Source of the DNA: Klebsiella phage KPN8
Length of the DNA stretch: 64,000 bases
Sequence record: OP079919.1
Strand: one strand, 5' to 3'
Shown: positions 1 to 64,000 of the stretch, in pieces
Layout of the letters: the number at the start of each line of letters is the position of its first letter
Position numbering within the stretch: position 1 is the stretch's first letter
Translations under genes and position numbers: made by a program
The notes under the pieces: model-generated
What the model saw: the letters and a program-made list of their open reading frames with translations, nothing else
Databases searched by the model: none
Told to the model about the DNA's origin: nothing

Positions 1-1092
1 ACCGGAGTTAGCGAACGGGTTAGCGTCATCCACCAACATACACGCATAGTACGGAACGTTGGTATGGTTGGTCAGCGTGAACGGGTTCATCTGACGAATT
101 GGGTTGACGCCCGTTACGTTAACAAGCGCCGATTTACCGGCAGCCAGTTCTGCTGCATACAGCGCCGCACAAACTTCCTGGATGTTCTGATCGTAGACCT
201 TGACTTCGTAGAACGGAGCAGGGCGCAGAGTCACCTGACGGTTGACGTTAGCGTTGGTGAAGTCACCCACTGCAGTCGCCAGGCTGTAACGAACATCGTA
301 CTTGTCTTTGGTGTTGAACAGCGTGTACGTTGCCGATTCACCGCCATTAACGTTGGAGAAGAAAGTCGGGACGCCCGTAGAAGATTTTACGTACATTCTC
401 ATTGAGAACGGGAACACGCCGTATTCTTCAACGAAATCTGACACTGAATCCCAATCCGTGGAAGCATCGAGACCCATGGTCAAACCGTGCAGGTTATATG
501 CGTCACCAACGCCAGCCGGAAGTTCGAAGAACGGATACTGAGTAAACGTAACTTCTTCCCCATTCACCGTTTCGGTGAACGTCGATTTTACGAGCTTGCC
601 GTATTCTGGCGTGGTCGGCGCGGTAACGTCGAGCTTAACCAGTTTAACGTAAACGCCCGGCACTGCGGTACCGCCGGTAACAGGGATCAGCTCACCGTCG
701 TCGTCGAAAAGATAGCTGCCGTCAGTCGCACGCTGATACTGAGGAATAGATGTACCGTTCCCGATAGCGATGGCGTAAGCAACACGAGCTACTACGGTGT
801 TGGCGGAAACACGGCGTACGCCAAAACCACCCTGACCGCCGGAGGTGATCATCGAGATCAGCCGAGATACCGGGGAGTAGTAAGGGGTGTCAACATCCAG
901 GATATCGCCGTAAAGATTGGTAAAGTCACTTGAGTTTATGAAACTCTGTCCGAGTTCACCCTTAGGGGTGACTACGGGAATAACCGGGTAATGACAAGGA
1001 TACGTAGGCAGAGACGTTACCGGGTTTAAGCGGCCTTTATCGTCCATACCGTTATTGATGACTTGTCCCGGAATGATTTTTGTAAAGCTCAT
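1..1092 (-). CDS. abundant virion structural protein candidate (partial; N-terminus at 1092, continues past window start)
   Basis: Manual reverse-strand translation from ATG (complement of 1090-1092; GAGG RBS 8 nt upstream) gives an uninterrupted frame to the window edge (MSFTKIIPGQVINNGMDDKGRL...). Strongly GC3-rich, host-like codon usage (CTG, CCG, GGT, CGT, GAA). The three overlapping + strand ORFs in the track (64..933) are shadows of this frame. Confidence 0.5.
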   Translation of the reverse strand, partial: MSFTKIIPGQVINNGMDDKGRLNPVTSLPTYPCHYPVIPVVTPKGELGQSFINSSDFTNLYGDILDVDTPYYSPVSRLISMITSGGQGGFGVRRVSANTVVARVAYAIAIGNGTSIPQYQRATDGSYLFDDDGELIPVTGGTAVPGVYVKLVKLDVTAPTTPEYGKLVKSTFTETVNGEEVTFTQYPFFELPAGVGDAYNLHGLTMGLDASTDWDSVSDFVEEYGVFPFSMRMYVKSSTGVPTFFSNVNGGESATYTLFNTKDKYDVRYSLATAVGDFTNANVNRQVTLRPAPFYEVKVYDQNIQEVCAALYAAELAAGKSALVNVTGVNPIRQMNPFTLTNHTNVPYYACMLVDDANPFANSG

Positions 1093-1127
1093 GCTCTAAG
1101 CCTCATATTCGGAAAACGTTTTATTAA

Positions 1128-1151
1128 GATATTTTTTTGATCAAAAAAATA
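1128..1151. promoter_or_regulatory. perfect 24-bp palindrome ATATTTTTTTGATCAAAAAAATAT centred on a GATC site, in the divergent promoter region between the 1092(-) gene and the 1251(+) gene
   Basis: The sequence is its own reverse complement. It lies about 40-60 nt upstream of the highly codon-adapted minus-strand gene. A related TTTGATCAAA core recurs at 27133-27142 upstream of the other strongly adapted gene. Confidence 0.4.
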
Positions 1152-1250
1152 TAGATGGCCGGCAATCGTATGTCTAGAGTCACCATAAGTTACTCTCGTT
1201 TAATTTAACCGAACCCGGCACATAACATTCAACATAAGGAGCGGGGAGTC

Positions 1251-2129
1251 ATGCTTCTCAACGCATACGAAACCACAGTTGGCAAACCCTTTGCGATCAT
1301 GGATAAAGTCCAGGGCGTCCTAAAATCGTTAGCGACGATGGATGACTTAGACCATTCCAGTAAAGAAGGGGTTTATTTCATTACCTATGAAAACGGCAGC
1401 CAACTTCCTCTTTTTATTTTCCCTTTAAGTTTATTGGATCATCAGCGTCGTAAAATCACTGTTGTTGACAAGCGCCCCTTCTCCAATAAAAAAGACATCA
1501 TCATTAGCCCTGTGGAATTTATCGGGCAGTTCACCGCGGCGTGCATTCAGCAAGATGTGTTTGAAGGAAACTTAAACACCATCAAAAATTCTCGTTATCT
1601 GACGACTCGCGGATACGCCAAATCCCTCAGCAATCGCATTGGGCGTCAGAGCGGTTTAGACCCAAGAGAAATGATTGAGCTCGCCATCATTCTAGGTCAC
1701 TTCTTTGTATGTCTCACAGAAAAGCAAAACGACGATTACCAGTTCGTTAGCGCCAACGTACTGAAAAATGCGTTGCAATTAGATCAGAGTATGACTCAGC
1801 CTATTATTGAAGAGATGGGGTTCATTTCAACCATCCCTGAGCTGACCAAATATATCGCTGATCGACCGGGCTTTTTCAAACTGAAGAATTTCACCCAAAA
1901 AGATTTTATCGGGTTGGGTAGCAACATCATCTTCAGTAACCTCGGCAAACAGGTTGTCGGCGCAGCACTGGAACACCCTCCGTTATTTACCGGATTATGC
2001 TTTATGGCGCTGAAGAACAGAATGTACCTTCAGACTGTTTTGGGTCAGCAAATCGATCCTAAGTACAACGAAAGATTAACCGATAGTTTTGTTAAAATGA
2101 TCAACGGGAATTATCCCGTCCAACTTTAA
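1251..2129 (+). CDS. hypothetical protein (292 aa)
   Basis: Long ORF with AAGGAG RBS 7 nt upstream of ATG. No motif recognised. Confidence 0.6.
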   Translation: MLLNAYETTVGKPFAIMDKVQGVLKSLATMDDLDHSSKEGVYFITYENGSQLPLFIFPLSLLDHQRRKITVVDKRPFSNKKDIIISPVEFIGQFTAACIQQDVFEGNLNTIKNSRYLTTRGYAKSLSNRIGRQSGLDPREMIELAIILGHFFVCLTEKQNDDYQFVSANVLKNALQLDQSMTQPIIEEMGFISTIPELTKYIADRPGFFKLKNFTQKDFIGLGSNIIFSNLGKQVVGAALEHPPLFTGLCFMALKNRMYLQTVLGQQIDPKYNERLTDSFVKMINGNYPVQL

Positions 2130-2134
2130 AAGGA

Positions 2135-4738
2135 ATGGACATGAGTGTGTCGTTGGTTCAACCAAGAACTGACTTGATACGTTACGCCGAGTCCAATATG
2201 TGGTCGTCTCCCTATAACGATCAACAATTCAGGCTGGAGCTACAACGTATCAGTCCCCCAGTAGGGTTGGTCAATACCTTTACGTATATGGGTAAAGGGA
2301 GAGGATTACCCGATTCTACTACCCCTCATCACGTCTATACCCTTAGCGGTACGTCGCTAGGGTACTGGAACTTCATCAACAAAAATATAAAAACTAATCC
2401 AGTCGATACCTGGGTGAGAGTTGATTGGCTCAGCCATCAGCGTGGGGTTTATATTGAACTTTATCGTCCCGACGGCAGAATCTATCCAAGAGATTGCGCG
2501 TGGATCATGCGGACTTATGACGGGGGACACCTTCTTTGTGTGGAACGTTTAACCAACTACCCGCTGCCATTAAACGATAACTTCTATCTACGGTGTTATA
2601 CCCCTGATTGGGATATTTATCGTGGGGTGGAAGGAACCGACGAAAATAACGGGTTTCAGTATACCAGTTTCGTTGGTCCAACTCAGGCTAATCTCACGGC
2701 GCTCCAAACCCAACTCAATACGTGGAGTGGTTTAGGTGGATTATCGTCCATTTATGTCGATGGAATAAAATGTCCGTCACTTCCTACAGTGTCGGCTGTT
2801 ACGTCGAATACCATCGTAGAGATTTTCTACGATCCGACCGTTTATAGAGTCGATAACTACGACTTGAAAACTCTGCCGGACTTCTATTCTGATTTGGATA
2901 GCAAACGCAAATACATCGTTCACCCTCCTAAGGTTGAAGGTGACTGGGCTTTCCGGTACTTCGACGATTGCGACATCTACATCACGACCCCAACCGGGAA
3001 AGGACTATATTTCAATATCAATAGTCCGGATGCGTTGCGTCAACTCACTCACGCTGACTATAGTGTGAGTACTGATTACGTCGCGACCCTTATTGATAGC
3101 CTGACGGATCTTAAGAATCGAGATGACCTGAAATTGCAGGTGATTTATCGCAGCACGAACTGGAGTCACAATCTCGTATGGGAAGCCAATCGAATCAGGT
3201 ACCTTTACCGTCTTGATGATAATGGAATAATCAACGCAATGACTGCGGTCCACTCCACGCTACCTGAATGGACAGCCAGTGGTTTGGAAAATTCTTATTC
3301 CATGCTGATCAACAGACAGAAATGGGGAGAGCTGACCGATGAGAACATCGTTAAAGCATTGGGGTTCAATGCCCTGACTCAAGCTTTAGCATCGTCACCA
3401 GTTTCAATGCCCTACGTGGAAGGATACGCCGGTTATGACGTTCCAATTAGTTTCCAAGAAGCTTGCGTGGCTTTTGAGTACGATGCGGACGGTTTACTCA
3501 TTAATAACTACCCATTGACTAATGCGCTGAAATATGCTCCAACCAATCCGACCTGTGCTATGGTGGAGTTCATTGCTGGTAGTCCGGCAATCACCAGACA
3601 TCAAGTGATTGGGAGCGATCCAGTTACATTATTGAAAAACTGGTCTTATTTGGCTTTGCAATCTGGCCGGTTAGTCTCTACTGGGGAATCTGACGGGAAA
3701 TGGGTACCTGCGGTATTGGGTACTGACTATACCGTTACCAATGGTGTTCTTACCTGGATCCACGACTCAACAAACCGGATAGGTAGAGTTATCTTTAACG
3801 ATGTTTTCCTTTACAAGGATTTCACGTTATCACATCTTGATAACTCCATTTATTTCGCCATTACCGAAATATGGGAAGGCGGAGGGATAGCTGCGGATAT
3901 CGCACCGGCTAACATCTACATTTGGATGAACGGTCATCCTCTCATTCTTAACGTCGATTACGTGATGGATTACCCTAGGGTATTCATCAACAACAAGATG
4001 TATTTGAATGAGAGTGGGGAAAACGATTTTGTCGTGGCTGCGTTCGGGATAAGTACGAGTTTAACTCAGCCGGTAGAAGAATCTGAATTGGGTTATATCG
4101 TCGGCGGAACCATCGGGGTTAACGGCCGTTACAATATCCGAGATGGAAGAGATACGAGGCTTATCGCCGCGGGTCGTTTATTCCCATCTGATGGCATTGA
4201 TGATTCAGAGCAACACGCTCCTCAGAACGCCGGTTATTCTCTCAACGGTTACCCGTATCAGGTTAAGCACGTTTATCAGACCGTTCAAAAAGCGGTGGAT
4301 TTTAATAACTATCCTCGGTACGCCGAAGACAGGGATTTGGATAATCGTATCTGTACTTACCTGACGACGTATTGTGAGAAACCAGGTCCTGTCGTTTGGC
4401 CTAACATCTCCGACAAATACAGATTGTTTAGTCCTTTCCTGAATCAGATCGTAAACGCAATATTGCTGAAAATCATTACCGTCCCTGCACCAACCACAGG
4501 CGGGGTATTCAGCAAACAGGTAATCAATGAGCTAACCAAAGATTATCAATGGTTGCTTGATTACGATCCGGCTTTCTTGAAATACGACTTGCGGTATTAC
4601 ACAATCAATCCGTTTTCCATGGCGGGTATGCAAACTGTAACAACCGCCCAGTTACTCTTCATCACTCAGGTTAACGAAATCTATCTCAATAGCGCGTGCG
4701 GCATAGAGGGATATTTTGAGGTAAATAATAATGTTTGA
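2135..4738 (+). CDS. hypothetical large protein (867 aa), possibly a virion or packaging-associated protein upstream of terminase
   Basis: Uninterrupted 2.6 kb ORF with AAGGAA RBS, tightly packed with neighbours. No catalytic motif recognised. Confidence 0.6.
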   Translation: MDMSVSLVQPRTDLIRYAESNMWSSPYNDQQFRLELQRISPPVGLVNTFTYMGKGRGLPDSTTPHHVYTLSGTSLGYWNFINKNIKTNPVDTWVRVDWLSHQRGVYIELYRPDGRIYPRDCAWIMRTYDGGHLLCVERLTNYPLPLNDNFYLRCYTPDWDIYRGVEGTDENNGFQYTSFVGPTQANLTALQTQLNTWSGLGGLSSIYVDGIKCPSLPTVSAVTSNTIVEIFYDPTVYRVDNYDLKTLPDFYSDLDSKRKYIVHPPKVEGDWAFRYFDDCDIYITTPTGKGLYFNINSPDALRQLTHADYSVSTDYVATLIDSLTDLKNRDDLKLQVIYRSTNWSHNLVWEANRIRYLYRLDDNGIINAMTAVHSTLPEWTASGLENSYSMLINRQKWGELTDENIVKALGFNALTQALASSPVSMPYVEGYAGYDVPISFQEACVAFEYDADGLLINNYPLTNALKYAPTNPTCAMVEFIAGSPAITRHQVIGSDPVTLLKNWSYLALQSGRLVSTGESDGKWVPAVLGTDYTVTNGVLTWIHDSTNRIGRVIFNDVFLYKDFTLSHLDNSIYFAITEIWEGGGIAADIAPANIYIWMNGHPLILNVDYVMDYPRVFINNKMYLNESGENDFVVAAFGISTSLTQPVEESELGYIVGGTIGVNGRYNIRDGRDTRLIAAGRLFPSDGIDDSEQHAPQNAGYSLNGYPYQVKHVYQTVQKAVDFNNYPRYAEDRDLDNRICTYLTTYCEKPGPVVWPNISDKYRLFSPFLNQIVNAILLKIITVPAPTTGGVFSKQVINELTKDYQWLLDYDPAFLKYDLRYYTINPFSMAGMQTVTTAQLLFITQVNEIYLNSACGIEGYFEVNNNV

Positions 4739-6446
4739 TACCAGCACCACATCGACCACATCAAGTACGAGTGTTGCGGCGACGGGTCCTCAGTTACCTA
4801 ACTCGAATGATCTACTCACCCCACTCGATATTTCCAACCTTTACGATCCGGATACGGTAGCTGATTCTGATGCGTCAAAATACATCGTTGGTCGTGAAGG
4901 CCAAACGGTCATAGACGGATTGAACCAACGAGCTTACGTCATTACTCACGTTGGGACTGAAGATGCGAAATACAAATCAACGTTAAAACGGATAGGGTTT
5001 GTTACGGATAGCGACGACAACTCGAGTGACATCATTGGTTTACCGGGACGCTTTGCCGGCAATGGTGTTTTGGGAATCGACTACAGTGTCAGACCTCCTC
5101 GGGCTGTCATCGATGGTCGTGTATGGGCTCCTGATGCAGCCTACGGTTTGCTTTATAAAGGCGTGGTTATCGGTGATAGCGGTCAGGTCATTTCTGTTCA
5201 ATACGCAACTAATGGTGATTTGATTTCTAATCAGGTCCCGACTAAATTAGCTGCGGTTAACAACATGACCAACCACAGCATCTTCACCACTACTGCATTT
5301 TCGGTGACTCAAACGGCTGACGAACTCCCGGACGGAAGTTTGTGTACGCTGGTGTTCTTCGATGCTGCCGGTAACATGATTCCTGAACCTTATGAACTTG
5401 GCGTGATGCACACTGCGTTGCTGAGAGATCATCAGATCGGGATCAAGTATGTTTCGGCTATTGAACTGGTCTCTCCTTGGTTCACCGATACGACCGATCC
5501 TACTACGCTGAACATTCCTATCAACGTTGCGATGAGTTCGGTTCAATTCTCTGCGCGCATCCATTATAACGATGGGTCTACCAAAGAGCAATTGATTGAC
5601 GGGACCAAATGTGCGATCATCGGGCTCAATGAATATAAACCTACTACGGTGGGTCAGCGAGCTTCGATCGTACTTCGTTATTCGTTCGATGAGGACGAAC
5701 AGGCTTTAATTGCTACGCCTAATTATCCCGACATGATCACCCAGGCTTATCAGATCGTTTGTACTCAGGTTAACGGCGCCTACTCTCCAAAACTCTACAC
5801 TTATCCGGTGTGGAACGGAACAGGGTATTCGCTCAAACATTACCTGTACGATCTTACCCGTGGGTATGCGACTGACGTTACTCAGCATGTTACACTCAAC
5901 GACACGTCGCCAGCCTTCCAGCCGGCTAACTATGGCGTTCAGCAAGACATGGTGTTTAACCTGACGCTGTCAGACGTATCTTCGACGTTTAAAGCATGGA
6001 CGCTGGTACAACATACTTCTATTACGTTGTATAAAGCGAATACCGGCACGGGTCGTCGTTGGGCTATTCAGTACTCTTCTGCGAATAATCCTTACGTCGC
6101 TTATAACGTCGGGTATACCGAAGCCAATGGTGTTCAGTCCATTAACCTGGCTGGTTCCATCCTCACGATTTCTGATTGGTTGAATCGACTCTACTATCCG
6201 GTAGAACCATTGATCGATACCACGAAAGAATCGGCGGCTCTGGTTCCTAACTATATCCGGTTGGTTGACACTAACGGGGTTACTCACGACCTTGAAATCA
6301 ACGATTGGAATAAACCTCAAGCTCTCACTTCTCCTGTTGCAAGTGGCCAAACCCTCTTCCTGCAATGGATTCAGAAATCAGAGAACGGGGCCGAACTCCA
6401 ATTGGCGACCACGGGTGTTGTTGTAGACGTCGCTCCGAGCAATTAA
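4731..6446 (+). CDS. hypothetical protein (571 aa) with Ser/Thr-rich N-terminus
   Basis: ORF start overlaps the upstream stop (ATGTTTGA), suggesting translational coupling. No motif recognised. Confidence 0.6.
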   Translation: MFDTSTTSTTSSTSVAATGPQLPNSNDLLTPLDISNLYDPDTVADSDASKYIVGREGQTVIDGLNQRAYVITHVGTEDAKYKSTLKRIGFVTDSDDNSSDIIGLPGRFAGNGVLGIDYSVRPPRAVIDGRVWAPDAAYGLLYKGVVIGDSGQVISVQYATNGDLISNQVPTKLAAVNNMTNHSIFTTTAFSVTQTADELPDGSLCTLVFFDAAGNMIPEPYELGVMHTALLRDHQIGIKYVSAIELVSPWFTDTTDPTTLNIPINVAMSSVQFSARIHYNDGSTKEQLIDGTKCAIIGLNEYKPTTVGQRASIVLRYSFDEDEQALIATPNYPDMITQAYQIVCTQVNGAYSPKLYTYPVWNGTGYSLKHYLYDLTRGYATDVTQHVTLNDTSPAFQPANYGVQQDMVFNLTLSDVSSTFKAWTLVQHTSITLYKANTGTGRRWAIQYSSANNPYVAYNVGYTEANGVQSINLAGSILTISDWLNRLYYPVEPLIDTTKESAALVPNYIRLVDTNGVTHDLEINDWNKPQALTSPVASGQTLFLQWIQKSENGAELQLATTGVVVDVAPSN

Positions 6447-6458
6447 GATTCGTTATCC

Positions 6459-6498
6459 TAACTACCGGTCTGAAAAGACCGGTAGTTATATTTTATAT
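6459..6498 (+). terminator. intrinsic terminator-like hairpin (TAACTACCGGTC-tgaaaa-GACCGGTAGTTA) followed by TATTTTATAT
   Basis: 12-bp perfect stem with 6-nt loop and a T-rich tail immediately after the 4731..6446 stop. It lies inside the 5' extension of the 6365 ORF, which argues for the 6530 start of terL. Confidence 0.5.
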
Positions 6499-6529
6499 CG
6501 AGACCGAGACAAACCGACAGGATAAAACC

Positions 6530-9500
6530 ATGTTTGCAAGTAAAGACGAATTAGAACTACATCTTGCAAGAGAAAAACTTGCTATGATAGGAGCGACAGA
6601 AAGTCAGCTCCCCGAATACCTGCTCGATGACGACACAGAAGCGCTTCCCATCAGGACCCCAGAAGAATTGCTTCTAGCCCATTATCGAGAAGACACATTA
6701 AGTGCGATCAAAACGGTCAGGTTCTTAAAGGACTTCGAACGTTATAACGCTAAACCGGATCTGACGACGAAGAACATCTCTTTCTTAAAGGTTGCTGAAA
6801 TCTTTAGACTGATGGGGATAAAGAATTACTATTTCTGCCTCCAGCTCAACAATCCGTTGCTGATAGGGGTAGATCCTTACGACCCCAACCTGACAGATGA
6901 ACAAAAATTCATGATCCTCCAGGAGTGCCGTGAAAACTTCTGGTATTTCCTCCGTGAAGTACTTCATCTGAGCGGTGGTATTCAGTTCCAGGCAAACAGA
7001 GCAAACATCTGTTTCTTATGGTGTTATTTGTGCCACGTCAACACCATGCTTATCATTCCCCGCCAATTCGGGAAAAATTCTAGATTAGATTCTCTTGTAA
7101 AAATACCCAACGGTTGGAAGAAAATGGGGGATATGCGCAAGGGTGACGTAGTATCCACTCCTGATGGTAAAACGGCTAAAGTTACCGGGGTTTATCCTCA
7201 AGGTGTCACTCCTTTATATAAGGTTACTTTTAAAGATGGAAGAGAATCTTACGTCGGGTCTGATCATTATTGGACGGTATGGGATCCCGGTAAGGGTGAT
7301 GGCGGGGTCTGGCGAACACTGACCACACTCGAGTGCCAACAACGCATGACCGAGATGAAGAAAGCGCATAACTATCTTTCTGTTCCTTTGGTTCAGCCTG
7401 ATAATGATCCAGATAAGAAACTTGCCATTCATCCTTATGTTCTAGGTGTTTTACTAGGTGACGGATGCATCTCTAATAAAAGCGTTGTTGTAGCTAAACC
7501 AGATAAAGAGATGTTCGATAAGGTTACAGGGCTCATCCCTGAGTCACTAGAAACCTCATGGGTTGATGATAAGAGCTTTATCATCAGACGTAAGCCGACT
7601 AACATAACCCAGAACAATCAACTTAAAGATGATTTAACCAATCTCGATTTATTCGGATTGCGGTCCTGGGAGAAATTTGTTCCTACCGATTACTTAAATG
7701 GTTCTTATCGCCAGCGTTTAGAGTTGCTACAGGGTTTACTTGATACTGATGGACACGCAGGTACGGGTGGGAACATTGAGTATTGCACGACGTCTCCTAA
7801 ACTCGCTAAAGATTTCGTTTACCTTGCTCGTAGCATCGGGGCAATATGTTCTTGTAAAGAACGCCACACGTATTACACGCATAATGGCGAGAGACGCCAG
7901 GGGAGATTATCTTATCGCATTAGTGTTCGACACACACAGCCTTGGGAACTCTTCACGTTAAGTCGTAAACGAGATCGTTTAGTTGACAAAACACGAGGGT
8001 TAAAATTTAACAGCCGTTTAACCATGCGTTCCATTGAGTATGTGGGGGAAGAAGAGACTCAGTGCATTGAAGTGGACCATCCTGATCATCTTTACATCAT
8101 GGATGATTTCGTCGTCACTCACAACACTGTTTCTGCCCAGAGCATTATGTTCTGGCTAACTTACTTAACCGGGAAGTCTTACGAATCCCACTTAATCACC
8201 CTGAAAGACGATAACCGTAGTCAGTTCGTAGAGGCGTTAAAGGGTATCCGTAACAACATCCCGAGTTACTTAACCAACGTGGGGTGGCGAGATAAGGATA
8301 GCGGTAACTCATTAACCTATAGCGCGTTTGGGGATGATAAGAAAAACATCTTCCGTATTAGTGTACCTCAAATCGGTAGAGAGGCGGCTCGTAACGTCGG
8401 TCGTGGTTTGACTATCAAAACGCGTATGATTGACGAACCGGCATATATCAACTTCATGGAAGAGATACTTAACGGTGCGGGCCCTAGTACACTAACGGCT
8501 CGTGCTAACGCCAGAAGAATAGGTGAACCCTATGGGACGGGATTCATTACCACGCCTGCGAGTAAAACGACGGCAAGCGGCGAATACATGTACAACATGT
8601 TGATGGATGCGACCGAGTGGCGGGAAACGTTCTTCGACAGTTTTAACGAAAGTCATCTCTACCAACGTTTGATTAAAGCAAGTCCTGTGGAGGGAATCAC
8701 CAGTCCTACCGTAGGCATGGTTTTCAACTACTTGCAGCTGGGTAGGAATAAAGACTGGGTTAAGAAAACCATAGACGAGTTAAAACTCAGTTTAGCCGAA
8801 GCGAAGATCGACTTACTGTTAATGTGGGACGACGCCAGTAAAGGTAAACTTTTCGACGACTTAACTCGAGAAGCGTTAAACGAGGGTAAACGAGGAATAC
8901 TCTGGAGTCAGGAAGTAGGGAGTACGGGGTTGTTCATCGACTGGTTTATTACGCCAGAAGAACACACCCAAATCATTACTGGGAATAGTCAAACCTTTTA
9001 CGTAGTCGGTTGTGATACTTCCGCTGCGCAAAACCGAGACGCCTGTACTGTCGTGATAAGAGACGTCATGGACGGTAAAGTGATTGGGGTGGGTCGTTAT
9101 CCGATAGCCTACTTAATGGACGTGGGCGAGGTACTACAAACGATCCTGTTAGAGATTAAGAACAGCTTACTGATCATCGAGCGTAACTTCGCGCATCACA
9201 TGATCGACCAACTGCTCGTTAGTCTTCCTGCATTAGGCATCGATCCCTTTAAACGTATCTTTAATCAGATCGTACAGGATCCGGTTAAATACGAAAAAGA
9301 AATGATCGAGTTTAAACAACGTAATTTCGCTAACAGAGACAGTCACTTCTATCTGAGATTCAAACATTTGTTTGGGTTCGTTACCAACGCCAAAACGCGT
9401 GACGAAGTATATAGTTTTATCCAAGAAGCGGTAGGGACTACCGGAGATAAAATTTACTATACTAAACTCATCGACGAACTGGTCAACCTCAAAGAGAAAG

Positions 9501-9928
9501 GGGGAAGGATAGACCACGAAGCCAATAAACACGATGACCTGGTTATCGCTTGGTTGTTAGGATTCTGGTTCTTGAAACTGGGTAACAATAAAAGCGAATA
9601 CGGAATTCCTCCAGGTATTAGTTTGAGTAAAATCAGCTTGATGCGTGTTGGGGACGATAAAAATGAGGAAACCAACAGTGCGCACAATGAAGCGATGATC
9701 GCACTCTATCGTCGTAAAGTTGAAGAGCTGAGTGACAGACTCATTAAAACCACCGACAATACCGTAGCTCAAAGGATCGAGTACATGATTGACAAACTCA
9801 GCAGCATGATCCCTCAAGATAAGCGTAAGAGTTTGACCATCGATGAAATCGTTAGAAAGGCCAAGGAGGAAAGAAGTCGTCGAGTATTGGAAGCGCGTAA
9901 GTTACGCAGTCGTTACGCGTACATGTAA
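6530..9928 (+). CDS. terL: terminase large subunit (T4 gp17-like ATPase/nuclease) interrupted by an intein
   Basis: The extein around the insertion reads PRQFGK(N)|...|TVSAQSIMFWL, which matches T4 gp17 Walker A SRQLGKTTVVAIFLAHF. The C-terminal part contains FYVVGCDTSAAQNRDACTVVI and HEANKHDDLVIAWLLGFW, resembling the RNase H-like terminase nuclease. Start chosen at ATG 6530 (in frame with the 6365 ORF, downstream of the terminator hairpin). Confidence 0.8.
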   Translation: MFASKDELELHLAREKLAMIGATESQLPEYLLDDDTEALPIRTPEELLLAHYREDTLSAIKTVRFLKDFERYNAKPDLTTKNISFLKVAEIFRLMGIKNYYFCLQLNNPLLIGVDPYDPNLTDEQKFMILQECRENFWYFLREVLHLSGGIQFQANRANICFLWCYLCHVNTMLIIPRQFGKNSRLDSLVKIPNGWKKMGDMRKGDVVSTPDGKTAKVTGVYPQGVTPLYKVTFKDGRESYVGSDHYWTVWDPGKGDGGVWRTLTTLECQQRMTEMKKAHNYLSVPLVQPDNDPDKKLAIHPYVLGVLLGDGCISNKSVVVAKPDKEMFDKVTGLIPESLETSWVDDKSFIIRRKPTNITQNNQLKDDLTNLDLFGLRSWEKFVPTDYLNGSYRQRLELLQGLLDTDGHAGTGGNIEYCTTSPKLAKDFVYLARSIGAICSCKERHTYYTHNGERRQGRLSYRISVRHTQPWELFTLSRKRDRLVDKTRGLKFNSRLTMRSIEYVGEEETQCIEVDHPDHLYIMDDFVVTHNTVSAQSIMFWLTYLTGKSYESHLITLKDDNRSQFVEALKGIRNNIPSYLTNVGWRDKDSGNSLTYSAFGDDKKNIFRISVPQIGREAARNVGRGLTIKTRMIDEPAYINFMEEILNGAGPSTLTARANARRIGEPYGTGFITTPASKTTASGEYMYNMLMDATEWRETFFDSFNESHLYQRLIKASPVEGITSPTVGMVFNYLQLGRNKDWVKKTIDELKLSLAEAKIDLLLMWDDASKGKLFDDLTREALNEGKRGILWSQEVGSTGLFIDWFITPEEHTQIITGNSQTFYVVGCDTSAAQNRDACTVVIRDVMDGKVIGVGRYPIAYLMDVGEVLQTILLEIKNSLLIIERNFAHHMIDQLLVSLPALGIDPFKRIFNQIVQDPVKYEKEMIEFKQRNFANRDSHFYLRFKHLFGFVTNAKTRDEVYSFIQEAVGTTGDKIYYTKLIDELVNLKEKGGRIDHEANKHDDLVIAWLLGFWFLKLGNNKSEYGIPPGISLSKISLMRVGDDKNEETNSAHNEAMIALYRRKVEELSDRLIKTTDNTVAQRIEYMIDKLSSMIPQDKRKSLTIDEIVRKAKEERSRRVLEARKLRSRYAYM
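7079..8125 (+). mobile_element. intein (about 349 aa) with a LAGLIDADG homing endonuclease, inserted in the TerL P-loop
   Basis: Starts with Ser (SRLDSLVKIPNGWKKMGDMRKGDVVSTPDG, Hint block A-like). Block B-like region GSDHYW. Two LAGLIDADG motifs (LGVLLGDGC and LQGLLDTDGHAG). Terminal ...FVVTHN followed by Thr (+1). Removing it restores the contiguous Walker A GK[N]T. Confidence 0.75.
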
Positions 9929-9989
9929 ATTTTTATAAGTCTACATTATCATGGTGTAAACCTCAAATAAACTTTTAGGAGCTAACACC

Positions 9990-10205
9990 ATGAATAAATA
10001 CAACGTTACTTTTATCCGTCACGACGATACTCTGGTCGCTAACGTTCCTTGTGTCAACGAGGAAAAGGATGTGTTACTCGGAGGTGGGTTGGTCGATTCT
10101 CGTTTAGGTCATCTCGAAGTCGATATCAAAACGGGAACTCTCGTTCTCAGATCCAATTGCGCCAACGATTCACTCACGACGGAATGTCGCCTGCATTACA
10201 TTTAA
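9990..10205 (+). CDS. small hypothetical protein (71 aa)
   Basis: ORF with AGGAG RBS 8 nt upstream, followed directly by a strong terminator. Confidence 0.35.
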   Translation: MNKYNVTFIRHDDTLVANVPCVNEEKDVLLGGGLVDSRLGHLEVDIKTGTLVLRSNCANDSLTTECRLHYI

Positions 10206-10210
10206 CATTA

Positions 10211-10250
10211 TACCCCTACGGCGATTACGCCGTAGGGGTATAGTTTTTAT
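10211..10250 (+). terminator. Rho-independent terminator (TACCCCTACGGCG-atta-CGCCGTAGGGGTA + TTTTT)
   Basis: 13-bp perfect stem with 4-nt loop and a T-run. Ends the terL operon just before the convergent tmk gene. Confidence 0.6.
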
Positions 10251-10856
10251 TTAGTTTTTAATGTAATCCACTAACGCTTCAAAATCACCGTCGTAGAAAT
10301 ACGGTTTAATTTTGATTAAAGAACAAGCCGCAGACAGAGCATTTTCGTAACGATGAACGAATCGCTCAAAATACTCTCGGTTGAGAAGACGGGTTTCTTG
10401 ATCATCTAAAATCGATCTGGATCCCGCTCTTTGTAAAAACGTATCGTGATCGATTTTTACAAAGATAAGTTTATCGGGGTACATTTGGGTGCTGAATATT
10501 TTTAAAGCCTTTACGTTGCGTTCTATAACACTGTAAAGACCTATTCGACCATTACCCTGATAAACCGCAGTAGAAATGAAACAGCGATCGGAAATAACCG
10601 TCTTACCTTGGTTTAAAGCAGGAACAACAACTTTATCCCCTAACTCTATTCGCTGAGCAATAGCGAGATAAAGTTTTGCTTCTTCACAAATCCCATTATC
10701 GATAATGAGATTACGGATGGTTAACAAAGAGTCTGGAGACTTAGCCGGTTCCTCCACTTGAAGAACGTCGTAATTATCGGCCTTCAATCTCTCTGTTAAC
10801 TGTTTAGTTAAGGTTGACTTGCCCGCCAAGTCCATGCCTTCTAGAACAATGTACAT
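10251..10856 (-). CDS. tmk: thymidylate (dTMP) kinase
   Basis: N-terminal P-loop MYIVLEGMDLAGKSTL, comparable to E. coli Tmk YIVIEGLEGAGKTT. DRCFISTAVYQG resembles the Tmk DRY..S..AYQ motif. The size (201 aa) is typical. Confidence 0.7.
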   Translation of the reverse strand: MYIVLEGMDLAGKSTLTKQLTERLKADNYDVLQVEEPAKSPDSLLTIRNLIIDNGICEEAKLYLAIAQRIELGDKVVVPALNQGKTVISDRCFISTAVYQGNGRIGLYSVIERNVKALKIFSTQMYPDKLIFVKIDHDTFLQRAGSRSILDDQETRLLNREYFERFVHRYENALSAACSLIKIKPYFYDGDFEALVDYIKN

Positions 10857-10926
10857 AGTGAATTTCTCCTGTAGATTTCTATCACTATAACTTATTTATA
10901 ACCGTTTTATTTTAGGAACCAACATC

Positions 10927-11370
10927 ATGACCGAAGAAGAATTTAACGAGAAAGTAAAGGCTATTGCCGACGAACGGCAGATACCGGAAGTTTTCGCCGA
11001 ATACATCGTTATTAGAGAATTTCTTCAATCTGACTCGTCATTCAAAATCGCTGACCATTTAGTCCGCATAGAGGAGTACGAGTACCGTAATATCAAGATT
11101 CCGCCAGAAAGATATGTATTTCGCCCTAGTATTTATGCGGCGGTCTCTGAACCCGCGGCTAACAAAAAAATAATAGGTTTAAAATTATACATCTTTGATT
11201 ATTTCCATAATCTCAAACCGGGGTTAGTCTTTGCCTCTAACGAAGAGGAAGCGGTTAAACTTATCAAAGAACGCGGGGTAACCGGATTGCCAGACAGGTT
11301 TTATTCCACGGTTAAAGAAATAGAAATTCCTACTCACTCAACTTACGTTCGTTACGCTACCGGAGAATAA
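10927..11370 (+). CDS. hypothetical protein (147 aa)
   Basis: ORF with AGGAA RBS, divergent from tmk. Confidence 0.55.
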   Translation: MTEEEFNEKVKAIADERQIPEVFAEYIVIREFLQSDSSFKIADHLVRIEEYEYRNIKIPPERYVFRPSIYAAVSEPAANKKIIGLKLYIFDYFHNLKPGLVFASNEEEAVKLIKERGVTGLPDRFYSTVKEIEIPTHSTYVRYATGE

Positions 11371-11372
11371 AA

Positions 11373-12053
11373 ATGGAAAAGAAAAAAGAACCATCTTTAT
11401 CTGAATCAGACTTACCTAAAAATAAGCTAGAAACCCCATTTGATCTTGTCGACAACTATCAAGAAAATAAAAAGGGGATCGTTGTTATTGTCACGCCCAA
11501 TGAACAACTCCCTAAAGATGCTCAGGGTCGGACCCCTGACTTACGGTCGGACAGTTCTCCTGCTTTTAGAAGAGAAGATCTTTTTAAAGCAATGCAAGAC
11601 GTCGATCTGGAAGAAACATATCCGGGTACTCGTAAAACAAATCCTGAGTTATACCGGTCTTCGCCTTATCCAACTCCCGAAAACAAGAATATCTTAAACG
11701 AAGTAACAGGTGGGATGAAGCGAGGAGAACTGAACTACCTTTCTGCTGAAACTGACCCTGAAAAATCTATCTTCCATCCTAAAACTAATAGAGGATCGAG
11801 AACGTTATTGCGCGTTACCGATAAATGGTTCTTCTATCGCGTACATCAATTCCACGACGTTCATCACAAACGTCGTAAAGCGCGTTTCGATAAAATCACC
11901 TTCATGTTACTTCGACACAGTTGGGTCGAATACAAAGAATCGCTTCATAAGAAGAAATATCATATCTTCGATAAGACCCCTCGGGCCAAGGCTGAACGTT
12001 TAGCACTTAAACGTTCCAGAGAAAAGATTAAACCAACTTTGATGATTAGTTGA
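11373..12053 (+). CDS. hypothetical protein (226 aa) with acidic N-terminal half and strongly basic C-terminal half
   Basis: ORF with GGAG RBS. C-terminus is K/R-rich (HHKRRKARF...KRSREKIKP), which suggests nucleic-acid binding. Confidence 0.55.
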   Translation: MEKKKEPSLSESDLPKNKLETPFDLVDNYQENKKGIVVIVTPNEQLPKDAQGRTPDLRSDSSPAFRREDLFKAMQDVDLEETYPGTRKTNPELYRSSPYPTPENKNILNEVTGGMKRGELNYLSAETDPEKSIFHPKTNRGSRTLLRVTDKWFFYRVHQFHDVHHKRRKARFDKITFMLLRHSWVEYKESLHKKKYHIFDKTPRAKAERLALKRSREKIKPTLMIS

Positions 12054-12361
12054 GGTTAGGCGTGGAGATTCCATTAGTAAGTTCAGGGGTTGGGATGCAC
12101 GATAGGTATTACGAGATAATCAGATATGGTTTTAACGAGTGTTTAAACGGATTGGATGACGAAAACAACCAAGCCAGTTACAAAGATTATCATGGTAATA
12201 CCTTTACGGCATGTCGGCTAAAACCTAATGATGGGTCTGTTCCTATTTATTCTTTCCGGGTAGGAGAACGAACCCTATTAACAGGTGTAACTGATCCAAG
12301 AGCGGTGGACTTAACGGAATACCGTAACCTTTTTAGGTTCATTAAAATCAAAGGCTATTAG
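12050..12361 (+). CDS. hypothetical protein (start uncertain: TTG 12050, GTG 12059 or ATG 12095)
   Basis: The ORF overlaps the upstream stop, and there is a GAGG 5 nt upstream of GTG 12059. Confidence 0.4.
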   Translation: MRLGVEIPLVSSGVGMHDRYYEIIRYGFNECLNGLDDENNQASYKDYHGNTFTACRLKPNDGSVPIYSFRVGERTLLTGVTDPRAVDLTEYRNLFRFIKIKGY

Positions 12362-12363
12362 CT

Positions 12364-12795
12364 ATGACTGCAAAAACGGTTTATAAGTCGGGTTATCTCC
12401 CTATTCAACTCGAAGGTTGTTCTAAAGAACAACTTATCGATATCAACAACCAGCTTTTTAACAGGCTTAAAGAGCTCCGTAAAAACTACATCCCTGGTGA
12501 TTACGAAATCACTCTCATCACCGACATTCTGAAAGGCAAAGAACCCAAAAAGAATAGTTTCTTTTACAGTCTGACCTGCGTCAGGGATAACAGCTTGTTA
12601 GACCCCCCCATTTCAGAACTTAAAATCAAATTAAATTCTGTGGCAATTTTCCCTTACTCTTGGGTTATCAGGGGTCATAAGGCCAGAAACGATAAAGATC
12701 CCGAAATTAAAAGATTGAAGAAACACCTCTTTCGGATTTATAAACACAATCTTCATAAGCGGTCTAAATTCCATAAATTAAGGAAAGGTCAATGA
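12364..12795 (+). CDS. hypothetical protein (143 aa), basic C-terminus
   Basis: ORF immediately after the 12050..12361 stop. C-terminal KKHLFRIYKHNLHKRSKFHKLRK. Confidence 0.55.
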   Translation: MTAKTVYKSGYLPIQLEGCSKEQLIDINNQLFNRLKELRKNYIPGDYEITLITDILKGKEPKKNSFFYSLTCVRDNSLLDPPISELKIKLNSVAIFPYSWVIRGHKARNDKDPEIKRLKKHLFRIYKHNLHKRSKFHKLRKGQ

Positions 12796-13118
12796 GATCT
12801 TTTACACAACCCTTTACGATACATCGATACCCTAGTGTCGATAAGTTCATAAGGGAACCCGGAAACAAATCTCTGCTGTTATTGAGTTTCTTCAACTTAG
12901 AGATCAAAATCAAGAACGCAGAGCTTAGGGGCCGTTAACAATCCATTTCCAGGAGATGTGTTCTTTACTGAGGAAGTTGGTAACGATAAAATTCTCTTAG
13001 TTGTCCGGGTTAACCTCGGTACCGGGGAACGTTACTACCAACTCAATAATCTGGAATGGGTTGTTTGCACTAACTCTCTCACCGTGAGAGAACTCACTTT
13101 ACTTTTAGGATAATCATT

Positions 13119-13625
13119 ATGAACAATATTAAAGTTATCGGTCAAACAGAACAACGCGTCATCGACAAAGCACGCGCCTACAATAACCTCGTCAATGAAA
13201 CCGATTTCGGAGACGGTAAAATCAAAACGGTTCACGAAGCTATCGTTCAACGCCTGCTCTGTGAAGCAGAGCAGCTCGGTTTAGATATCGATCAAGAGCC
13301 GTTTGCTTCTCTGGGGAATCGCCAATTCACATTCTACCGCGTCCCGGAAGATGCTCATCTCATTCCATGGCACAATCATGTTTTCAACATCTGTCAAGTG
13401 GAAGACAAACTTCAGGCACGTGACGCTAAAATCGTCGCGATGACATTGAACGGGTTTGACTACCAGATCGAGGTTGATTCGGAACGAGGAACTCGTACCT
13501 ACTACCTTAACGGTCAACGTATTTGTGATTGCACCGGTACTCCGACGTTGCAAGATTTCAAAGATCTCTTCTCGGAAGAACGTCGTCGTTATTATCAGCA
13601 GTTAGAGAAGGCCCTACAGGGTTAG
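13119..13625 (+). CDS. hypothetical protein (168 aa)
   Basis: ORF with AGGA RBS. No motif recognised. Confidence 0.55.
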   Translation: MNNIKVIGQTEQRVIDKARAYNNLVNETDFGDGKIKTVHEAIVQRLLCEAEQLGLDIDQEPFASLGNRQFTFYRVPEDAHLIPWHNHVFNICQVEDKLQARDAKIVAMTLNGFDYQIEVDSERGTRTYYLNGQRICDCTGTPTLQDFKDLFSEERRRYYQQLEKALQG

Positions 13626-13633
13626 GAGCGAAC

Positions 13634-14125
13634 ATGGATAAGAAAGGCCAAGGTTCTCTTTACGGCAAAATTATTTGTACCGGTTTCAATATCGATAAAA
13701 CTACAGAAGAAGGGTTTGATCTCCTCAGTCTCGTATGGGGAAGAACACCCGGTGAACTTTCGAACTCTGAAATACCTGGGGTGTATTTAGAGCCATTCTC
13801 GCTCAAAGTAGAGAGAGTGGAGCTGAAGATGGCCGAAGAAATATTCGGTGCCGGATGTACGGTAAACTATTCGGGTATAGCGGAAGATCACAAAAGCCAC
13901 GTTTATCATGTCCGAGCGGAGACCTATGGAAGGGGACACTGTCACTTCGGATTAATTTATAATCACGAAACTGAGAAACTCCATTTCATTGAACGCGGTG
14001 ATATTGACATCAAAGAAAGTGAGGGGCTTCAACACGCAACTATTGAAAAACTCATACTTTCTTACGACGTGGTAAAATTCGAAGGTAGTCCGCAAGAATA
14101 TATCGAGTTTATGAAAACTCGTTAA
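13634..14125 (+). CDS. hypothetical protein (163 aa; ATG 13634 preferred over the overlapping 13529 start)
   Basis: AGGAG RBS 7 nt upstream of ATG 13634, which avoids the 97-nt overlap with the upstream gene. Confidence 0.55.
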   Translation: MDKKGQGSLYGKIICTGFNIDKTTEEGFDLLSLVWGRTPGELSNSEIPGVYLEPFSLKVERVELKMAEEIFGAGCTVNYSGIAEDHKSHVYHVRAETYGRGHCHFGLIYNHETEKLHFIERGDIDIKESEGLQHATIEKLILSYDVVKFEGSPQEYIEFMKTR

Positions 14126-14133
14126 AACCAACT

Positions 14134-14181
14134 ATACTCTCCTCCCCTTATCGGGGAGGAGAGTATAACTTATTTTTTTTT
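14134..14181 (+). terminator. Rho-independent terminator (TATACTCTCCTCCCC-ttatc-GGGGAGGAGAGTATA + T9)
   Basis: 15-bp perfect stem and a 9-nt T-run, located between convergent genes. Confidence 0.6.
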
Positions 14182-14182
14182 C

Positions 14183-15673
14183 TTACTTGTACGCGTCTTT
14201 AGTCAGCGTTCGTAAAACGATATACAACATCAGACTCGTTCTTAATGAACTTACTGTAATTCGGGTTTTTATCCCCGTCAGTTGTCTGACAATGTCATCG
14301 CCTTCATCTCGCATCTTAAAGACACTTTGGTTTTGGCTACGGCTACTGAGATACGCACCCCGCATTCGACGTAAGACTTCTCTCAGGTCGTTAGCCCGAA
14401 TACCGTTTTCCGTTAAGTATTCGAACAGGTGGGTAGTAACTTCATCGACGAACTCTTTGTATTTAGTTCCCTTTGGCGAGTTATACTGATCGGGGAATAC
14501 CCGGATAATTCGCTCCAGTTTATCCCTGGGAGAGTTGTCAATGGCTTCCGCAGCGTAACCTACCAGCTCGTCCTTGTAAAATCCAGCAGAAGAACTGAGG
14601 ACATTTTGGATGTAGTTTTTATACTGAGTTACGTTCTTCGTCACCTCTCGTACGCTTACTCCGTCTTCCAGCGTGACCATCCCACCGTCCAATCTGACGA
14701 TATTGGTTTTCGATTTCACTTCATGGAAAACTTTGTTAATGTCGTTGATCACGCCTCTGAGTCGATCCTGGATATCACCGACCATGTAAATGATTTTCTT
14801 GTCATCATCCATGGTGGTAAACGTTTTATAATGGATCCCCGTTTTGGGATCTAAAATAAACTCAGCCCTGGCTCGGATTAACGCCATCCAACTACCGTAA
14901 CGTTTGATGTCATAACGCATGCTTAAACGGTTATAAGTTTCCATAGCGATCTCTTTCTTCGCCAGGTATTTATAATCGTTCGCCATAATACTCGTCAAAC
15001 ATTTGTAATGGTACATCGCTAAGATGTTAACCATCGCATTGTGTTTAACGCGGTCATGGAGATCGCTATGAAACGTCCGGTACAGCAGGTAAACGATGCT
15101 TAGGTTGAACACGTCACCGGTGACTTTCCAGGTCGCATTGATCAGTTTACAGGCGTGGAGGTTTTCTCGTAACTCTTCTTCGTCGACATCGAAGATTTCA
15201 GCGAACCAGCGGTTTCTGTCTTCTGATGTGAAAACGATTCGGTGGATACCTAAATAGGGATTACCAAAGAATTCCACGTACTGTTCGTTCTTGGTGGTAA
15301 ACCCAATGACGTACCGGGTCAGTCTATCGGCCCAACGGTTATCGATTTCTAAATCGTGTCCGAATGCGTTAAACACACCGAGTATCGCGTGATCGGTATT
15401 GAAATTGTAATTGGGTAGCAGAGCTTCAAAACCAGATATCCCAAATGTTTTTTGAAGGAGTTTCTCGATTCCCTTGTCGGGGGTAATCTCCTCGAACATT
15501 TTGACTTCGGGTTCGGTGTCGTACATCCCGTCTTCGACCAACATCGGATCTCCGCTTAAAATCCCGCTGGGATCAAATACCGGTAATCCAGAAAGCTTAT
15601 CGAACCATTGACGGTCGTCATTCTGAAAATAACTTTCAGAACCGTTGAGACGATCTGCGTATTGATTAAACAT
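14183..15673 (-). CDS. hypothetical protein (496 aa)
   Basis: Long minus-strand ORF. The + strand ORFs inside it (14187..14854) are short overlapping shadows. Confidence 0.6.
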   Translation of the reverse strand: MFNQYADRLNGSESYFQNDDRQWFDKLSGLPVFDPSGILSGDPMLVEDGMYDTEPEVKMFEEITPDKGIEKLLQKTFGISGFEALLPNYNFNTDHAILGVFNAFGHDLEIDNRWADRLTRYVIGFTTKNEQYVEFFGNPYLGIHRIVFTSEDRNRWFAEIFDVDEEELRENLHACKLINATWKVTGDVFNLSIVYLLYRTFHSDLHDRVKHNAMVNILAMYHYKCLTSIMANDYKYLAKKEIAMETYNRLSMRYDIKRYGSWMALIRARAEFILDPKTGIHYKTFTTMDDDKKIIYMVGDIQDRLRGVINDINKVFHEVKSKTNIVRLDGGMVTLEDGVSVREVTKNVTQYKNYIQNVLSSSAGFYKDELVGYAAEAIDNSPRDKLERIIRVFPDQYNSPKGTKYKEFVDEVTTHLFEYLTENGIRANDLREVLRRMRGAYLSSRSQNQSVFKMRDEGDDIVRQLTGIKTRITVSSLRTSLMLYIVLRTLTKDAYK

Positions 15674-15681
15674 ATCGTCTC

Positions 15682-16542
15682 CTAGATCCGACTTGGGACA
15701 GCGTTTCTGATGGCGTTGTATCTCCGATCCGGGTCAGAATACGTCATGAGTTTTATCCAGCGAGTTTTAAACAATTCCTCGTACTGGTTAAGACTATCAC
15801 GGTACTCACTGATATCGTCACGGATAATATCAACCTGGACCCCAGAGCGGGCTACTCCTTCGTCGACTTTGTACCGAACTGTTTTCCAGATGTAGTTCTT
15901 GGTCATCAGGATAACTAAGTCGCCAAATACGTCGTAGGCTCTCGGATGTATCGTAGATAACCCATCGTCATAACTCAGGATAAGTTTACCTGTCAGGGAG
16001 AATACCCCACTCGGCGCGCCATGGATCACAAACGAGTTATTCCCGACGAGAGTTATATTCGTGAACGTCTGGGGGATTTCTCGGTTGGGTAACATCCCGT
16101 TGATCATGGAGTTCAATGCATCGTTGACAGTACCTACCCCGCATGAGTCAGCATTGCCAAGTACGCTCATGATTCCACTGGAGGAATTCATCGCCCCCTG
16201 GTAAACTTCCACAACCGAAATAATTTTCCGACCGCCCGTCAAGAAATCAGGGACGTTAACCAGCTGCATCCCTTGGCCGAGATGTTCAATCCGAGATCCG
16301 GTTAAATCAATCAGCTCTGTCACCCCACCCTGGACGTTGCACCGGGGTAGGATGATCGCATGTATAATTTTTTCTCGAATGCCTTGCTGAACGGTGGTCT
16401 GCGCGTACTGGTTATACCAGTTCCCGGTCAGATTCCCGTTAGGGTTCGAGAACGCAAGCTCCAACAGGTACTCGGGGATATCACTCCCGTTGAGAACTTT
16501 GTTGATCGCGTAGTCCACGCAGTTCATAATCAACTCCCACAC
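15682..16542 (-). CDS. hypothetical protein (286 aa)
   Basis: Minus-strand ORF co-oriented with 14183..15673, with an 8-nt gap between them. Confidence 0.6.
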   Translation of the reverse strand: MWELIMNCVDYAINKVLNGSDIPEYLLELAFSNPNGNLTGNWYNQYAQTTVQQGIREKIIHAIILPRCNVQGGVTELIDLTGSRIEHLGQGMQLVNVPDFLTGGRKIISVVEVYQGAMNSSSGIMSVLGNADSCGVGTVNDALNSMINGMLPNREIPQTFTNITLVGNNSFVIHGAPSGVFSLTGKLILSYDDGLSTIHPRAYDVFGDLVILMTKNYIWKTVRYKVDEGVARSGVQVDIIRDDISEYRDSLNQYEELFKTRWIKLMTYSDPDRRYNAIRNAVPSRI

Positions 16543-16729
16543 TGAGTTTCGGGACTGGAGAAATTTCCGTCTCGATAAAAATTCAACTGAGAATTTTTAC
16601 TCTGGGGTTTTCGGCGGTTATAATATTTCACTGCGGGAATTTAAAAACTCAACGGGTTTACGATCCCGTATGTTTTTGAGTTTTATTTCCCGTATAAAAT
16701 ACTCCGTGCCGTAAGACAACACCCCACAG

Positions 16730-16767
16730 AAAAAACCTCGCCTTCGGAAAAATTCCTCGAAGGCGAG
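16730..16767 (-). terminator. intrinsic terminator on the minus strand (CTCGCCTTCG / CGAAGGCGAG stem followed by UUUUUU on the reverse strand)
   Basis: 10-bp perfect stem with about a 10-nt loop. The plus-strand AAAAAA at 16730-16735 becomes a U-run 3' of the hairpin on the minus strand. It lies about 190 nt upstream of the 16542(-) start codon. Confidence 0.45.
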
Positions 16768-16925
16768 TTGCCATGATCTCACTCGAGCAAGAATCAATCC
16801 GACATACAATCCCAAACGGTCCGAAATTTTTTCTTCGGAATTTTGGTCATTGGTAAATTTTTACATACAAATCTATTTTATATTTGTATTTTTCGCGTGC
16901 GCGGATATTCCAAATTTTCAAAGAT

Positions 16926-17018
16926 AATCTAAAACCGATTCCAATTCTGGGTTTTTATTTTTCTGTGTTTTGATTTTCCAAATCCAATTTTCAAAAATCT
17001 AAATCTAAAAAATCTAAA
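16926..17018. repeat. iteron-like direct repeats AATCTAAA(A) x4 in AT-rich DNA
   Basis: Copies at 16926, 16996, 17002 and 17011, the last three nearly tandem (AAAAATCTAAATCTAAAAAATCTAAAAAA). Confidence 0.5.
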
Positions 17019-17056
17019 AAATTTAATACTCAAAAATCAATTTTTCCTAGGGGTCC

Positions 17057-17090
17057 TTATTACGCGTGCGTACGCCCGCACGCGTATAAA
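17057..17090. repeat. GC-rich inverted repeat TTATTACGCGTGCG-tacgcc-CGCACGCGTATAA (14-bp arms) embedded in AT-rich DNA
   Basis: Perfect 14-bp arms. Mostly alternating purine-pyrimidine (CGCGTGCG), so it has Z-DNA and cruciform potential. Confidence 0.5.
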
Positions 17091-17240
17091 AAACAAATAT
17101 AATACTACGTATTATATTTTCCTTTGGTTTTATATTTTTAATTTATTAAAAATATATTAATATAAATTATTATATTTTTTATTAGTTTGTTTTTATAAAA
17201 AATATATAAATATATATTTATATATATTTATATTCATTAG

Positions 17241-17280
17241 GCGCGCGCCAGCGTGCGTGTGTGTACGTGCGCGCACGCGT
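17241..17280. repeat. 40-nt GC-rich alternating purine-pyrimidine tract GCGCGCGCCAGCGTGCGTGTGTGTACGTGCGCGCACGCGT, flanked by (TA)n-like AT repeats
   Basis: Contains inverted repeat GCGTGCG/CGCACGC and self-complementary GCGCGCGC. Immediately follows the ATATATTTATATATATTTATAT low-complexity stretch. Confidence 0.5.
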
Positions 17281-17685
17281 AATAGAGAAGGGATGATAAA
17301 AATACAGGATTTAATCTGAGAAATTATCCAGAAAAAATCACACAGAGTAAAAAAATATTAACCGGAACGATTTTGAGAAGATTTAATACCCAACCTAGGA
17401 ATTCGTATCAGTCGGATGAAAAAGGGTTTTAGAAATCGATACAGGAAGTTTTAGAGGGTATTCCGATCGAGTTCTCAGGAAAGAATTATTCAGATTAAAA
17501 TATTTTAATCAGGGTAATTAATTTTTACAGTGAATTAAATTTATCGAGACGAGAAGATTTAATCGCAAAGTAATATCTTACGGAGAGTATAATCTTCTGA
17601 ACAGGACCGAGATCTCGAATAGCCAGATGGAAATTATCCATCCGTTCGAAAGTTAACCTGAAATATCCCTAAGAGGCCAAATCCT

Positions 17686-18420
17686 ATGCAACCAGCTAAC
17701 CCATGGAAAAACAACAAACACGTTAAATCACAAGATAACACCACCGCAGACCGGTACGAATCTCTTCTGCGTGAATTACCTGATGCGCTCAATGCGACTC
17801 CCAGAGACCCAGGTTACTTGATCGCTACCAAAAAGATTTTATTAGTACTGGAAATTCTCGAAGGAACTCGATTGTCAGTTCGTGACGTGATGGAAAACGA
17901 GAACCTGATTCGTAAAGTTCACGAGTTACTGGTGGAGTTGGGTTGGAAGCAAGCGATTAGCCGAGGGACTCAGGTTTTTGTTACTCACCAGGATTTAATT
18001 AAACCGGGTGTTTACCGATTGATTGATCTCGATGAAACCGCGATGGGTTACACCAAAGAGATCATGGATCATATTTTATTAGACCGTCGGTTCAGTGTTC
18101 GGGTGGACGGTAACGATATCCGGATTCTTCCTGGAGACCGTAGTGCGAGTAATCCGTTTAGTCTGCTGTCTGCTAACGTAGTAAGTAGCTGGCGTAAGGC
18201 GATACGGGAATACGATAAAACTGTTACCAGTAATCTTATTGGACATCTGACGGTTATCGGCGAAGATACGATGAGTTGCCCGCTCGATTTAAAACTCATC
18301 TTCGCCCTGCTGGATTACCTCGGCTGGCCGGAAATGTATTTAACCGGCGAACAGATCTTATTGAGTAACCCCATGGGTGATTATCAAACCCTCGAGGTGA
18401 ATTTTATCGATCCTGAGTAA
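17686..18420 (+). CDS. hypothetical protein (244 aa)
   Basis: First + strand ORF after the 1.1 kb intergenic region. AGAGG RBS-like sequence upstream. Confidence 0.55.
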   Translation: MQPANPWKNNKHVKSQDNTTADRYESLLRELPDALNATPRDPGYLIATKKILLVLEILEGTRLSVRDVMENENLIRKVHELLVELGWKQAISRGTQVFVTHQDLIKPGVYRLIDLDETAMGYTKEIMDHILLDRRFSVRVDGNDIRILPGDRSASNPFSLLSANVVSSWRKAIREYDKTVTSNLIGHLTVIGEDTMSCPLDLKLIFALLDYLGWPEMYLTGEQILLSNPMGDYQTLEVNFIDPE

Positions 18421-18429
18421 TTCTCAACT

Positions 18430-19390
18430 ACAGTCCGATGTTATTAGTAAAGATCTTTGGACTCCCTGTTGATTAACTAGCGACCCAACCTCATCTCTTT
18501 GAACCTCCTTACCACGAGCGAGATAACCAAAGTAGCTAGGGATTTTCAGGGGGTTCAATCCCCATTTTCGTTAATCTTATTAGACCCACTGTCCTAAGCC
18601 CATGAAGCCTTGAAATCTCTCCTGTAGCAGACAAAGTTTTCGTTCGGTGGGATAGATTAACGTTTTTATTCACGTCGTATTATCTGATGAGTCTTCGACG
18701 CTAAACAAGACGAAACCTAATGAATCTATTTTATTAGGTCATAATTCAACCTAAGCGTTGAACGGGCAGTTAGGGGCAATGGTCCCCGAGGTCTTCAGCT
18801 TCTTCGCCTGCCCGCACTAAAAAGTTCTTTCATGATTAGGCGTGCCGCGCTCTACGAGCGGACAACAAGCAACCGAAAGTGGGAGAGAAAGAAGCGTGTC
18901 CGGTCGCTTGCCGGAAAGTTGGTTCAGGCGGGTTTCTTCCCAACCCAAACGACGCTGCCCAAGATAGGGCTGCAAGTCGTATTAGCGTATTATACCGGTA
19001 TGCGGGGTTTCTGCGATAAACCGGGTTAGCTACGGGTAAGAAACCGGCCGGAGTAATCAGCCTTTCGTATTCGGGTAACGTGAGTTATCGTAGAGATATC
19101 TCTGAGGGTTAGGCCAACCCCCGACGTTCTTCGAGTACGAAGGGAAGCTTGCTCAGCTTCGTAGAAACTCCAAAATCTCAGACGGTCACACCTCGCAATC
19201 TTACGGCAGTATGATTGCCTATTCGTCCTTTGTCGCTCACCAAGGGGCGAGTAGGAAACCTCTGCCACGGCGTTTCGATTGTTTGCCTTTGCCATAACCC
19301 TCCTGTATAGGTTGAGTGTTAACTTCCCCAAGAGTATAACCTGTTATCTCTCTCTTCGTGAGGAGTCGGAGATAATGGGATAAATTCTTA
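18430..19390 (+). ncRNA. candidate large structured non-coding RNA (strand and ends uncertain)
   Basis: About 1 kb with no ORF above 101 aa on either strand, inside an otherwise tightly coding genome. Balanced GC content and many local hairpins, for example CGGGCAG...GGGGCAATGGTCCCC...CTGCCCG nested stems near 18762-18813, AGAGATATCTCT at about 19091, CTTCGAGTACGAAG and GAAGCTTGCTCAGCTTC near 19130-19160, and GGGGGTTCAATCCCC at about 18552. Confidence 0.3.
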
Positions 19391-19400
19391 GGAGTTCGTT

Positions 19401-19589
19401 ATGTACACATACCAGTATACCGTGCGATACCGAATACCTAATTCTGTGTTTACGACTTACAGCGGAGAAATTACTTCTGACTGTTTGCTCAATAACGCTA
19501 ATCGCATTTTTGATGTCTTGCGTACTGAAGTTCTTAAAGCTGTTAACGTTAACTCGTTTAGCATTACGAACTTTAAGCTGAAAGAATAA
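19401..19589 (+). CDS. small hypothetical protein (62 aa)
   Basis: AGGAG RBS 7 nt upstream of the ATG. Followed about 170 nt later by a terminator. Confidence 0.4.
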   Translation: MYTYQYTVRYRIPNSVFTTYSGEITSDCLLNNANRIFDVLRTEVLKAVNVNSFSITNFKLKE

Positions 19590-19758
19590 GTCGAGCTACG
19601 CGCTCAACCTACCTTAGGGCCGGAAGTAGTTACGACTTAGGGGGAAAGAAGAGTCGTGCCTTTGAGTACCCCAACCCCATTCGTGTGGTGATCTTCCACA
19701 TCATCCCATGGATAATGCTGCATCATCATCATTAAAGTTCTACCATGAATTTTATTCC

Positions 19759-19790
19759 TTCCAGTAGGGTTCGTCCCTACTGGACTTTTT
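19759..19790 (+). terminator. Rho-independent terminator (CCAGTAGGG-ttcgt-CCCTACTGG + TTTTTT)
   Basis: 9-bp perfect stem, 5-nt loop and T-run, upstream of the phuZ promoter region. Confidence 0.55.
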
Positions 19791-19922
19791 TCGCGTTTTA
19801 TTTATCGGCACATATAAGGTTATAGAGGAACTAGATTTTTTGAGTTCTAAATTATGGTAATGTAAAGCAAAAGATAATGCTTTCCATTCCAACTATCATA
19901 ATTTCTTTTAGGAGTTTCATCT

Positions 19923-20885
19923 ATGAGCACATTACGTGTTTACGCGTGCGGCGGTACCGGTATTAATATTGCGTCTAAATGGATTGCCACCGGTGCGAAT
20001 ACGCTTATTCGTAAAGCCCAGTTCATTGGACTGGATAGCAGTGAAAACAACAAACCGTATAACGACGCCTTTAAGGTCGAACGTCCTGAAGGAACTCGTG
20101 GCGGTGGCAAAGAACGTAAGCTGATCGGTAAAATCGCTGCTGGGTTTATTGACAGTATTTTGACCAAACATAAACCGGGCGATTTCAACCTGATCATCAT
20201 GAACGCGGCTGGCGCTACCGGGAGTACGTTCGGCCCGACTCTGATCAACCGTCTCCTCACCCAGGGCGTTCCGGTCATTGCGTTGGTCGTAGGTGACCTG
20301 ACTTCTGAACTGGAAAACTACAACACGGTTAAAACGTTTGAAAGCCTGGACAACCAGCGCATCAATCTGAACGTGCCGGTTATCATCGACTACGTGGACA
20401 ACGCCAAATATCCCAGCCGTGGATTGGCCGACAAATATGCCATCGGCCGTCTTGATATCCTGAGCCTGTTCTTAACCGACGAACACGAAGAAAGCGATTT
20501 CCAAGACATCCGGAACCTGTTCTATTACAACCAGGTTACCAAGGCGGCGCCTACTCTTGCTCGTATCGACTTCTTGACCGATACTCAGTTAGACAACGTT
20601 ACTCCGGGGCTGGTTGCTGAATTTGGTTTGTATCGTAAAGCGGACGATATCGGTAGCCATATTAAAAATCTGGCATACCGTTCGACCGGCGTTATTCAGG
20701 AAGGTAGCACTAACTTCCCGGCTGGAATAGAACATCTCCACATGGTCTTTGACCACGATGCGACGATTAAAGATATCTTGGTTCTGGTCCAGGATCTTAA
20801 AGATATTGAGATCCAAAATAACGAACGTTTTAAATCCGCTCAGCAGGTTGGAAACGGCGGCGATGATTCTGGAATGTCCTACTAA
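19923..20885 (+). CDS. phuZ: phage tubulin/FtsZ-like GTPase (PhuZ-like)
   Basis: N-terminal RVYACGGTGINIA (G-G-x-G GTP-binding loop). NAAGATGSTFGP matches the tubulin signature [SAG]GGTG[SA]G. 320 aa is similar to PhuZ of 201phi2-1 and phiKZ, and the C-terminus is acidic. AGGAG RBS. Confidence 0.7.
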   Translation: MSTLRVYACGGTGINIASKWIATGANTLIRKAQFIGLDSSENNKPYNDAFKVERPEGTRGGGKERKLIGKIAAGFIDSILTKHKPGDFNLIIMNAAGATGSTFGPTLINRLLTQGVPVIALVVGDLTSELENYNTVKTFESLDNQRINLNVPVIIDYVDNAKYPSRGLADKYAIGRLDILSLFLTDEHEESDFQDIRNLFYYNQVTKAAPTLARIDFLTDTQLDNVTPGLVAEFGLYRKADDIGSHIKNLAYRSTGVIQEGSTNFPAGIEHLHMVFDHDATIKDILVLVQDLKDIEIQNNERFKSAQQVGNGGDDSGMSY

Positions 20886-20894
20886 GTAAAACAA

Positions 20895-20942
20895 TACTGC
20901 TACAGCCCTTCTATGGGGCTGTAGCAGTAGTTCTTTATTTTT
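20895..20942 (+). terminator. Rho-independent terminator (TACTGCTACAGCCC-ttctat-GGGGCTGTAGCAGTA + TTCTTTATTTTTTG)
   Basis: 14-bp perfect stem and a T-rich tail directly after the phuZ stop. Confidence 0.65.
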
Positions 20943-20999
20943 TGCATCTATCTATAGGTCTAACTAAAAAACCGCCTATAAACCTTTACAGGAAGCTTT

Positions 21000-21305
21000 A
21001 TGATAAAAACAACCAGAGTGGTTAAAACGTTGAGTTTTCGCGAATATCATTCTGTGATACTTAATGTCGATAGTAACGTTGCTACAGCAGAAAGGTTGCT
21101 CCTCAAGGAGGCTTTAATCGAACACGGTTATCAGATCGACGACGGTTTACCTGAGAGCTATCCTCTTTATCCAGAATCACTAAGGGAATTCAGAGATATG
21201 TTGAAGGCCAGTATCGAACACATAACTTTGGGGATTCCCACAAACGCCAAGGTCGAATATATCAGTCCTACTCTTGGACTCTTCAATATCATTTTTACTT
21301 ACTAA
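21000..21305 (+). CDS. small hypothetical protein (101 aa)
   Basis: ORF with GGAAG RBS-like sequence. First of a run of seven small co-oriented ORFs. Confidence 0.45.
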   Translation: MIKTTRVVKTLSFREYHSVILNVDSNVATAERLLLKEALIEHGYQIDDGLPESYPLYPESLREFRDMLKASIEHITLGIPTNAKVEYISPTLGLFNIIFTY

Positions 21306-21321
21306 CAGCAGGTGAGCTAAT

Positions 21322-21891
21322 ATGTACTCAGTGGGATCAGAATGGCTTAAGGACCAAATTTTAACATTTGGTTATTCGGTAGGAGAAACGTCTGATGGAG
21401 ATCCTAAGCAGTTAACAAGTTTTATCCGACCTATTGTGGATGGTGTGGTCGAGGCATTGAATGCTGACGACCCTGACGACATCTGGGATATCATCAGACG
21501 TTTTGAGCGGGCAATGTCAGGCAATTATGCTGTCGAGTCTATCTTCGACTTTCTTACCACCAATGTAAGAAAATTGGCTAAGCGATCTGGTTACGACCCC
21601 AGGGTGAAGTTTAGAGTCAGAGAAGTCAGAGTCGGGCACCGGATAAATTTTGTTTTTGAAATGGACCTCGACGCAACAATAGCCGCGGTTAATTCCCTCA
21701 ATCAAGAAATGCTGGAAGAAGATCTCGATGAAATTGTTTCCGATCACCCAGGAGTTGACGTACTTCAAAAACTTGAAAACGTTAGGAAAAGGGAACTACA
21801 AGAAAAACTTAATTCCTTTACACGAAATGTACTCGGAGTTCGTGTCGTACCAGCGGGAGCTAGCAGACGTTACCTTAATAAAGGAGTCTGA
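21322..21891 (+). CDS. small hypothetical protein (189 aa), acidic
   Basis: ORF with AGGTGAG RBS. Confidence 0.5.
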   Translation: MYSVGSEWLKDQILTFGYSVGETSDGDPKQLTSFIRPIVDGVVEALNADDPDDIWDIIRRFERAMSGNYAVESIFDFLTTNVRKLAKRSGYDPRVKFRVREVRVGHRINFVFEMDLDATIAAVNSLNQEMLEEDLDEIVSDHPGVDVLQKLENVRKRELQEKLNSFTRNVLGVRVVPAGASRRYLNKGV

Positions 21892-22264
21892 TCTAGAAAT
21901 CGTTTTTGGCGGATTGATACAGTACGTTATGGATGAGTTCCCCTTATCTGTTCGGTGTATAACTTTTGATCAAACTTCTTTCGATAAAAGGATAGCGAGA
22001 AAACATTATTCCTCGGAAGTACTTGAGGAAATATTGGATGCAATGAAATGTGTAATAGCTAAACATATTTATGCGCTCACTCCTAACACTTTGATTAGAA
22101 AGCCCGTGTTTTATCATCTGATTAATACTCGCGTATTGGTGATCCATATAAGTGATTACGATCTAAGAGAGCCTGACAATGCATCGTATCCTCGTTCCAG
22201 TAAAACCCATCGCGGACGCAATGACGACCTTCCAACTCCCCGAGATTGGCGCGATGACACATAA
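21827..22264 (+). CDS. small hypothetical protein (start uncertain: 21827 or 21929, ORF opens at 21728)
   Basis: In-frame ATGs at 21827 and 21929 (VMDEF...). The ORF overlaps the previous gene. Confidence 0.4.
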   Translation: MYSEFVSYQRELADVTLIKESDLEIVFGGLIQYVMDEFPLSVRCITFDQTSFDKRIARKHYSSEVLEEILDAMKCVIAKHIYALTPNTLIRKPVFYHLINTRVLVIHISDYDLREPDNASYPRSSKTHRGRNDDLPTPRDWRDDT

Positions 22265-22547
22265 CCAGTTATTAGAAATGATTGTGAAATTGAGCTTAGA
22301 AGCTCGTTTTAAATCTTACGGGCTTTCTGGTGCGATTGATATCATCAAGGATTTAATCTACGCGTTTAAACCGAAGGATTCAGTCCCAGACATTCTATTG
22401 GGTTTTTATCTCCTCCCGGGAATGGTCGCATTAACGGAAGAAATGACTGCGATTGAGAAAGCCAGGGATGTTTTCGGATGGGACCTTTATTGCCCTAACA
22501 TGAAGTCACAACATATCGTCGTCTATGCGGGAGAACCACGTGCCTAA
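22179..22547 (+). CDS. small hypothetical protein (122 aa)
   Basis: ORF overlapping its neighbours by a few codons, typical of a phage early-gene array. Confidence 0.45.
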   Translation: MHRILVPVKPIADAMTTFQLPEIGAMTHNQLLEMIVKLSLEARFKSYGLSGAIDIIKDLIYAFKPKDSVPDILLGFYLLPGMVALTEEMTAIEKARDVFGWDLYCPNMKSQHIVVYAGEPRA

Positions 22548-22872
22548 GATAACTATTCAACTTGCAATACCGCCGGGAACCGATGTGGAAGGATTTGTTT
22601 CTGCATATGGCAGTCTCTTAAGAGCACATCGGATTAAATGTAACATCCCTAGTCAGGATGTTCAGCTTAACCATCCGTTGGAAGAAGCCCGGGAACAAAT
22701 TCTGGGAGACTTCCAACGTACCAACTCCCAGCTTCAGTCGATCAGCGCTAAATACGCAGACGTCTCTGTGTCCAATGTTCTTTCAGACGGGCGCAAGATG
22801 ACTATCATTTTAGCGTGCGACAGACCCAATAGTGAGTTCATCAATGCGGATTTCTCACACCAGTCTCAATGA
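22525..22872 (+). CDS. small hypothetical protein (115 aa)
   Basis: ORF whose start overlaps the upstream stop. Confidence 0.45.
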   Translation: MRENHVPKITIQLAIPPGTDVEGFVSAYGSLLRAHRIKCNIPSQDVQLNHPLEEAREQILGDFQRTNSQLQSISAKYADVSVSNVLSDGRKMTIILACDRPNSEFINADFSHQSQ

Positions 22873-23161
22873 AGAAGCTTTCCTGGAGGCCATCAAACAA
22901 ATTTATTTGAGAGATGACCCCCTTCCTTCTGATCAGACAATTTACGAAGTCGTTTCCGAATGGGTTGATGATCTCTTTCAAAATGGTCATGTGGAAGAAG
23001 ATGTCATTGATCTTTTTCTGGACGGACTCCCACCTACAGAGCTTTTGAAATCTGTAACGGTGCATCCTCTTTTTAGGAAGCGGGTGGTTTATTCCGTTAA
23101 TCCTTTAAATGGTATGACTGAAACTGTGGGCTTCCCCTTAATCATTCTGGAGTACGTATGA
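22832..23161 (+). CDS. small hypothetical protein (109 aa)
   Basis: ORF overlapping the upstream gene. Confidence 0.45.
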   Translation: MSSSMRISHTSLNEEAFLEAIKQIYLRDDPLPSDQTIYEVVSEWVDDLFQNGHVEEDVIDLFLDGLPPTELLKSVTVHPLFRKRVVYSVNPLNGMTETVGFPLIILEYV

Positions 23162-23571
23162 CCATTAGTGTGAAGAACGGGGATATTGTTAGTTTTTCCC
23201 TGGTACAAGCAAACATCATCAACAACGATTACACCAACGTAACTGTGTTAGGTCACGTAATGTTCGATGTTGCTCGAGGGCACGATCCTGAGCTCCGCAA
23301 TAAACATTACAATCTTTATCCGTACTTCAAGGATAAAGTTAATAATGTGGACGATCCCAATTACGCTGACGGTTATTTGGTCTTAAAGTTAGCCAATGGC
23401 GCACTCAGTCCCATTGGGATCCCTTGGATCAACGAAGATACCTTTGAGGTCATCAGCGGAGAAACCCGTGTTTACACATTCCCTACCTGGAAAAGTAAAT
23501 ATGAGTCAAGTCTGCATGAGCTCTTGGCTAACCTCGGCGCCGAATATTCTTATACCAGTACTAAAAAATAA
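23158..23571 (+). CDS. small hypothetical protein (137 aa)
   Basis: ATGA overlap with the upstream stop. Followed by a strong terminator. Confidence 0.5.
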   Translation: MTISVKNGDIVSFSLVQANIINNDYTNVTVLGHVMFDVARGHDPELRNKHYNLYPYFKDKVNNVDDPNYADGYLVLKLANGALSPIGIPWINEDTFEVISGETRVYTFPTWKSKYESSLHELLANLGAEYSYTSTKK

Positions 23572-23574
23572 ACC

Positions 23575-23628
23575 GTTACTCTCATCCCTAATGGGATGAG
23601 AGTAACCTCTTTTATTATTATTTTTTTA
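23575..23628 (+). terminator. Rho-independent terminator (GTTACTCTCATCCC-taat-GGGATGAGAGTAAC + long T-rich tail)
   Basis: 14-bp perfect stem, 4-nt loop, TTTTATTATTATTTTTTTATT tail. Confidence 0.65.
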
Positions 23629-23690
23629 TTGCCGTTCCTTTTTATTAGACGAAAACAATTTTAAATTTTAAAGTGAAACGGAGCTTAAAG

Positions 23691-25775
23691 ATGACTGAGA
23701 CTTTTTTAAGTCCGTTTGTTGATGACGATTACAGTGCCGATAGGAATATCGTTAAACACTATCATGAACAAATGGCTTTGTATCTTGGTAAAAAGCGCAA
23801 TGAAGATCCTAAAGCTATTTACGAAGTACTTTCTAAACACATCCAGCCCAATCAAAACGGCTATAAAGATCGTCGTATGCAGGTTTTAGTAAAAAACAAG
23901 TACGGCGATAGAGAAGTTAAAGTCATGACGGCATCTAATTTCTTTAATGAAGTTAGACGTCAGAACTGTCATCTCAGTCCCAGTATGGTTGCTTACAAGA
24001 ACACTGAAGAAGAGCAATCCGTTAATGCAATCGGGACAGAAAAATTTCTTAGCCTTCGGTCCCACTATAAAGGGTTAAAACAAAAGGCCAGTGACGAAGG
24101 TGATGAATGGGGTAAGAAGGCTTTCCACGAAATTCAAAACGCCTTGAAAATATTCAACAACGCCCAATCAGGCGCAATGTCATCCCGTGGGACTCCTCTT
24201 GTTAATAAGTCAGGTCATACTGCTCTGACTAGTGCTTGCCGTGCTTTGACCAGTACCGCTAACATGTGTAATGAAAAGTTATTGGTCGGTAACCGATTCT
24301 TTAACTCGTACGAGCGAACGATGGAGAACTTACTGTCGTTGCTCTCAGTTACTGACATTAAGCGAATGGACGAAGTCATCAAGAAACTGAAGATGAACTA
24401 CGCGACCATAGACCAGGTTATGGAAATGGTCAAACGTTGTTCTCGTCGGTATTGGAGAGACGTTAAACAACTCGGCTACATTAAAGAGTTTTTGGAGCAA
24501 CTTCGTCCGGTTGAATTAACGGCTTTGCTTTGCAATATGGATATCGAGGGATTGAGGGTTACGAATAAAGAAATCCTTTATAAATTCTTTGATGACTTCT
24601 CTCATATACCGGAAGTTCCAGAAGGCGCTAAGGCTGAAGATTATACTCCGCCTGATAACGGAGACCGATACACGCTTTGTGTGTCTAAACTCTTAGCGAA
24701 ACCAAGCAAAGTTCAGTTAAACTTTTTAAACCAGTATCATCTGGAAATGGAACATAAGTGGAAAGACTTTATTGAAGTCTTCTTTAAATGCTCCATTCCT
24801 CCATCGGGCATTTATGAAATCAGGGATATGATCCGAGAGGTAGTTCAAACCTCAGATACCGATTCCTCGATTTACACCGTAGATAAAGTCGTAGAGGATT
24901 ACACCGACGAAAAAGGACAATCGTTGAGATTGAATGGGGTTCTTACTTACTTCATTCGAATGATAGCGGTTCATCAGCACGCTCAGTTAAGTGAAAACAT
25001 GAACGTTGCTAAACGCTACCGTAATCGTCTGACGATGAAGAACGAGTACTTGTTTGGAGGATATGTTACAACATTAATGTCAAAACACTATTTTGCCACA
25101 CAGCTGATGGTAGAAGGGGTATTGAATAAAAATGTTGAAATGGAAATTAAGGGTGTTCACTTAAGGAGTTCTAAAGTAGCTCATGAGATAAAGGATTTTG
25201 CACACAAACTCATGAGGGAGATATTGGATTGTATCTATGACAAACGTCAGATGGATGCAGCCGATATTCTCTTTAGAGCAGCAGAGTTAGAAAGGGCCAT
25301 CATTAAGGATATCAACGAAGGCCAATGGGGTTGGCTAACACGCAACACGATAAAGAGTGACGACGTGTACACATTGCCGGATCAATCAGTGTATCAATAC
25401 CACTTACTCTGGGAGGAAGTGTTCTCCCCTAAATACGGACACGCTCCACCACCACCCTATTCTGCTATGAAAGTTAACCTTGATTTAGGTAATAAAGGTA
25501 AGGTCGAAGAGTTTTGTAAGAATCTGGAAGATAGAGAACTTGCAAATCGTTTATTAGATTTCTTCGTTAAGAAAGAGAAAAAAGAAATCAGTACGTTCTT
25601 TGTTCCTGCTGACGTATTACCAAGATTAGGCAAGTTACCCGATGAAGTTATTAAAGCCGCGGATATCCGACAGATCATTAAACAGAACTTAAAATCCGTT
25701 TATGCTGTGTTGGAAGCCTGTGGGCTGTATATTGTTAACGATAAAATAACGCGTTTAATTAGTGACGAACACTAA
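23691..25775 (+). CDS. hypothetical protein (694 aa). Weak resemblance to the C-terminal (palm/thumb) half of a family B DNA polymerase
   Basis: GGAG RBS 9 nt upstream of ATG 23691 (the ORF opens at GTG 23673). Contains ...VQTSDTDSSIY... (compare PolB motif C YGDTDS) and, about 50 aa later, AKRYRN (compare the KKRY motif). Motif B is not clearly present, so the call stays tentative. Confidence 0.5.
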   Translation: MTETFLSPFVDDDYSADRNIVKHYHEQMALYLGKKRNEDPKAIYEVLSKHIQPNQNGYKDRRMQVLVKNKYGDREVKVMTASNFFNEVRRQNCHLSPSMVAYKNTEEEQSVNAIGTEKFLSLRSHYKGLKQKASDEGDEWGKKAFHEIQNALKIFNNAQSGAMSSRGTPLVNKSGHTALTSACRALTSTANMCNEKLLVGNRFFNSYERTMENLLSLLSVTDIKRMDEVIKKLKMNYATIDQVMEMVKRCSRRYWRDVKQLGYIKEFLEQLRPVELTALLCNMDIEGLRVTNKEILYKFFDDFSHIPEVPEGAKAEDYTPPDNGDRYTLCVSKLLAKPSKVQLNFLNQYHLEMEHKWKDFIEVFFKCSIPPSGIYEIRDMIREVVQTSDTDSSIYTVDKVVEDYTDEKGQSLRLNGVLTYFIRMIAVHQHAQLSENMNVAKRYRNRLTMKNEYLFGGYVTTLMSKHYFATQLMVEGVLNKNVEMEIKGVHLRSSKVAHEIKDFAHKLMREILDCIYDKRQMDAADILFRAAELERAIIKDINEGQWGWLTRNTIKSDDVYTLPDQSVYQYHLLWEEVFSPKYGHAPPPPYSAMKVNLDLGNKGKVEEFCKNLEDRELANRLLDFFVKKEKKEISTFFVPADVLPRLGKLPDEVIKAADIRQIIKQNLKSVYAVLEACGLYIVNDKITRLISDEH

Positions 25776-25820
25776 GCAGTAAATACTTTCGCTCCTTTAC
25801 GGGAGCGAGAGTATTAGCGG

Positions 25821-26933
25821 TTACCGAGATAATTTATTTTGTTTTAACATGGCGGTGACTTGTTCTAAGTATTGTACTTGTAACGGCCCCGGAATGAAAT
25901 GTTTAATCATCCCTTTAATATCTTGCTTGGACCAAACATCGATATGACCATTCACCGTCCCCATTGCGTTGAAGCTTTTATTATTGAGTGCCAAACTAAG
26001 CGTCAATAACTTCATTATTGGGAATTGCCAAATGGCGTTTGTTTGACTATATCGATTGTATCTCTTCGCATCTACAATGAGAGGGTTGACATCCATCGTC
26101 ATAAAGTCGCCTATTCTCTGTATGACGTGTTCAGGAGAATAGCTCGGTGTTAGCGTTAAAGTCTCGACCAAGAAGGTTAAGAATCCTTTGAGTAGTTCAC
26201 CCACTGGATTGATATTGAACTCCCCCTTGACTACCGTTAATTGGTCGTCGATGTTCTCACCGTTAACTACGACGTTATAGAGCGAATTGAATACACTCAA
26301 TTGATGCTGCAAACACCTTGCGTTGATTAGAGGAGTGCCGGCTAAATAACGATGAGGATCTAATCCAGTTTCTGATCCTTCAGCTAACCGTTCGTTAAGG
26401 TAACGCCAATACCCTATACCCAAAGCCGTGATATCCACCCCTATTACTGCAAACCCGCCATAATTCATCGGATCGTTTTTGAGAGAAGTGGTATTAGTGT
26501 AACGGATGTCCGTCTCGGTGCTAATCAGCGGGATGATGCTGCAAATGTCTCTTTCGTCTAAATCGAAATAATCATCGAGATTATCTTTAGCCGGATAAGA
26601 GACCAACATTTCAGTCAACCCATTCGCGTACATCACGTTTTGTTTTACGACACCTTTATTGTATATAGACGTGATTCCGATAGTCGACGCCCAACTATCT
26701 ACTTGCATCTCGATCATTGCTTTAAGGTAGGTGGGATCCCATTCAGGTTGAATGTTCATTAATGAAAGTAACTGAACCAAAGGATGTTGGTTCTGTAAAA
26801 CGTAGGTGGTATTGTCGTTCCGTGCGATCCACTGATTACGATTAAAATCCAAGATACGTATTACATTACTGAGCCTACCATATTTATAGACGGCAGGACG
26901 ATGATCGGTTGTTATTAATTTTAAAGGTTTCAT
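25821..26933 (-). CDS. hypothetical protein (370 aa)
   Basis: Lone minus-strand ORF between + strand genes. A hairpin at 25784-25813 separates it from the convergent upstream gene. Confidence 0.55.
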   Translation of the reverse strand: MKPLKLITTDHRPAVYKYGRLSNVIRILDFNRNQWIARNDNTTYVLQNQHPLVQLLSLMNIQPEWDPTYLKAMIEMQVDSWASTIGITSIYNKGVVKQNVMYANGLTEMLVSYPAKDNLDDYFDLDERDICSIIPLISTETDIRYTNTTSLKNDPMNYGGFAVIGVDITALGIGYWRYLNERLAEGSETGLDPHRYLAGTPLINARCLQHQLSVFNSLYNVVVNGENIDDQLTVVKGEFNINPVGELLKGFLTFLVETLTLTPSYSPEHVIQRIGDFMTMDVNPLIVDAKRYNRYSQTNAIWQFPIMKLLTLSLALNNKSFNAMGTVNGHIDVWSKQDIKGMIKHFIPGPLQVQYLEQVTAMLKQNKLSR

Positions 26934-27105
26934 TGTAGTCCTGTTAGTAACTCAGTATTATGTTATTACATATATCTATTATATGTAAACAAACACACCT
27001 CTCCGAAAGGAGGGGAGACCAATGCCGCGGAGTAAAAATCCGTTAAGCATAAAATCGATCAGTTTTTACCACCCCTAAATAATTTCAGACCGATATTATT
27101 TAGGT

Positions 27106-27143
27106 AGATAAACAACACAAATGTTTATCTGTTTTGATCAAAC
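27106..27143. promoter_or_regulatory. operator-like inverted repeat AGATAAACA-n7-TGTTTATCT followed by TTTGATCAAA palindrome, 50-85 nt upstream of the codon-adapted 27192 gene
   Basis: Perfect 9-bp arms (27106-27114 and 27122-27130). GATC-centred 10-bp palindrome at 27133-27142. Confidence 0.35.
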
Positions 27144-27191
27144 TAAATAACATCCCCTTTATAAAAAGCTAATAGCTATTAGGAGTTAAGA

Positions 27192-29204
27192 ATGTCCGAC
27201 AATCAAAATGGCAACAACTGGGAACAAACCGTCCTGAACACCGCTGCTGGTAAAGGAGAGCCGATCGTCTCTGCTTCTGCCGAGAATTTCGGTTCTCAGC
27301 TGCTCGGTCTGCTCGGCCAGGCTTCTCTTCTGGGTTCTTCCAAGAACGTGCCGGAAGTAGAAGAAACCGCGGCTCTGATCAAGAAACGCGTAACCGATCT
27401 GAAAAACGGTACGCCGGGCGAAACCCAGAAGAAGATCCTGCCGGAAGTGAACATCATCACCAAACCGATCATCTCTGCACTGCCGGGCATCGTCCTCTCC
27501 CTGCACATGAACAACAACCCTGCGGTATACGTCATGCCGGTGCTGTTCTCTAACCGTCATCTGACCAATACCCTGGAAGAGATCCAGATCGACAACGGCG
27601 TTAACCAACAGCGCAAAATGTCCATGCCGTTTACCCCGGATTCCTACGCTCGTGCTGATCTGTTCGAACAGATCAAAATGCACTACAAAGCGATGCTCCA
27701 GGATAAAGGTGTGAGCGAATGCGTGATCATCAACGTGATGGTTATCGACCTGGAACAGATCGTTGGTGACGATGTCCTGAATCAGGGCAAATCGCCGCTG
27801 CTGCGTGATGAAATCATGCGTAGCTGGGAACAGGGTCTGATGGTACAGATCGCGAAAATCGCAGCCAACCAGCCGAAAGCTTCTCTGCCTTCTCCGTTCT
27901 CTGCGACCGGTGGCAAAGCCTATGGTCAGCACGGTAATGCGATTGCTCGCGTTGAACCGATCCGCGGTCAGTATGTTAACGAAGGTCTGCTGTCTCCGGC
28001 GAACCTGACCATCCGCATGCAAACTGCTAACCACAACGGTTATCAGGGTAATGCTGAGCAGTCCCGCGAAATCGTCAACACCTACGCGACCGTTAGCCTG
28101 ATGGGTTCTCCGATCCAACAGTTCAACCCGCAGCTGACCGGTAACATTCCGCAGCCGTACCTGCAGACCCCTAACGGTCGTCCTCAGGGCTACACCCCGC
28201 TGCAGCCGGTGGTTATTATGAACCACGCTAAAGCTGGCGAAGTGCTGGGCGATGCGACTGGCCTGTCGACCTACTTCATGGGTCTGTTCTCTCTGATGGC
28301 GACCAACAGCAACTACCTGTTTGCTGAAGCTCTGCGTTCTAAGAACGTAGGTTCTCGTGGCTCCCTGACTGATATGGAACACCGCATCCGTCAGATGGAA
28401 AATGGATTACCTCCGCGCACTAAGGGTACTGAGATGACCGACGCTAAACTGTCGGATATCGATTTCACCACTAACTGGATTCGCGCCAATATTGGACCTA
28501 AAGCAGTCTTTGCTGCTGACCTGATCCAGTTCGGCCCGGATGCGGCGATCTCCAACTTCCTGTTCAACCTCACCTCCGGTGCGAAAGACTACAGCAAATG
28601 CGTGAAAACCGTTATTGCTATCGTCGATTCCATCTCCGGTGATGCGAAAGCCATGTCTGCGGTTATCGCAGAAAACCAGGCCAACAACAATGGTAACGGC
28701 GGATGGATTCCAGGTAAACCGGTACTGCACGTTTCTAACGCGCTGATCCCGGTCGGTACTGCTGTACTGGATAACAAACGCATTGCGCTCGGCGAAGTGG
28801 ACGAGATGTTCCTGTCCAAGCACTACAAAGATCAGATCACCCCGATGAACCAGTACCTGGAAAACATGTACGGGTCTAACCCGAACGTGCCGGAAAAACT
28901 GCGTCGCTATAACCTGCTCATCCAGCTGTCCACCATCTTCTCTGAAGGTGTAAACCTGTTCGGCTTCGCTCGTCGTTGCTACTGGGATCCGCTGTTCATG
29001 GATGCGTTCACTAAAGCGATGAACACCATCGGTTCTCTGCAGGTTACTGGCTCTATGGGTCAGTTCGCTGCTAACGTTCAAGTCTTCGCTCCTGGCCAGC
29101 AGTATATCTCTCAGGCAACTGCTGGTAACTCCGGTGGCGTCGTTCTGGGTAACGGTATGATGCTGGGTGCAGGTGGCGGTCTGGTGTTTGGCCCGTCCTA
29201 CTAA
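27192..29204 (+). CDS. very highly expressed 670-aa protein. Candidate phage-nucleus shell protein (chimallin), with major capsid protein as the alternative
   Basis: Host-like GC3-rich codon usage that is unique in the window (CTG, CCG, GGT, CGT, GAA, AAC). AGGAG RBS and a strong terminator right after. Sits immediately upstream of the RNAP beta' N-fragment gene, as phiKZ gp54 (chimallin) precedes gp55. Gly/Ser-rich, probably flexible N- and C-terminal tails (...GNSGGVVLGNGMMLGAGGGLVFGPSY). Antisense ORFs 27186..28382 and 28407..29081 are GC-driven shadows. Confidence 0.45.
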   Translation: MSDNQNGNNWEQTVLNTAAGKGEPIVSASAENFGSQLLGLLGQASLLGSSKNVPEVEETAALIKKRVTDLKNGTPGETQKKILPEVNIITKPIISALPGIVLSLHMNNNPAVYVMPVLFSNRHLTNTLEEIQIDNGVNQQRKMSMPFTPDSYARADLFEQIKMHYKAMLQDKGVSECVIINVMVIDLEQIVGDDVLNQGKSPLLRDEIMRSWEQGLMVQIAKIAANQPKASLPSPFSATGGKAYGQHGNAIARVEPIRGQYVNEGLLSPANLTIRMQTANHNGYQGNAEQSREIVNTYATVSLMGSPIQQFNPQLTGNIPQPYLQTPNGRPQGYTPLQPVVIMNHAKAGEVLGDATGLSTYFMGLFSLMATNSNYLFAEALRSKNVGSRGSLTDMEHRIRQMENGLPPRTKGTEMTDAKLSDIDFTTNWIRANIGPKAVFAADLIQFGPDAAISNFLFNLTSGAKDYSKCVKTVIAIVDSISGDAKAMSAVIAENQANNNGNGGWIPGKPVLHVSNALIPVGTAVLDNKRIALGEVDEMFLSKHYKDQITPMNQYLENMYGSNPNVPEKLRRYNLLIQLSTIFSEGVNLFGFARRCYWDPLFMDAFTKAMNTIGSLQVTGSMGQFAANVQVFAPGQQYISQATAGNSGGVVLGNGMMLGAGGGLVFGPSY

Positions 29205-29228
29205 GAGTTCGGCTGTAAGCTCACTAAA

Positions 29229-29258
29229 GGAGGAGGCGGAAGCCTCCTCCCTTTTTTA
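29229..29258 (+). terminator. Rho-independent terminator (GGAGGAGGC-ggaa-GCCTCCTCC + CTTTTTTAT)
   Basis: 9-bp GC-rich stem, tetraloop and T-run 25 nt after the 27192..29204 stop. Confidence 0.6.
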
Positions 29259-29290
29259 TGCATTTCATTTTTTGAGTGAACGGAGACGTT

Positions 29291-30895
29291 ATGGATCAGT
29301 ACGGTGATCGTATTATTGATGCATTAACAGCGCCTGAATTTTCATCATTGCAACCAGAGGCTCAGTTTAAAACTTATGCCGAACAATACGGTGGTGACCT
29401 TTCTGACGACAAACGTTTTTATGAACCCCTTTATCCCGACTTCACTGACTATAACCGTTTGCATGATACTGCTAAGGTCGATCCGGTTTACCTGAACGAT
29501 TTCGATTTTTGTTTGGAAGAAGACCGAGAACGAATCGCATCTTTGATTCGTATGGACTTCAACACCGACACATTCGAAACCGTCGCGAGATGTAGTTGTG
29601 GGCATTTGAAGGGCAACTATTTATTGGGTCAGAAAAGATCATGTCCCATCTGTCAATCCCTTGTAGAGAAAGTCGTAGAGACTTCCTTAGATACTAAGGT
29701 ATGGGTCAGGGTTCCAGAAGGTGTAGTTGGATTTATCAGCCCGGCTTATTACAAAACCTTCTTATCGAAGATCGCGACCAATTCTCCAAAGATTGAGATC
29801 GTGACTTGGCTCATCGATCCGTCTTATCGTCGGGGAAGCCGAGCTCAGCATACTGAGTCCGGTCGTCGGATGTTGGCTGAACTCGATAAACTCGGAATAG
29901 TGCCCGGGCTTAACAGCTTTATATTGAACGCGGACAGATTCATGGAACACTTCCTTGTTGGTGAAGGAAGAGGTGCCGTGAGCATGAAGCCGGCTGATGG
30001 TAAAAAGCATTTGGATAAGTATTACGAATATCGTCATCTTATCTTCCCGCGCTATTTGTCCGTACCCAATAAACTCGCCACCATCATCGAGCAAGATGGT
30101 AAAGATAAGTACGTTTCTTCAACCCAATTGAAAACCTCGGCAATCTACCAATCTATTGCGGATACGAGGGATTCTACTGAGTTTTATAAATGTACGATTA
30201 AGGACCTTAAAGAGAACGCTGATATCGTCGGGAAGGCAATAGTTCGATTAGGTAAGCAGAACTCTGATAACTATAAGAGTCAGCTGTTTGCTAAATCGAG
30301 CCTGATACGTAAACACGTAATCGCGGGATCGTTATCTTTATCAGGTCGTGGTGTTATCACGTCAACTACCGGATTGCATGACGCCGGTGTTGCTAAGATA
30401 CCTTGGATCATGGCAGTGGCTATGCTGAAGAAACACATCCTGGGATATCTTTACCGTTTAGGGTACAGTCCCCTGAAAGCTGAAAGTGTAATCAGTACAG
30501 CAGCGCACCAAGTCGTCCCGGTTATCGATCAATTCTTTACCAAGCACGAAAAGCAAAAAGACATTGTCTGCATTTTAGGAAGAAACCCATCAATTCAGTA
30601 CCTGTCAGCAAAAGCCTTCTTTATGTCGATCAACCGAGATTTAGAAGACGAGTCGATAAACTTACCGATACTCTCGGTTAAAACCTTTAATGCTGACTTC
30701 GATGGCGATACGATGTATTGCTACGTCCTCAGCGATTTGAAAGGCAAAGCCAAAGCGTATGGGTCGTTCGGTCATCAGTCCATGCTCGATGAAAACGAAC
30801 CATTTACAATAAGTCGATTTGCTGATCAAACTTCAACGAATTTGATGAACCTCAACAACATGATGAGAGGAACACCAATCAATGAATGCGGCTGA
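29291..30895 (+). CDS. multisubunit RNA polymerase beta' subunit, N-terminal fragment (split phage RNAP)
   Basis: Contains the universal catalytic motif NADFDGD (VKTFNADFDGDTMYCYV) and an N-terminal Cys cluster CSCGHLKGNYLLGQKRSCPICQ (zinc ribbon-like). The ORF ends about 60 aa after the catalytic motif, so beta' is split. ATG 29291 has GGAG 7 nt upstream. Confidence 0.8.
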   Translation: MDQYGDRIIDALTAPEFSSLQPEAQFKTYAEQYGGDLSDDKRFYEPLYPDFTDYNRLHDTAKVDPVYLNDFDFCLEEDRERIASLIRMDFNTDTFETVARCSCGHLKGNYLLGQKRSCPICQSLVEKVVETSLDTKVWVRVPEGVVGFISPAYYKTFLSKIATNSPKIEIVTWLIDPSYRRGSRAQHTESGRRMLAELDKLGIVPGLNSFILNADRFMEHFLVGEGRGAVSMKPADGKKHLDKYYEYRHLIFPRYLSVPNKLATIIEQDGKDKYVSSTQLKTSAIYQSIADTRDSTEFYKCTIKDLKENADIVGKAIVRLGKQNSDNYKSQLFAKSSLIRKHVIAGSLSLSGRGVITSTTGLHDAGVAKIPWIMAVAMLKKHILGYLYRLGYSPLKAESVISTAAHQVVPVIDQFFTKHEKQKDIVCILGRNPSIQYLSAKAFFMSINRDLEDESINLPILSVKTFNADFDGDTMYCYVLSDLKGKAKAYGSFGHQSMLDENEPFTISRFADQTSTNLMNLNNMMRGTPINECG

Positions 30896-31517
30896 CGCGT
30901 TTAGCTTTAGTTGTGCCGGCGCTATTGACGAAGGTCGAATGCGTCAGTATGCCGGCTACGTTCAAATGAATTTTGATAACGTGAAAGGTATGGGAGGTTG
31001 GCTGGCGAAAGAAGCAGAAAAAACGTTAGACCGATTTTCTAACTTCATGAATTCCAGGGCGTGGGAGTTATCCAAAATCCTAACGGGGAATGGCGATGGT
31101 GAATACGTAGGACGATTTGACATCGGTTATTTAGGTTCCCTCAACGCTCAACAACAAGCTCAGGGATTCATGCGGGACTACATCATGGCTAACCCATTGG
31201 TTATGCAGATGTATCTTGATGGAGGATTGGAAGGCTACGGTGGTGAGTTCTCCCCGTTCTGTAATGCCGTTGGTAAGAACAACGTTTTCTATCGTAACGC
31301 CACCCATGGTATAGTACAAACTGAAACTAAAGACGATGTTCAGAAAACCTGGTTCAGTCACTTTGGTGATGTGCCGGGTACAGGAATGTCCTTTAGGGAA
31401 CAAGCGGACATCATGAGAACTTGGAAAGCGACCAATCACCTGATAGGTTCTCAACTCTTTGATATGACCTCACCATCGAATAAAAAGATGAATGAGGATA
31501 ACGAAGAGGAAACATAA
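30882..31517 (+). CDS. hypothetical protein (211 aa)
   Basis: ORF overlapping the end of the beta' fragment gene. Confidence 0.5.
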   Translation: MNAADAFSFSCAGAIDEGRMRQYAGYVQMNFDNVKGMGGWLAKEAEKTLDRFSNFMNSRAWELSKILTGNGDGEYVGRFDIGYLGSLNAQQQAQGFMRDYIMANPLVMQMYLDGGLEGYGGEFSPFCNAVGKNNVFYRNATHGIVQTETKDDVQKTWFSHFGDVPGTGMSFREQADIMRTWKATNHLIGSQLFDMTSPSNKKMNEDNEEET

Positions 31518-31565
31518 ACATTTTTGGGGGGGGGAACTCCCCCATTTAACATCGAGAGTAAACTT

Positions 31566-31928
31566 ATGAATAGCGAACAAACCAAACCCATGCATAGTGT
31601 TTTTATGCAAATCATCAGTTCCGAAGAAATCGGTAATTTGAAGAATGCCGTTCGGAATACCGAATTCCTTTTAGCCGAATTAGGCGAATCGGAAGACGGC
31701 AAACCACTGGATCCATCCCATCTGATCTTTATTGTAACCGACATGTCTTTTGACGAACACGGAAACTTGATGGGAAGAGTAACTCCCACCGGCCCATACA
31801 AGGACAAGGGACGGGAATGGATTTCGACTAAAAAATATAAAACACCTATTTTTAAGTTTATTCCGAGAGTGGCCACGAATAACCGCAATTGGACCTTCAT
31901 CAATAAACTCGACGTGGTGGTCAAATAA
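31566..31928 (+). CDS. hypothetical protein (about 120 aa; ORF opens at 31524)
   Basis: ATG 31566 in frame with the 31524 ORF, which starts inside a G9 hairpin. Confidence 0.45.
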   Translation: MNSEQTKPMHSVFMQIISSEEIGNLKNAVRNTEFLLAELGESEDGKPLDPSHLIFIVTDMSFDEHGNLMGRVTPTGPYKDKGREWISTKKYKTPIFKFIPRVATNNRNWTFINKLDVVVK

Positions 31929-32290
31929 TGGAAACCACCCGGGATTATACAGCGAAGATCAAATGGCCTTTTGTTGTTGTGTTTAATCTCAAAGATGGTC
32001 CGGAGGAAACTTCCTCCGTGATCATTAAAACCAGGATCCCTTCTGGCGGATATAAGGAATTCCACATCTACTTAAAAGATTTAATCGACCGTGCTCGTTT
32101 AAACGTTCGAGGGTCAATCTCGGATAAAGATTTCTTAACCGATATCAGCGAGTATTTTATTTCGTCTGTTGCTTCTAAATCAGCGGATAAGAAAACCTTG
32201 GCTGAGGCCTGTCGGTCGGTTTTAGAAGGAAACGTGTTTAATCGTAAGATATTCGTTCCCTTTTACGGACTCAGGCCGAGAGAAGAATAA
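31928..32290 (+). CDS. hypothetical protein (120 aa)
   Basis: ATG overlaps the upstream stop (TAATGG). Confidence 0.5.
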   Translation: METTRDYTAKIKWPFVVVFNLKDGPEETSSVIIKTRIPSGGYKEFHIYLKDLIDRARLNVRGSISDKDFLTDISEYFISSVASKSADKKTLAEACRSVLEGNVFNRKIFVPFYGLRPREE

Positions 32291-32367
32291 TTGACATGCA
32301 GATAATTATACATCGATATTATCATGGTGTATAAACAAATGAATATTTTATTTATAAGGAATCTATT

Positions 32368-32493
32368 ATGTCGATCATCGCCTCTATCGCTATCGTTGTT
32401 ATTATTACCGCAGTAGTTTACACTCTCACCAAAGATGCCGTGGAAGAAATCTTCCCGGCTCGTAAAGAAATGGCTGTTCGTAACAAACGTTAA
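32368..32493 (+). CDS. small hydrophobic peptide (41 aa, single predicted transmembrane helix), absent from the ORF track
   Basis: AGGAATCTATTATG context. Translation is MSIIASIAIVVIITAVVYTLTKDAVEEIFPARKEMAVRNKR. Followed by a hairpin (CTCCCCTCC-tttc-GGAGGGGAG) and a T-run. Confidence 0.4.
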   Translation: MSIIASIAIVVIITAVVYTLTKDAVEEIFPARKEMAVRNKR

Positions 32494-32548
32494 TTTATTG
32501 TTACTCCCCTCCTTTCGGAGGGGAGCCTAACCATGATTATTTTTTTTC

Positions 32549-32956
32549 ATGAGGTTCATGATGACCGGATTTTGCGTAGCAACAATGTCGACGTTGGGCT
32601 TTATTGCCGATGACGTTAAGCTCGCCATGGACAGGCATCTCACTTATTGGTTTGCGTCCAGACGCGATCAAAATAAGTTAATAGGTGAAGTTGATTCCTT
32701 TGAATACCTTTTGATGACCTATCAAGGTAATCGGAGCGCTTTGGTCAGTAATGTTGAAAGCGCGCTCAGGACTTACTTCCAGCAGATTTTCAGTACTGTA
32801 GAAGTTCAAGTAACTGATACTGATATGCCGGGCGAAACGGAAAACTTTACACTGGTCATGGCGCTTAGAGTCACCCATGAAGGTGTTGCTTATGATCTCC
32901 AAAACGCCGTTATCGTATCTGGCGCTTCTTATACTCTTCTTCCGAGAGGTAATTAA
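32549..32956 (+). CDS. hypothetical protein (about 135 aa; three closely spaced candidate ATGs)
   Basis: ORF after a T10 run. No motif recognised. Confidence 0.5.
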   Translation: MRFMMTGFCVATMSTLGFIADDVKLAMDRHLTYWFASRRDQNKLIGEVDSFEYLLMTYQGNRSALVSNVESALRTYFQQIFSTVEVQVTDTDMPGETENFTLVMALRVTHEGVAYDLQNAVIVSGASYTLLPRGN

Positions 32957-32958
32957 TA

Positions 32959-33720
32959 ATGTCTGATAAAATGCCATCCGAACACTACGCGCTTAAATTC
33001 TTAGAGGGCGGTACCCCTAAGGTTATCAATGGTAAGCGCTACCTGGAAATGAACGGCGAATTGGTGAACGTCGCCACTTCTATTTCAGAGGCGACCTTCG
33101 TCAGAGACTGGCTTCTGGGGTTCTCTTTGGGTTACGTTGGAGAGAAGTCTTATTTTGATTTCGCGCGGTGGATGGAAATCAGTAACGAAGGTCGTTCAGC
33201 GGTTATCGTCCATGACAATGAAGACGAAAATAAACCCGTCTTCGTCGTCCCTCCTCTGACCGATACGAAAATGACAGCTCAGGAAATGGAAGTTCTTCAA
33301 GTAGCCGCTGGCGTGATGAGCAATGCTTATGGTGCACAATTCGGCGGATCGACCAGTAGAAGTACCGAGATACTCCTACAGGGCCTGTCCATTATTCAAA
33401 AAGGTCTGCAGTCTGGCGAATACACCATAACTGATCTCGTCCCATCCTTCATCTATGAAAAATACTCGATCAATCCTCGTGTATTTAAAAAGATGATGCA
33501 CTGCAAAAATACCTTTGGATTGGACACCAATGATGAAAGCTGGAAAGTATTAGAAGCTTGCTTCAGGGTCATCGACGAAGGTAAAGTGTTAAAACAACAA
33601 CAGTACGACTTCTTAATGGCGATCACGCAAAATACAGCAATCGTCCCTGATCAATGTAAACCTGACAGTAAAAATAAACAGGAAGATCAATTTACAGAGA
33701 TCAACCCATTTGAGTGTTAA
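32959..33720 (+). CDS. hypothetical protein (253 aa)
   Basis: ORF 2 nt after the upstream stop. Confidence 0.55.
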   Translation: MSDKMPSEHYALKFLEGGTPKVINGKRYLEMNGELVNVATSISEATFVRDWLLGFSLGYVGEKSYFDFARWMEISNEGRSAVIVHDNEDENKPVFVVPPLTDTKMTAQEMEVLQVAAGVMSNAYGAQFGGSTSRSTEILLQGLSIIQKGLQSGEYTITDLVPSFIYEKYSINPRVFKKMMHCKNTFGLDTNDESWKVLEACFRVIDEGKVLKQQQYDFLMAITQNTAIVPDQCKPDSKNKQEDQFTEINPFEC

Positions 33721-34853
33721 GCATGATTAATTCCCCCAAGAAAATTAGGATGTTGTGGTCAAGTGATCATCACACACTTCATGAAGGTACCCCCACAGTT
33801 CACATCTTAAGTAACCTGGGGGAATTCTTTTATAAGTACAATTCCCTGGCAGAAACTGACATCGTTGTTTTTGGCGGTGATTTTTTTCATAAGCTAGTCG
33901 ATGCTTCTAACAGCTCGATGCGTTTATGTGAATATTGGATTAACAAATTTTTAATTCGGTGTGCTGAAAATAACGTTGTGGTGAGAGTACTGGAAGGGAC
34001 GAGTTCTCACGACTGGGAACAACCGGAAATATTCCAAATATTGAGCCCGGATAACCTTGATTTAAAATGGGTTAAAGAGCTGAGTATTGAACGCATTGAA
34101 AAACTGGATATGACCGTGCTTTACGTTCCGGATAACATGGGGGGTAAGAAGCCCGAGGTTATTTGGGATGAGGTCATCGATCTTCTAACTAAACATAACC
34201 TGGAGAAAGTAGATTTTATCTTTTTCCACGGATCGTTTAAATACCAGTTAGACGAACGTTTCAGTAAACACAGTCACGATGAAAAATTGTGGTCAACCAT
34301 TGTTAACTATTATATCTTTGCCGGGCACATCCACAAACCTTCAGAATGTGGGCCGATTAGATGTTCGGGATCCTTCGATAGAACGGGTCATTCAGAGGAA
34401 CATCCTAAGGGCGGATATATCGTTGATTACTTCCCAGACGATAAGAAGTGTACCGCCACCTTTTATGAGAATAAAAAGGCGCTGCCTTATATCACCCTGA
34501 GAATTACACCGGAAACAACAACAGAAGAACTAAATGATAAGCTTGGGTTCCTAATGGATAAGCGATACCCCAAAGCCAGTCATTTTTGGATTAGAGGAGG
34601 GAATCCTCTCGTCGTTAATCCGATCATTCAGTTCTTCAAACAACAGTATCCTCAGTATGACTTTAAGAAAGAAAACGTCGTTACTCACGAAGCAGTAATT
34701 GACGATGAACTTTATACTGAAGATCTTTATTCTGGTATAACGTTAACGAAAGATAACATCATCCCTTCTCTAATGGGCTATTTGAATAAGAAGATTTTGT
34801 TAGTGGATGAAGAGTTAGATTCCCTAACAAAAACAATGGAGGAGTTTATCTAA
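33714..34853 (+). CDS. calcineurin-like metallophosphoesterase, SbcD/Mre11-like nuclease candidate
   Basis: Ordered phosphoesterase motifs: SSDHHT (D-x-H), VVFGGDFFH (GD), LEGTSSHDWE (GNHD-like), FIFFHGS (H), AGHIHKP (GH-x-H). Confidence 0.5.
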   Translation: MLSMINSPKKIRMLWSSDHHTLHEGTPTVHILSNLGEFFYKYNSLAETDIVVFGGDFFHKLVDASNSSMRLCEYWINKFLIRCAENNVVVRVLEGTSSHDWEQPEIFQILSPDNLDLKWVKELSIERIEKLDMTVLYVPDNMGGKKPEVIWDEVIDLLTKHNLEKVDFIFFHGSFKYQLDERFSKHSHDEKLWSTIVNYYIFAGHIHKPSECGPIRCSGSFDRTGHSEEHPKGGYIVDYFPDDKKCTATFYENKKALPYITLRITPETTTEELNDKLGFLMDKRYPKASHFWIRGGNPLVVNPIIQFFKQQYPQYDFKKENVVTHEAVIDDELYTEDLYSGITLTKDNIIPSLMGYLNKKILLVDEELDSLTKTMEEFI

Positions 34854-35653
34854 TGAGGGCGTTAGGGGCGTTAAATATCTCGGTAGGGACGTCTTTAGCA
34901 TTCGAAGGGGCGGCTAAAATACAGTTGCTCCAATCGGACTCCTTACTTATCAATCTACGGACGATAGCACGTAATGCCAGGGAGGCTTACGATAAAGATG
35001 ATTCCGACGGAAAGGATGTTGATCTTCTTACAGCAGCGGCAAGCGATGATTTGATAGGTCTTATTAAAACCGTTCAGGGATGGATGGGACAAAAAACGAT
35101 CAATCTTATCGTTTATCTTCCTTCTTACAGATCGCTCCCTAAGATTTTTAAAAGGGCGAATCTCTGGGAACCGACAACGGATATCCAGAAAGAAAAAGAT
35201 AGACTTGATACCGCCGTACTGAATAATTTAAAAAAACGGTTCGGGGCTAATATTAAGGAAACGGACGTCAACCTTCCTGAATTTATAGGGAATGGTTTGA
35301 TTTTAACGCATCACCCCATTGATCTTGTAATGACAGGAAGTGGAACAAGGTTGCGTTTAATCGAATCCTATACTGGGACTTTGAAAGGACATTCTCAGTG
35401 GTACACAAAATTTTCCGGTGGGGAAAAACTGTTTAACATTCCCCTAAACAAATTAACCATTCAGATATTCGGGGATGGACCGGTTAATTTTAAATCGGAA
35501 AAAAGTCATAAACTTAAAGACCTAATAAAAGATATCGCTATTAAAGGTAAATGGACCTCGGTAACGACTCTGGACGCAGTGAGATCTAGTATCAATGTTC
35601 ACGCTAAAGGATTTGACCGAGATGGGTTATTAATACTTTTAAACGGCGGGTAG
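34853..35653 (+). CDS. hypothetical protein (266 aa)
   Basis: ATG overlaps the upstream stop (TAATGA). Confidence 0.55.
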   Translation: MRALGALNISVGTSLAFEGAAKIQLLQSDSLLINLRTIARNAREAYDKDDSDGKDVDLLTAAASDDLIGLIKTVQGWMGQKTINLIVYLPSYRSLPKIFKRANLWEPTTDIQKEKDRLDTAVLNNLKKRFGANIKETDVNLPEFIGNGLILTHHPIDLVMTGSGTRLRLIESYTGTLKGHSQWYTKFSGGEKLFNIPLNKLTIQIFGDGPVNFKSEKSHKLKDLIKDIAIKGKWTSVTTLDAVRSSINVHAKGFDRDGLLILLNGG

Positions 35654-35693
35654 CTTTATATTAGCACAAACCCAATTTCAAAGGATTTACGTC

Positions 35694-36437
35694 ATGAGTG
35701 ATTTCAACAACGGTAACAATGGTAACTCCCGTCCCAAAACTCCACTGAACGATTATCGTTACCCGCACCCTAAAACCAAAGAACCTCTTCCGGGCGGCAA
35801 ATACCCTGCGCAAGCGTACTGGGAACTGACCGCCGCTGGTAAGGTCGTTTTCAAAGTACAAGACGGTGTGTTCGGCGGCGGCGATAACGCGTACAAGAAA
35901 AAAGAAATTGAAATGATCGCGTTCGAGCGCAATGCCATCTTCCAGCTTCTGAGAGAAGCAGCGACCGATCCCAATTTCACCAAATCCCAATACACTGTTC
36001 GTGATCGCCAATTCATTCGTGAAGGTGGTCAGGCTAAGATGTCCGACAACCCGATGACCATCGGTGTGTTTACCGTCATCCGCGATTCGAACGGTGTTGT
36101 TCAGCTCGGATTCAGCAAGTCTGATTTCAAAGCTCTGTTCGTTTTCGACAATGCCCGCGAATCCACTCTGGTCGATTTTGTCGACGGCGAATTCAAACCA
36201 GCTCACGCTCGCATGAGTCGTCTGTATGTCCTCGGTTATCTTTCGGCCGTGGAAGGCTGGCTGAACGCTGCTGAGTTCTCTCGCTACCAACCGCCTAAAC
36301 CGAAAAATGGTGGTAACGGTGGCGGCGGTGGCTGGAACAACAATAACGGTGGCAACCGCGGTAATGGCGGCGGTAACAGCTGGGGCGGTGGTGGCAACGC
36401 ACCGGCCGATGACTTCGCGGAAGACATTCCGTTCTAA
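35694..36437 (+). CDS. SSB-like protein with Gly/Asn-rich linker and acidic C-terminal tail ...DDFAEDIPF
   Basis: The C-terminus DDFAEDIPF mirrors the bacterial SSB protein-interaction tip (DDDIPF). It is preceded by a long low-complexity stretch GGNGGGGGWNNNNGGNRGNGGGNSWGGGGN, like the SSB intrinsically disordered linker. The N-terminal 200 aa show no obvious similarity to the E. coli SSB OB fold. GC3-rich codons suggest high expression. The antisense ORF 35661..36443 is a shadow. Confidence 0.5.
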   Translation: MSDFNNGNNGNSRPKTPLNDYRYPHPKTKEPLPGGKYPAQAYWELTAAGKVVFKVQDGVFGGGDNAYKKKEIEMIAFERNAIFQLLREAATDPNFTKSQYTVRDRQFIREGGQAKMSDNPMTIGVFTVIRDSNGVVQLGFSKSDFKALFVFDNARESTLVDFVDGEFKPAHARMSRLYVLGYLSAVEGWLNAAEFSRYQPPKPKNGGNGGGGGWNNNNGGNRGNGGGNSWGGGGNAPADDFAEDIPF

Positions 36438-36452
36438 ACACAAAGATACTCT

Positions 36453-36486
36453 CTCCTACTCTCTAGGGAGTAGGAGATTACTTTTC
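36453..36486 (+). terminator. terminator-like hairpin (TCTCCTACTC-tctagg-GAGTAGGAGA) + weak T tail
   Basis: 10-bp perfect stem 15 nt after the SSB-like gene stop. Confidence 0.45.
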
Positions 36487-36555
36487 GTTATAATTTTTTA
36501 GCACTATATTATTTACTGGTAAACCCCGGCTATAAAAATTATTGGGAGTAATAAC

Positions 36556-38142
36556 GTGGAATTTAAACTCAGTTTAAAACAGAGTGGGAAAAGTCCATTT
36601 GCTGGAGTTATTGCGCAATATGGCGAAAGCATTATCGAGTTCAAAGGCAGTGGCAGATTAAATTGTGGTACGATTTACGATGATCTTTTCTTTTCTTTTA
36701 ACGAATACGTCGGGCATTTAGAAGAAAAGAATAAGGCCCGTTTATGGGAACTAATGGTTGCGGGTAAGACCATTTTGGACCCTTCTTATTTCGACATTGA
36801 TAACGTCGACGAAGAACTGATGTTGAACAACCGGGATTATAATTTCCTCGTTAAGAAACTCAAACCCATCGTCGCTGAAATCTTCGATGTGTTGAAAATG
36901 AAGAACTATGAGTACTTCATGGAACAGTCCGGGTATATCGATCCACCTAAAGATCTTACCTCGATGTCTGGTCTTGGGGAGTATCCCGCTGAGACAACTA
37001 TCACCGCCGAAGATTATCGTAATCTGGCAGCGTTGGTTTTAGGTTTACGCGGCCCACTGCCCATCATCACCGAGATGATTTATAAAGTCGAGAGCATCGC
37101 CGGTAAAGCATATAAGGAAGTCGTAGCTGGGGATCTGATAAATGATATCGAGTGGGTCAAGCAACACGTCGGCTGGAATCGTTTAAACGAGTATATTTCT
37201 TTTACTTATAGCGCGAAGGGAAGGGGGCCTAATGGACTGAGAATCGATATTGTCAGTGACGATCGATTCACTACTCATGTCGTCTATAAGGCGTTGTTCG
37301 GGCGTTTATGTTTAAGTCACGTGCCCAGCAAAGATCCACGAAAGAATTTGGTTAAATCGCTTTATTCCATCGTCAACCAATCCGACAAAGTTCCTAGTAG
37401 TGTAAGGGAAAAGAAAGGAGGGGGTAAAGACGAGAGTAACGATAGAAGGAGTTCTTACGAGATCTATCAGTTACGAGAAGAAGTGAACGCAACCGATGAA
37501 GCGGCTGTGGCCGAGTTCTTTACGTTCGGTATGTTTGATGAAGATGACAATCCGATTTATAAAGATCGATTCGTACATCAGTGTAACGGTTTGAACATAG
37601 CTGATCCTAACAAAGCAGAAATTCTACATGATCTTCTGCCGGATAACTGGGATTATGAACCGAGACAGCATATCGTTAAATTGTGTCAGATGGCTTTCTC
37701 TGACGACATTCCTTTTAACATTTATTATGCACTGGATTATCATCAATTGATGTCGGCCATTGTGTTGGCTCAGTTAAAGCTACATCAAATGGGATATCCT
37801 CACCTCGCGGTATTGTTAACGTCAGTTGAGGATCCTGAAGGTGAGCGGATCAACGCAGACGTAATCTTCTCTTTAAACCAAACAGAACGTCAACGTATCG
37901 AATCGTTATGTGATGTAGTTAAAGGAGACGGGGCCACATCAACTAATAACGAAGCAGTATCAGCGGCACTTGAGTTCTTTAAGGAACTCGGCAACAGTGC
38001 ATGGCAGTCAACCATAGAGCTTGGTCTTATCGATGACGATAAAGCTTTAGAAAGTGCACCACGCGGTTTTTTATACGAAGTCAATTTGGATATTCAGATT
38101 AAAGAAGAGTTCATTCGTCTTTATGAAGAAATCAACAGTTAA
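36556..38142 (+). CDS. hypothetical protein (528 aa)
   Basis: GTG start with GGAG RBS 9 nt upstream. No motif recognised. Confidence 0.55.
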   Translation: MEFKLSLKQSGKSPFAGVIAQYGESIIEFKGSGRLNCGTIYDDLFFSFNEYVGHLEEKNKARLWELMVAGKTILDPSYFDIDNVDEELMLNNRDYNFLVKKLKPIVAEIFDVLKMKNYEYFMEQSGYIDPPKDLTSMSGLGEYPAETTITAEDYRNLAALVLGLRGPLPIITEMIYKVESIAGKAYKEVVAGDLINDIEWVKQHVGWNRLNEYISFTYSAKGRGPNGLRIDIVSDDRFTTHVVYKALFGRLCLSHVPSKDPRKNLVKSLYSIVNQSDKVPSSVREKKGGGKDESNDRRSSYEIYQLREEVNATDEAAVAEFFTFGMFDEDDNPIYKDRFVHQCNGLNIADPNKAEILHDLLPDNWDYEPRQHIVKLCQMAFSDDIPFNIYYALDYHQLMSAIVLAQLKLHQMGYPHLAVLLTSVEDPEGERINADVIFSLNQTERQRIESLCDVVKGDGATSTNNEAVSAALEFFKELGNSAWQSTIELGLIDDDKALESAPRGFLYEVNLDIQIKEEFIRLYEEINS

Positions 38143-38175
38143 CATCCCCCATTAATCTTTTTAGGAATAATCATC

Positions 38176-39648
38176 ATGTCTACTGAAGGCAAAATCTATC
38201 TGGTCCGTGCGCGTTTTGGTTTGGCAAACATCTATCAAAATCAGGTAAACAGAACACAGAGCATGAGCATCAACTCCCAAGATGTCGATCTGCTCAACGT
38301 TTCAAAAATTAATGGTCGGGTCAGTCAGAACACATTGCACGAAATCGGCGTGCGGACAGGTGGAGTGTCCACTCAAGCCGACGGTTACGCGTTTATCGAA
38401 GATGGCTGGGACGCACCCCGTCGTGGGCTGGCGATGCTTGAATTCGAAATTGAATCAGCAATGAACGTCGAAGAAAAACTTCATATCCTCGGTTATCTGG
38501 CCGGCGGCAGTCCGTCTATTGATGAAGGCATTCCAGAAGACGTTATGTTTGTGCCGGTGCGTAATTGGGTGGTTAACAAAACCATGCAAATGATGCATAC
38601 CGGTCTGATGAAGTCCACAAGTAATTTGACAAGTGCGTCTCAGGTCCTTTTAAACAACCCGATGGCTTCAGGTGGCTCGTTCGCTATTCGTCCTCTGGAT
38701 ATTGTTGACGGTGCCTCAGGTATGGTTGCTGATGACGTCCAGGACCAATCGATGAATGGCGGGATGGAATCCCAGTATGTCGGAACCAGTAACTCCATCC
38801 TTCAGCATACTGGCGCTGCTTACTCTAAAGCCAAAAACCAATCTCCGGGGGAATATGCGAAACAATTGCTCAAGTCGAGTTTACGAGCCGGGTCCTCTAT
38901 GGAGACTTCTCGTGATCCGTATGGATCCATGGGTGATGCGTGCATGGACCCTGGTCTGAGCGAGACGGCCCTGCATCGAGACCCGTTCTTTAAAACCATG
39001 CGTCATGCGTTAGGTATGGGTCAGATGCAAGGATTCCAAGGTTTCTCCGTGGGTCAGATTGCATACGTCTTTGAGAATCTTCCTGACGTTATGGATATCA
39101 ATGCGTGTGACGGAGATCGTTTCCAGATAGAAGATCATCGCTTGACGACGAATGAGTTGGGTTCGTCTAACTATAACGAAATCATCGGTAATGAGTTGAG
39201 TAGCCTGGCGCAGTACATTCTCGTTGAATCAGAGTTGGGTTACCTGGACATCGCGGCAACTAACAATGTCCAGAATTCCGTCGATAACGTCAATGGAATG
39301 CCGGTAGGTTTCGTTGTAGGCGAATGTGGTCTGCTGGTTGACGGACTGGAAGGTTCTTTGGAGGAACGTGTCGAGAAAGCAAAAGAGCTCTTCTTGAGCC
39401 ATTTCTTCTTGAAGTACGCTACTCCGTATCTGCACGACCGTACTTTGATCAGCTTCCGTATGACGATGCGTCTCTTCGGCGAAACCGTTATCGAGATCTT
39501 CACCAATGGCGATGAAAGCAACAAACGCCGTATCGCTTTCCCGACCTTCTCGACTAACCGGACCGATCTGACTCTGGCGTCTATGGAATCTGCGGTTAAT
39601 ACCGGCACGACTTTCTTCCGTAACCTGAAAGACTATTTTAACTTTTAA
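38176..39648 (+). CDS. hypothetical protein (490 aa)
   Basis: Long ORF. No motif recognised. Confidence 0.55.
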   Translation: MSTEGKIYLVRARFGLANIYQNQVNRTQSMSINSQDVDLLNVSKINGRVSQNTLHEIGVRTGGVSTQADGYAFIEDGWDAPRRGLAMLEFEIESAMNVEEKLHILGYLAGGSPSIDEGIPEDVMFVPVRNWVVNKTMQMMHTGLMKSTSNLTSASQVLLNNPMASGGSFAIRPLDIVDGASGMVADDVQDQSMNGGMESQYVGTSNSILQHTGAAYSKAKNQSPGEYAKQLLKSSLRAGSSMETSRDPYGSMGDACMDPGLSETALHRDPFFKTMRHALGMGQMQGFQGFSVGQIAYVFENLPDVMDINACDGDRFQIEDHRLTTNELGSSNYNEIIGNELSSLAQYILVESELGYLDIAATNNVQNSVDNVNGMPVGFVVGECGLLVDGLEGSLEERVEKAKELFLSHFFLKYATPYLHDRTLISFRMTMRLFGETVIEIFTNGDESNKRRIAFPTFSTNRTDLTLASMESAVNTGTTFFRNLKDYFNF

Positions 39649-39663
39649 TAGGAACGTTTAATA

Positions 39664-41055
39664 ATGAATAACCTGAACAAACTTTATCTGTCCATGCTGG
39701 AAGCTTGGGGTGCTAAAATGGAACCCGATCATAGTCTGGTTATGGTTCTGGATGGAGAGAAGTACCCTATTAAGGTTGATGGAATGAATGTCTATCTCCC
39801 GGTAGACACTGTTCTGGATGGTAACACCATGGATAAAGTTTTCTTCCATCCGGCCTGCGAAAGCATTATCAGCCGCGAAACAGAGATCTTTAAAGTCATT
39901 CGTAAACTGACCGGCATGAAGCTTCTGGATACCTTTAAAAAGCTCCCCCTGGTTCTGTTCAATATCGCGTCAAAACGTTCCAACAAAAATCTGCGCAGTG
40001 ATCTGGTTGATATCATCGATCCGTTACGCGACGTCAAAGAAGCAACGCGTAAAGAAGTAATGAATCTGTTTGAACAAATGCGTGTCGATCTCGAAGAGAA
40101 CGCAACTGTCGACAATCGTTTCATCCACTTCCAAACAACACGCGGCGGCCGTAGCAAAGTAGGCGGGGAAAAGATCTGTTATAAAGCTAAACCTATTTTC
40201 CCGTTCTATTCGGAAATGGCGAAAAAGCTGAATCGCAGTGAAGGTCTTCCGGATAACCAATCTGTTGATGTTAACGGATGTCAGATTAGTGTGGGCGGGC
40301 TCCGAATCGCAGTGGGTATCTTTAAAGCGGTGTTCCCGGAAATCGATACGCCGGACTTCTACGAGTTCGAATATCATCATCCGGACGCCGCTCGACTCTG
40401 CGCGTTCTCTGGGGCGTATGTCAACGTGGCTGAATCCATCAACTCTCTGCAGAACTCGTTCCGTACTGAGTTCGATAAGGTTGGAGTGTATGGGTTGGAA
40501 GTGGGCTTCTTTGAGAAGATGGATAATATCTCCGAATTCTACAAACAAGTTCCTGCCATGAACTATAACTCCCAGAATACAGTGGCGGATAGTTCATCAG
40601 GTAAATCACATTTGATCGACCAGGTGATCAACACTCAGTCAGTGATTAACCAGAATCAGCCGCAGCAGAACCCCCAACAACATATCGGTGGTGACAGCAA
40701 CAACGGTTTCCGTTCCGTTGTAGAAGCCAGCATGCAGCCTGGTGAAGTTTATCAGGGTTGGTATTACGACCAGAACACGTCGTTCTATATCCACACAACG
40801 ATGTCTACTGCCGGTCAGGTAAGCTATCGGATAACTCGCGCCGGTAACTTACTCAGCCGAGAATATAACGGGGTACCTCAGCAGCAAGGGATGTATCAGG
40901 GCTATGGTCAGTATTATCAACAGCAGTACATGCAACCTATCGCTTACGCTAACGTGGGCGCGCCTCAGCAGCAGCAGTATGTGATGGCGACTCCTCAGAT
41001 GCAGCAGTCTGTTGTTAACACTGGTTATCAACAGCCGTCCATTCTGACTTTCTAA
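39664..41055 (+). CDS. hypothetical protein (463 aa) with Q/N/Y-rich low-complexity C-terminal region
   Basis: C-terminal 150 aa are rich in Q, Y, G and N (QNQPQQNPQQH..., QQQGMYQGYGQYYQQQYMQP..., QQQQYVMATPQMQQ), resembling a prion-like domain. Confidence 0.55.
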   Translation: MNNLNKLYLSMLEAWGAKMEPDHSLVMVLDGEKYPIKVDGMNVYLPVDTVLDGNTMDKVFFHPACESIISRETEIFKVIRKLTGMKLLDTFKKLPLVLFNIASKRSNKNLRSDLVDIIDPLRDVKEATRKEVMNLFEQMRVDLEENATVDNRFIHFQTTRGGRSKVGGEKICYKAKPIFPFYSEMAKKLNRSEGLPDNQSVDVNGCQISVGGLRIAVGIFKAVFPEIDTPDFYEFEYHHPDAARLCAFSGAYVNVAESINSLQNSFRTEFDKVGVYGLEVGFFEKMDNISEFYKQVPAMNYNSQNTVADSSSGKSHLIDQVINTQSVINQNQPQQNPQQHIGGDSNNGFRSVVEASMQPGEVYQGWYYDQNTSFYIHTTMSTAGQVSYRITRAGNLLSREYNGVPQQQGMYQGYGQYYQQQYMQPIAYANVGAPQQQQYVMATPQMQQSVVNTGYQQPSILTF

Positions 41056-41065
41056 CTTAACCTGT

Positions 41066-41101
41066 GTAGTGAATGGGGAAATCCCCATTCACTATTTTTT
41101 T
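41066..41101 (+). terminator. Rho-independent terminator (TAGTGAATGGGG-aaat-CCCCATTCACTA + T8)
   Basis: 12-bp perfect stem, tetraloop and an 8-nt T-run right after the 39664..41055 stop. Confidence 0.65.
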
Positions 41102-41111
41102 GGGATAAAAT

Positions 41112-41462
41112 ATGCGAGCCGTCGTTTTAACTAAAGATTATTTGCTTTACTGGGAAAAACAAAACCGCATTACGGTCAGAAATATTGTAAATCTCCTCAA
41201 CGTTAAACCAGTTTACGGGGAACTTTTATCTGATCTTCATGCCAGAGTGGATTCAGAAAGACTCACCGTTGAATTTCGTAACGTCGTGGCGAAGTTTGAA
41301 AGATTTAAACTAACCCCCCAATTGAATATTGAAGCGGACGTTTCTTTCATGGGAAGCTTAAAAGAAAACACGCCTCCCTCCTCCGACGTGGTTTACCACG
41401 CCAGAGGATTTTTAATGGGAGACCGTTTAAATGTTGTTGCTATTGACGTTTCGTTGAAATAA
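41112..41462 (+). CDS. small hypothetical protein (116 aa)
   Basis: ORF immediately after the terminator. Confidence 0.45.
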   Translation: MRAVVLTKDYLLYWEKQNRITVRNIVNLLNVKPVYGELLSDLHARVDSERLTVEFRNVVAKFERFKLTPQLNIEADVSFMGSLKENTPPSSDVVYHARGFLMGDRLNVVAIDVSLK

Positions 41463-41496
41463 ATTAAAACTGCGCATTGTATCTTAAGCGACTATG

Positions 41497-41820
41497 CTAA
41501 CTTAACCTCTGAGTATTTGCTTTAGAGATCAAGTTATCGACGATCTGCTGGTCGACATAAAGAAACGTGGTCATTCCACTAACATCTTGACTTGGATCCG
41601 TGATTTTATTTAAAAAACAAGTTATCCATCTCATTTCAATGGGTATATTGTGTGCTCTCAAAACACGACTAAAATCGTACTTGTGTGCATTAAGAAAACT
41701 TCTATCGGAGATAACCTGGGTCTTAGCCATGGAAGTTAAATAATCAATGTTGCTGCGTAATAAGACCTTGGTATCCTCGGAGAAGTAAACGTCATCAACG
41801 GTGACAAAATTACTGAACAT
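41497..41820 (-). CDS. small hypothetical protein (107 aa), lone reverse-strand gene
   Basis: ORF on the opposite strand between + strand genes. No nuclease motif recognised. Confidence 0.4.
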   Translation of the reverse strand: MFSNFVTVDDVYFSEDTKVLLRSNIDYLTSMAKTQVISDRSFLNAHKYDFSRVLRAHNIPIEMRWITCFLNKITDPSQDVSGMTTFLYVDQQIVDNLISKANTQRLS

Positions 41821-41895
41821 AAGCTAACTCCTTTAAGACCTATATCATCGCGATGTACCACAACTTTAGGAATAACAACGATAGAGGCACATTTC

Positions 41896-44007
41896 ATGGC
41901 AGAAAAATTTGTCTATAAGAAACCCATAAACCAGCTTAAACCAGAGTTGATGTCTATCAATATTAACTTGAACTCATTTCCCTGGTCGGTTTCATCGTCA
42001 CGTCAATATATGTTGGGTGGTAACGTAGCTAAAGCAGTTTCCATACAAGGGGCGTCGACAAGACGCAACCCTACCGGCTTCGAACCAGAATATGCTAAGT
42101 ATGCTCGTAAAGTCGTAGCGCCGTCAAACATGACTGTAGAGAGAACATTTTATCAGCGATCTCTTCAACCCGGTAGCAATCTTGCAGATGATTGGGCGGA
42201 GATCCACGTTATCTTCTTTAATGAAGAACACCAGCTTTATGATCTCTTGACTATTCCACGATTTAATACGCAGAATACTTACGTTGGGTTTGAGTACAAA
42301 CTTAACAAGGATAACCTTCGTAAACTCAGTACAGAATCACCGACCTTTAAGAAAGGCGATGTGTTTGCGTATTCTCCAAATATCAGCGATACTGGAGAGT
42401 GGATGTTTGGTACTGAGGCGATGGTTTGTGGGATGACCGCACCTTATACCGAAGAAGACGGCATTGCGATCACTGAGAGCTTTGCTCGTAAGCTGACCAG
42501 CATCTTCCAGCATTCTCGTAAGTTCTCCTGGAACGAAGCAGAGTACGTACCGCTGAATCTTTATGGAACATTAGATTCTCCACGGCCTTTCCCTGAGAAC
42601 GGAGAAAGTGTTCGTAGCGACGGCATCGTCATGGGTTTCCGTAGACGTGACACTTCGAGCGCTCTGGTGGGGTTAACCAAAAAAGCACTCATGCGTCCTG
42701 ATCAAACTTATGATATTCTTTTCTACGCACCTAAAGATTGCGTTGTTAAAAATATCTCGGTCAAGTCAGATCGCTATAAGAACGTTTCCAATAACAAACG
42801 TCAGGAGAAGATTACTCAGCCCCACACTCAGTTGCTGGAACGTTATGAACAGCGCTCTAACCAAATGGCGTTTGAGGTCCAGGAGTGGTATTACCGGATG
42901 GATGCGAAGTTTAAAGATTCCGATCTTCCTTTCACCCATGCGCTCCAAGAGTTCATCTCTAAACAGTTAGGCGACGTCACTAAAAACTTCGCTACCGGCA
43001 AGTATAACCAGGTCAAGCGAACCCACCGCAATAAGGCGCTTTTGGATTGGAACGTCGAGATTACTTTAAAGGAAAGAGTCACTGCGCGTAAACGTTTTAA
43101 AATTACCGACACTCAAGGTGCAAAAGGCGTAATCGTTCACATTATACCCGATGCTAACGCACCTCGATATGCCGATGGACGTCGATCAGAAGTCATTATT
43201 AACAATACTCCTGCTTTTAGACGCCAGATCTTTTCGGCGTTAATAGAAGCTGGGGTTAACTTAATAGGTCTGGAGATCGAAAACAGGATCAGGGTTCTCG
43301 TTGCTCAAAATGGAGGGTATAAGAAAGCTTATCAGGAGCTCATTAAGTTTTATCGTTCTACCGCTCCGGAGTTCGCTGATATCGTTGATGCCGCTCTCCC
43401 CACGGAAGAAGAACAATTCGATCACGTTGACTTTGTGTTGAGTGATAAGATCTGCGTTCAACGTCGAAGCGACGCCCAGCTGTATGGCGCCGATATTCTG
43501 AGATTGATGCGCGAGACCTATCCGGATATCAGACCTCAAAAGGCAATTTACATTAACGAGCTCGGTCAGGAAATCACCACCATGTTCCCTGTCAGTATCA
43601 GCAGCATGTATTACATCCTGCTTGATAAGTTCGGTAACGATATGAGTTGTCAGTCATTCCCTAAACGTAACGTGTACGGCCTGCCGTCTAAGTTGAACCA
43701 TGGCGATCGTTATAGGGATTGGCACCGTGCTCAACCAGGCCGTAATATGGGCGAGGCAGAATCACGTCAGAAGAATACTCAGATGGGGGGAGAAGAAGTT
43801 GTAAGGCAGTTAGCTGCAGCTAACTCCCCTTACGTTTGTATCATGATGACGAAGCGTATTATTCGGGCTAATAACCCGTTTCGAATTAAAACCATTATTA
43901 AACCTGAAGAGTATGCGATGAGCCGATCTTTGGGAATGACGATGAATTTACTTAACGACGCGGGTTATACTTTACGTAAGGAAAAAGACAGTGATCTTAC
44001 TTCGTGA
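41896..44007 (+). CDS. multisubunit RNA polymerase beta subunit, C-terminal fragment
   Basis: TDTQGAKGVIVHIIPDANAPRYADGRRSEVIINNTPAFRRQ aligns by eye with beta region GNKGVVSKI..EDMP...G.PVDIVLNPLGVPSRMN. NTQMGGEEVVRQLAAANSPYV resembles [20 protein letters not shown]. Confidence 0.6.
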   Translation: MAEKFVYKKPINQLKPELMSININLNSFPWSVSSSRQYMLGGNVAKAVSIQGASTRRNPTGFEPEYAKYARKVVAPSNMTVERTFYQRSLQPGSNLADDWAEIHVIFFNEEHQLYDLLTIPRFNTQNTYVGFEYKLNKDNLRKLSTESPTFKKGDVFAYSPNISDTGEWMFGTEAMVCGMTAPYTEEDGIAITESFARKLTSIFQHSRKFSWNEAEYVPLNLYGTLDSPRPFPENGESVRSDGIVMGFRRRDTSSALVGLTKKALMRPDQTYDILFYAPKDCVVKNISVKSDRYKNVSNNKRQEKITQPHTQLLERYEQRSNQMAFEVQEWYYRMDAKFKDSDLPFTHALQEFISKQLGDVTKNFATGKYNQVKRTHRNKALLDWNVEITLKERVTARKRFKITDTQGAKGVIVHIIPDANAPRYADGRRSEVIINNTPAFRRQIFSALIEAGVNLIGLEIENRIRVLVAQNGGYKKAYQELIKFYRSTAPEFADIVDAALPTEEEQFDHVDFVLSDKICVQRRSDAQLYGADILRLMRETYPDIRPQKAIYINELGQEITTMFPVSISSMYYILLDKFGNDMSCQSFPKRNVYGLPSKLNHGDRYRDWHRAQPGRNMGEAESRQKNTQMGGEEVVRQLAAANSPYVCIMMTKRIIRANNPFRIKTIIKPEEYAMSRSLGMTMNLLNDAGYTLRKEKDSDLTS

Positions 44008-45970
44008 TTATGCGAATCTGACCGAACGAGAGCTCCTGACCAAATGGTGGAAGAATCGTGTTAAAGTTGTGGTTAAGGATGACCACGGTGAAACACTAGA
44101 AACCGATTCTTACGTGTTGATGGTGAATTGGTACGGATTATCGATTCACCGAGCCTATAACAAAATCCCTTATTCCATACAAGAGATATTCCAAGCCAAA
44201 GTTTGGAATGATAAAACAATACAGCGGCCCATTAACTGGTTCCTCCAAAATCAGTTGATGCCGTTAATTGACGATCCGGTTGAAACTGATCGGATCAAGC
44301 AAATGATCTACGAGTGGCAGATCAAACTTAATAACTTCCTGCATTTCTTTGGACAGGGTGCTGAGATATCGGCATTGGGGTACGATATACTCGACGTCAT
44401 GGACCATCCTTCGATGAAGAGTATCAAGGAGCGGATCCATTCTCTCGAAATAACCATCGATGAAGGGGAGGCGGAATTTAAATCGCTTATCCTTGAGCAT
44501 GAAGATTTCGATAGCAACACCTTTGCTTTACTCGCTAGGACCGGATCGGTTTCGGTCAATCAGGGCTTCCAAACCGTTATTATCAGGGGATCGGTATTTG
44601 ACCTAAACAACCAGATACTCCCCAATCCTGTAGAAGCATCATTTGCAGATGGTTTGGTTAATTTGGCAGATGCTTTGGGTGAGAGTAAAGCGGCGGGCAA
44701 GAGTCTCATCAGTAACGGCCGCGCATTGGAAGATTCAGAGTGGTTCCATAGGAAATTGCATATTGTGACTTCCGTGGTGACAGATCTGCATCATCAGACT
44801 GATTGCGGGACAACCTTCACAGTACCGATTAAAATTCTTTCCAGGGATATGCTTTCTGCTATGAAGGGCAAGTATATCGTGGAAGAAGGTAAGTTGGTGT
44901 TATTAACCGATCAAACCATTAAACGTTACCATAAGGGCGACGTTATTAATATGAGGTCGGTTAAAGGCTGTCTTACCCATAAGCCTGGTGAACCTTGTGG
45001 GGTGTGTTACGGTAAGATGAAGGCGTCGATACCGTATAACGTCATCATGATGAAATCTGCGAATCCTGGGATGTATTCCGCCACGGCAATTGCAGAACGT
45101 ATTGGTCAGGCTCTTCTTTCGACCAAACACTTCATGAGACACACTCAAACTATTCCGTTCTTTGTTAAGCCAACAGATGCGGATGTGATCTCCTCTGATA
45201 CGAATTACATTTTCTTGAATAAAGAAATGTGTCGTAAAGGAACTAAGGTCATATTGGATGGGTTGATCGGAAGCGAGCTTTCTGACTTCCGAAATCTGGA
45301 ATCTCTGGATGAGATCAATTTCGATCAATTGCGGACATTCCCTTCTGTTGCGTTTGAATATGAAACGGAAGACCCGATGACCGAAGGTATTGCGATCACA
45401 CAACGTAATATCACCACGTCCGTATCCTCTCGTAGTGCAAGGATGTCAAGAGAGTTTATCGAGTACGCCATCGTTAAAGGTTGGGAGAAAGATAAAAAGT
45501 TGATTACGGTCGATCTGTCTGATTATCGTAGTGAGGATCCGTTGTTCTTCCTTCCTTACGTGCATGAGGACCTGGATCAGTATCGCCGTCAAATCGAAGG
45601 ATTCGTCTCTTTCTCCAACCGTAACAACGCTTGGAAGCAAAGGGAGATAACTCCTGAGATCTTCGGGGAAGTATTAGGGGAAATGTGGAGCTTGGTAAAC
45701 CGTAAGTTTGCTGGGATCAACATTATTCACTCCGAGATTATCCTCTACTCCCTGTTAACCAGGGATCCGTTTAACGGATTGTATAGGATACCGAGAGGCG
45801 ACGAGCCCCAGTATTTCTCCGCTTTCACGCATTGCATTAACAATCGAGGAATAGGGACCCTGGCGATTTACCAGAAGCAAAATCAGATACTCGAATCCCC
45901 TGAGACGTATGATATTAAAGAACGTCAAGGAGGCGCCTTTGAGTGTTATCTGGCTCCAGCCGTCCTATAG
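43991..45970 (+). CDS. multisubunit RNA polymerase beta' subunit, C-terminal fragment (start codon uncertain; ORF opens at GTG 43991)
   Basis: [14 protein letters not shown] resembles beta' [22 protein letters not shown] resembles [27 protein letters not shown] resembles IAAQSIGEPGTQLTMRTFH (trigger-loop base). The motifs occur in the same order as in bacterial beta'. Confidence 0.55.
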   Translation: [659 protein letters not shown]

Positions 45971-45986
45971 ACAATAGGAGTTAACC

Positions 45987-47537
45987 GTGCGTAAGACGGT
46001 GGTCATTAACAAAGCGCACAATTACCTCAGAATAACGGATTATTCTGAGGAGTTTGTGAACAGAGTGATAATGCCGTTCTGTCGACGGTATCTTTATAAG
46101 TACAAAAAAGAACCTATCCCCGGGACGCGCAAAAGTAGAACAGTCGTGGATAAATGTTTTGCCCGCATGAATAATGACAAAACGGAATTCCGTATATCGG
46201 CGGGTCTTCTAAAAGAATTCCTGAGTTTTATGGAATATTGCGGGTACGCTCCTAACAGGGTGGAAATCCGGGAGGTTCCTGAAATTGTTCCGGCGAGGAT
46301 ACATTTCGAATGGAATAAAGGATGGGGTGGGTATAAACCAGGGAGTGAGCAAGAACAGAAGGAATGGTGCGATTACCAGATTGCTGACGGACCCATAAAA
46401 GTCAACAACGCCGGAACAGGTGTGGGTAAGAGCTTTTGTGCGACCAAGCTCATGGTCGACATGGGGGTTCGTGGACTGATAACAGCGTTGCCTCGTTATA
46501 TACCGATATGGTCCAAATGCTTGTTTCAATATTTGAAACTCTCGGTTGAAGACGTGGTCTATGTTGAATCTGGTGGGCTTGAGGAGTTAGCCGAAAACAT
46601 TCAGAAGGGAATCATTAATCCCAAAATTATCATTCTCCCGTTAACCAGGATTGACTCGCACTATAAACGGATGAGGGAAGATGATACCGTTCCTGACTTA
46701 GATGAACTCTACGCTAAGATGGGAATCGGGCTGAGGATCATGGATGAAGGGCATGAATCTGTTTATCAGGTTTACATGTCCATGCTTTACGGTAATTTCT
46801 CCAAGACCCTGGCGTTGTCAGCAACCCTGAAAGCCGATGATGCTTTACAGAACCGTATCTATTCGTACATCTATCCTCAAAGCATCCGCTTGAAGGACGG
46901 GGAATCGAAGAAATACATCGATGTTTATGCTTACCATCACTGGATTGACATTAGGAAGTTCAGGATTAACCCCAGAGGATTTGGGGGGTATAACCACGTG
47001 AAGTTCGAACAAGGGATTATGAAGTCCCCTTACCTGCTCGGTAGGTATTACGAACTCTGTAAACAGGCGTTTGAAGAGTTTTATGTCAAAGACTTGTTAC
47101 CCGAGCAAAAAGCCCTCTGGTTCTTTGCGACGGTAGAAATGTGTGTCAACATGTTGGAGTTCTTTAAAAGGGACTACCCGGAAATGGATTTCGGGAAATA
47201 CACCAACGAGGAATCGTCTAAGGCAGATACCAAGGATAATTACCTCAAGCACCAAGTCTTGATTACCACTCCTCAGAGTTGCAGCACCGGTAAAGATATT
47301 GAGAAACTCTACGTTGCGTTTAGTCCCTATGCGGTTTCTTCTAAACAGCGTAACGCTCAGTCATTAGGGCGTTTAAGGGAAATAACGAAATGGTGGCCCG
47401 ATCTTTCTCCTAAGTACGTTTACTTCGTTTGTCAGAACGTAGACAAGCAAGTTGACTACCATCGCAAGCGAATGGAGGAGTTCGCCAACAAAGCGAAGAG
47501 TATCACCAATATCAATAGCGGGCATTCCATTCCTTAG
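45987..47537 (+). CDS. SF2 DExH-box helicase
   Basis: Walker A NNAGTGVGKSF, DExH box IMDEGHESVY, motif III SATLKAD. GTG start with AGGAG RBS. Confidence 0.6.
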   Translation: MRKTVVINKAHNYLRITDYSEEFVNRVIMPFCRRYLYKYKKEPIPGTRKSRTVVDKCFARMNNDKTEFRISAGLLKEFLSFMEYCGYAPNRVEIREVPEIVPARIHFEWNKGWGGYKPGSEQEQKEWCDYQIADGPIKVNNAGTGVGKSFCATKLMVDMGVRGLITALPRYIPIWSKCLFQYLKLSVEDVVYVESGGLEELAENIQKGIINPKIIILPLTRIDSHYKRMREDDTVPDLDELYAKMGIGLRIMDEGHESVYQVYMSMLYGNFSKTLALSATLKADDALQNRIYSYIYPQSIRLKDGESKKYIDVYAYHHWIDIRKFRINPRGFGGYNHVKFEQGIMKSPYLLGRYYELCKQAFEEFYVKDLLPEQKALWFFATVEMCVNMLEFFKRDYPEMDFGKYTNEESSKADTKDNYLKHQVLITTPQSCSTGKDIEKLYVAFSPYAVSSKQRNAQSLGRLREITKWWPDLSPKYVYFVCQNVDKQVDYHRKRMEEFANKAKSITNINSGHSIP

Positions 47538-47629
47538 AATTTTTCAGTACTAAATTATGACTAGGTCAAGAGCTGAGGGTTTCCTCAGCTCCCACCTATT
47601 ATGCGTTTACAAATTTAGGAGGAACGACT

Positions 47630-48079
47630 ATGCGTTCCGTCATGATCATAAGAGCCGGAAAGGAGATCGAACCCTTTGCATTGGAAGCCTTGATCGCGGG
47701 CATTTTGGACTACACGGCGCATCAGAAACTTGAAGATGCGTATGAGATCATGGACTCTTTACTGTCGAACATTGTCACGGATAGTTTGGACGAACTTAAT
47801 GACAAAATGCTCGAACCCACCACTCGACCTCTTTCCATATACGAGAAGGAAAAATATCAGCATTATTTGAACGAAAAGAAGAACGAACGTTATATTCGTT
47901 TCTTCCAATTACGTCAGCGTACTCTGAGCGCTTTCTCGACGTTTCTTGAAAACTTTAACGACCCCATCCTATCTATGTCTAAAGGTAATAATCTTTTACC
48001 CAAGTTGGAAGCCGAACGAAATAATATTTTGTTCGTCTCATTAGAGCAGAAGAAGAATGGAACCAAAACAAAACAATAG
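47630..48079 (+). CDS. small hypothetical protein (149 aa)
   Basis: AGGAGG RBS 7 nt upstream. Confidence 0.5.
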   Translation: MRSVMIIRAGKEIEPFALEALIAGILDYTAHQKLEDAYEIMDSLLSNIVTDSLDELNDKMLEPTTRPLSIYEKEKYQHYLNEKKNERYIRFFQLRQRTLSAFSTFLENFNDPILSMSKGNNLLPKLEAERNNILFVSLEQKKNGTKTKQ

Positions 48080-48455
48080 CCTGATTTCGGTATTGCGATC
48101 TCGCTCCAATTATTCTGAGGAAGGAGGCTTGGTAGCTGGAGAATATCTGGCGGATTATTTTGAAAACGCCATTATTCAAGAGCATATGGATTTGGGTTAT
48201 TTAAGAAACATGTGTTATGAACAGGCGTTAATGGGCAACAGGTCATTAACAAAACCGGGCTGGATGCATCCAGCCCTCTCTTACGACGCAAGTGACGTCT
48301 GTGACGATTTATTTACAGAAGCGATGGAAATACTCGCTGAAGTTAATAATGACGTCACAGAGGCTCTGAATTGCATTAATTCCATTTCCTTTAAACGTAC
48401 TTCCCGGCTCCTCTTTAGTACCGGAAGTGTAATTATGATAAAAACCCAATGGTAA
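48057..48455 (+). CDS. small hypothetical protein (132 aa)
   Basis: ORF overlapping the previous gene end. Confidence 0.45.
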   Translation: MEPKQNNSLISVLRSRSNYSEEGGLVAGEYLADYFENAIIQEHMDLGYLRNMCYEQALMGNRSLTKPGWMHPALSYDASDVCDDLFTEAMEILAEVNNDVTEALNCINSISFKRTSRLLFSTGSVIMIKTQW

Positions 48456-48820
48456 ACAGAATAAGAAGTTTGGTTAGGGTCAGTGTCCCAGCAGACATCC
48501 CCTGGGCTTCTGATTCGAGGTTGTACCACGCCAGCGCACTTTTCTTTGAACGCTGGATTTACTATGGTGATTTCTCTCCTGAAGCTTACGACGAACTCTT
48601 TATCGATGTCGAATCTTTATTTGAGAAACCACCGAAATTAGATGTCAATGAGATGTTTGATGAATGTTTACTCTTAGTGGAAAACATTCGTAATGACGAA
48701 CTTAACAGTGAAGTGAAACATCTTATTGAGAGCAGTCGTTTTAAGGTATCGGTTGAGGGCACGAAGCTCATCAATTGGGATCATCAACGCTTTTTAATCT
48801 TAGTGGAAACTTTAACATGA
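48449..48820 (+). CDS. small hypothetical protein (123 aa)
   Basis: ORF overlapping its neighbours. Confidence 0.45.
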   Translation: MVNRIRSLVRVSVPADIPWASDSRLYHASALFFERWIYYGDFSPEAYDELFIDVESLFEKPPKLDVNEMFDECLLLVENIRNDELNSEVKHLIESSRFKVSVEGTKLINWDHQRFLILVETLT

Positions 48821-49266
48821 GTAGAAAATCTATTGTACTGCGTCTTCCGGCTTCAACTGTTGCCGACCTCAAGGAATTCGACGAAGAAGCGCAACTGCTT
48901 CTCCTTACTACCGGCCTGACTCTGGCCAAACGACCTGCTCAGGAGCTCGTTAAAGAAGACGAGGATACCGACCCTCGCTCCATCATTTCCAAAGAGGTCG
49001 ATGATATCCTCGAAACCATCGACGACAATTACGACGATGACGATTCTGACGGCGATGATGAATCGGCAGAAGCCCGTAAGGATGAACAACGTACGGTGAT
49101 TCATCAGCAAATGGCTGACTTCATCGAAGAGTTTGTTGGGTTGCTGACCGACCCTCAAAGTGAAAACTGCGGCGTATTGGCGGCCATCGCGCTGGAAGAA
49201 CTCGACACACCTATCAGCTGGGCTGCTGATGACAAAACTGGCCTGACCACGATTGTATACGGCTGA
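48817..49266 (+). CDS. highly acidic small protein (about 149 aa; ORF opens at 48775)
   Basis: ATGA overlap with the upstream stop at 48817. Contains DDILETIDDNYDDDDSDGDDESAEA, and Asp/Glu content is far above background. Confidence 0.5.
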   Translation: MSRKSIVLRLPASTVADLKEFDEEAQLLLLTTGLTLAKRPAQELVKEDEDTDPRSIISKEVDDILETIDDNYDDDDSDGDDESAEARKDEQRTVIHQQMADFIEEFVGLLTDPQSENCGVLAAIALEELDTPISWAADDKTGLTTIVYG

Positions 49267-49269
49267 CAG

Positions 49270-49321
49270 TAATCCTCCTACCCCAATGGGGTAGGAGGAT
49301 TAGCTTATTTATTTTTTTTTT
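49270..49321 (+). terminator. Rho-independent terminator (TAATCCTCCTACCCC-aat-GGGGTAGGAGGATTA + T-rich 15 nt)
   Basis: 15-bp perfect stem and a long T-run, between convergent genes. Confidence 0.65.
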
Positions 49322-50614
49322 CTAGAAAAGTGAATCGTAAAGATTGAGTACCGTTGTTTCTACTTTAGAAACGTGGGCGTTTTTCATCTTAGTTAACATA
49401 AACCGGGTTGGGATGTTAACAACTTCACTACTTAAACGGCTGGCTGATTTACCCAAAGAAACCCCGCAACAAACCTTGCAGTGGTTATCTTCTTTTGTCT
49501 GACAGAGATAAGGAACGCGCATCTTAACCGTACTACCTATCATTTCGGTCTCATTCCCCTCCAGAACGGTCGGTTTACCATTCTTAAGGTAATATCCCCC
49601 CTTCCAGTTCTTGAGGCTGTAAGGGTCGATATAGACGTCCTCTGTATAGGTTGTTCCGCAATCGTCTTCAGCTACAACGATTCGTGAGGTTAACCGCATC
49701 AGTTCTTTAACCCCTGCGCCACCTTCACCCGTTGCCTTACCACGGTCATAGGACGCGGAAACTGCGGTATTGATGTAGTGGGTAATTTGGTCGTAATTCC
49801 AAATCTCATTAAGGGGTTGTTTTATCAGAATAAACTCACCCGTGTTAAAGTCCCTTTCCAGACCAAAGACCAGGAACATTTTCTTACGGGCGTTATCGAT
49901 AAATTTCTTATCGATGAAGAAGTCAGAAGAAGCGCCGTTCAATTGCTCTTCCATGTCGAGGTCTACGATCTGTTTGATGATGTTCGCTGCGACAATGGGG
50001 TCGTTTAACTCATGGGCGTGTTCTTTAAACAATCTCTCTCTTAGTGCAATGACCGCTTTACTTACGGTAACCGCCTGAATACTCCCGGCTTTAGTAAAGA
50101 TATCATTTAAGCCCATCAGATAGTTGGCTTGTTTAGTAAGCTTAAGACACTCGGTCACGCTTGCTTTACCGGCCGGTATCTCTTCACCCGGCTGAGGGTC
50201 ATCTACCATTAATTCGGCGATGACGTCTTCCACTAATCTACCGGTTATGAGTTTATTGTGATACGGAGTCCGGTTTTGGAATACTTCCCAGAAAAGACAT
50301 CTGTTAAGCAATAAGATCCCCATCGTTGTGGTGACGCTCCCCTCAATACTCGGGTGCCATTTATTGTCTATCACCAACTTCTCGTGTTTGTAGAATAGCG
50401 GGTAAGCGAGATCCCCTTCTATTTCTATCGTGTCCCCGTCATCGTTATAACACCAAAATCCGTTAGGGCTGCGATGAAGGAACCAGGGGGTTTTACCTAA
50501 CAGAGTCTCGTTCTTTGCATTATCAGTAAGAACAGAAAAGGTACTCAGTATCCAGAGTTTCTTTTGATACATACGTCTCTCAAAACACTGGAAGAGGTAA
50601 TCGATCTTATTCAT
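49322..50614 (-). CDS. second RNA polymerase beta'-like fragment (C-terminal-region homologue), reverse strand
   Basis: YDRGKATGEGGAGVKELMRLTSRIVVAEDDCGTTY resembles beta' [40 protein letters not shown]. C-terminal Cys cluster CQTKEDNHCKVCCGVSLGKS resembles C..C.HCYGRDL. It is distinct from the 43991 fragment, which implies a second RNAP set. Confidence 0.45.
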   Translation of the reverse strand: MNKIDYLFQCFERRMYQKKLWILSTFSVLTDNAKNETLLGKTPWFLHRSPNGFWCYNDDGDTIEIEGDLAYPLFYKHEKLVIDNKWHPSIEGSVTTTMGILLLNRCLFWEVFQNRTPYHNKLITGRLVEDVIAELMVDDPQPGEEIPAGKASVTECLKLTKQANYLMGLNDIFTKAGSIQAVTVSKAVIALRERLFKEHAHELNDPIVAANIIKQIVDLDMEEQLNGASSDFFIDKKFIDNARKKMFLVFGLERDFNTGEFILIKQPLNEIWNYDQITHYINTAVSASYDRGKATGEGGAGVKELMRLTSRIVVAEDDCGTTYTEDVYIDPYSLKNWKGGYYLKNGKPTVLEGNETEMIGSTVKMRVPYLCQTKEDNHCKVCCGVSLGKSASRLSSEVVNIPTRFMLTKMKNAHVSKVETTVLNLYDSLF

Positions 50615-51491
50615 TGGTTAACCCCAGCTTTTTCACTAATCCGTCAGCGTAGTACAGACTTTCCACATCAGAGAAATCTTCTCCTAAGCGAGCAGAGAGT
50701 TTATCGAGGAAACTCTCATTGGTAATCCCGCTGCACAGCATCAAACAAATGATTTCTTTAATGTATTTTTTAGGTTCAGTCTCTTTCATCTCGTTGAGTC
50801 GATCAAGATAGTACTTGTAAATAACCAACCACCCGATACCTAATTTGCCCGCGCTAACAACGTGTTCCCACGCCAACGTTCCGCGTAAGAATTCTTTATT
50901 GCCCCTGACTCGGTCGCTGACGTATTGAGGGACTTCAACGTCAGCATCAGGGTTAATCAACGACGTCCTTAAAACCTCTAACAGATGTTCAGAGACGTCA
51001 GAGATAATCATTTCGTACAGGCTGGTGTCTTCCAGATCAAGGAGCTTTTCGATCACCGCTATAAAACGATCTTTTGTTTCTAAGTCGGTCGCTTCCAAAA
51101 TAACACTCAGGGACAGAAGGTCCTCGTAACCATCAAGAATATAGGCGACGTCGATGATATTAGTAAGCAAGGGAAGATGATCTATGGTGATCTGATCTTT
51201 ATCAATCTCAACGCCAAGTTCTGTGATGATTTGAATACTATTAGCGATGAGGATATCCCTTATAGCGTTAGTCTGTTCAATGACCGTCATCCCTTCATCA
51301 ATGAGTATTTCCAGGATTTGACTTTGTACGGTTGTTTCTTCCTGACTAATCGCAATTAAATTATACGCTTTATCGAATGTATTGAAATTAAATTCGGTAA
51401 TAGATTTAGCAAAGGCCAACCAGGTTTCTCCTAACTCAGATGTCAGGATACTGGCTTCAGTGAGGTCTATTGCTCGTTTTTCAAAAATCAT
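50607..51491 (-). CDS. hypothetical protein (294 aa), acidic
   Basis: Minus-strand ORF overlapping the start of the 49322..50614 gene by 8 nt (co-transcribed). Confidence 0.55.
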   Translation of the reverse strand: MIFEKRAIDLTEASILTSELGETWLAFAKSITEFNFNTFDKAYNLIAISQEETTVQSQILEILIDEGMTVIEQTNAIRDILIANSIQIITELGVEIDKDQITIDHLPLLTNIIDVAYILDGYEDLLSLSVILEATDLETKDRFIAVIEKLLDLEDTSLYEMIISDVSEHLLEVLRTSLINPDADVEVPQYVSDRVRGNKEFLRGTLAWEHVVSAGKLGIGWLVIYKYYLDRLNEMKETEPKKYIKEIICLMLCSGITNESFLDKLSARLGEDFSDVESLYYADGLVKKLGLTNE

Positions 51492-51534
51492 GGTTTAACC
51501 CCTGCTAAAGGTCGTGGGTAATAGGAGACATAAA

Positions 51535-52242
51535 ATGCGTAGTAGCCAGCAGAAAGCCAAGGCTAGTCACAAGAAAGCGATCAAAAATACTCACCGCAAG
51601 AAAAACTGCAGCGGAAAGAAGATCGTTTTAACTAAGAAACAGAAAGAAAGAAAAATGATTGAAACGGTCACTGCTATGGCGAAAGCCGGGGATGTCTCCA
51701 GTGTTCAATTACTGGCTGCTGCCAGCGCCAAAGCTAAGGGTGTTAAATCGGGAGAGCTTAAGACCAAGCAGCTTATCGAGCTGGTAGATGAAAATATTCA
51801 ACAGCTCATTATCTCTCACGCTCTTGTGGAAGGCATTGCCGAATGTTTAGATGAAGGGCTTATCGAAGATCCTGATAATTCCATCTCTGATAAAGTCAAG
51901 GAATGCGACGAATTGACTGTACGTTGGATGGAAGACGCTAACGCCGTTATTGCGCTCAGCCACACCGAACTCATTCCGGAAGATTACGTCGATATGGCCA
52001 TTAGTTTTATGGCCAGCACTATCGGTATCATGTCCGATAGCTACCCTCGACTCATCGAATTAACCGAAGATATGAAATCAGTCATTAATAAGAAAATGGC
52101 TGAGATCATCGATGCGGTGAAAGCTGACTATCCGGAAGCTACTGAATTCGAACAGGTCTCCAAAATTCACCAGAAACGGATGATGAAAATCATGCCGCTT
52201 TACGGGACCCCAGCGCCTGTAGAAGAAACTGAAACCGTTTAA
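51535..52242 (+). CDS. hypothetical protein with Lys/Arg-rich N-terminus (ORF opens at GTG 51514)
   Basis: AGGAG RBS 8 nt upstream of ATG 51535. N-terminus MRSSQQKAKASHKKAIKNTHRKKN. Confidence 0.5.
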   Translation: MRSSQQKAKASHKKAIKNTHRKKNCSGKKIVLTKKQKERKMIETVTAMAKAGDVSSVQLLAAASAKAKGVKSGELKTKQLIELVDENIQQLIISHALVEGIAECLDEGLIEDPDNSISDKVKECDELTVRWMEDANAVIALSHTELIPEDYVDMAISFMASTIGIMSDSYPRLIELTEDMKSVINKKMAEIIDAVKADYPEATEFEQVSKIHQKRMMKIMPLYGTPAPVEETETV

Positions 52243-52259
52243 TCATAGGACCGATATTT

Positions 52260-53876
52260 ATGTCTGAAGAAAACAACATTCCGGCCCAAGGGACGGCGCA
52301 CGACAAGAACAACCACACGATGAGTCAGTTCCAGGAACCCAAAGATCTCAAGTTGGGGGTGTTCGATCCAAAAGAAGATAATAATTTCATTAAGATCTTC
52401 TTAGGTGTTGACTCAGAAGAGTACAAGAAACTCTCTGGGCTTATCTCAAGGTGGTTGGAGTACAACTTTACCCTTAACGAGCCCAACGCCAAACCGGCCC
52501 AGATTAACGCGGTTAAAGACAAATACTTCGGGTATCTCAAAGAACAGTACCCGAACAAAACAGAAGAAGAGGTTAACGAGCTGGCTCAGTCATACTACAG
52601 CTTCGCAACCAACTTCACTGAAAATCTGTACCGCCGGAACGAAACCGTTAATGGGGCGAAAACGACTAACGTCTCTTTAAAAGCCCAGGGTATCGTCGAG
52701 GGAGACATCGTTGGCCGCGCACCAGGGTTGGGTAAAAAGCTCCCTATGCGCGATATGATGCGCCGCCATTTCCGTCGCACCACTAACGAAGCGGAAAACT
52801 TCGACGTTCTCCTGCGTAACTCATTTATTCAGTTACGTATTTCCCGCCCAACCATTCTGGAACTGGGGCGTCTGCTGGAAGACATTCAGCTCGAAGTGAA
52901 AAACTACGTTCGTCAGGTTAATGGTAACTCATTAACTCTCGCTCGTACTTCTATCGCTCGGGTTATTTGGAAATTCGTTTCTGATCGCATCGTATCCTGC
53001 TCCGTCAAAGATACCGACGATTATTACGATCTCGCTAACAACATCCTTTGGAGTGACTTTGGTGCGCTTTGCATCTCGTTACTTTCCGCATCGTCGTCCA
53101 AGGGTGTGAATTTTCAACTCGAGTGTCTTGCGAACAACTGCGACTGGGAAGAGTATCAGGTTATTGATCCTTCTCTCTTGCTTCGTCCTATTCCTGAGAA
53201 TCTTTCAGAAGAGCAGTCTATCGCTCTGGGTAATATCGTTAACGGGGTTCAGCGTTATTCCCGTGAAGAGATTACTAAGCTTCAGAATAAGACCAAGTAC
53301 GATTTCGATACCAAATTGATGTTCGACGAAGGCCGGCAGTATTTTGAAATCGCTCCTCCTACGCTGTCCGTTGCGTTTGAAACCTTCGACATGTTCGTCG
53401 ATAAAGTCATCCCTTCGATTCAGCAATTGCGCGCTAACACCATCAACGATCAGGAGTATGCCGTTGCTCTGGCTAACCTCATCCAGAGTATCGCCGGTAG
53501 CGAATACGCCCATTGGGTCAAATCCTACGTGATTAACCCGGAGAGCGGCACAGACGGCGCGCCTACTAAGTATGATCGTTTAGGTGAAGGTGGGTCTCGT
53601 GAGTTTAATGAAGGTCTCTTTGATATCCTCGATAGCGATGTTGAACTTTCCCAAGAACTCATCAAAAAGATCAACCGTATCGGTCCATCGATGACACTCA
53701 CCATCATCGGGGTGCCGAACTATCATTGCCCTCGTTGCGCAAAATCAAGTTCTGAAAGCGGTATCACTTATAAAGGCATCACCCCTATCGATCCGCTTAT
53801 GGCTTTTTTTACCCTAACCCAGTTGATGTTTATGGATCGGGTGGTGAATCTAAGCGGTCTCGACGCAACCCCTTAG
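52260..53876 (+). CDS. hypothetical protein (538 aa) with C-terminal CPRC motif
   Basis: Long ORF. C-terminal NYHCPRCAKSS is a possible zinc-binding motif. Confidence 0.55.
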   Translation: MSEENNIPAQGTAHDKNNHTMSQFQEPKDLKLGVFDPKEDNNFIKIFLGVDSEEYKKLSGLISRWLEYNFTLNEPNAKPAQINAVKDKYFGYLKEQYPNKTEEEVNELAQSYYSFATNFTENLYRRNETVNGAKTTNVSLKAQGIVEGDIVGRAPGLGKKLPMRDMMRRHFRRTTNEAENFDVLLRNSFIQLRISRPTILELGRLLEDIQLEVKNYVRQVNGNSLTLARTSIARVIWKFVSDRIVSCSVKDTDDYYDLANNILWSDFGALCISLLSASSSKGVNFQLECLANNCDWEEYQVIDPSLLLRPIPENLSEEQSIALGNIVNGVQRYSREEITKLQNKTKYDFDTKLMFDEGRQYFEIAPPTLSVAFETFDMFVDKVIPSIQQLRANTINDQEYAVALANLIQSIAGSEYAHWVKSYVINPESGTDGAPTKYDRLGEGGSREFNEGLFDILDSDVELSQELIKKINRIGPSMTLTIIGVPNYHCPRCAKSSSESGITYKGITPIDPLMAFFTLTQLMFMDRVVNLSGLDATP

Positions 53877-53923
53877 AGCTAACTACCTTTACTAACTCGC
53901 CTGATTATCTGCAGGCGAGTAAA

Positions 53924-54313
53924 ATGTTCTTAGGGAAGTCCATTAAAACGATCACCCGCACAGAACTCAACGTCATCGATAGCAAATTAAATCGTATCGG
54001 CATGGGGTATGTGGGGCTGAGTAAAATGACTCCCTTCGATCCTATCAGTTGGGTAGAGGAAGAGCATGAGTATACTCACCCGTTCAGTCTTCAACGTCGC
54101 TTTTACGACTACGGTTATTTCCGCCTAAAAGAAATCTTTACGTTAAACGAATACTTAAACATGGAAGCTTACCTTTTGGATAAGGCGATGAAGTACATTC
54201 GTTTAGGGGCCGATTCCAGATTAAAAGATGAAATCAGGCTCAATAAAGATAAAGCTGAGCCGGAAGCCAGTGAGGTCGAAAAAGTCATGAAAAACCTATT
54301 AGGTAAAGGATAG
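53924..54313 (+). CDS. small hypothetical protein (129 aa)
   Basis: ORF with an upstream palindromic CTGCAGGCGAG region. Confidence 0.5.
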   Translation: MFLGKSIKTITRTELNVIDSKLNRIGMGYVGLSKMTPFDPISWVEEEHEYTHPFSLQRRFYDYGYFRLKEIFTLNEYLNMEAYLLDKAMKYIRLGADSRLKDEIRLNKDKAEPEASEVEKVMKNLLGKG

Positions 54314-54318
54314 CGATT

Positions 54319-54900
54319 ATGTCTTATTCCAAACCTTCAAGTACTTCTATCACGCCAACCAATAAGGTGATTGAAGAAACCGAAGAAGCCGTTCAGCAAC
54401 AAATCACCTTAGAAAAAGAAAATGTTCCTACCGTCGTCCTTGCCAGTGAGATGGTGGGTTCTAAAAGTAACGCAGTGACTGACGTTTTCGTAGAGGCCCT
54501 GACACGCTATAAAAACGTATTAGCCGGTAACCTTGTTCTTAACAAATCCCAGCTCAAAGAAGAGCAGGCTGCGTTTATGAACACAGTGAGTAACACGATG
54601 AATCTTGAGTTTAAAGATTACGTGTTAACCACCGATGCGTTGGTTCTTTTAATGCGTGATAACAAAGAAGCCTTCAACGAAAAGCGTCTGTACGAACTGT
54701 TTTATTATGTTCAAGCCGACTACTCTAAGAAGGCAGCTGAACGTTACATGCGTTACATGTCGGCTTTGTATACCCTGTCCCAAAACCTTCGTAACCGTTC
54801 TCGAATCGGTAAGATGGTGGACATTGTCAGTCTTTCCTCTGGCTATACAACTAAAGCCGCTACGAATATCCAGAATTACTTCAACCGTAATTACGGTTAA
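54319..54900 (+). CDS. hypothetical protein (193 aa)
   Basis: ORF 5 nt after the upstream stop. Confidence 0.55.
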   Translation: MSYSKPSSTSITPTNKVIEETEEAVQQQITLEKENVPTVVLASEMVGSKSNAVTDVFVEALTRYKNVLAGNLVLNKSQLKEEQAAFMNTVSNTMNLEFKDYVLTTDALVLLMRDNKEAFNEKRLYELFYYVQADYSKKAAERYMRYMSALYTLSQNLRNRSRIGKMVDIVSLSSGYTTKAATNIQNYFNRNYG

Positions 54901-54910
54901 TACTACTCCT

Positions 54911-54942
54911 ACTACTCCTACCGCCAAGGCGGTAGGAGTAGT
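54911..54942. terminator. 15-bp perfect hairpin ACTACTCCTACCGCC-aa-GGCGGTAGGAGTAGT between convergent genes
   Basis: Perfect stem with weak flanking T-runs. Likely a bidirectional stop or RNA-stability element. Confidence 0.45.
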
Positions 54943-54944
54943 AT

Positions 54945-56666
54945 TTATGCTACGAGTTTATTGTAAACTTTTTCGATCTCAGTAATGGTCGGGAATCTAT
55001 GAAGTGTGGTGCAGAGACTCAACGCATTTGCTTTAGGGCTGCTGGCGTAGTTGACTCCGACTTCCCTGAATTGGAATCGGTTCAACCCTTCAATTTTACA
55101 CGCTTCCATACGTGTTGTTTTATTTGATACGTTCAGCGCCACTGTCGCCGTAGGATAAGCACCAGTAACGTCGATATCATCGGTCAAACCACGACCACGA
55201 CTTCTGATACCCGGCATGCCGATAAAGAGCGCTTTACCCATGTCCTCGTTCTTTTCAGTCTCCAACAACGCAATCCAATCTTTAAGATCTGGTTTAAGAT
55301 CATCAAGTTCATCTTTGCTTGTCGTTCCGCGAGTACCCCAAACGTAACCGTTATCTTTAGCAACAAAAGACAGTTCATCGGAAATACATTTCGGCTGACT
55401 AGGGTAGTTAAAGAATTCAGACGATTTCAAAAGCATAGGTAACGAGAGACTTAAGTCGTCCGTCTTTTCGTTAAGTTCTTCTATCGTGATGTTATCTTTG
55501 ATGTTGTATATGCAATATTCGAAGATATGATTCTTTTGCATATAACGGTGCCAGTCGGGAGAACCTGCTGGTAAGTGACTACCCGATTCGGTATAGAGTT
55601 TACCTTCTATCCCATTATCTTGAGCGGTGAATTCCAATCCATAAGAATCCTTCTTACCCTGAGGAGCACGTTTAATCGCATAGAAGGATGCCGCATCCAA
55701 CCATTGCCATGACGACATAGCTTGAACGGTAGGGAAACTTTCTTGCCACTCCAGAGGTTGTTTATCACCGTTCTCCTTGACCTTATGGGTTCTTCCTTTA
55801 TTGAACCAATAATTTTGGAATTCCTCAGGAACATTCGGGTCGCTATAAACCGCAGCCGGATCAATGTTGTAAGCGAGTAACGCTTCCTCGTTCTTCTCCA
55901 TATCGAACTTGGCGTTCCAAGACGCTATCCAATCCGGATGCCAATCGTGCCAACGTGCGACGTTACTTTCCACTACTTGAGCTTGGTTGTCGAAGAGCTC
56001 CCAAATCACAGTCGCGTTACGTCGTTTTAAAACATCTCCTAATAATCGCTCAGCTTCAGATTCTAAAGTCTCGATAATCTTCTTATCCGACATTCCATTA
56101 AAAATCCAACGAACTGCTGAGAAGTAAATCTTTTCTTTAAACGTGGTCGACGCCATAATGATAGAGTCATCATTATTGTTGATCATGTTTGTTTCTACGT
56201 CATATGCCGCCGTAGTGTAAGATTCAGTTTCTTGGTATTTCGCCTGTGTTCTAAAATAGTAGTTCTTTATGAGTACCGGAGTGGTTTGCTCACAACCGTA
56301 GACATATGGAGAGTTCTTCATAGTCAGCAGGTCGGCTTTTTTATCAGGCACGCCATAGAGGATTCGGCTGATATTCATCGCCATACGAGCACGCGTGCTT
56401 TTATAACTATCGCATAATCGTTTGTCGATGTAGTCTTTCTTATCTTTAAACTTACGGAATTTTTCTTTCGTAATATAAAAATCGACAACGAGATCAGGAA
56501 TACCTATCAGCGAATCAGATCGAGATCCGTCTTCATGGACATTGGTTATTTTAACCAGGTTATAGTCTTTTAATTTGTCGTACCGCGATGTGCTGTAAGC
56601 AACTTTTTTACATACTTTTCCAATGATAGGAGAGTCATTTTTTTCTCCTGATCCTAGTGTAATCAT
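54945..56666 (-). CDS. family B DNA polymerase, N-terminal half (3'-5' exonuclease domain plus polymerase motif A). The polymerase gene appears split
   Basis: Exo I AAYDVETN (DxE). Exo II IASWNAKFDMEKN (comparable to GWNvxxFDxxYL). Exo III EYCIYNIKDNI (YxxxD). PolB motif A DIDVTGAYPT (comparable to DxxSLYPS). The ORF ends about 70 aa after motif A, without motifs B or C. Confidence 0.55.
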   Translation of the reverse strand: MITLGSGEKNDSPIIGKVCKKVAYSTSRYDKLKDYNLVKITNVHEDGSRSDSLIGIPDLVVDFYITKEKFRKFKDKKDYIDKRLCDSYKSTRARMAMNISRILYGVPDKKADLLTMKNSPYVYGCEQTTPVLIKNYYFRTQAKYQETESYTTAAYDVETNMINNNDDSIIMASTTFKEKIYFSAVRWIFNGMSDKKIIETLESEAERLLGDVLKRRNATVIWELFDNQAQVVESNVARWHDWHPDWIASWNAKFDMEKNEEALLAYNIDPAAVYSDPNVPEEFQNYWFNKGRTHKVKENGDKQPLEWQESFPTVQAMSSWQWLDAASFYAIKRAPQGKKDSYGLEFTAQDNGIEGKLYTESGSHLPAGSPDWHRYMQKNHIFEYCIYNIKDNITIEELNEKTDDLSLSLPMLLKSSEFFNYPSQPKCISDELSFVAKDNGYVWGTRGTTSKDELDDLKPDLKDWIALLETEKNEDMGKALFIGMPGIRSRGRGLTDDIDVTGAYPTATVALNVSNKTTRMEACKIEGLNRFQFREVGVNYASSPKANALSLCTTLHRFPTITEIEKVYNKLVA

Positions 56667-56744
56667 GGGCTCACCACATTTTATGAATGTTGAAGTTCTC
56701 TAAACAATTACGCTTATAGTTATTTTTAACAGAGGCCTTATTAA

Positions 56745-58070
56745 ATGATTGACGTCAGTTTTCTCCGTCCTGCTAAGGTGGGTGGGATGGAGTTTATGGA
56801 TTTCCAATACACCAATTTCTTCGACGAACTCAGCAGGGCCTTTGATGACGTAATTGTCGAGGGTGAATTAAAGGAAATTCCTGATGAGGTTCTTGGGCTT
56901 GTGCGCAAGTATACCGGATTTAGCAATATCGAAATTAATTTGGTAGAGGTGGGCAATCTTGCTATTGAAGCCGGGTATTTAAATCCCAATAATGTGTTCA
57001 ATATTGAGAATATTGAAAAATATCTTCCTCGGTCTGAGTCTACTTTGTACCGTTGGTTCACCGGAAATAAACAAACGTTCTTTAAAGGTACAATAGATTA
57101 TCAAACGGGATCCGTTGGCGGTGCTTACGCCGAACTACCCTTCCGCCTATTTGTTAATTCCCGCCTTAATACGTTTTTATCCAAATCGTTCCTGGACAAG
57201 TACAAGGCTAGTCAAGGTCAGGCGTTAGCCGCTGCATTTATTCATGAGTTGGGCCACGCATTTGGCGCGATCATGATGATCCATCAATCCGTTTACGATG
57301 CCATCACCGTAAGAACAGCGGTTGATTTCTTTACTCGAGCTAAAACGCCTAAAGATCGCGTTACCGTAATAAAGGACGGTTACCGGTTACTCGACCCAGA
57401 TGCTAAATCCGATCAGAAAATCGAAAGCGAAATCGCGAACGCCGAAGACGGTAATGAATTCGTTATTTTTCTGTCCAAGATAGCCTCGCAACGTAACCTC
57501 AAACGCAGTTTAAGCTTGGGCGTCACTAAGATGAACTCTGAGGTTGTTGCGGACGCTTATTCGGTCAGAATGGGGTGCGGACGATCTCTTGCCGTGGCAA
57601 TAGGGTCAATAACTAAGAACAGTCATTTAGGTCAGCTAGTACTTACTTTGCTGTTGTCCCTCATGACTGCGTTTTACAGCGCTTCTCTTTCTCTTACCGT
57701 CGGCGGTATCATGGGCGTCGGCGCCCTAGTAGTCTTCTCCTTGCTTTTTTACATGGGTAACAATACGCCGGATGTCTATAATTCAGAACACCGTAGAATG
57801 ACCGACATTCTTACTCAGATGATCGGCAAGCTGAAAGATAATAAATTTATTTCAGCTCAAGATAAACAAAAGTACTTGGGTCAGATTATCGAAACTCAGA
57901 AACTCATTGATGAGAACAAACCCTTCATTGAGGGTTCCGTTTTCCAATCGATGTGGATGTGGTTAAAGAGCGGATCCGATGCTAAGTTAACCAATATCGA
58001 ACATTATACTTCGCTTATTGCTAACAGCAAAACGAATGTATTGTCAGAACAATTTAATTCCCTTTCCTAG
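56745..58070 (+). CDS. HEXXH zinc-metallopeptidase-like protein with C-terminal transmembrane segments
   Basis: AAFIHELGHAFGAIMM (HExxH) mid-protein. Hydrophobic stretch LVLTLLLSLMTAFYSASLSLTVGGIMGVGALVVFSLLFYM. Confidence 0.45.
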   Translation: MIDVSFLRPAKVGGMEFMDFQYTNFFDELSRAFDDVIVEGELKEIPDEVLGLVRKYTGFSNIEINLVEVGNLAIEAGYLNPNNVFNIENIEKYLPRSESTLYRWFTGNKQTFFKGTIDYQTGSVGGAYAELPFRLFVNSRLNTFLSKSFLDKYKASQGQALAAAFIHELGHAFGAIMMIHQSVYDAITVRTAVDFFTRAKTPKDRVTVIKDGYRLLDPDAKSDQKIESEIANAEDGNEFVIFLSKIASQRNLKRSLSLGVTKMNSEVVADAYSVRMGCGRSLAVAIGSITKNSHLGQLVLTLLLSLMTAFYSASLSLTVGGIMGVGALVVFSLLFYMGNNTPDVYNSEHRRMTDILTQMIGKLKDNKFISAQDKQKYLGQIIETQKLIDENKPFIEGSVFQSMWMWLKSGSDAKLTNIEHYTSLIANSKTNVLSEQFNSLS

Positions 58071-58079
58071 AGGTATGAC

Positions 58080-58478
58080 ATGTCACATTTAGCCCACACC
58101 ATCACCCTGAAGAGCAAACTCTTAGAGTTGGGGGTTACTGACCCTGCGGATCAAAAACGTATTGTTGAGAACGCTTATGTTCGTGCGCTGGTAAAATACC
58201 TGTTTACCTACAAATATGTTTTCTCCGGATACACCGAAGAAGTCGAATCCAATATTTACCGCCGTCTGGCCAAGTGGAATGAGATCTCGCCTATTAACGG
58301 CCCTTTCATTGTCGAGAAACTCAAAGCGATCGTTCGCAATCTGAAAAACGAAGCGCTGGCTGGCGGTCAGTTCACCCCAATTAAAAACGCGAACGAAACT
58401 TTCGATGAACTGAGTTCGGAAGAGTTTATCAAATTGATGGACTGGTTGTTCGGAGAGATGGTGACCGGTAATGACTGA
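58080..58478 (+). CDS. small hypothetical protein (132 aa)
   Basis: ORF; the antisense ORF 58122..58502 is a shadow. Confidence 0.5.
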   Translation: MSHLAHTITLKSKLLELGVTDPADQKRIVENAYVRALVKYLFTYKYVFSGYTEEVESNIYRRLAKWNEISPINGPFIVEKLKAIVRNLKNEALAGGQFTPIKNANETFDELSSEEFIKLMDWLFGEMVTGND

Positions 58479-59976
58479 TAAAAAAGATCCTGTTGTTACC
58501 ACCTATCCTTTAATTGGAGAAGGTGGTAAAGTGGTCCCGGGAGACCAAGAAGAACAATTGATCGATCTCGACGCCGCCTACAAGAAGACAGGTGAAACGA
58601 AAACCAATGAGCTTGTAGAAGGCCTGGAGCGTTACATCAACCAAAAAATTCTCGGTAAACGGGAAATGGAATTAGCTGGAGTTAAAGGAGGGGAGAATTT
58701 TGATCCCCTCCCATCCAGACGTAATGCCGTGTTGGGAGGAGAATCTTTCCTCACCGCTGTAAAAGACGGTTTTTTGAAGATCATTGATTTCATTATCAAG
58801 TTTATCAAAGGCGCAGTTAACTGGGTTATCGAACGCATTAAAGTCTTACTGGGCTTTAGTAAGACAAAGGCCGAGATTAAAGCCTGCGAAGACGCCAGAT
58901 CTGATATGGAGAAAGAGGTCAAATCCACCCTGTCTGGATTCGGAATCAACCCTTCTTTCTACAGCCTGGATCAGCTGGTTGAATCCGCGCCTCGTGGTAT
59001 CGATCGGGTCGAAATGATTAAATACCTTTCAGCCAAATCTAAAAACGAAACCGAGATGGCGAAAGCACTCACTGGTGTTATTCCTGACCTGACAACACTG
59101 ACCCGTAAGTTAAGAGATTCTTCCGATAGCTTGACTAAACGGTACAAGCGATTCAAAGTTGTTCTGGAAGACACCCGTAAGAAATTGGCCGCTAATAGAG
59201 TTGGAGATGCTGACGCTTACGAGCTGTCTAAAGCCATCAAAGACGTTATGGTCATTTCCGAAGACTATGGAGATGTGGTCGCTTCTTTGTCTGCGGTTGT
59301 ATCTAAACTGTATGGGGTTAATCTCGATGACTCTAAAATCCTTAAAGAGGGATTTGGTGTTCTACGAGAAAATATCGCCCGAAATCGTGCGGTTGCAACC
59401 AGTAAGCTCAATCCGGAAAAACTGACCGGTCTTTACGCTGAAATCGGAACGTTAAATAACCGGATTATTTCTGAATCGGGTAATACGTTCGATTTATCTC
59501 ACGTCGACACTAAAGTTCTAAAAGAAGTGGTCTCTTTGGATGACGCCAATTTCATCAATAATTTATCTGATGTGGTCGGTAATCGTCAACTCATTGCAGA
59601 CTATCAGGCTATGGCTGTTTCCGTCAGGGACTTTACTGCGATTCTGGAATCGTCTTCTGCTATTTGCGCTGACATCTCCCGTGAAATTGCCAACTTCACT
59701 AAGTGGAAAAATAACGTGGATATGTACCTAGCGGTAGCGGTCACAGAAGATCTTAAACTGATCGCTTCTACACTGATCGCTTCTGCGGGAGCCGGGGAAT
59801 ATGATCTCGACAAGTTAGGTAAGAGCAAACCTGTTGTTCTACCTGAACCTGGCCTGGTCAAGAAGACCGGTTTGATCACCCAGGAAATTCTCGACGCCGA
59901 TCTCCATGGTGTTACTACCGCTGTTAACAATTTTGCGAAAACTGCGGGACTCAACGTGAGGGTTAAACCACGATGA
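58471..59976 (+). CDS. hypothetical protein (501 aa)
   Basis: ORF overlapping the upstream stop (ATGA). Confidence 0.55.
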   Translation: MTDKKDPVVTTYPLIGEGGKVVPGDQEEQLIDLDAAYKKTGETKTNELVEGLERYINQKILGKREMELAGVKGGENFDPLPSRRNAVLGGESFLTAVKDGFLKIIDFIIKFIKGAVNWVIERIKVLLGFSKTKAEIKACEDARSDMEKEVKSTLSGFGINPSFYSLDQLVESAPRGIDRVEMIKYLSAKSKNETEMAKALTGVIPDLTTLTRKLRDSSDSLTKRYKRFKVVLEDTRKKLAANRVGDADAYELSKAIKDVMVISEDYGDVVASLSAVVSKLYGVNLDDSKILKEGFGVLRENIARNRAVATSKLNPEKLTGLYAEIGTLNNRIISESGNTFDLSHVDTKVLKEVVSLDDANFINNLSDVVGNRQLIADYQAMAVSVRDFTAILESSSAICADISREIANFTKWKNNVDMYLAVAVTEDLKLIASTLIASAGAGEYDLDKLGKSKPVVLPEPGLVKKTGLITQEILDADLHGVTTAVNNFAKTAGLNVRVKPR

Positions 59977-60653
59977 ACGAAACCCTAGAAAAATTGCTGA
60001 GTAACGCGCTGACCCATGACAGCGATTGGGAAGCTGACGCTCAACAATTTAAAGAAGGTATAAAGGAGATTCATCAGCTCCTGGAACGTCGACTGGATGC
60101 CAAGCTTCTGATGGAAGCTCTCGCTTTCTTCGATGCGTGTGAAGAAACGATTATCGACGTAAGAGCCAGGATGGTAACAGGTCCTTCTAAAGTCAATAAC
60201 GATCTTTTCTATAATTTCTGTAAATTTAAATACACGCAGAAAATTATGGGGATCTCAGTATTGGCGGACGGCGTTTTAGTCGCTAAGGATTTCGATACCG
60301 CTATTGGTGCGATGGTTGATGATTTGTTTAAATCGCTTAATCAATCCACTGATAACGATCGTTTCCATAAAGCGATTTGTCTTCGTCGTGATGTGAAACG
60401 ACTTAAGATTGCACTGGAAGATCCGTATACGTTTAATCTCGGTGTGGATTGGACAGCCATTGAACCAAAAGAAGATTACATTGAAGACTCGACAGATCTT
60501 GACTTCCTGAAAGAATCGAGGGAACGTCTTGCCGTCAATGAAACATCTTACGAGTTCTGGGCGATCGAAAATCGTATCCGTCAAATCACGTCGGAGAATT
60601 ACATTCGTCGTTCGTTCTTAGAACGTCTTGGTCTTTACTACAAAAAAGATTAA
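59973..60653 (+). CDS. hypothetical protein (226 aa)
   Basis: ATGA overlap with the upstream gene. Confidence 0.55.
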   Translation: MNETLEKLLSNALTHDSDWEADAQQFKEGIKEIHQLLERRLDAKLLMEALAFFDACEETIIDVRARMVTGPSKVNNDLFYNFCKFKYTQKIMGISVLADGVLVAKDFDTAIGAMVDDLFKSLNQSTDNDRFHKAICLRRDVKRLKIALEDPYTFNLGVDWTAIEPKEDYIEDSTDLDFLKESRERLAVNETSYEFWAIENRIRQITSENYIRRSFLERLGLYYKKD

Positions 60654-60660
60654 TGTTAAA

Positions 60661-60690
60661 TACTCCTCCTACCCTAGGGTAGGAGGAGTA
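60661..60690. terminator. 14-bp perfect hairpin TACTCCTCCTACCC-ta-GGGTAGGAGGAGTA between convergent genes
   Basis: Perfect stem. Shares the CCTCCTACCC/GGGTAGGAGG core with the 49270 terminator. Confidence 0.45.
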
Positions 60691-60694
60691 TAGT

Positions 60695-63610
60695 TTAGGA
60701 TTTATGCAATTTAAAGTTTAAAGTAATATCTTCAGCAATTGTCAACAACGTGTTATTGTTGTTGTTCAACACTTTACGAATACTGAACCCAGTTGTAGCA
60801 TCTTTGTTACTAATGACATCAATGCTGGTAGAACCCGCAAACGATTCCAGTTTTATATCAACCACATCGTCACCAGAAATATCTTTAAGTGCGGAGATAA
60901 GACTGGAGTTAGAAATGGTTGAGTTGGCCAGCATGTTGTTGATAGTCTCAGGATATGTGTTAGCGAGACTGGTCTGCAACGCATCCGACTCATACCCATT
61001 TTTGGTTAAGTAAACCGTAATGGAGAAACTGAGATCGCTCCTAATCGTCGTTTCGATATCAGCGTTGATGATGACATCGATATTCCCGATCTTAGCTTTA
61101 GGAAGAAACTTAACTTTGGTTTCGTCCAGGCTTCGATTGTTAATCGCTGTCATATCTTGCTTGATATTATCAGTCAGATAGGTTTTGGTCGACTCATCGA
61201 AATCTTTATCGTACGTATCGGTCGTGAAGAAGTAAGAGCCATCAAACCCTAAGAAGTCGAAGCTGTACTGCAGCTTCCTAGGTTCAACTTCCACGTTGTT
61301 ACCGTCGGCGTCTTTAACAAAATCGCCGATGAGATATTTGTACGTCGGATTGCCCTGAGCGTCCAGAATAGGGTCACCTTTCTTATGCAAGAAGATCGGA
61401 AGACCATCATTGCCTAAAACCAGTTTCCCTTCGGCATCACGCTGAGGATAATCTTTATCATAAGTATCCGGAACGTTATAAGTGTACTTCTGATAACGTG
61501 CGTCGCCAGTGATCGGTCGGATACGAGTGTACATGTAATCGAGGCTCTGCCCCAGAGTAATGTTCCACTGCGTTTCGATAATCGCTTGCATATCAGCAGA
61601 GAAAAGACTAGAGGCGATTTTGTTGTCGCTATCTGATCTGTTCGTTGCATCATCAGTAGTTTTTAACAGAAGGAAACTGAATGCGTTAGTCAGACTACTT
61701 GGGATATTATTTGCGTCCGCGTCGTACTGAGTCAGGTTGTTAAGATAAAGCAAATCGTTGTTATCGATGTCAAAGTTGCTCGATAACACAAACTGCCAAA
61801 TCCTTTCACCGGAACTGTTGACCCCTACCAATTCACCCTTAACAGATGCGAGCGCTGCTGCGTTAGCTGGGGTGAAACAGAGTTGTGCTCCGACCTCACT
61901 ATCCTCCAAAGCCTTGTACTCTTTACCAGACTTACAAACAAGAGTAAAGACGTAGCCCGTTTTCGTTACGGAGACGTTAATACTTGATACACCGAGCTCT
62001 ATCCCCAGGTTGGTGTTCTCGTATAAGAATCTCTGGTAGTTACCGGTAGGAGAATCCATCCGGTACATTCTTAACGACGCTTGATTGTCGGTAAGATCCA
62101 TGACGTAATGGAACGGAGTGTAAACCAACGCATTCCCATTGACGTAGTTGGAAATAGCCTCAAACCCGGAATTCTGGATAGCGGTTAATTCCGTTAAGGG
62201 AACTATCCTGGTCGTCGTTTTCGAAATATCGAATACCGTCCTGCTCGGTATAGTGATCCGTTCGCCATTGTCAAACACCATTCCTGTCGCTACCAAATCT
62301 TCGGCACTTTGCAGAATCGATCCGATGTAGGTGTTCATGCTAGAAACCATCCCGTCTTTATTAGACTGAGCAGGAAGATCTCTGGATGCCTTGTACAAGC
62401 GATTGGTGATGTAATCAATGGAAAGTACTTCGTCGTAACCACGGTCTTCAATATTGTAAGAATATTGATTAGGGGTAATCGGTAAACTATCTCGGCGATT
62501 ACCGTAGATGGCCGCCCGACGAACACTTTCAAAACTACGAGGATTCGCCCCACCCGTTACAGCGTTCACGGTAATCCAGGCTTGGTTATTCGCTTCCAAC
62601 AACGGCGAGGAGTATACGCCCAATTGGTTGTTGTCGTAATTATAGTCGAGATATTCCGGTGTGTGATCTGCAACACTGATCGTTTTAAGATCCTGTTCGT
62701 AATAACCGACCGTCGTATAAACGTACAACGCGATCTTACCTACGCCCAACCCGCTCGTTATATACGCAACCGGAACTTCATAGGTAAACGAACCGTTATC
62801 ATTATCCAGGGAGATAACCAAAGTCGGCACAGTCGTATCGAAGTTGGCTTTGTTGTAGCTAATAGCCATCTCGGCAGTGCTGCCGTCTGAATAAGTGATA
62901 AAGGCACGGATGGCGTAAAGATAGTTACTGAAATAAAAGGTGTCTTTAGCCAAGCCGGAGGCTGCCGTTGTCGCGATATTGAACTTAGGTGTGTTGTTCA
63001 ATTGACGAACAGGAACGAGGATGCGGAGGAACTTAACGTTGCTGATAACAACGTAGTCGGTATCCAGTACGTTCTCTGAAATTGGATTGAGCGGATTGTT
63101 GACAGTTGAATCATAAACAACGCTATGGCCGCCATGTTCCATTAAACGAATTTCGAAACCGTTTTCAATACTGAAGTAAGTGGAGTTAACCAGAATTCGA
63201 GTATCTTTAGGAACCAGCAGTTTCCGATATTTGTTTACTACCGCGCCGTCTTCTTCCTGGTATTCGACAGCCAGACGTTTTATCTCACTCACCGGAATAA
63301 GATAAGCCATCGTTGTACTGCTAGGGACCCCGAGCAAACCGTACCATTCTTCATCAGATAGGTTACGGCTGAGATCAGACATGTTCCTCGCCTGGTTTTT
63401 ATACATCTGAGCAGCTGCGTCACTATGACGACTCAGCAAAGTATATGCCTCGCCCACGATCATATCCATAGCTGTGATAAATGGATGCGTGGGGCTGTTA
63501 AAGGCGATGTTTTTACCTGACCATGCTTCTTCGATCATGGAGAGTACATTAGGAATAACTCGAGTGGGGTTATTCGATATTTTTTCTAAGTCGGAGTAGG
63601 AATAACTCAT
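60695..63610 (-). CDS. large hypothetical protein (971 aa), likely a virion (tail/baseplate/fibre) component
   Basis: 3 kb minus-strand ORF rich in N/S/T/Y/G, co-oriented with and overlapping the next gene. No catalytic motif recognised. Confidence 0.55.
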   Translation of the reverse strand: MSYSYSDLEKISNNPTRVIPNVLSMIEEAWSGKNIAFNSPTHPFITAMDMIVGEAYTLLSRHSDAAAQMYKNQARNMSDLSRNLSDEEWYGLLGVPSSTTMAYLIPVSEIKRLAVEYQEEDGAVVNKYRKLLVPKDTRILVNSTYFSIENGFEIRLMEHGGHSVVYDSTVNNPLNPISENVLDTDYVVISNVKFLRILVPVRQLNNTPKFNIATTAASGLAKDTFYFSNYLYAIRAFITYSDGSTAEMAISYNKANFDTTVPTLVISLDNDNGSFTYEVPVAYITSGLGVGKIALYVYTTVGYYEQDLKTISVADHTPEYLDYNYDNNQLGVYSSPLLEANNQAWITVNAVTGGANPRSFESVRRAAIYGNRRDSLPITPNQYSYNIEDRGYDEVLSIDYITNRLYKASRDLPAQSNKDGMVSSMNTYIGSILQSAEDLVATGMVFDNGERITIPSRTVFDISKTTTRIVPLTELTAIQNSGFEAISNYVNGNALVYTPFHYVMDLTDNQASLRMYRMDSPTGNYQRFLYENTNLGIELGVSSINVSVTKTGYVFTLVCKSGKEYKALEDSEVGAQLCFTPANAAALASVKGELVGVNSSGERIWQFVLSSNFDIDNNDLLYLNNLTQYDADANNIPSSLTNAFSFLLLKTTDDATNRSDSDNKIASSLFSADMQAIIETQWNITLGQSLDYMYTRIRPITGDARYQKYTYNVPDTYDKDYPQRDAEGKLVLGNDGLPIFLHKKGDPILDAQGNPTYKYLIGDFVKDADGNNVEVEPRKLQYSFDFLGFDGSYFFTTDTYDKDFDESTKTYLTDNIKQDMTAINNRSLDETKVKFLPKAKIGNIDVIINADIETTIRSDLSFSITVYLTKNGYESDALQTSLANTYPETINNMLANSTISNSSLISALKDISGDDVVDIKLESFAGSTSIDVISNKDATTGFSIRKVLNNNNNTLLTIAEDITLNFKLHKS

Positions 63611-63960
63611 TTAGCAGTCCACCATTCTAATTCCATGGTACTTAAGTTTATCCAAGGATAAACGTTGTATTGTTTTTCTAAGAATTCACTAGGTTGTATT
63701 TGACGATAGTAAGAGGAACGCTGGTCATCACCCATGTTCGGATTAAAGAATACGGTAGCACCATTAAATCCGTCAACGACCTCAAATGTATCGAACCTCG
63801 CCCCAACACTACTGAACTGAATTGTCAGTTCATCTTGTCCTTGACCGCGTCTGACAGTACTCTCGTTATCAATCGCTGACATAGCACCCATGGGGTAAGT
63901 CACGGGGATGGATTGAACTGTCATGTACATGCTTTCTATATTTCGTAAGTTTTTGTTCAT
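63607..63960 (-). CDS. hypothetical protein (117 aa), likely structural-module gene
   Basis: Minus-strand ORF whose stop overlaps the start of the 60695..63610 gene (ATGA). Confidence 0.5.
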   Translation of the reverse strand: MNKNLRNIESMYMTVQSIPVTYPMGAMSAIDNESTVRRGQGQDELTIQFSSVGARFDTFEVVDGFNGATVFFNPNMGDDQRSSYYRQIQPSEFLEKQYNVYPWINLSTMELEWWTAK

Positions 63961-64000
63961 AATGAAATGATAGATGCGACAGTCGAAATCCCAGTAGTTA

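Follow-up and report, generated by a model that had tools for sequence, protein, structure and literature searches.

The gene for the large terminase subunit (TerL) of Klebsiella phage KPN8 is very probably interrupted at positions 7076–8125 of the window (the whole 64,000-nt stretch of record OP079919.1 that was analyzed) by a full-length class 3 intein. In this reading, the intein has a HINT fold with a nested LAGLIDADG homing endonuclease, is inserted within the Walker A motif of TerL, between Gly-Lys and Thr (GK/T; slashes mark junctions here and below), and resides in a nucleus-forming jumbo phage related to phage Miami. A sequence-only reading had proposed a full-length intein with a LAGLIDADG homing endonuclease that splits the Walker A motif of TerL, and the homologues, the sequence, and the predicted fold agree with it on these points. 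The gene is divided as follows.

6459–6488, plus strand: intrinsic terminator of the upstream virion-protein gene, a 13-pair stem followed by a T-run; phage Miami has an annotated terminator at the corresponding position.
6530–9928 (stop codon included), plus strand: TerL precursor gene, taken from the open reading frame listing; 1132 aa, 129.9 kDa.
6530–7075, plus strand: N-extein, 182 aa, ending with the first half of Walker A, PRQFGK (7058–7075); insert-free homologues read PRQxGK/TV.
7076–8125, plus strand: highly probable class 3 intein, 350 aa, 40.0 kDa, Asn1 to Asn350; assigned from its precise presence or absence among homologues, AlphaFold, Foldseek, and phmmer.
8126–8128, plus strand: Thr +1, the first C-extein residue and the Thr of Walker A GK[T], predicted acceptor of the N-extein; TV follows all 89 inserts, and insert-free proteins read GKTV.
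8126–9925, plus strand: C-extein, 600 aa, containing the remaining ATPase domain (Walker B MIDEP), the nuclease domain, and C-terminal helices; assigned from invariant motifs and fold matches.

The start codon at 6530 is preceded by AGGA 9–12 nt upstream, and a 3399-nt coding sequence is annotated at this position in phages Miami, YC1, phiKp_32, and BUCTxx100; a ribosome-binding site is annotated at the Miami equivalent. The ATG at 6365 lies upstream of the terminator, within the preceding gene, and is therefore not the TerL start. The earlier masses of about 133 kDa (precursor) and about 95 kDa (spliced product) had been counted from this first ATG of the frame and need correction: from 6530, the computed masses are 129.9 kDa for the precursor, 90.0 kDa for spliced TerL, and 40.0 kDa for the free intein. 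The reading frame is free of stops and frameshifts, and a dN/dS of at most 0.02 shows strong purifying selection on the exteins. The terL gene is 96% identical throughout to that of Klebsiella phage Miami, and the phages related to KPN8 by terL are 250-kb jumbo phages. One terL copy was found per genome; Miami has a single copy, and the interrupted gene is therefore taken as the sole terL.

The host protein is a large terminase, which by its modeled fold resembles gp17 of phage T4, in line with the earlier description of the extein. It matched phrog_2 (TerL) with an E-value of 2e-50. As a proxy for the structure of spliced TerL we used P0003, a natural insert-free protein 70% identical to it; the quality of this model was moderate (pLDDT 72.6, pTM 0.47), and its fold matches were unanimous, the best 38 of 38 PDB matches being large terminases (T4 gp17, E 1.9e-16). 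The same model also matched ATPase-only and nuclease-only structures, including the RB49, G20c, and P74-26 nuclease domains. In alignment A2, the following residues were invariant: (i) R178, Q179, G181, and K182 on the Walker A side of the N-extein; (ii) D285, E286, and P287 (Walker B); (iii) D479-T480-S481; and (iv) H651-D652-D653. The GKT, DEP, DTS, and HDD motifs are thus all invariant, as expected of an ASCE ATPase with a C-terminal RNase H-like nuclease. Spliced TerL had no terminase family match in Pfam at E ≤ 10 and no match in the PDB by sequence, including with a 24-sequence profile. The assignment as TerL is therefore founded on the PHROG match and the fold, because the family is too divergent for the Pfam and PDB sequence models.

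The boundaries of the insert follow from its homologues. In KPN8, the exteins and the insert form a single uninterrupted frame, ...IIPRQFGK-NSRLDSLVKIPNGW...DDFVVTHN-TVSAQSIMFWL. The homologue set comprised 120 listed TerL homologues, 31 of them insert-free, and the count of 89 inserts (88 homologues plus KPN8) includes that of the window. All 31 insert-free proteins read PRQxGK/TV, and all 89 inserts begin directly after the Lys and end with THN/T, followed by V. The insert is in frame, has exact boundaries, and is absent from collinear homologues, as is expected of an intein, and its C-terminal His-Asn precedes a +1 nucleophile in 89 of 89 cases. The sequence-only reading had placed a 349-aa insert at 7079–8125 with an N/S junction, ending in HN before a Thr. 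Its 3′ end and HN/T terminus hold, whereas the 5′ end moves to 7076, giving 350 aa and a K/N junction; removal of 349 aa leaves GKN-T, which occurs in no homologue, and the boundary was therefore one codon off. That reading had also counted an alignable insert in homologous TerL proteins as evidence against an intein. Such inserts are found in 89 of the 120 listed homologues, but they do not argue against an intein, because they are precisely absent from 31 homologues and their splicing residues are invariant. Separately, the alternative of a group I intron that carries a free-standing endonuclease gene was ruled out, because the insert keeps the reading frame, lacks stop codons, and has a HINT fold.

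The residues that define the splicing class lie in three blocks.

7238–7279, plus strand: intein block B (GRESYVGSDHYWTV), with His64 (7265–7267) and Trp66 of the WCT triplet (7271–7273); invariant in 89/89 and aligned to H-Q-W of 6bs8.
8054–8101, plus strand: intein block F (ETQCIEVDHPDHLYIM), with Cys330 of the WCT triplet (8063–8065), the predicted first nucleophile; invariant in 89/89 and aligned to the rCvEVD motif of class 3 DnaB inteins.
8105–8125, plus strand: intein block G (DFVVTHN), with Thr348 of the WCT triplet (8117–8119), the penultimate His349, and the terminal Asn350; invariant in 89/89.

Three features mark an intein as class 3: its residue 1 is not a nucleophile, it has the WCT triplet, and Thr or Ser stands at +1 (PMC2807308; for WCT also PMC5050341); Cys at +1 is rare. 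Such inteins are known from helicases and from the large terminase subunits of phages, with most of them in the P-loop (PMC2807308, 2010). The KPN8 insert has Asn at residue 1, the W66/C330/T348 triplet, and Thr at +1. Six residues (H64, W66, C330, T348, H349, and N350) are invariant in all 89 inserts. Residue 1, by contrast, varies (M, L, A, F, Y, P, G, E, Q, D, or N), without a single C, S, or T; among the 89 inserts, Asn is found in KPN8 only, and the Miami orthologue has Asn too. The first residue may influence the splicing rate. The best PDB sequence match by phmmer was the class 3 DnaB intein of Mycobacterium smegmatis (6bs8, E 1.2e-8), aligned in register from residue 4 to residue 4, and in the best matches (6bs8, 6rix, and 6riy, all class 3 DnaB inteins) W, C, and T were aligned. 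From the WCT signature, the predicted first nucleophile is therefore Cys330, a role described for the Cys of class 3 inteins (Tori et al. 2010, PMC2807308), and not the Ser that the earlier N/S junction had implied as residue 1.

The AlphaFold model of the intein, computed without the exteins, had a pLDDT of 92.7 and a pTM of 0.91. Foldseek matched it to TliVMA (E 7e-19), PI-SceI (7e-18), and PI-PfuI (2e-13; stated range, 1e-13 to 7e-19), and to class 3 DnaB inteins with target-normalised TM-scores of 0.77–0.84. The HINT fold is indicated by Foldseek, which matched the model to inteins and the hedgehog autoprocessing domain, and by phmmer matches to 6bs8, 6rix, and gp41-1. No Pfam Hint-family model matched the insert at E ≤ 1, and the Pfam and NCBIfam models of Hint domains and intein termini likewise gave no Hint-family match; all matches in these two collections were LAGLIDADG_3 and weak ones to intein-containing full-length helicase, GyrA, and RecA models. 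The HINT fold is therefore argued from the PDB sequence matches and the predicted structure. The sequence-only reading had taken the absence of Hint matches as a refutation of the intein; this test misfires here.

From the published class 3 mechanism, we infer that splicing in KPN8 would proceed in the following order. TerL would be translated as a 130-kDa precursor, which should be unable to bind ATP because 350 residues separate the two halves of its P-loop. Cys330 (block F position 4), aided by His64 and Trp66 of block B, would attack the peptide bond between Lys(-1) and Asn1 to give a thioester-branched intermediate, and the N-extein would then be transferred to the hydroxyl of Thr+1. Cyclisation of Asn350, assisted by His349, would release the 40-kDa intein, and an O-to-N acyl shift would create a normal peptide bond in a 90-kDa TerL that contains PRQFGKTVSAQ.

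Within the HINT fold, the endonuclease domain has the following features.

7391–7975, plus strand: homing endonuclease domain, approximately intein residues 106–300 (limits approximate); assigned from the secondary structure of the model and Foldseek.
7436–7468, plus strand: LAGLIDADG motif 1, YVLGVLLGDGC, with predicted catalytic Asp129 (7460–7462); this Asp is kept in 8/89 inserts.
7718–7756, plus strand: LAGLIDADG motif 2 (LELLQGLLDTDGH), with predicted catalytic Asp225 (7748–7750); LAGLIDADG_3 matches intein residues 213–267.

Both motifs had been recognized in the earlier reading, and Pfam LAGLIDADG_3 matches at 35.2 bits (cut-off 22.5; E 1.5e-8). The two LAGLIDADG helices, GVLLGD129G and GLLDTD225G, each end in an acidic residue, and Foldseek matched the domain to PI-SceI, PI-PfuI, I-DmoI, and the LAGLIDADG domain of WhiA. 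Both catalytic Asp residues are intact in 8 of the 89 inserts, KPN8 included; endonuclease activity is therefore plausible in KPN8 but not guaranteed. The other 81 inserts have lost one or both catalytic residues and keep every splicing residue. With both Asp residues kept, the freed intein is predicted to cut the P-loop-coding sequence of an intein-free terL in mixed infections, and repair of the cut allele would copy the intein in (homing).

The intein DNA has a history separate from that of terL. At the nucleotide level, the exteins of KPN8 are 90.7–99.1% (N-extein) and 95.2–96.1% (C-extein) identical to those of YC1, phiKp_32, and BUCTxx100, versus 76% for the intein; synonymous differences in this comparison are 0.62–0.81 within the intein and 0.04–0.19 outside. 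The divergence starts at 7072–7076 and ends near 7940. P0002 carries a third allele, so that near-identical terL genes hold three diverged intein alleles in all. The onset of divergence about 4 nt before the insertion point and the three-allele mosaic indicate recent DNA exchange. Relaxed selection as the cause of the diverged intein was ruled out: synonymous saturation is limited to the intein.

These comparisons bear on the strongest of the rival readings, that of an intein that splices but has an inactive endonuclease and is inherited vertically as a passenger, its loss requiring an exact deletion that restores the P-loop. We regard this reading as possible and clearly less likely than an active element. 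It fits the 81 inserts with degraded catalytic sites and conserved splicing residues, among them EL gp11, and it fits the relatives of KPN8: all six sequenced close relatives carry an intein, and no empty target is currently known in the genus. Against it, KPN8 retains both motifs with their two catalytic Asp residues, the three-allele mosaic has a breakpoint at the insertion site, and the endonuclease domain has a dN/dS of 0.14 between alleles despite near-saturated synonymous sites, which indicates selection for endonuclease function. On its sequence, the KPN8 intein looks like one of the few copies still mobile. The intein-free terL site reconstructed around the insertion point reads ...CGCCAATTCGGGAAA/ACTGTTTCTGCC... 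(also written ATTCCCCGCCAATTCGGGAAA/ACTGTTTCTGCCCAGAGC), and the empty site of pTD1 is identical to it at 47 of 69 nt.

Chimallin, the protein of the nuclear shell, is encoded in the window as well. DNA replication is therefore expected inside a protein-walled compartment and translation outside it. The intact endonuclease, the exchange of three deeply diverged alleles with a breakpoint at the insertion site, and the presence of chimallin together suggest, speculatively, that in mixed infections either the endonuclease of the intein or the precursor before splicing could reach the DNA in the phage nucleus and act as a gene drive or an interference weapon between co-infecting nucleus-forming phages; we consider this rather doubtful. 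It can be compared with a homing endonuclease that nicks the polymerase gene of a rival jumbo phage (reviewed in PMC13282480).

A role for the intein as a co-opted conditional switch that gates DNA packaging in response to redox, temperature, or timing is improbable. Class 3 splicing relies on a single catalytic cysteine that is sensitive to oxidation and metals, and the intein has been kept in most of the clade even after decay of the endonuclease. However, the other intein cysteines (87, 131, 237, 258, and 260) lie outside the invariant and near-invariant columns, 31 listed homologue clusters lack the insert, and the difficulty of precise deletion is a simpler account of retention. The sequence-only reading had called the element a natural conditional switch; in the columns of the 89-insert alignment, we found no second conserved cysteine or other regulatory feature. 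A conserved regulatory disulfide was ruled out, since there is no second conserved Cys.

A standard class 1 intein at 7079–8125, with Ser as both residue 1 and first nucleophile and GKN-TVSAQ in the product, is very unlikely. In its favor, a Ser follows the Asn, Ser1 inteins exist, and S-R-L-D-S-L-V loosely resembles block A. However, (i) GKNT occurs in no homologue, and 31 of 31 insert-free proteins have GKTV; (ii) the additional Asn would break the Walker A GK[ST]; (iii) the Cys or Ser required at position 1 is missing, since the first residue is Asn, the second (Ser in KPN8, at 7079) is unconserved and no plausible nucleophile, and no C, S, or T occurs at residue 1 in 89 inserts; and (iv) the full WCT triplet is invariant, and the 6bs8 alignment is in register from residue 4. 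Equally hard to sustain is a permanent, non-splicing TerL domain (an exapted HINT and endonuclease module) or a dead gene copy: an alignable insert in 89 of 120 listed homologues and the missing Pfam Hint match would suit a permanent domain, but 350 residues between the Walker A Lys and Thr are incompatible with a P-loop, all class 3 splicing residues are invariant while the remaining insert drifts to 27–35% identity, and each genome has one terL with an intact frame and an extein dN/dS of at most 0.02.

The preferred reading, a class 3 intein that is predicted to splice and to home, is of practical value mainly for the annotation of the sole large terminase of the phage. Public records name the terL orthologues hypothetical protein, "DarB-like antirestriction," "ATP-dependent DNA helicase," or "gyrA," and the wrong names derive from the intein, not from the host protein. 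The family also adds a large, well-sampled case to class 3 inteins as parasites of phage P-loops, and the whole homing cycle is represented in it, by empty sites, intact endonucleases (8/89 inserts), and decayed ones. If splicing proved slow or condition-dependent, packaging would be gated, and the intein might be worth trying as a self-cleaving tool without Cys or Ser at position 1.

The KPN8 intein is of a well-described kind, and inteins of this kind are common among the relatives of the phage. Orthologous TerL inteins with the same insertion point and the same invariant splicing residues are found in phiKZ-like or chimallin-encoding jumbo phages, including Pseudomonas EL (gp11), Erwinia RisingSun and Joad, Vibrio Aphrodite1 and USC-1, Klebsiella N1M2 and YC1, and Aeromonas D3 and D6. 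Most of these, EL included, are about 314 aa with a decayed endonuclease, whereas KPN8 has the 350-aa form with both catalytic Asp residues. The GenBank record of YC1 carries the note "Phage terminase, large subunit @ intein-containing." In the literature covered, no description of this intein turned up for phage Miami, for phiKZ-like phages, or for those that encode chimallin. The old InBase registry probably had entries for inteins of Pseudomonas phage EL. A search with the intein only gave, among the matches listed, 120 more distant relatives in PhoH, DnaB, RecG, SNF2, and other ATPases; in these relatives, GK precedes the intein in 89 and THN ends it in 116, the +1 residue is T or S, and residue 1 is mostly Ala. 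All proteins listed in this search are at most 613 aa, and the TerL orthologues are absent from it, probably owing to a length filter.

Compared with the prototype of class 3, the DnaB intein of mycobacteriophage Bethlehem (Tori et al. 2010, PMC2807308), the KPN8 intein shares the non-nucleophilic residue 1. Common to class 3 inteins and KPN8 are also the Trp, Cys, and Thr at position 12 of block B, position 4 of block F, and position 5 of block G, respectively, the C-terminal His-Asn, Thr +1, and insertion in an ATPase P-loop. Like that of KPN8, the Bethlehem intein has a LAGLIDADG endonuclease nested in the HINT fold. They differ in residue 1 (Asn in KPN8, Pro in Bethlehem) and in the host protein, which is a terminase in KPN8 and a helicase for the Bethlehem and M. 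smegmatis DnaB inteins. The solved mini-inteins 6bs8, 6rix, and 6riy have no endonuclease domain and are about 12% identical to the KPN8 intein in the Foldseek alignments.

TerL inteins of actinobacteriophages and mycobacteriophages (Kelley et al. 2016, PMC5050341; bioRxiv 10.1101/2025.01.02.630785) also lie in the ATPase domain. The TerL1-a site, at which the invariant Lys of the P-loop is separated from its Thr, is the "classic" site, and the TerL inteins named as class 3 are those of sites c, d, and e (PMC5050341). Both surveys covered actinobacteriophages only, whereas the host of the KPN8 intein is a chimallin-encoding jumbo phage of a Gram-negative bacterium, with a TerL beyond the Pfam terminase models. 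The class 1 inteins PI-SceI (Sce VMA1), PI-PfuI, and TliVMA share with KPN8 the two-domain plan of a HINT fold interrupted by a double-motif LAGLIDADG endonuclease, with query-normalised TM-scores of 0.57–0.71 and sequence identities of 14–17%. These inteins have Cys1 and follow the class 1 pathway, whereas the KPN8 intein, judged by its residues, appears to do neither.

Homologue junctions, PDB matches, and the modelled fold together identify the insert in the large terminase (TerL) gene as an intein; the proposal of a full-length intein in the TerL Walker A motif is thus real and essentially correct, with its junction and its splicing chemistry amended. The segment quoted in the sequence-only reading (...IIPRQFGK NSRLDSLVKIPNGW ... 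DDFVVTHN TVSAQSIMFWL...) was found within a long plus-strand ORF (6365..9928). The first ATG of this ORF, at 6365, falls within the virion-protein gene that precedes terL, on the 5' side of a terminator. An AGGA precedes the ATG at 6530 by 9–12 nt, and this ATG corresponds to the start annotated for the 3399-nt orthologues (89–96% identity to the window gene) of Klebsiella phages Miami, YC1, and phiKp_32 and Stenotrophomonas phage BUCTxx100; the Miami record annotates both the terminator and the ribosome-binding site. Therefore, we take 6530..9928 as the TerL gene, and 6365..6529, which supplies the initial 55 codons of the 1187-aa ORF, is outside it. That longest-ORF version overlaps the end of the upstream gene and runs through the terminator. 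The locus is arranged as follows.

4731..6446, upstream virion-protein gene
6459..6488, terminator (13-bp stem)
6530..9928, plus strand, TerL precursor gene (1132 aa)
7076..8125, plus strand, intein (350 aa, Asn1 to Asn350), delimited by homologue junctions
9990..10205, small ORF 3' of terL
10207..10244, hairpin (17-bp stem and T-run) between 9990..10205 and the thymidylate kinase gene
10251..10856, minus strand, thymidylate kinase gene, convergent

The hairpin is probably a shared terminator; a terminator is annotated at the equivalent place in Miami, and in phage pTD1 terL likewise adjoins a thymidylate kinase gene. From the 6530 start, the masses are 129.9 kDa (precursor), 90.0 kDa (spliced product), and 40.0 kDa (intein), which replace the earlier 133 and 95 kDa derived from the spurious upstream start.

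A search with the protein without the insert retrieved 178 homologues. Among the best 120 listed, (i) 31 (772–823 aa) had an uninterrupted PRQ(Q/F/S)GK↓TV(S/T/G) segment (arrow, junction); (ii) 88 (1027–1134 aa) had an insert directly after the Lys of GK, ending in ...THN and followed by TV; and (iii) P0016 (777 aa, an insert-free length) was left out of both classes, its sequence being unmatched by the search pattern. Therefore, the window insert spans 7076..8125, and the Thr at 8126..8128 is at once the +1 residue (the first of the C-extein) and the Walker A Thr. The claimed terminal HN followed by Thr was confirmed (THN↓T). The claimed start (Ser at 7079, 349 aa) proved one codon late, as the junction is K↓N; excision of those 349 aa leaves GKN-T, which is present in no homologue.

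In the HMM check that the same reading had proposed, the LAGLIDADG_3 part was positive, as the only Pfam match of the insert (35.2 bits; cut-off, 22.5; E 1.5e-8), and the Hint part was negative, with no match to Hint-family Pfam models; NCBIfam gave sub-threshold matches alone, to intein-containing helicase, GyrA, and RecA models. Among PDB sequences, phmmer matched the Mycobacterium smegmatis DnaB intein (6bs8, E 1.2e-8), the MchDnaB-1 intein (6rix, 6riy), and gp41-1, in alignments that cover the N-terminal (blocks A–B) and C-terminal (blocks F–G) segments and pair residue 4 of the query with residue 4 of the chain. The AlphaFold2 model of the intein, built from an alignment of 42 family members, had a mean pLDDT of 92.7 and a pTM of 0.91. 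Its top Foldseek matches in the PDB were the endonuclease-bearing inteins TliVMA (7e-19), PI-SceI (7e-18 and weaker), PI-PfuI (2e-13), and PhoVMA, followed by class 3 DnaB mini-inteins (target-normalised TM-score 0.77–0.84) and, lower, by I-DmoI, other mini-inteins, and a hedgehog autoprocessing domain. The PHROG matches of the insert to terminase, primase, helicase-loader, and helicase families are expected because the intein occurs in several host proteins.

Across 89 inserts (the 88 listed homologues and the window), Cys, Ser, and Thr are absent from position 1 (M, L, A, F, Y, P, G, E, Q, D, or N instead), and His64, Trp66, Cys330, Thr348, His349, and Asn350 are invariant (89/89), although overall identity to the window's intein drops to 27–35%. 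The published definition of class 3 inteins (Tori et al. 2010, PMC2807308; Kelley et al. 2016, PMC5050341) combines a first residue that is not a nucleophile and a +1 Thr or Ser with Trp, Cys, and Thr at block B position 12, block F position 4, and block G position 5, respectively. The invariant Trp/Cys/Thr set, the non-nucleophilic residue 1, and Thr+1 match this definition, by which we assign the intein to class 3 with a predicted Cys330-led chemistry. As expected from the class 3 literature (PMC2807308, PMC5050341), Cys330 would attack the Lys(−1)–Asn1 bond, the N-extein would be transferred to Thr+1, Asn350 would cyclise, and an O–N shift would restore the peptide bond. A Ser nucleophile, implied earlier, is unsupported because insert position 2 is not conserved. 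The suggested "conditional switch" is still speculative; neither a second conserved cysteine nor another regulatory feature was evident in the family alignment and the intein sequence.

The spliced TerL sequence matched the PHROG terminase families phrog_2 (2e-50) and phrog_32359 (7e-37); neither Pfam terminase models nor PDB sequences, profile search included, matched it. The AlphaFold model of P0003, a natural insert-free homologue (70% identical), was moderate (pLDDT 72.6, pTM 0.47) and had, at the insertion site, a strand (168–172), a loop with GKT, and a helix (179–194). Its 38 best PDB matches were all large terminases, beginning with T4 gp17 (1.9e-16), which agrees with the T4 gp17-like extein proposed earlier; the others included D6E, T7, HK97, Sf6, P74-26, and the nuclease domains of G20c and RB49. 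The Walker B (MIDEP) and nuclease (DTS, HDD) motifs of TerL are invariant. Only one terL locus per genome was found in a tblastn survey, and since its P-loop is split, a functional packaging ATPase would, from established knowledge on P-loop ATPases, require splicing.

Both LAGLIDADG motifs claimed for the intein are present (YVLGVLLGD129GC and LELLQGLLDTD225GH). Acidic residues occupy both catalytic positions in only 8 of the 89 inserts (the window, P0001, P0002, P0005, P0008, P0101, P0118, and P0120; all 346–360 aa); the common form, exemplified by Pseudomonas phage EL gp11, is ~314 aa and has lost the catalytic residues. Between the window and YC1-type alleles, the endonuclease domain has a pS of 0.62, a pN of 0.16, and a dN/dS of ~0.14, which indicates purifying selection, and the endonuclease is probably active. 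An intact endonuclease in a mostly decayed family is a modestly interesting extra, as is the three-allele mosaic of this intein.

Relative to YC1, phiKp_32, and BUCTxx100, nucleotide identity is 91–99% in the N-extein and 95–96% in the C-extein, and only 76% in the intein; over the first 105 intein codons it is 68–69%, with synonymous sites saturated. Against YC1, the 5' breakpoint is at 7072, 4 nt ahead of the junction and after just three mismatches over 542 nt, and ~100% identity is regained near 7940, a 3' breakpoint within the intein. The divergent segment 7072..7940, for which no donor was found, lies within otherwise near-identical terL genes in all three comparisons. Miami has the window's allele (97% nt); the metagenomic protein P0002 has a third (66–72% identity over the first 285 residues), despite exteins that are 96–98% identical. 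Relaxed selection is ruled out as the source of this divergence by synonymous divergence three- to twenty-fold higher within the intein than outside. Such an excess, confined to the intein, means that its DNA has a history different from that of the surrounding gene, that is, recent replacement through recombination or homing; the 3' end shared by the alleles suggests, for at least one event, an exchange in which both alleles were occupied.

The tblastn survey of spliced TerL against 50,697 phage records matched 305. Intein-bearing loci, which appear as two pieces spanning 3.2–3.4 kb, include Pseudomonas phage EL and relatives, Erwinia RisingSun and Joad, Klebsiella N1M2, Vibrio Aphrodite1, USC-1, and phiKT1028, Photobacterium PDCC-1, Shewanella FishSpeaker, and several Aeromonas phages; insert-free loci include Vibrio pTD1 and VP4B, Pseudomonas OBP, Erwinia AH04, and Serratia Yubaba. 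The window itself is from a nucleus-forming jumbo phage, as indicated by the chimallin match among the following features.

23673..25775, plus strand, DNA polymerase family ORF
27192..29204, plus strand, chimallin (nuclear shell) homologue (phrog_4795, E 1.6e-100)
29276..30895, 41896..44007, and 43991..45970, plus strand, separate ORFs with RNA polymerase beta-type subunit family matches
54945..56666, minus strand, second, separate DNA polymerase family ORF

These separate polymerase ORFs show the split multisubunit arrangement typical of phiKZ-like phages. A 398-aa ORF (27186..28382) overlapping the chimallin ORF on the opposite strand is probably spurious. How a homing endonuclease gains access to DNA in a nucleus-forming phage is a modestly interesting question raised here. 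PMC10299810 treats Miami as one of the chimallin-encoding phages, and our literature search found no description of this intein in Miami-like or other chimallin-encoding phages. In the YC1 GenBank record, the orthologue appears as "Phage terminase, large subunit @ intein-containing"; other records (NC_070950 Miami, NC_042100 Aphrodite1, AJ697969 EL, OM810292 ZPAH34, and others) list it as hypothetical, "DarB-like antirestriction", "putative ATP-dependent DNA helicase", or "gyrA: DNA gyrase subunit A", names probably acquired because this intein resembles the inteins that such proteins carry.

Direct inspection of EL gp11 revealed a 313-aa insert at the identical point, with HLW, TCIEV, and THN↓T. 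The two top-scoring PDB sequences are DnaB inteins, of which 6bs8 is labelled class 3 in the PDB, and the HxW, C-x-E-V, and THN motifs of 6bs8 and 6rix align with those of the window intein. More distant relatives (32–47% identity over the full length) occur in PhoH, DnaB, RecG, SNF2, and other P-loop ATPases, a spread that agrees with the distribution described in 2010 (PMC2807308). Among the 120 intein relatives listed, 89 follow GK, 116 end in THN, and the +1 residue is Thr in 87 and Ser in 28; this list held only proteins of ≤613 aa, and the absence from it of the 1030–1134-aa TerL orthologues (inteins 45–81% identical) is without biological meaning. Phage terminase P-loops were recorded as a site of class 3 inteins in 2010 (PMC2807308), the Lys↓Thr P-loop site of TerL has been termed "classic" (PMC5050341), and a 2025 survey of actinobacteriophages counted 287 inteins of class 3, with TerL and Cas4 as the main hosts (bioRxiv 10.1101/2025.01.02.630785). 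The window intein belongs to this well-known kind of element.

What the first reader, a model, noticed from the sequence alone, without database searches (positions are those of the whole stretch)
18430..19390. About 1 kb ORF-poor, hairpin-dense region upstream of phuZ: candidate large structured ncRNA
In a genome where genes abut or overlap, this stretch has no ORF above 101 aa on either strand and no AT-rich promoter-like composition. It carries many local stems, including nested CGGGCAG/CTGCCCG around GGGGCAATGGTCCCC, the palindrome AGAGATATCTCT, CTTCGAGTACGAAG, GAAGCTTGCTCAGCTTC, and a T-arm-like GGGGGTTCAATCCCC that is not part of a tRNA. It is followed by a small RBS-bearing ORF (19401-19589) and a clean terminator (19759-19790). 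It could be a regulatory or scaffolding RNA, a ribozyme-like element, or a decayed gene.
Basis: seen in the sequence. Interest (0 to 1): 0.7.

Follow-up and report, generated by a model that had tools for sequence, protein, structure and literature searches.

The report
Hammerhead ribozyme inside conserved phage RNA leader
The gene-free kilobase upstream of phuZ in this Klebsiella jumbo phage is a strongly conserved, folded RNA that contains a previously unannotated self-cleaving hammerhead ribozyme and leads into a tiny conserved gene; this has not been reported for nucleus-forming phages in the papers I could search.

Summary
Window 18421-19400 has no credible gene, normal GC content, and folds far better than shuffled sequence on the + strand (z = -5.6).

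It is not a decayed gene. Across 12 Miami-like phage genomes it is about ten times more conserved than synonymous sites of the flanking genes.

Its core is a complete type I hammerhead ribozyme at 18672-18745, with predicted cleavage between C18740 and A18741. All catalytic-core bases are present. Stems I, II and III and a loop II pseudoknot all show compensatory changes across four phage lineages. A hammerhead descriptor is expected 0.003 times per 64 kb by chance.

Around the ribozyme lie other conserved RNA modules:
- a long hairpin that displays ACCUCCUUACC, a copy of the 16S rRNA 3' end, in its loop;
- a hairpin followed by GGAAGUUG;
- a covarying hairpin just before the ribosome-binding site of a conserved 62-aa ORF, whose predicted fold resembles ribosomal protein eL20/LX;
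- a conserved 3'UTR element, followed by a terminator.

Best reading: a self-processing, structured leader RNA, or RNA-protein module, for the small gene. What the roughly 650-nt RNA does beyond the ribozyme is unresolved. The hammerhead is a new member of a known class; the surrounding RNA matches no Rfam family.

The parts
18457..18558 (+). Long irregular hairpin. Its 13-nt apical loop displays the anti-Shine-Dalgarno-like motif ACCUCCUUACCAC (18503-18515).
   Evidence: CCTCCTTACCAC is invariant in lineages A, B and C while its flanks diverge. In all three it sits in the apical loop of a hairpin whose stem sequence differs. The motif's predicted P(unpaired) is 0.81 in A and 0.84 in C. It is unique in the window. 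ACCTCCTTACC is identical to the E. coli 16S 3' end plus the first 2 nt of the spacer.
18601..18660 (+). Hypervariable spacer between the 5' hairpin and the ribozyme.
   Evidence: pi = 0.133, the same level as synonymous sites, in 12 group-A genomes.
18672..18677 (+). 5' strand of the hammerhead pseudoknot (ACGUCG). It pairs with loop II, CGACGC, at 18696-18701.
   Evidence: The helix has 4-6 bp in all four lineages, with one double compensatory change (G-C to U-A in L010). It is the helix the nested MFE model picks in all four lineages. About 40% of hammerheads use such a stem I/II pseudoknot (PMC3088659).
18679..18745 (+). Type I hammerhead ribozyme. Layout: stem I 18679-18683 / 18741-18745; core CUGAUGA 18684-18690; stem II 18691-18695 / 18707-18711; GAA 18712-18714; stem III 18715-18723 / 18731-18739; C17 = 18740. 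Predicted cleavage is between 18740 and 18741.
   Evidence: It is the only descriptor hit in the window, against 0.003 expected per 64 kb. Sub-threshold Rfam hammerhead hits occur in lineages A, B and D. 18699-18798 is 100% identical in the first 6 group-A genomes. Among all 12, the hammerhead differs only in L043 (U7C plus two loop II bases) and by A/G at 18679. 93.9% of cells are paired and 7 pairs have double changes across A/B/C/D. A vs D is 86.5% identical over 52 nt, E = 1e-11.
18746..18761 (+). Hairpin UCAAC-CUAAGC-GUUGA at the new 5' end of the cleaved 3' product.
   Evidence: It is identical in A and B. In D a different hairpin, CCCGAU-UCG-AUCGGG, sits at the same place, and C has a weaker one.
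18762..19280 (+). Conserved, highly structured body of the 3' product. It includes the CGGGCAG/CUGCCCG domain, the hairpin UCCGGU-CGCUU-GCCGGA followed by AAGUUGG (18899-18925), the GGGAAGC hairpin (19142-19160), and GGCAG...CCUAUUCG...GAGUAGG (19205-19255).
   Evidence: pi = 0.011-0.019 against 0.14-0.20 at third codon positions of the flanking genes. Substitutions at paired positions: 18 kept / 8 broken on the + strand, 6 / 15 on the minus strand. There is a double compensatory change inside group A at alignment columns 566/587, about 19001/19022. The hairpin + GGAAGUUG island is present in A, C and E, and the GGAAGUUG sequence also in D. The GCAGCCUA island is present in B-E, and is split by an insertion in A.
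19281..19320 (+). Second hypervariable pocket, with a 9-nt indel.
   Evidence: pi = 0.109. There is a 9-nt insertion in the Miami subgroup and a 1-nt insertion in L047.
19340..19379 (+). Hairpin CCUGUUAUCUCU ... GGAGAUAAUGGG immediately upstream of the ribosome-binding site. It is a candidate translational operator or protein-binding site.
   Evidence: It is present in all five lineages. The base CCYGUUA/UAAUGG is conserved and the distal part covaries: 98.2% of cells are paired, 4 pairs (8 cells) have double changes, and slid controls give 0-1. The SD region's predicted P(unpaired) is only 0.23-0.26 in A and 0.19 in D.
19390..19589 (+). SD (AGGAG, 19390-19394) and the small ORF (19401-19589, 62 aa).
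19590..19700 (+). Conserved 3'UTR element ('X'). A helix GUCGAG..CGAC encloses CCUUAGGGCCG (19612-19622) and is followed by the hairpin GGGGGAAAG...CCCC.
   Evidence: It is conserved in A, B and C, with covariation in the distal helix (CUAC/GUAG, CAAC/GUUG, UAAC/GUUA) and in the second hairpin (GGGG/CCCC vs GGGA/UCCC). A related sequence in lineage D lies upstream of the hammerhead instead. It is unique in the window.
19760..19791 (+). Intrinsic terminator that closes the transcription unit.
   Evidence: A 10-bp stem (6 G-C pairs) followed by CTTTTTT. It is conserved in group A and B, and analogous terminators are present in C and D.

Best explanation
The ORF-free kilobase is the non-coding part of a conserved + strand transcription unit. 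Its order is: 5' hairpin, hammerhead, about 650 nt of structured RNA, a 62-aa ORF, a 3'UTR element, and a terminator.

Shown by sequence analysis: a complete type I hammerhead ribozyme with a stem I/loop II pseudoknot lies at 18672-18745.

Inferred: during or after transcription it cleaves between C18740 and A18741.
- The upstream product keeps almost the whole ribozyme and ends in a 2',3'-cyclic phosphate. In groups A and B it carries the 244-aa gene's mRNA plus the hairpin that displays a copy of the 16S rRNA 3' end.
- The downstream product starts with a 5'-hydroxyl and a hairpin. It consists of a tightly folded, strongly conserved leader whose last hairpin occludes the ribosome-binding site of the small ORF.

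Most likely function (inferred, moderate confidence): self-processing uncouples this module from upstream transcription and gives it a defined, nuclease-resistant 5' end. The folded leader then sets the stability and translation of the small, eL20/LX-like (probably RNA-binding) protein, possibly by that protein binding its own leader.
For: Non-coding status:
- There is no ORF longer than 101 aa.
- tblastx between lineages finds only the small ORF.
- The 101-aa minus-strand ORF is frameshifted in L047, changes mostly non-synonymously, and is absent in lineages B and C.
- It has no Pfam hit.

Selection:
- pi = 0.015 over 18661-19280, against 0.14-0.20 at third codon positions of the flanking genes.
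- Two pockets sit at the neutral level.

Hammerhead:
- All core bases are present: CUGAUGA, GAA, the A15.1-U16.1 pair, and H17 = C.
- It is the single descriptor hit, against 0.003 expected per 64 kb.
- The same ribozyme is found in lineage B (L042), C (L010) and D (L048). It is by far the best-conserved segment.
- 7 of 22 pairs show double compensatory changes and 93.9% of cells are paired; slid controls give 0-1 such pairs.
- The only core substitution among 15 sequences is at the free position N7 (L043).
- The pseudoknot matches a common hammerhead feature (PMC3088659).

Structure on the + strand:
- z = -5.6 against -3.0 for the minus strand.
- Substitutions at paired positions keep pairing 18:8 on the + strand and 6:15 on the minus strand.
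- RNAalifold finds 4 double-compensated pairs and 2 broken pairs among 416.
- The hairpin before the SD covaries in five lineages.

Transcription unit:
- In L010 no protein gene precedes the RNA. Terminators and an AT-rich stretch do.
- A terminator follows the 3'UTR in A, B, C and D.

Small protein:
- It is a real gene with an eL20/LX-like fold.
Against: - No transcript, cleavage or structure-probing data exist. Everything is inferred from sequence.
- The Rfam hammerhead hits are far below the gathering score (about 24 bits against 48.5). They come from the type III model, which fits only the core and stem II.
- Stem I is short and AU-rich (5 bp), and has a U.U mismatch in lineage D.
- Only four or five lineages are available and two are partial, so the architecture of the 650-nt body is not solved. 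Between lineages it aligns only in short islands.
- The covariation alignments were trimmed by hand around the proposed structure.
- The nearest-neighbour model shows no change in SD accessibility on cleavage, so a role of cleavage in translation is not supported.
- A 650-nt leader is very long for the control of a 62-aa gene.
Confidence: 0.65

Rival explanations
1. The RNA is mainly a trans-acting large non-coding RNA or RNP scaffold. The hammerhead trims it to size, it assembles with the neighbouring eL20/LX-like small protein, and its 16S-3'-end replica engages host translation components or SD sequences. The small ORF is simply co-transcribed.
For: - About 650 nt are under selection as strong as first codon positions of phuZ. 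That is more than a simple leader would need.
- Several islands are conserved in five lineages.
- The exposed ACCUCCUUACC loop occurs in A, B and C, and a separate 12-nt 16S replica, GAUCACCUCCUU, occurs in lineage E.
- The small protein has a ribosomal-protein-like fold.
- The RNA, small ORF and phuZ keep their order across all lineages.
Against: - No second processing site that would release the RNA from the ORF was found.
- The 16S-like motif lies on the other side of the cleavage site from the large RNA in A, B and C.
- The motif is absent or only weakly present in D.
- The individual matches to rRNA are no better than shuffled sequence gives.
- No extended complementary targets exist in the window.
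Confidence: 0.2
2. The hammerhead is a regulated switch. The anti-SD-like loop upstream pairs in cis with the small ORF's ribosome-binding site, and self-cleavage disconnects it and turns translation on. This would be a natural counterpart of engineered ribozyme-RBS devices.
For: - A conserved anti-SD-like motif and the SD lie on opposite sides of the cleavage site in A, B and C.
- The inverted repeat 18505-18527 / 19343-19365 is 23 nt long and 83% complementary.
- The SD is largely sequestered in the predicted ensemble.
Against: - The partition function gives zero pairing probability between the motif and the SD, and SD accessibility is unchanged on cleavage (0.23 vs 0.26 in A; 0.52 vs 0.52 in C).
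- G19363A in 4 of 12 group-A genomes breaks the proposed long-range helix but keeps a local stem.
- Lineage D has no such motif upstream of its hammerhead.
- Motif-SD complementarity is only 5-6 bp.
Confidence: 0.08
3. The region acts at the DNA level, for example as a centromere-like site for the PhuZ tubulin (analogous to tubC/TubR upstream of tubZ), a replication origin, or a packaging site. On this view the RNA structure is incidental.
For: - Its position directly upstream of phuZ, together with a small conserved protein gene, resembles tubC-tubR-tubZ order. This comparison is from my own knowledge of type III partition systems.
- The DNA sequence is strongly conserved.
Against: - There are no iterons, tandem repeats or direct repeats.
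- Substitutions are wobble-compatible on the + strand only.
- A complete ribozyme with compensatory changes cannot be explained at the DNA level.
- The small protein's fold is beta-beta-alpha-beta, not a winged helix.
Confidence: 0.03
4. It is a decayed gene, or it hides short real genes such as Miami gp268/gp269 on the minus strand.
For: - Miami's annotators called two minus-strand ORFs here.
- The 101-aa ORF is open in 11 of 12 group-A genomes, and the 9-nt indel is in frame.
Against: - Conservation is about ten times stronger than at synonymous sites and shows no codon periodicity (18/15/11 by phase).
- The ORF is frameshifted in L047, uses a TTG start, changes mostly non-synonymously, and is absent in B, C and D.
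- It has no Pfam hit.
- Four of the five annotated group-A records leave the region unannotated.
Confidence: 0.02
5. It is a selfish hammerhead-bearing mobile element inserted upstream of phuZ.
For: - Hammerheads are common in selfish and repeated elements (PMC3088659).
- In this segment L034 is 98.8% identical to the window, against 92% over the wider region. This shows local recombination.
Against: - There is one copy per genome, always at the same place, in lineages whose PhuZ proteins are only 49-74% identical.
- There are no terminal repeats, no second ribozyme, and no mobility gene.
- It was not found elsewhere in IMG/VR, JGI metagenomes or GTDB genomes.
Confidence: 0.02

Closest known systems
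Type I hammerhead ribozymes with a stem I/stem II pseudoknot (Perreault et al. 2011, PMC3088659)
   Same: - Identical catalytic core.
- Three helices, with stem I open and stems II and III capped.
- A 4-6 bp pseudoknot between loop II and the strand leaving stem I.
- GUC (GUA in lineage D) as the cleavage triplet.
   Different: - It scores below every Rfam hammerhead gathering threshold.
- It lies inside a roughly 1-kb conserved structured RNA of a nucleus-forming jumbo phage.
- Its activity has not been tested.
Hammerheads in phage or prophage intergenic regions and polycistronic RNAs (PaP3, Bcep176, the Agrobacterium ardA triple arrangement; PMC3088659)
   Same: A self-cleaving ribozyme sits between cistrons of a phage transcript, so that cleavage would separate the upstream and downstream RNAs.
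   Different: - There is a single ribozyme, not a flanking pair or triple.
- It is followed by about 650 nt of conserved structure before the next ORF.
- It has kept the same position while PhuZ diverged to 49% identity.
RiboJ-type synthetic insulators: a hammerhead plus a downstream hairpin placed before an RBS (from my own knowledge, Lou et al. 2012)
   Same: A hammerhead whose cleavage removes upstream RNA and leaves a 5'-OH transcript that begins with a hairpin, upstream of a translated ORF.
   Different: - It is natural, not engineered.
- The RBS is 650 nt downstream and is predicted to be occluded, not exposed.
Large phage-associated structured ncRNAs (GOLLD, ROOL; Rfam)
   Same: An RNA of several hundred nucleotides, strongly structured, carried by phages, with unknown function.
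   Different: - It matches no Rfam family even at E <= 10.
- It contains a ribozyme.
- It is physically continuous with a small ORF.
Autogenously regulated ribosomal-protein leaders (from my own knowledge, e.g. S15, L20, S8 operators)
   Same: A structured leader with a hairpin over the RBS, in front of a small protein whose fold resembles a ribosomal protein. The leader also contains an rRNA-like sequence.
   Different: - The fold resemblance is to archaeal/eukaryotic eL20/LX, not to a bacterial r-protein.
- No binding has been shown.
- The leader is several times longer than known operators.

Membership tests
Hammerhead ribozyme | Conserved catalytic core: C3 U4 G5 A6 N7 G8 A9, G12 A13 A14, the A15.1-U16.1 pair, and H17 (not G) at the cleavage site. 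| tested here: met
   CUGAUGA 18684-18690, GAA 18712-18714, A18715-U18739 and C18740 are all present. The core is kept in all 12 group-A genomes and in lineages B, C and D. The only change is U7C in L043, at the unconstrained N7 position. H17 is A in lineage D.
Hammerhead ribozyme | Three helices (I, II, III) meeting at the core, kept by compensatory substitutions. | tested here: met
   Stems I, II and III are 5, 5 and 9-10 bp. Double changes occur in stem I (3 pairs), stem II (1 pair) and stem III (2 pairs). 93.9% of cells are paired; 0 of 500 shuffles and no slid control reach this. Caveat: the alignment was trimmed by hand.
Hammerhead ribozyme | [quoted passage not shown] | tested here: met
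   ACGUCG (18672-18677) pairs with loop II CGACGC (18696-18701). The helix has 4-6 bp in four lineages, with one G-C to U-A double change. That it forms alongside stem II is inferred, not shown.
Hammerhead ribozyme | Score at or above the Rfam gathering threshold for a hammerhead model. | tested here: not met
   Hammerhead_3 scores 23.7-24.8 bits against a gathering score of 48.5. RAGATH-1-hammerhead scores 21 against 56.3. The reported alignments fit the type III topology only at the core and stem II, so the low score reflects a model mismatch, not a defective core.
Hammerhead ribozyme | Site-specific self-cleavage that gives 2',3'-cyclic phosphate and 5'-OH ends. | not testable with these tools
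   This needs an in vitro transcription/cleavage assay or end-specific RNA-seq.
   There is no tRNA or tmRNA in the window and no Rfam tRNA hit. The hairpin is absent in lineages B, C and D, and its G-run is predicted to pair elsewhere.
Known large structured RNAs and other ribozymes in Rfam (GOLLD, ROOL, group I/II introns, twister, pistol, hatchet, HDV-like and others) | A covariance-model match. | tested here: not met
   No family reaches its gathering score in the 64-kb window. With E <= 10 on 18300-19950 and E <= 1 on lineages B-E, only sub-threshold hammerhead-type hits (Hammerhead_3, RAGATH-1-hammerhead) and chance snoRNA/miRNA hits appear.
Protein-coding gene or pseudogene | A conserved reading frame, excess third-position variation, and protein-level similarity between relatives. 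| tested here: not met
   tblastx between lineages finds nothing in the region. Variable sites show no clear three-base periodicity (18/15/11) and the minus-strand ORF is frameshifted in L047. There is no Pfam hit. A BLASTX search against nr could not be run.
TubZRC-type centromere (tubC) upstream of a tubulin gene | An array of direct repeats (iterons) bound by a small DNA-binding adaptor. | tested here: not met
   There are no tandem or meaningful direct repeats in 18000-20000. The small protein is beta-beta-alpha-beta, not a winged helix.

The most novel reading that the evidence does not exclude
The module is a new class of large phage RNA, specific to one clade of nucleus-forming jumbo phages. 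On this reading a roughly 0.65-0.9 kb hammerhead-processed RNA assembles with its neighbouring eL20/LX-like mini-protein. It displays a replica of the 16S rRNA 3' terminus (ACCUCCUUA|CC, the mature-end junction) to engage or decoy host factors that act on the ribosome's anti-Shine-Dalgarno tail or on SD sequences. That would make it an RNA-based manipulation of host translation.
Probability: 0.15. Interest if true: 0.85.

Novelty: new variant of a known kind. Interest (0 to 1): 0.62.

Why it matters
- Self-cleaving ribozymes are known in phages, but their roles are mostly unknown. I found none reported for chimalliviruses: a 2026 review of jumbo-phage biology contains no mention of ribozymes, and a full-text search for 'hammerhead ribozyme' with 'jumbo phage' gave only unrelated papers.
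- Here a hammerhead has kept a fixed place, next to a small gene and the phuZ tubulin gene, through deep divergence. It sits inside one of the most strongly conserved non-coding stretches of the genome. That gives a tractable system (cultured Klebsiella phages Miami, phiKp_32 and YC1) in which to ask what a natural hammerhead does for a virus.
- It also provides a candidate new large structured RNA, with an unusual copy of the 16S 3' end, to test.
- It shows that gp268/gp269 of the Miami reference annotation are probably not genes.

Tried and rejected
- Rfam at gathering thresholds on the whole window: no hit. tRNA/tmRNA scan: none.
- Homologous region upstream of phuZ in Aphrodite1, PDCC-1 and RisingSun: no nhmmer similarity and no hammerhead core motif, so the module is not general to PhuZ phages.
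- IMG/VR scans gave nothing: one with PhuZ and two with hammerhead patterns. The GTDB genome scan also gave nothing. The JGI metagenome scan returned one Miami-like genome and 30 unrelated hammerheads that merely share stem II.
- Long-range helix 18505-18527 / 19343-19365: weakened by G19363A in 4 of 12 genomes and not reproducible in lineage B.
- Pairing of the anti-SD-like loop with the small ORF's SD, and a cleavage-dependent change in SD exposure: not supported by the partition function.
- Pairing of that loop with the GGAAAGUUGG island: strong in A (-20.2 kcal/mol), but the register is not kept in C.
- Broader mimicry of rRNA beyond the 16S 3' end: the other matches to rrnH are no better than shuffled sequence gives.
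- Kissing of the CCUAAG hairpin loop (18750-18755) with CUUAGG in the 3'UTR: 6 bp in A and B, but the loop differs in C, so this stays open.
- MAFFT alignment of the hammerhead including lineage D misaligned stem III, so structure-guided trimmed alignments were used instead.
- Minus-strand ORF as a gene: rejected.
- Iterons or tandem repeats: none.
- PHROGs and Pfam for the small protein and the 244-aa protein: no significant hit.
Full report
**1. Observation**

The window comes from a Miami-like Klebsiella jumbo phage. It is 97% identical to Raoultella phage VB_ZK_P1 and 93% identical to Klebsiella phage Miami, phiKp_32, YC1 and 'Stenotrophomonas' phage BUCTxx100.

- Between the stop of a 244-aa gene (18420) and the ATG of a 62-aa ORF (19401), the longest ORF is 101 aa, on the minus strand with a TTG start.
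- GC content is 0.41-0.55.
- The + strand of 18741-19420 folds at -250.3 kcal/mol against -210 +/- 7 for shuffles (z = -5.6). The minus strand gives z = -3.0.
- There is no tRNA in the window, and no Rfam family reaches its gathering score.

**2. Not a gene, and not decaying**

I collected 12 Miami-group copies of the region. Nucleotide diversity differs sharply between the region and its flanks:

| Segment | pi |
|---|---|
| 244-aa gene, all sites | 0.102 |
| 244-aa gene, third codon positions | 0.199 |
| phuZ, all sites | 0.054 |
| phuZ, third codon positions | 0.141 |
| phuZ, first codon positions | 0.016 |
| Non-coding 18661-19280 | 0.015 |
| Pocket 18601-18660 | 0.133 |
| Pocket 19281-19320 | 0.109 |

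The two pockets vary at the neutral rate. The rest of the non-coding stretch is as constrained as first codon positions of phuZ.

Other evidence against coding:
- Variable sites show no clear codon periodicity.
- The 101-aa minus-strand ORF (Miami gp269) is frameshifted in L047. It changes mostly non-synonymously and does not exist in the more distant lineages.
- tblastx between lineages detects only the small ORF.
- Pfam finds nothing.

**3. The hammerhead**

A permissive Rfam scan gave weak hits to hammerhead models at 18669-18745 (24.2 bits, E = 0.026). Read as a type I hammerhead, the sequence is complete:

| Element | Coordinates | Sequence |
|---|---|---|
| Stem I | 18679-18683 / 18741-18745 | AUUAU / AUAAU |
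| Core | 18684-18690 | CUGAUGA |
| Stem II | 18691-18695 / 18707-18711 | GUCUU / AAGAC |
| Core | 18712-18714 | GAA |
| Stem III | 18715-18723 / 18731-18739 | begins with the A15.1-U16.1 pair |
| Cleavage nucleotide | 18740 | C17 |

- A descriptor requiring the core and all three stems hits only here in the window. In 300 first-order Markov simulations it is expected 0.003 times per 64 kb on both strands.
- Within group A the only substitution in the core is U7C in L043, at the one unconstrained core position.

**4. Distant relatives**

Public phage genomes hold nothing between 97% and 41% PhuZ identity. I therefore searched metagenome proteins.

- PhuZ homologs at 74% and 49% identity led to contig L009 (lineage B, which holds only the 3' part) and contig L010 (lineage C).
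- The 244-aa protein led to L042. It comes from the same sample as L009 and holds the 5' part of lineage B.
- A profile of the small protein led to L048-L050 (lineage D) and L051 (lineage E, partial).
- In all of these the small ORF is conserved. Wherever the contig extends past it, a PhuZ-like tubulin gene follows directly.
- Lineages B, C and D carry the same hammerhead. It is by far the best-conserved stretch: A vs C is 80% identical over 79 nt, and A vs D is 86.5% over 52 nt with E = 1e-11.

Compensatory changes support every helix:

| Helix | Compensatory changes |
|---|---|
| Stem I | AUUAU/AUAAU (A, B), GUCAU/AUGAC (C), AUUCU/AGAUU (D) |
| Stem II | GUCUU/AAGAC (A-C), GCCUU/AAGGC (D) |
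| Stem III | A-U to G-C changes in B and D |
| Loop II with the strand 5' of stem I | ACGUCG/CGACGC (A, D), GGUCG/CGACG (B), ACGUCU/AGACGU (C) |

- On a structure-guided alignment, 93.9% of cells pair and 7 of 22 pairs show double changes. No shuffle out of 500 reaches these values, and no slid control exceeds one such pair.
- The fourth helix is the kind of stem I/II pseudoknot that about 40% of hammerheads use, and which is needed for fast cleavage (PMC3088659).
- A nested folding model cannot hold this helix together with stem II. This is why plain MFE prediction shows it instead of the ribozyme fold.

**5. The rest of the RNA**

Outside the ribozyme the lineages align only in islands, but the islands recur.

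(a) *A 16S-like loop.* Upstream of the hammerhead, A, B and C share an invariant CCUCCUUACCAC.
- It lies in the apical loop of a long hairpin whose stem differs in each lineage.
- Its predicted probability of being unpaired is 0.81-0.84.
- ACCUCCUUACC equals the last nine bases of E. coli 16S rRNA plus the first two bases of the spacer.
- Lineage E has a separate 12-nt replica, GAUCACCUCCUU, inside its leader.
- Each match alone is no better than shuffled sequence gives. The recurrence at the same rRNA site in independent positions is what makes it notable.

(b) *A hairpin followed by GGAAGUUG.* The hairpin is present in A, C and E, with covarying stems where it is predicted. The GGAAGUUG sequence is also present in D.

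(c) *Two further islands.* A GGGAAGC hairpin occurs in A, B and D. A GCAGCCUA island occurs in B-E, and is split by an insertion in A.

(d) *A hairpin just before the ribosome-binding site.* CCYGUUA-stem-loop-stem-UAAUGG is present in all five lineages. 98.2% of cells are paired and four pairs (eight cells) show double changes.

(e) *A two-hairpin element in the 3'UTR of the small ORF.* It contains CCUUAGGRCC and GGGGGAAAG...CCCC and is conserved in A-C. A related sequence in D lies upstream of the hammerhead instead.

Within group A, three further results point to a + strand RNA structure:
- Substitutions at positions paired in the window's own MFE structure keep pairing 18:8 on the + strand but 6:15 on the minus strand.
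- RNAalifold finds 4 doubly compensated pairs and only 2 broken pairs.
- L010 folds with z = -4.9.

**6. Transcription unit and the small gene**

- In lineage C no protein gene precedes the RNA. Terminators and an AT-rich stretch do.
- Terminators follow the 3'UTR in A-D.
- The module therefore behaves as its own unit: 5' hairpin, hammerhead, structured RNA, small ORF, 3' element, terminator.
- The small ORF is a real gene. Its diversity is highest at third codon positions, and it is conserved in five lineages.
- AlphaFold predicts a confident beta-beta-alpha-beta fold (pLDDT 93.4).

**7. Mechanism**

*Shown from sequence:*
- a conserved, covarying hammerhead with an intact core;
- a conserved, + strand structured RNA;
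- a conserved small ORF and 3' element.

*Inferred:*
- Cleavage occurs at 18740/18741.
- It leaves the ribozyme body on the upstream product, which ends in a 2',3'-cyclic phosphate.
- It also gives a hairpin-capped, 5'-OH downstream RNA of about 1.05 kb.
- That RNA has its RBS mostly occluded (P(unpaired) 0.19-0.26 in A and D).

*Preferred reading.* This is a self-processing leader, or RNA-protein module, that insulates the small gene from upstream transcription and controls its stability and translation.

*Main rival.* The large RNA may act in trans, with the small protein as its partner and the 16S-like loop as a functional surface.

*Tested and not supported, or rejected:*
- a cleavage-actuated anti-SD switch;
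- DNA-level roles;
- hidden genes;
- a mobile element.

**8. Relation to known systems and novelty**

- The ribozyme meets the structural definition of a type I hammerhead with a pseudoknot. It fails Rfam's score cut-offs, and its activity is untested.
- Phage intergenic hammerheads are known (PMC3088659).
- I found no report of one in a nucleus-forming jumbo phage.
- The surrounding RNA matches no Rfam family.
- I rate the ribozyme as a new member of a known class, set in a new and unexplained conserved RNA context.

**9. Limits**

- There are no expression or cleavage data.
- Only four or five lineages are available, and two are partial.
- The covariation alignments were trimmed by hand.
- The fold of the 650-nt body is unsolved.
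- BLASTX against nr was not available.

Noticed in passing
window 18503-18513; L051 74-85 and 589-598: ACCTCCTTACC in lineages A, B and C equals the E. coli 16S rRNA 3' end plus the first two spacer bases. Lineage E carries GATCACCTCCTT (a 12-nt 16S replica) inside its leader, and CTTACCTTAA (the 16S-end/spacer junction) downstream of its small ORF.
   Followed up: partly
window 19590-19700; L048 about 560-625: The conserved 3'UTR element (CCUUAGGGCCG ... UAGGGGGAAAG ... GAGUACCCCAAC) follows the small ORF in lineages A-C. A related sequence in lineage D sits upstream of the hammerhead, so the order of modules is permuted.
   Followed up: partly
window 18750-18755 and 19613-19618: The loop of the first hairpin after the cleavage site (CCUAAG) is perfectly complementary to CUUAGG in the 3'UTR element in lineages A and B. 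This could be a 5'-3' end interaction of the cleaved RNA. It is not kept in the same form in lineage C.
   Followed up: partly
window 19401-19589: The 62-aa protein is predicted with pLDDT 93.4. Its best structural matches are the archaeal/eukaryotic ribosomal protein eL20/LX. Pfam and PHROGs give no significant hit.
   Followed up: partly
window 16550-17685: A second ORF-poor stretch of about 1.1 kb lies upstream of the 244-aa gene. It is very AT-rich (GC down to 0.21) and has several promoter-like and terminator-like hits. In Miami it is annotated with four ORFs of 34-52 aa. It is probably a divergent promoter region.
   Followed up: no
L001 3469-3648 and 3726-4040 (Miami gp268, gp269); L048 740-1297: Minus-strand genes called over the conserved RNA, and in L048 over the hammerhead itself, are probably annotation artefacts.
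   Followed up: partly
L034 (SKEH01000004.1) vs window 18437-19729: This metagenomic Miami-like genome is 98.8% identical to the window across the non-coding module, but only about 92% over the wider 17600-19729 stretch. This points to mosaic exchange of the segment among group-A phages.
   Followed up: no
L005 (OR529409.1): A phage deposited as a Stenotrophomonas maltophilia phage (BUCTxx100) is about 93% identical to Klebsiella phage Miami across this locus. That is an odd host assignment.
   Followed up: no
window 19389-19400; L048 1201-1212: The SD-plus-spacer string TAGGAGTTCGTT of the small ORF in group A recurs exactly in lineage D. There it lies about 200 nt upstream of that lineage's small ORF start and has no ATG after it (E = 2, so it may be chance).
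   Followed up: no
L043 about 5003-5030: One group-A genome has CUGACGAG (U7C) and loop II CGACGAAAAAC. The pseudoknot bases and all constrained core bases are unchanged.
   Followed up: yes
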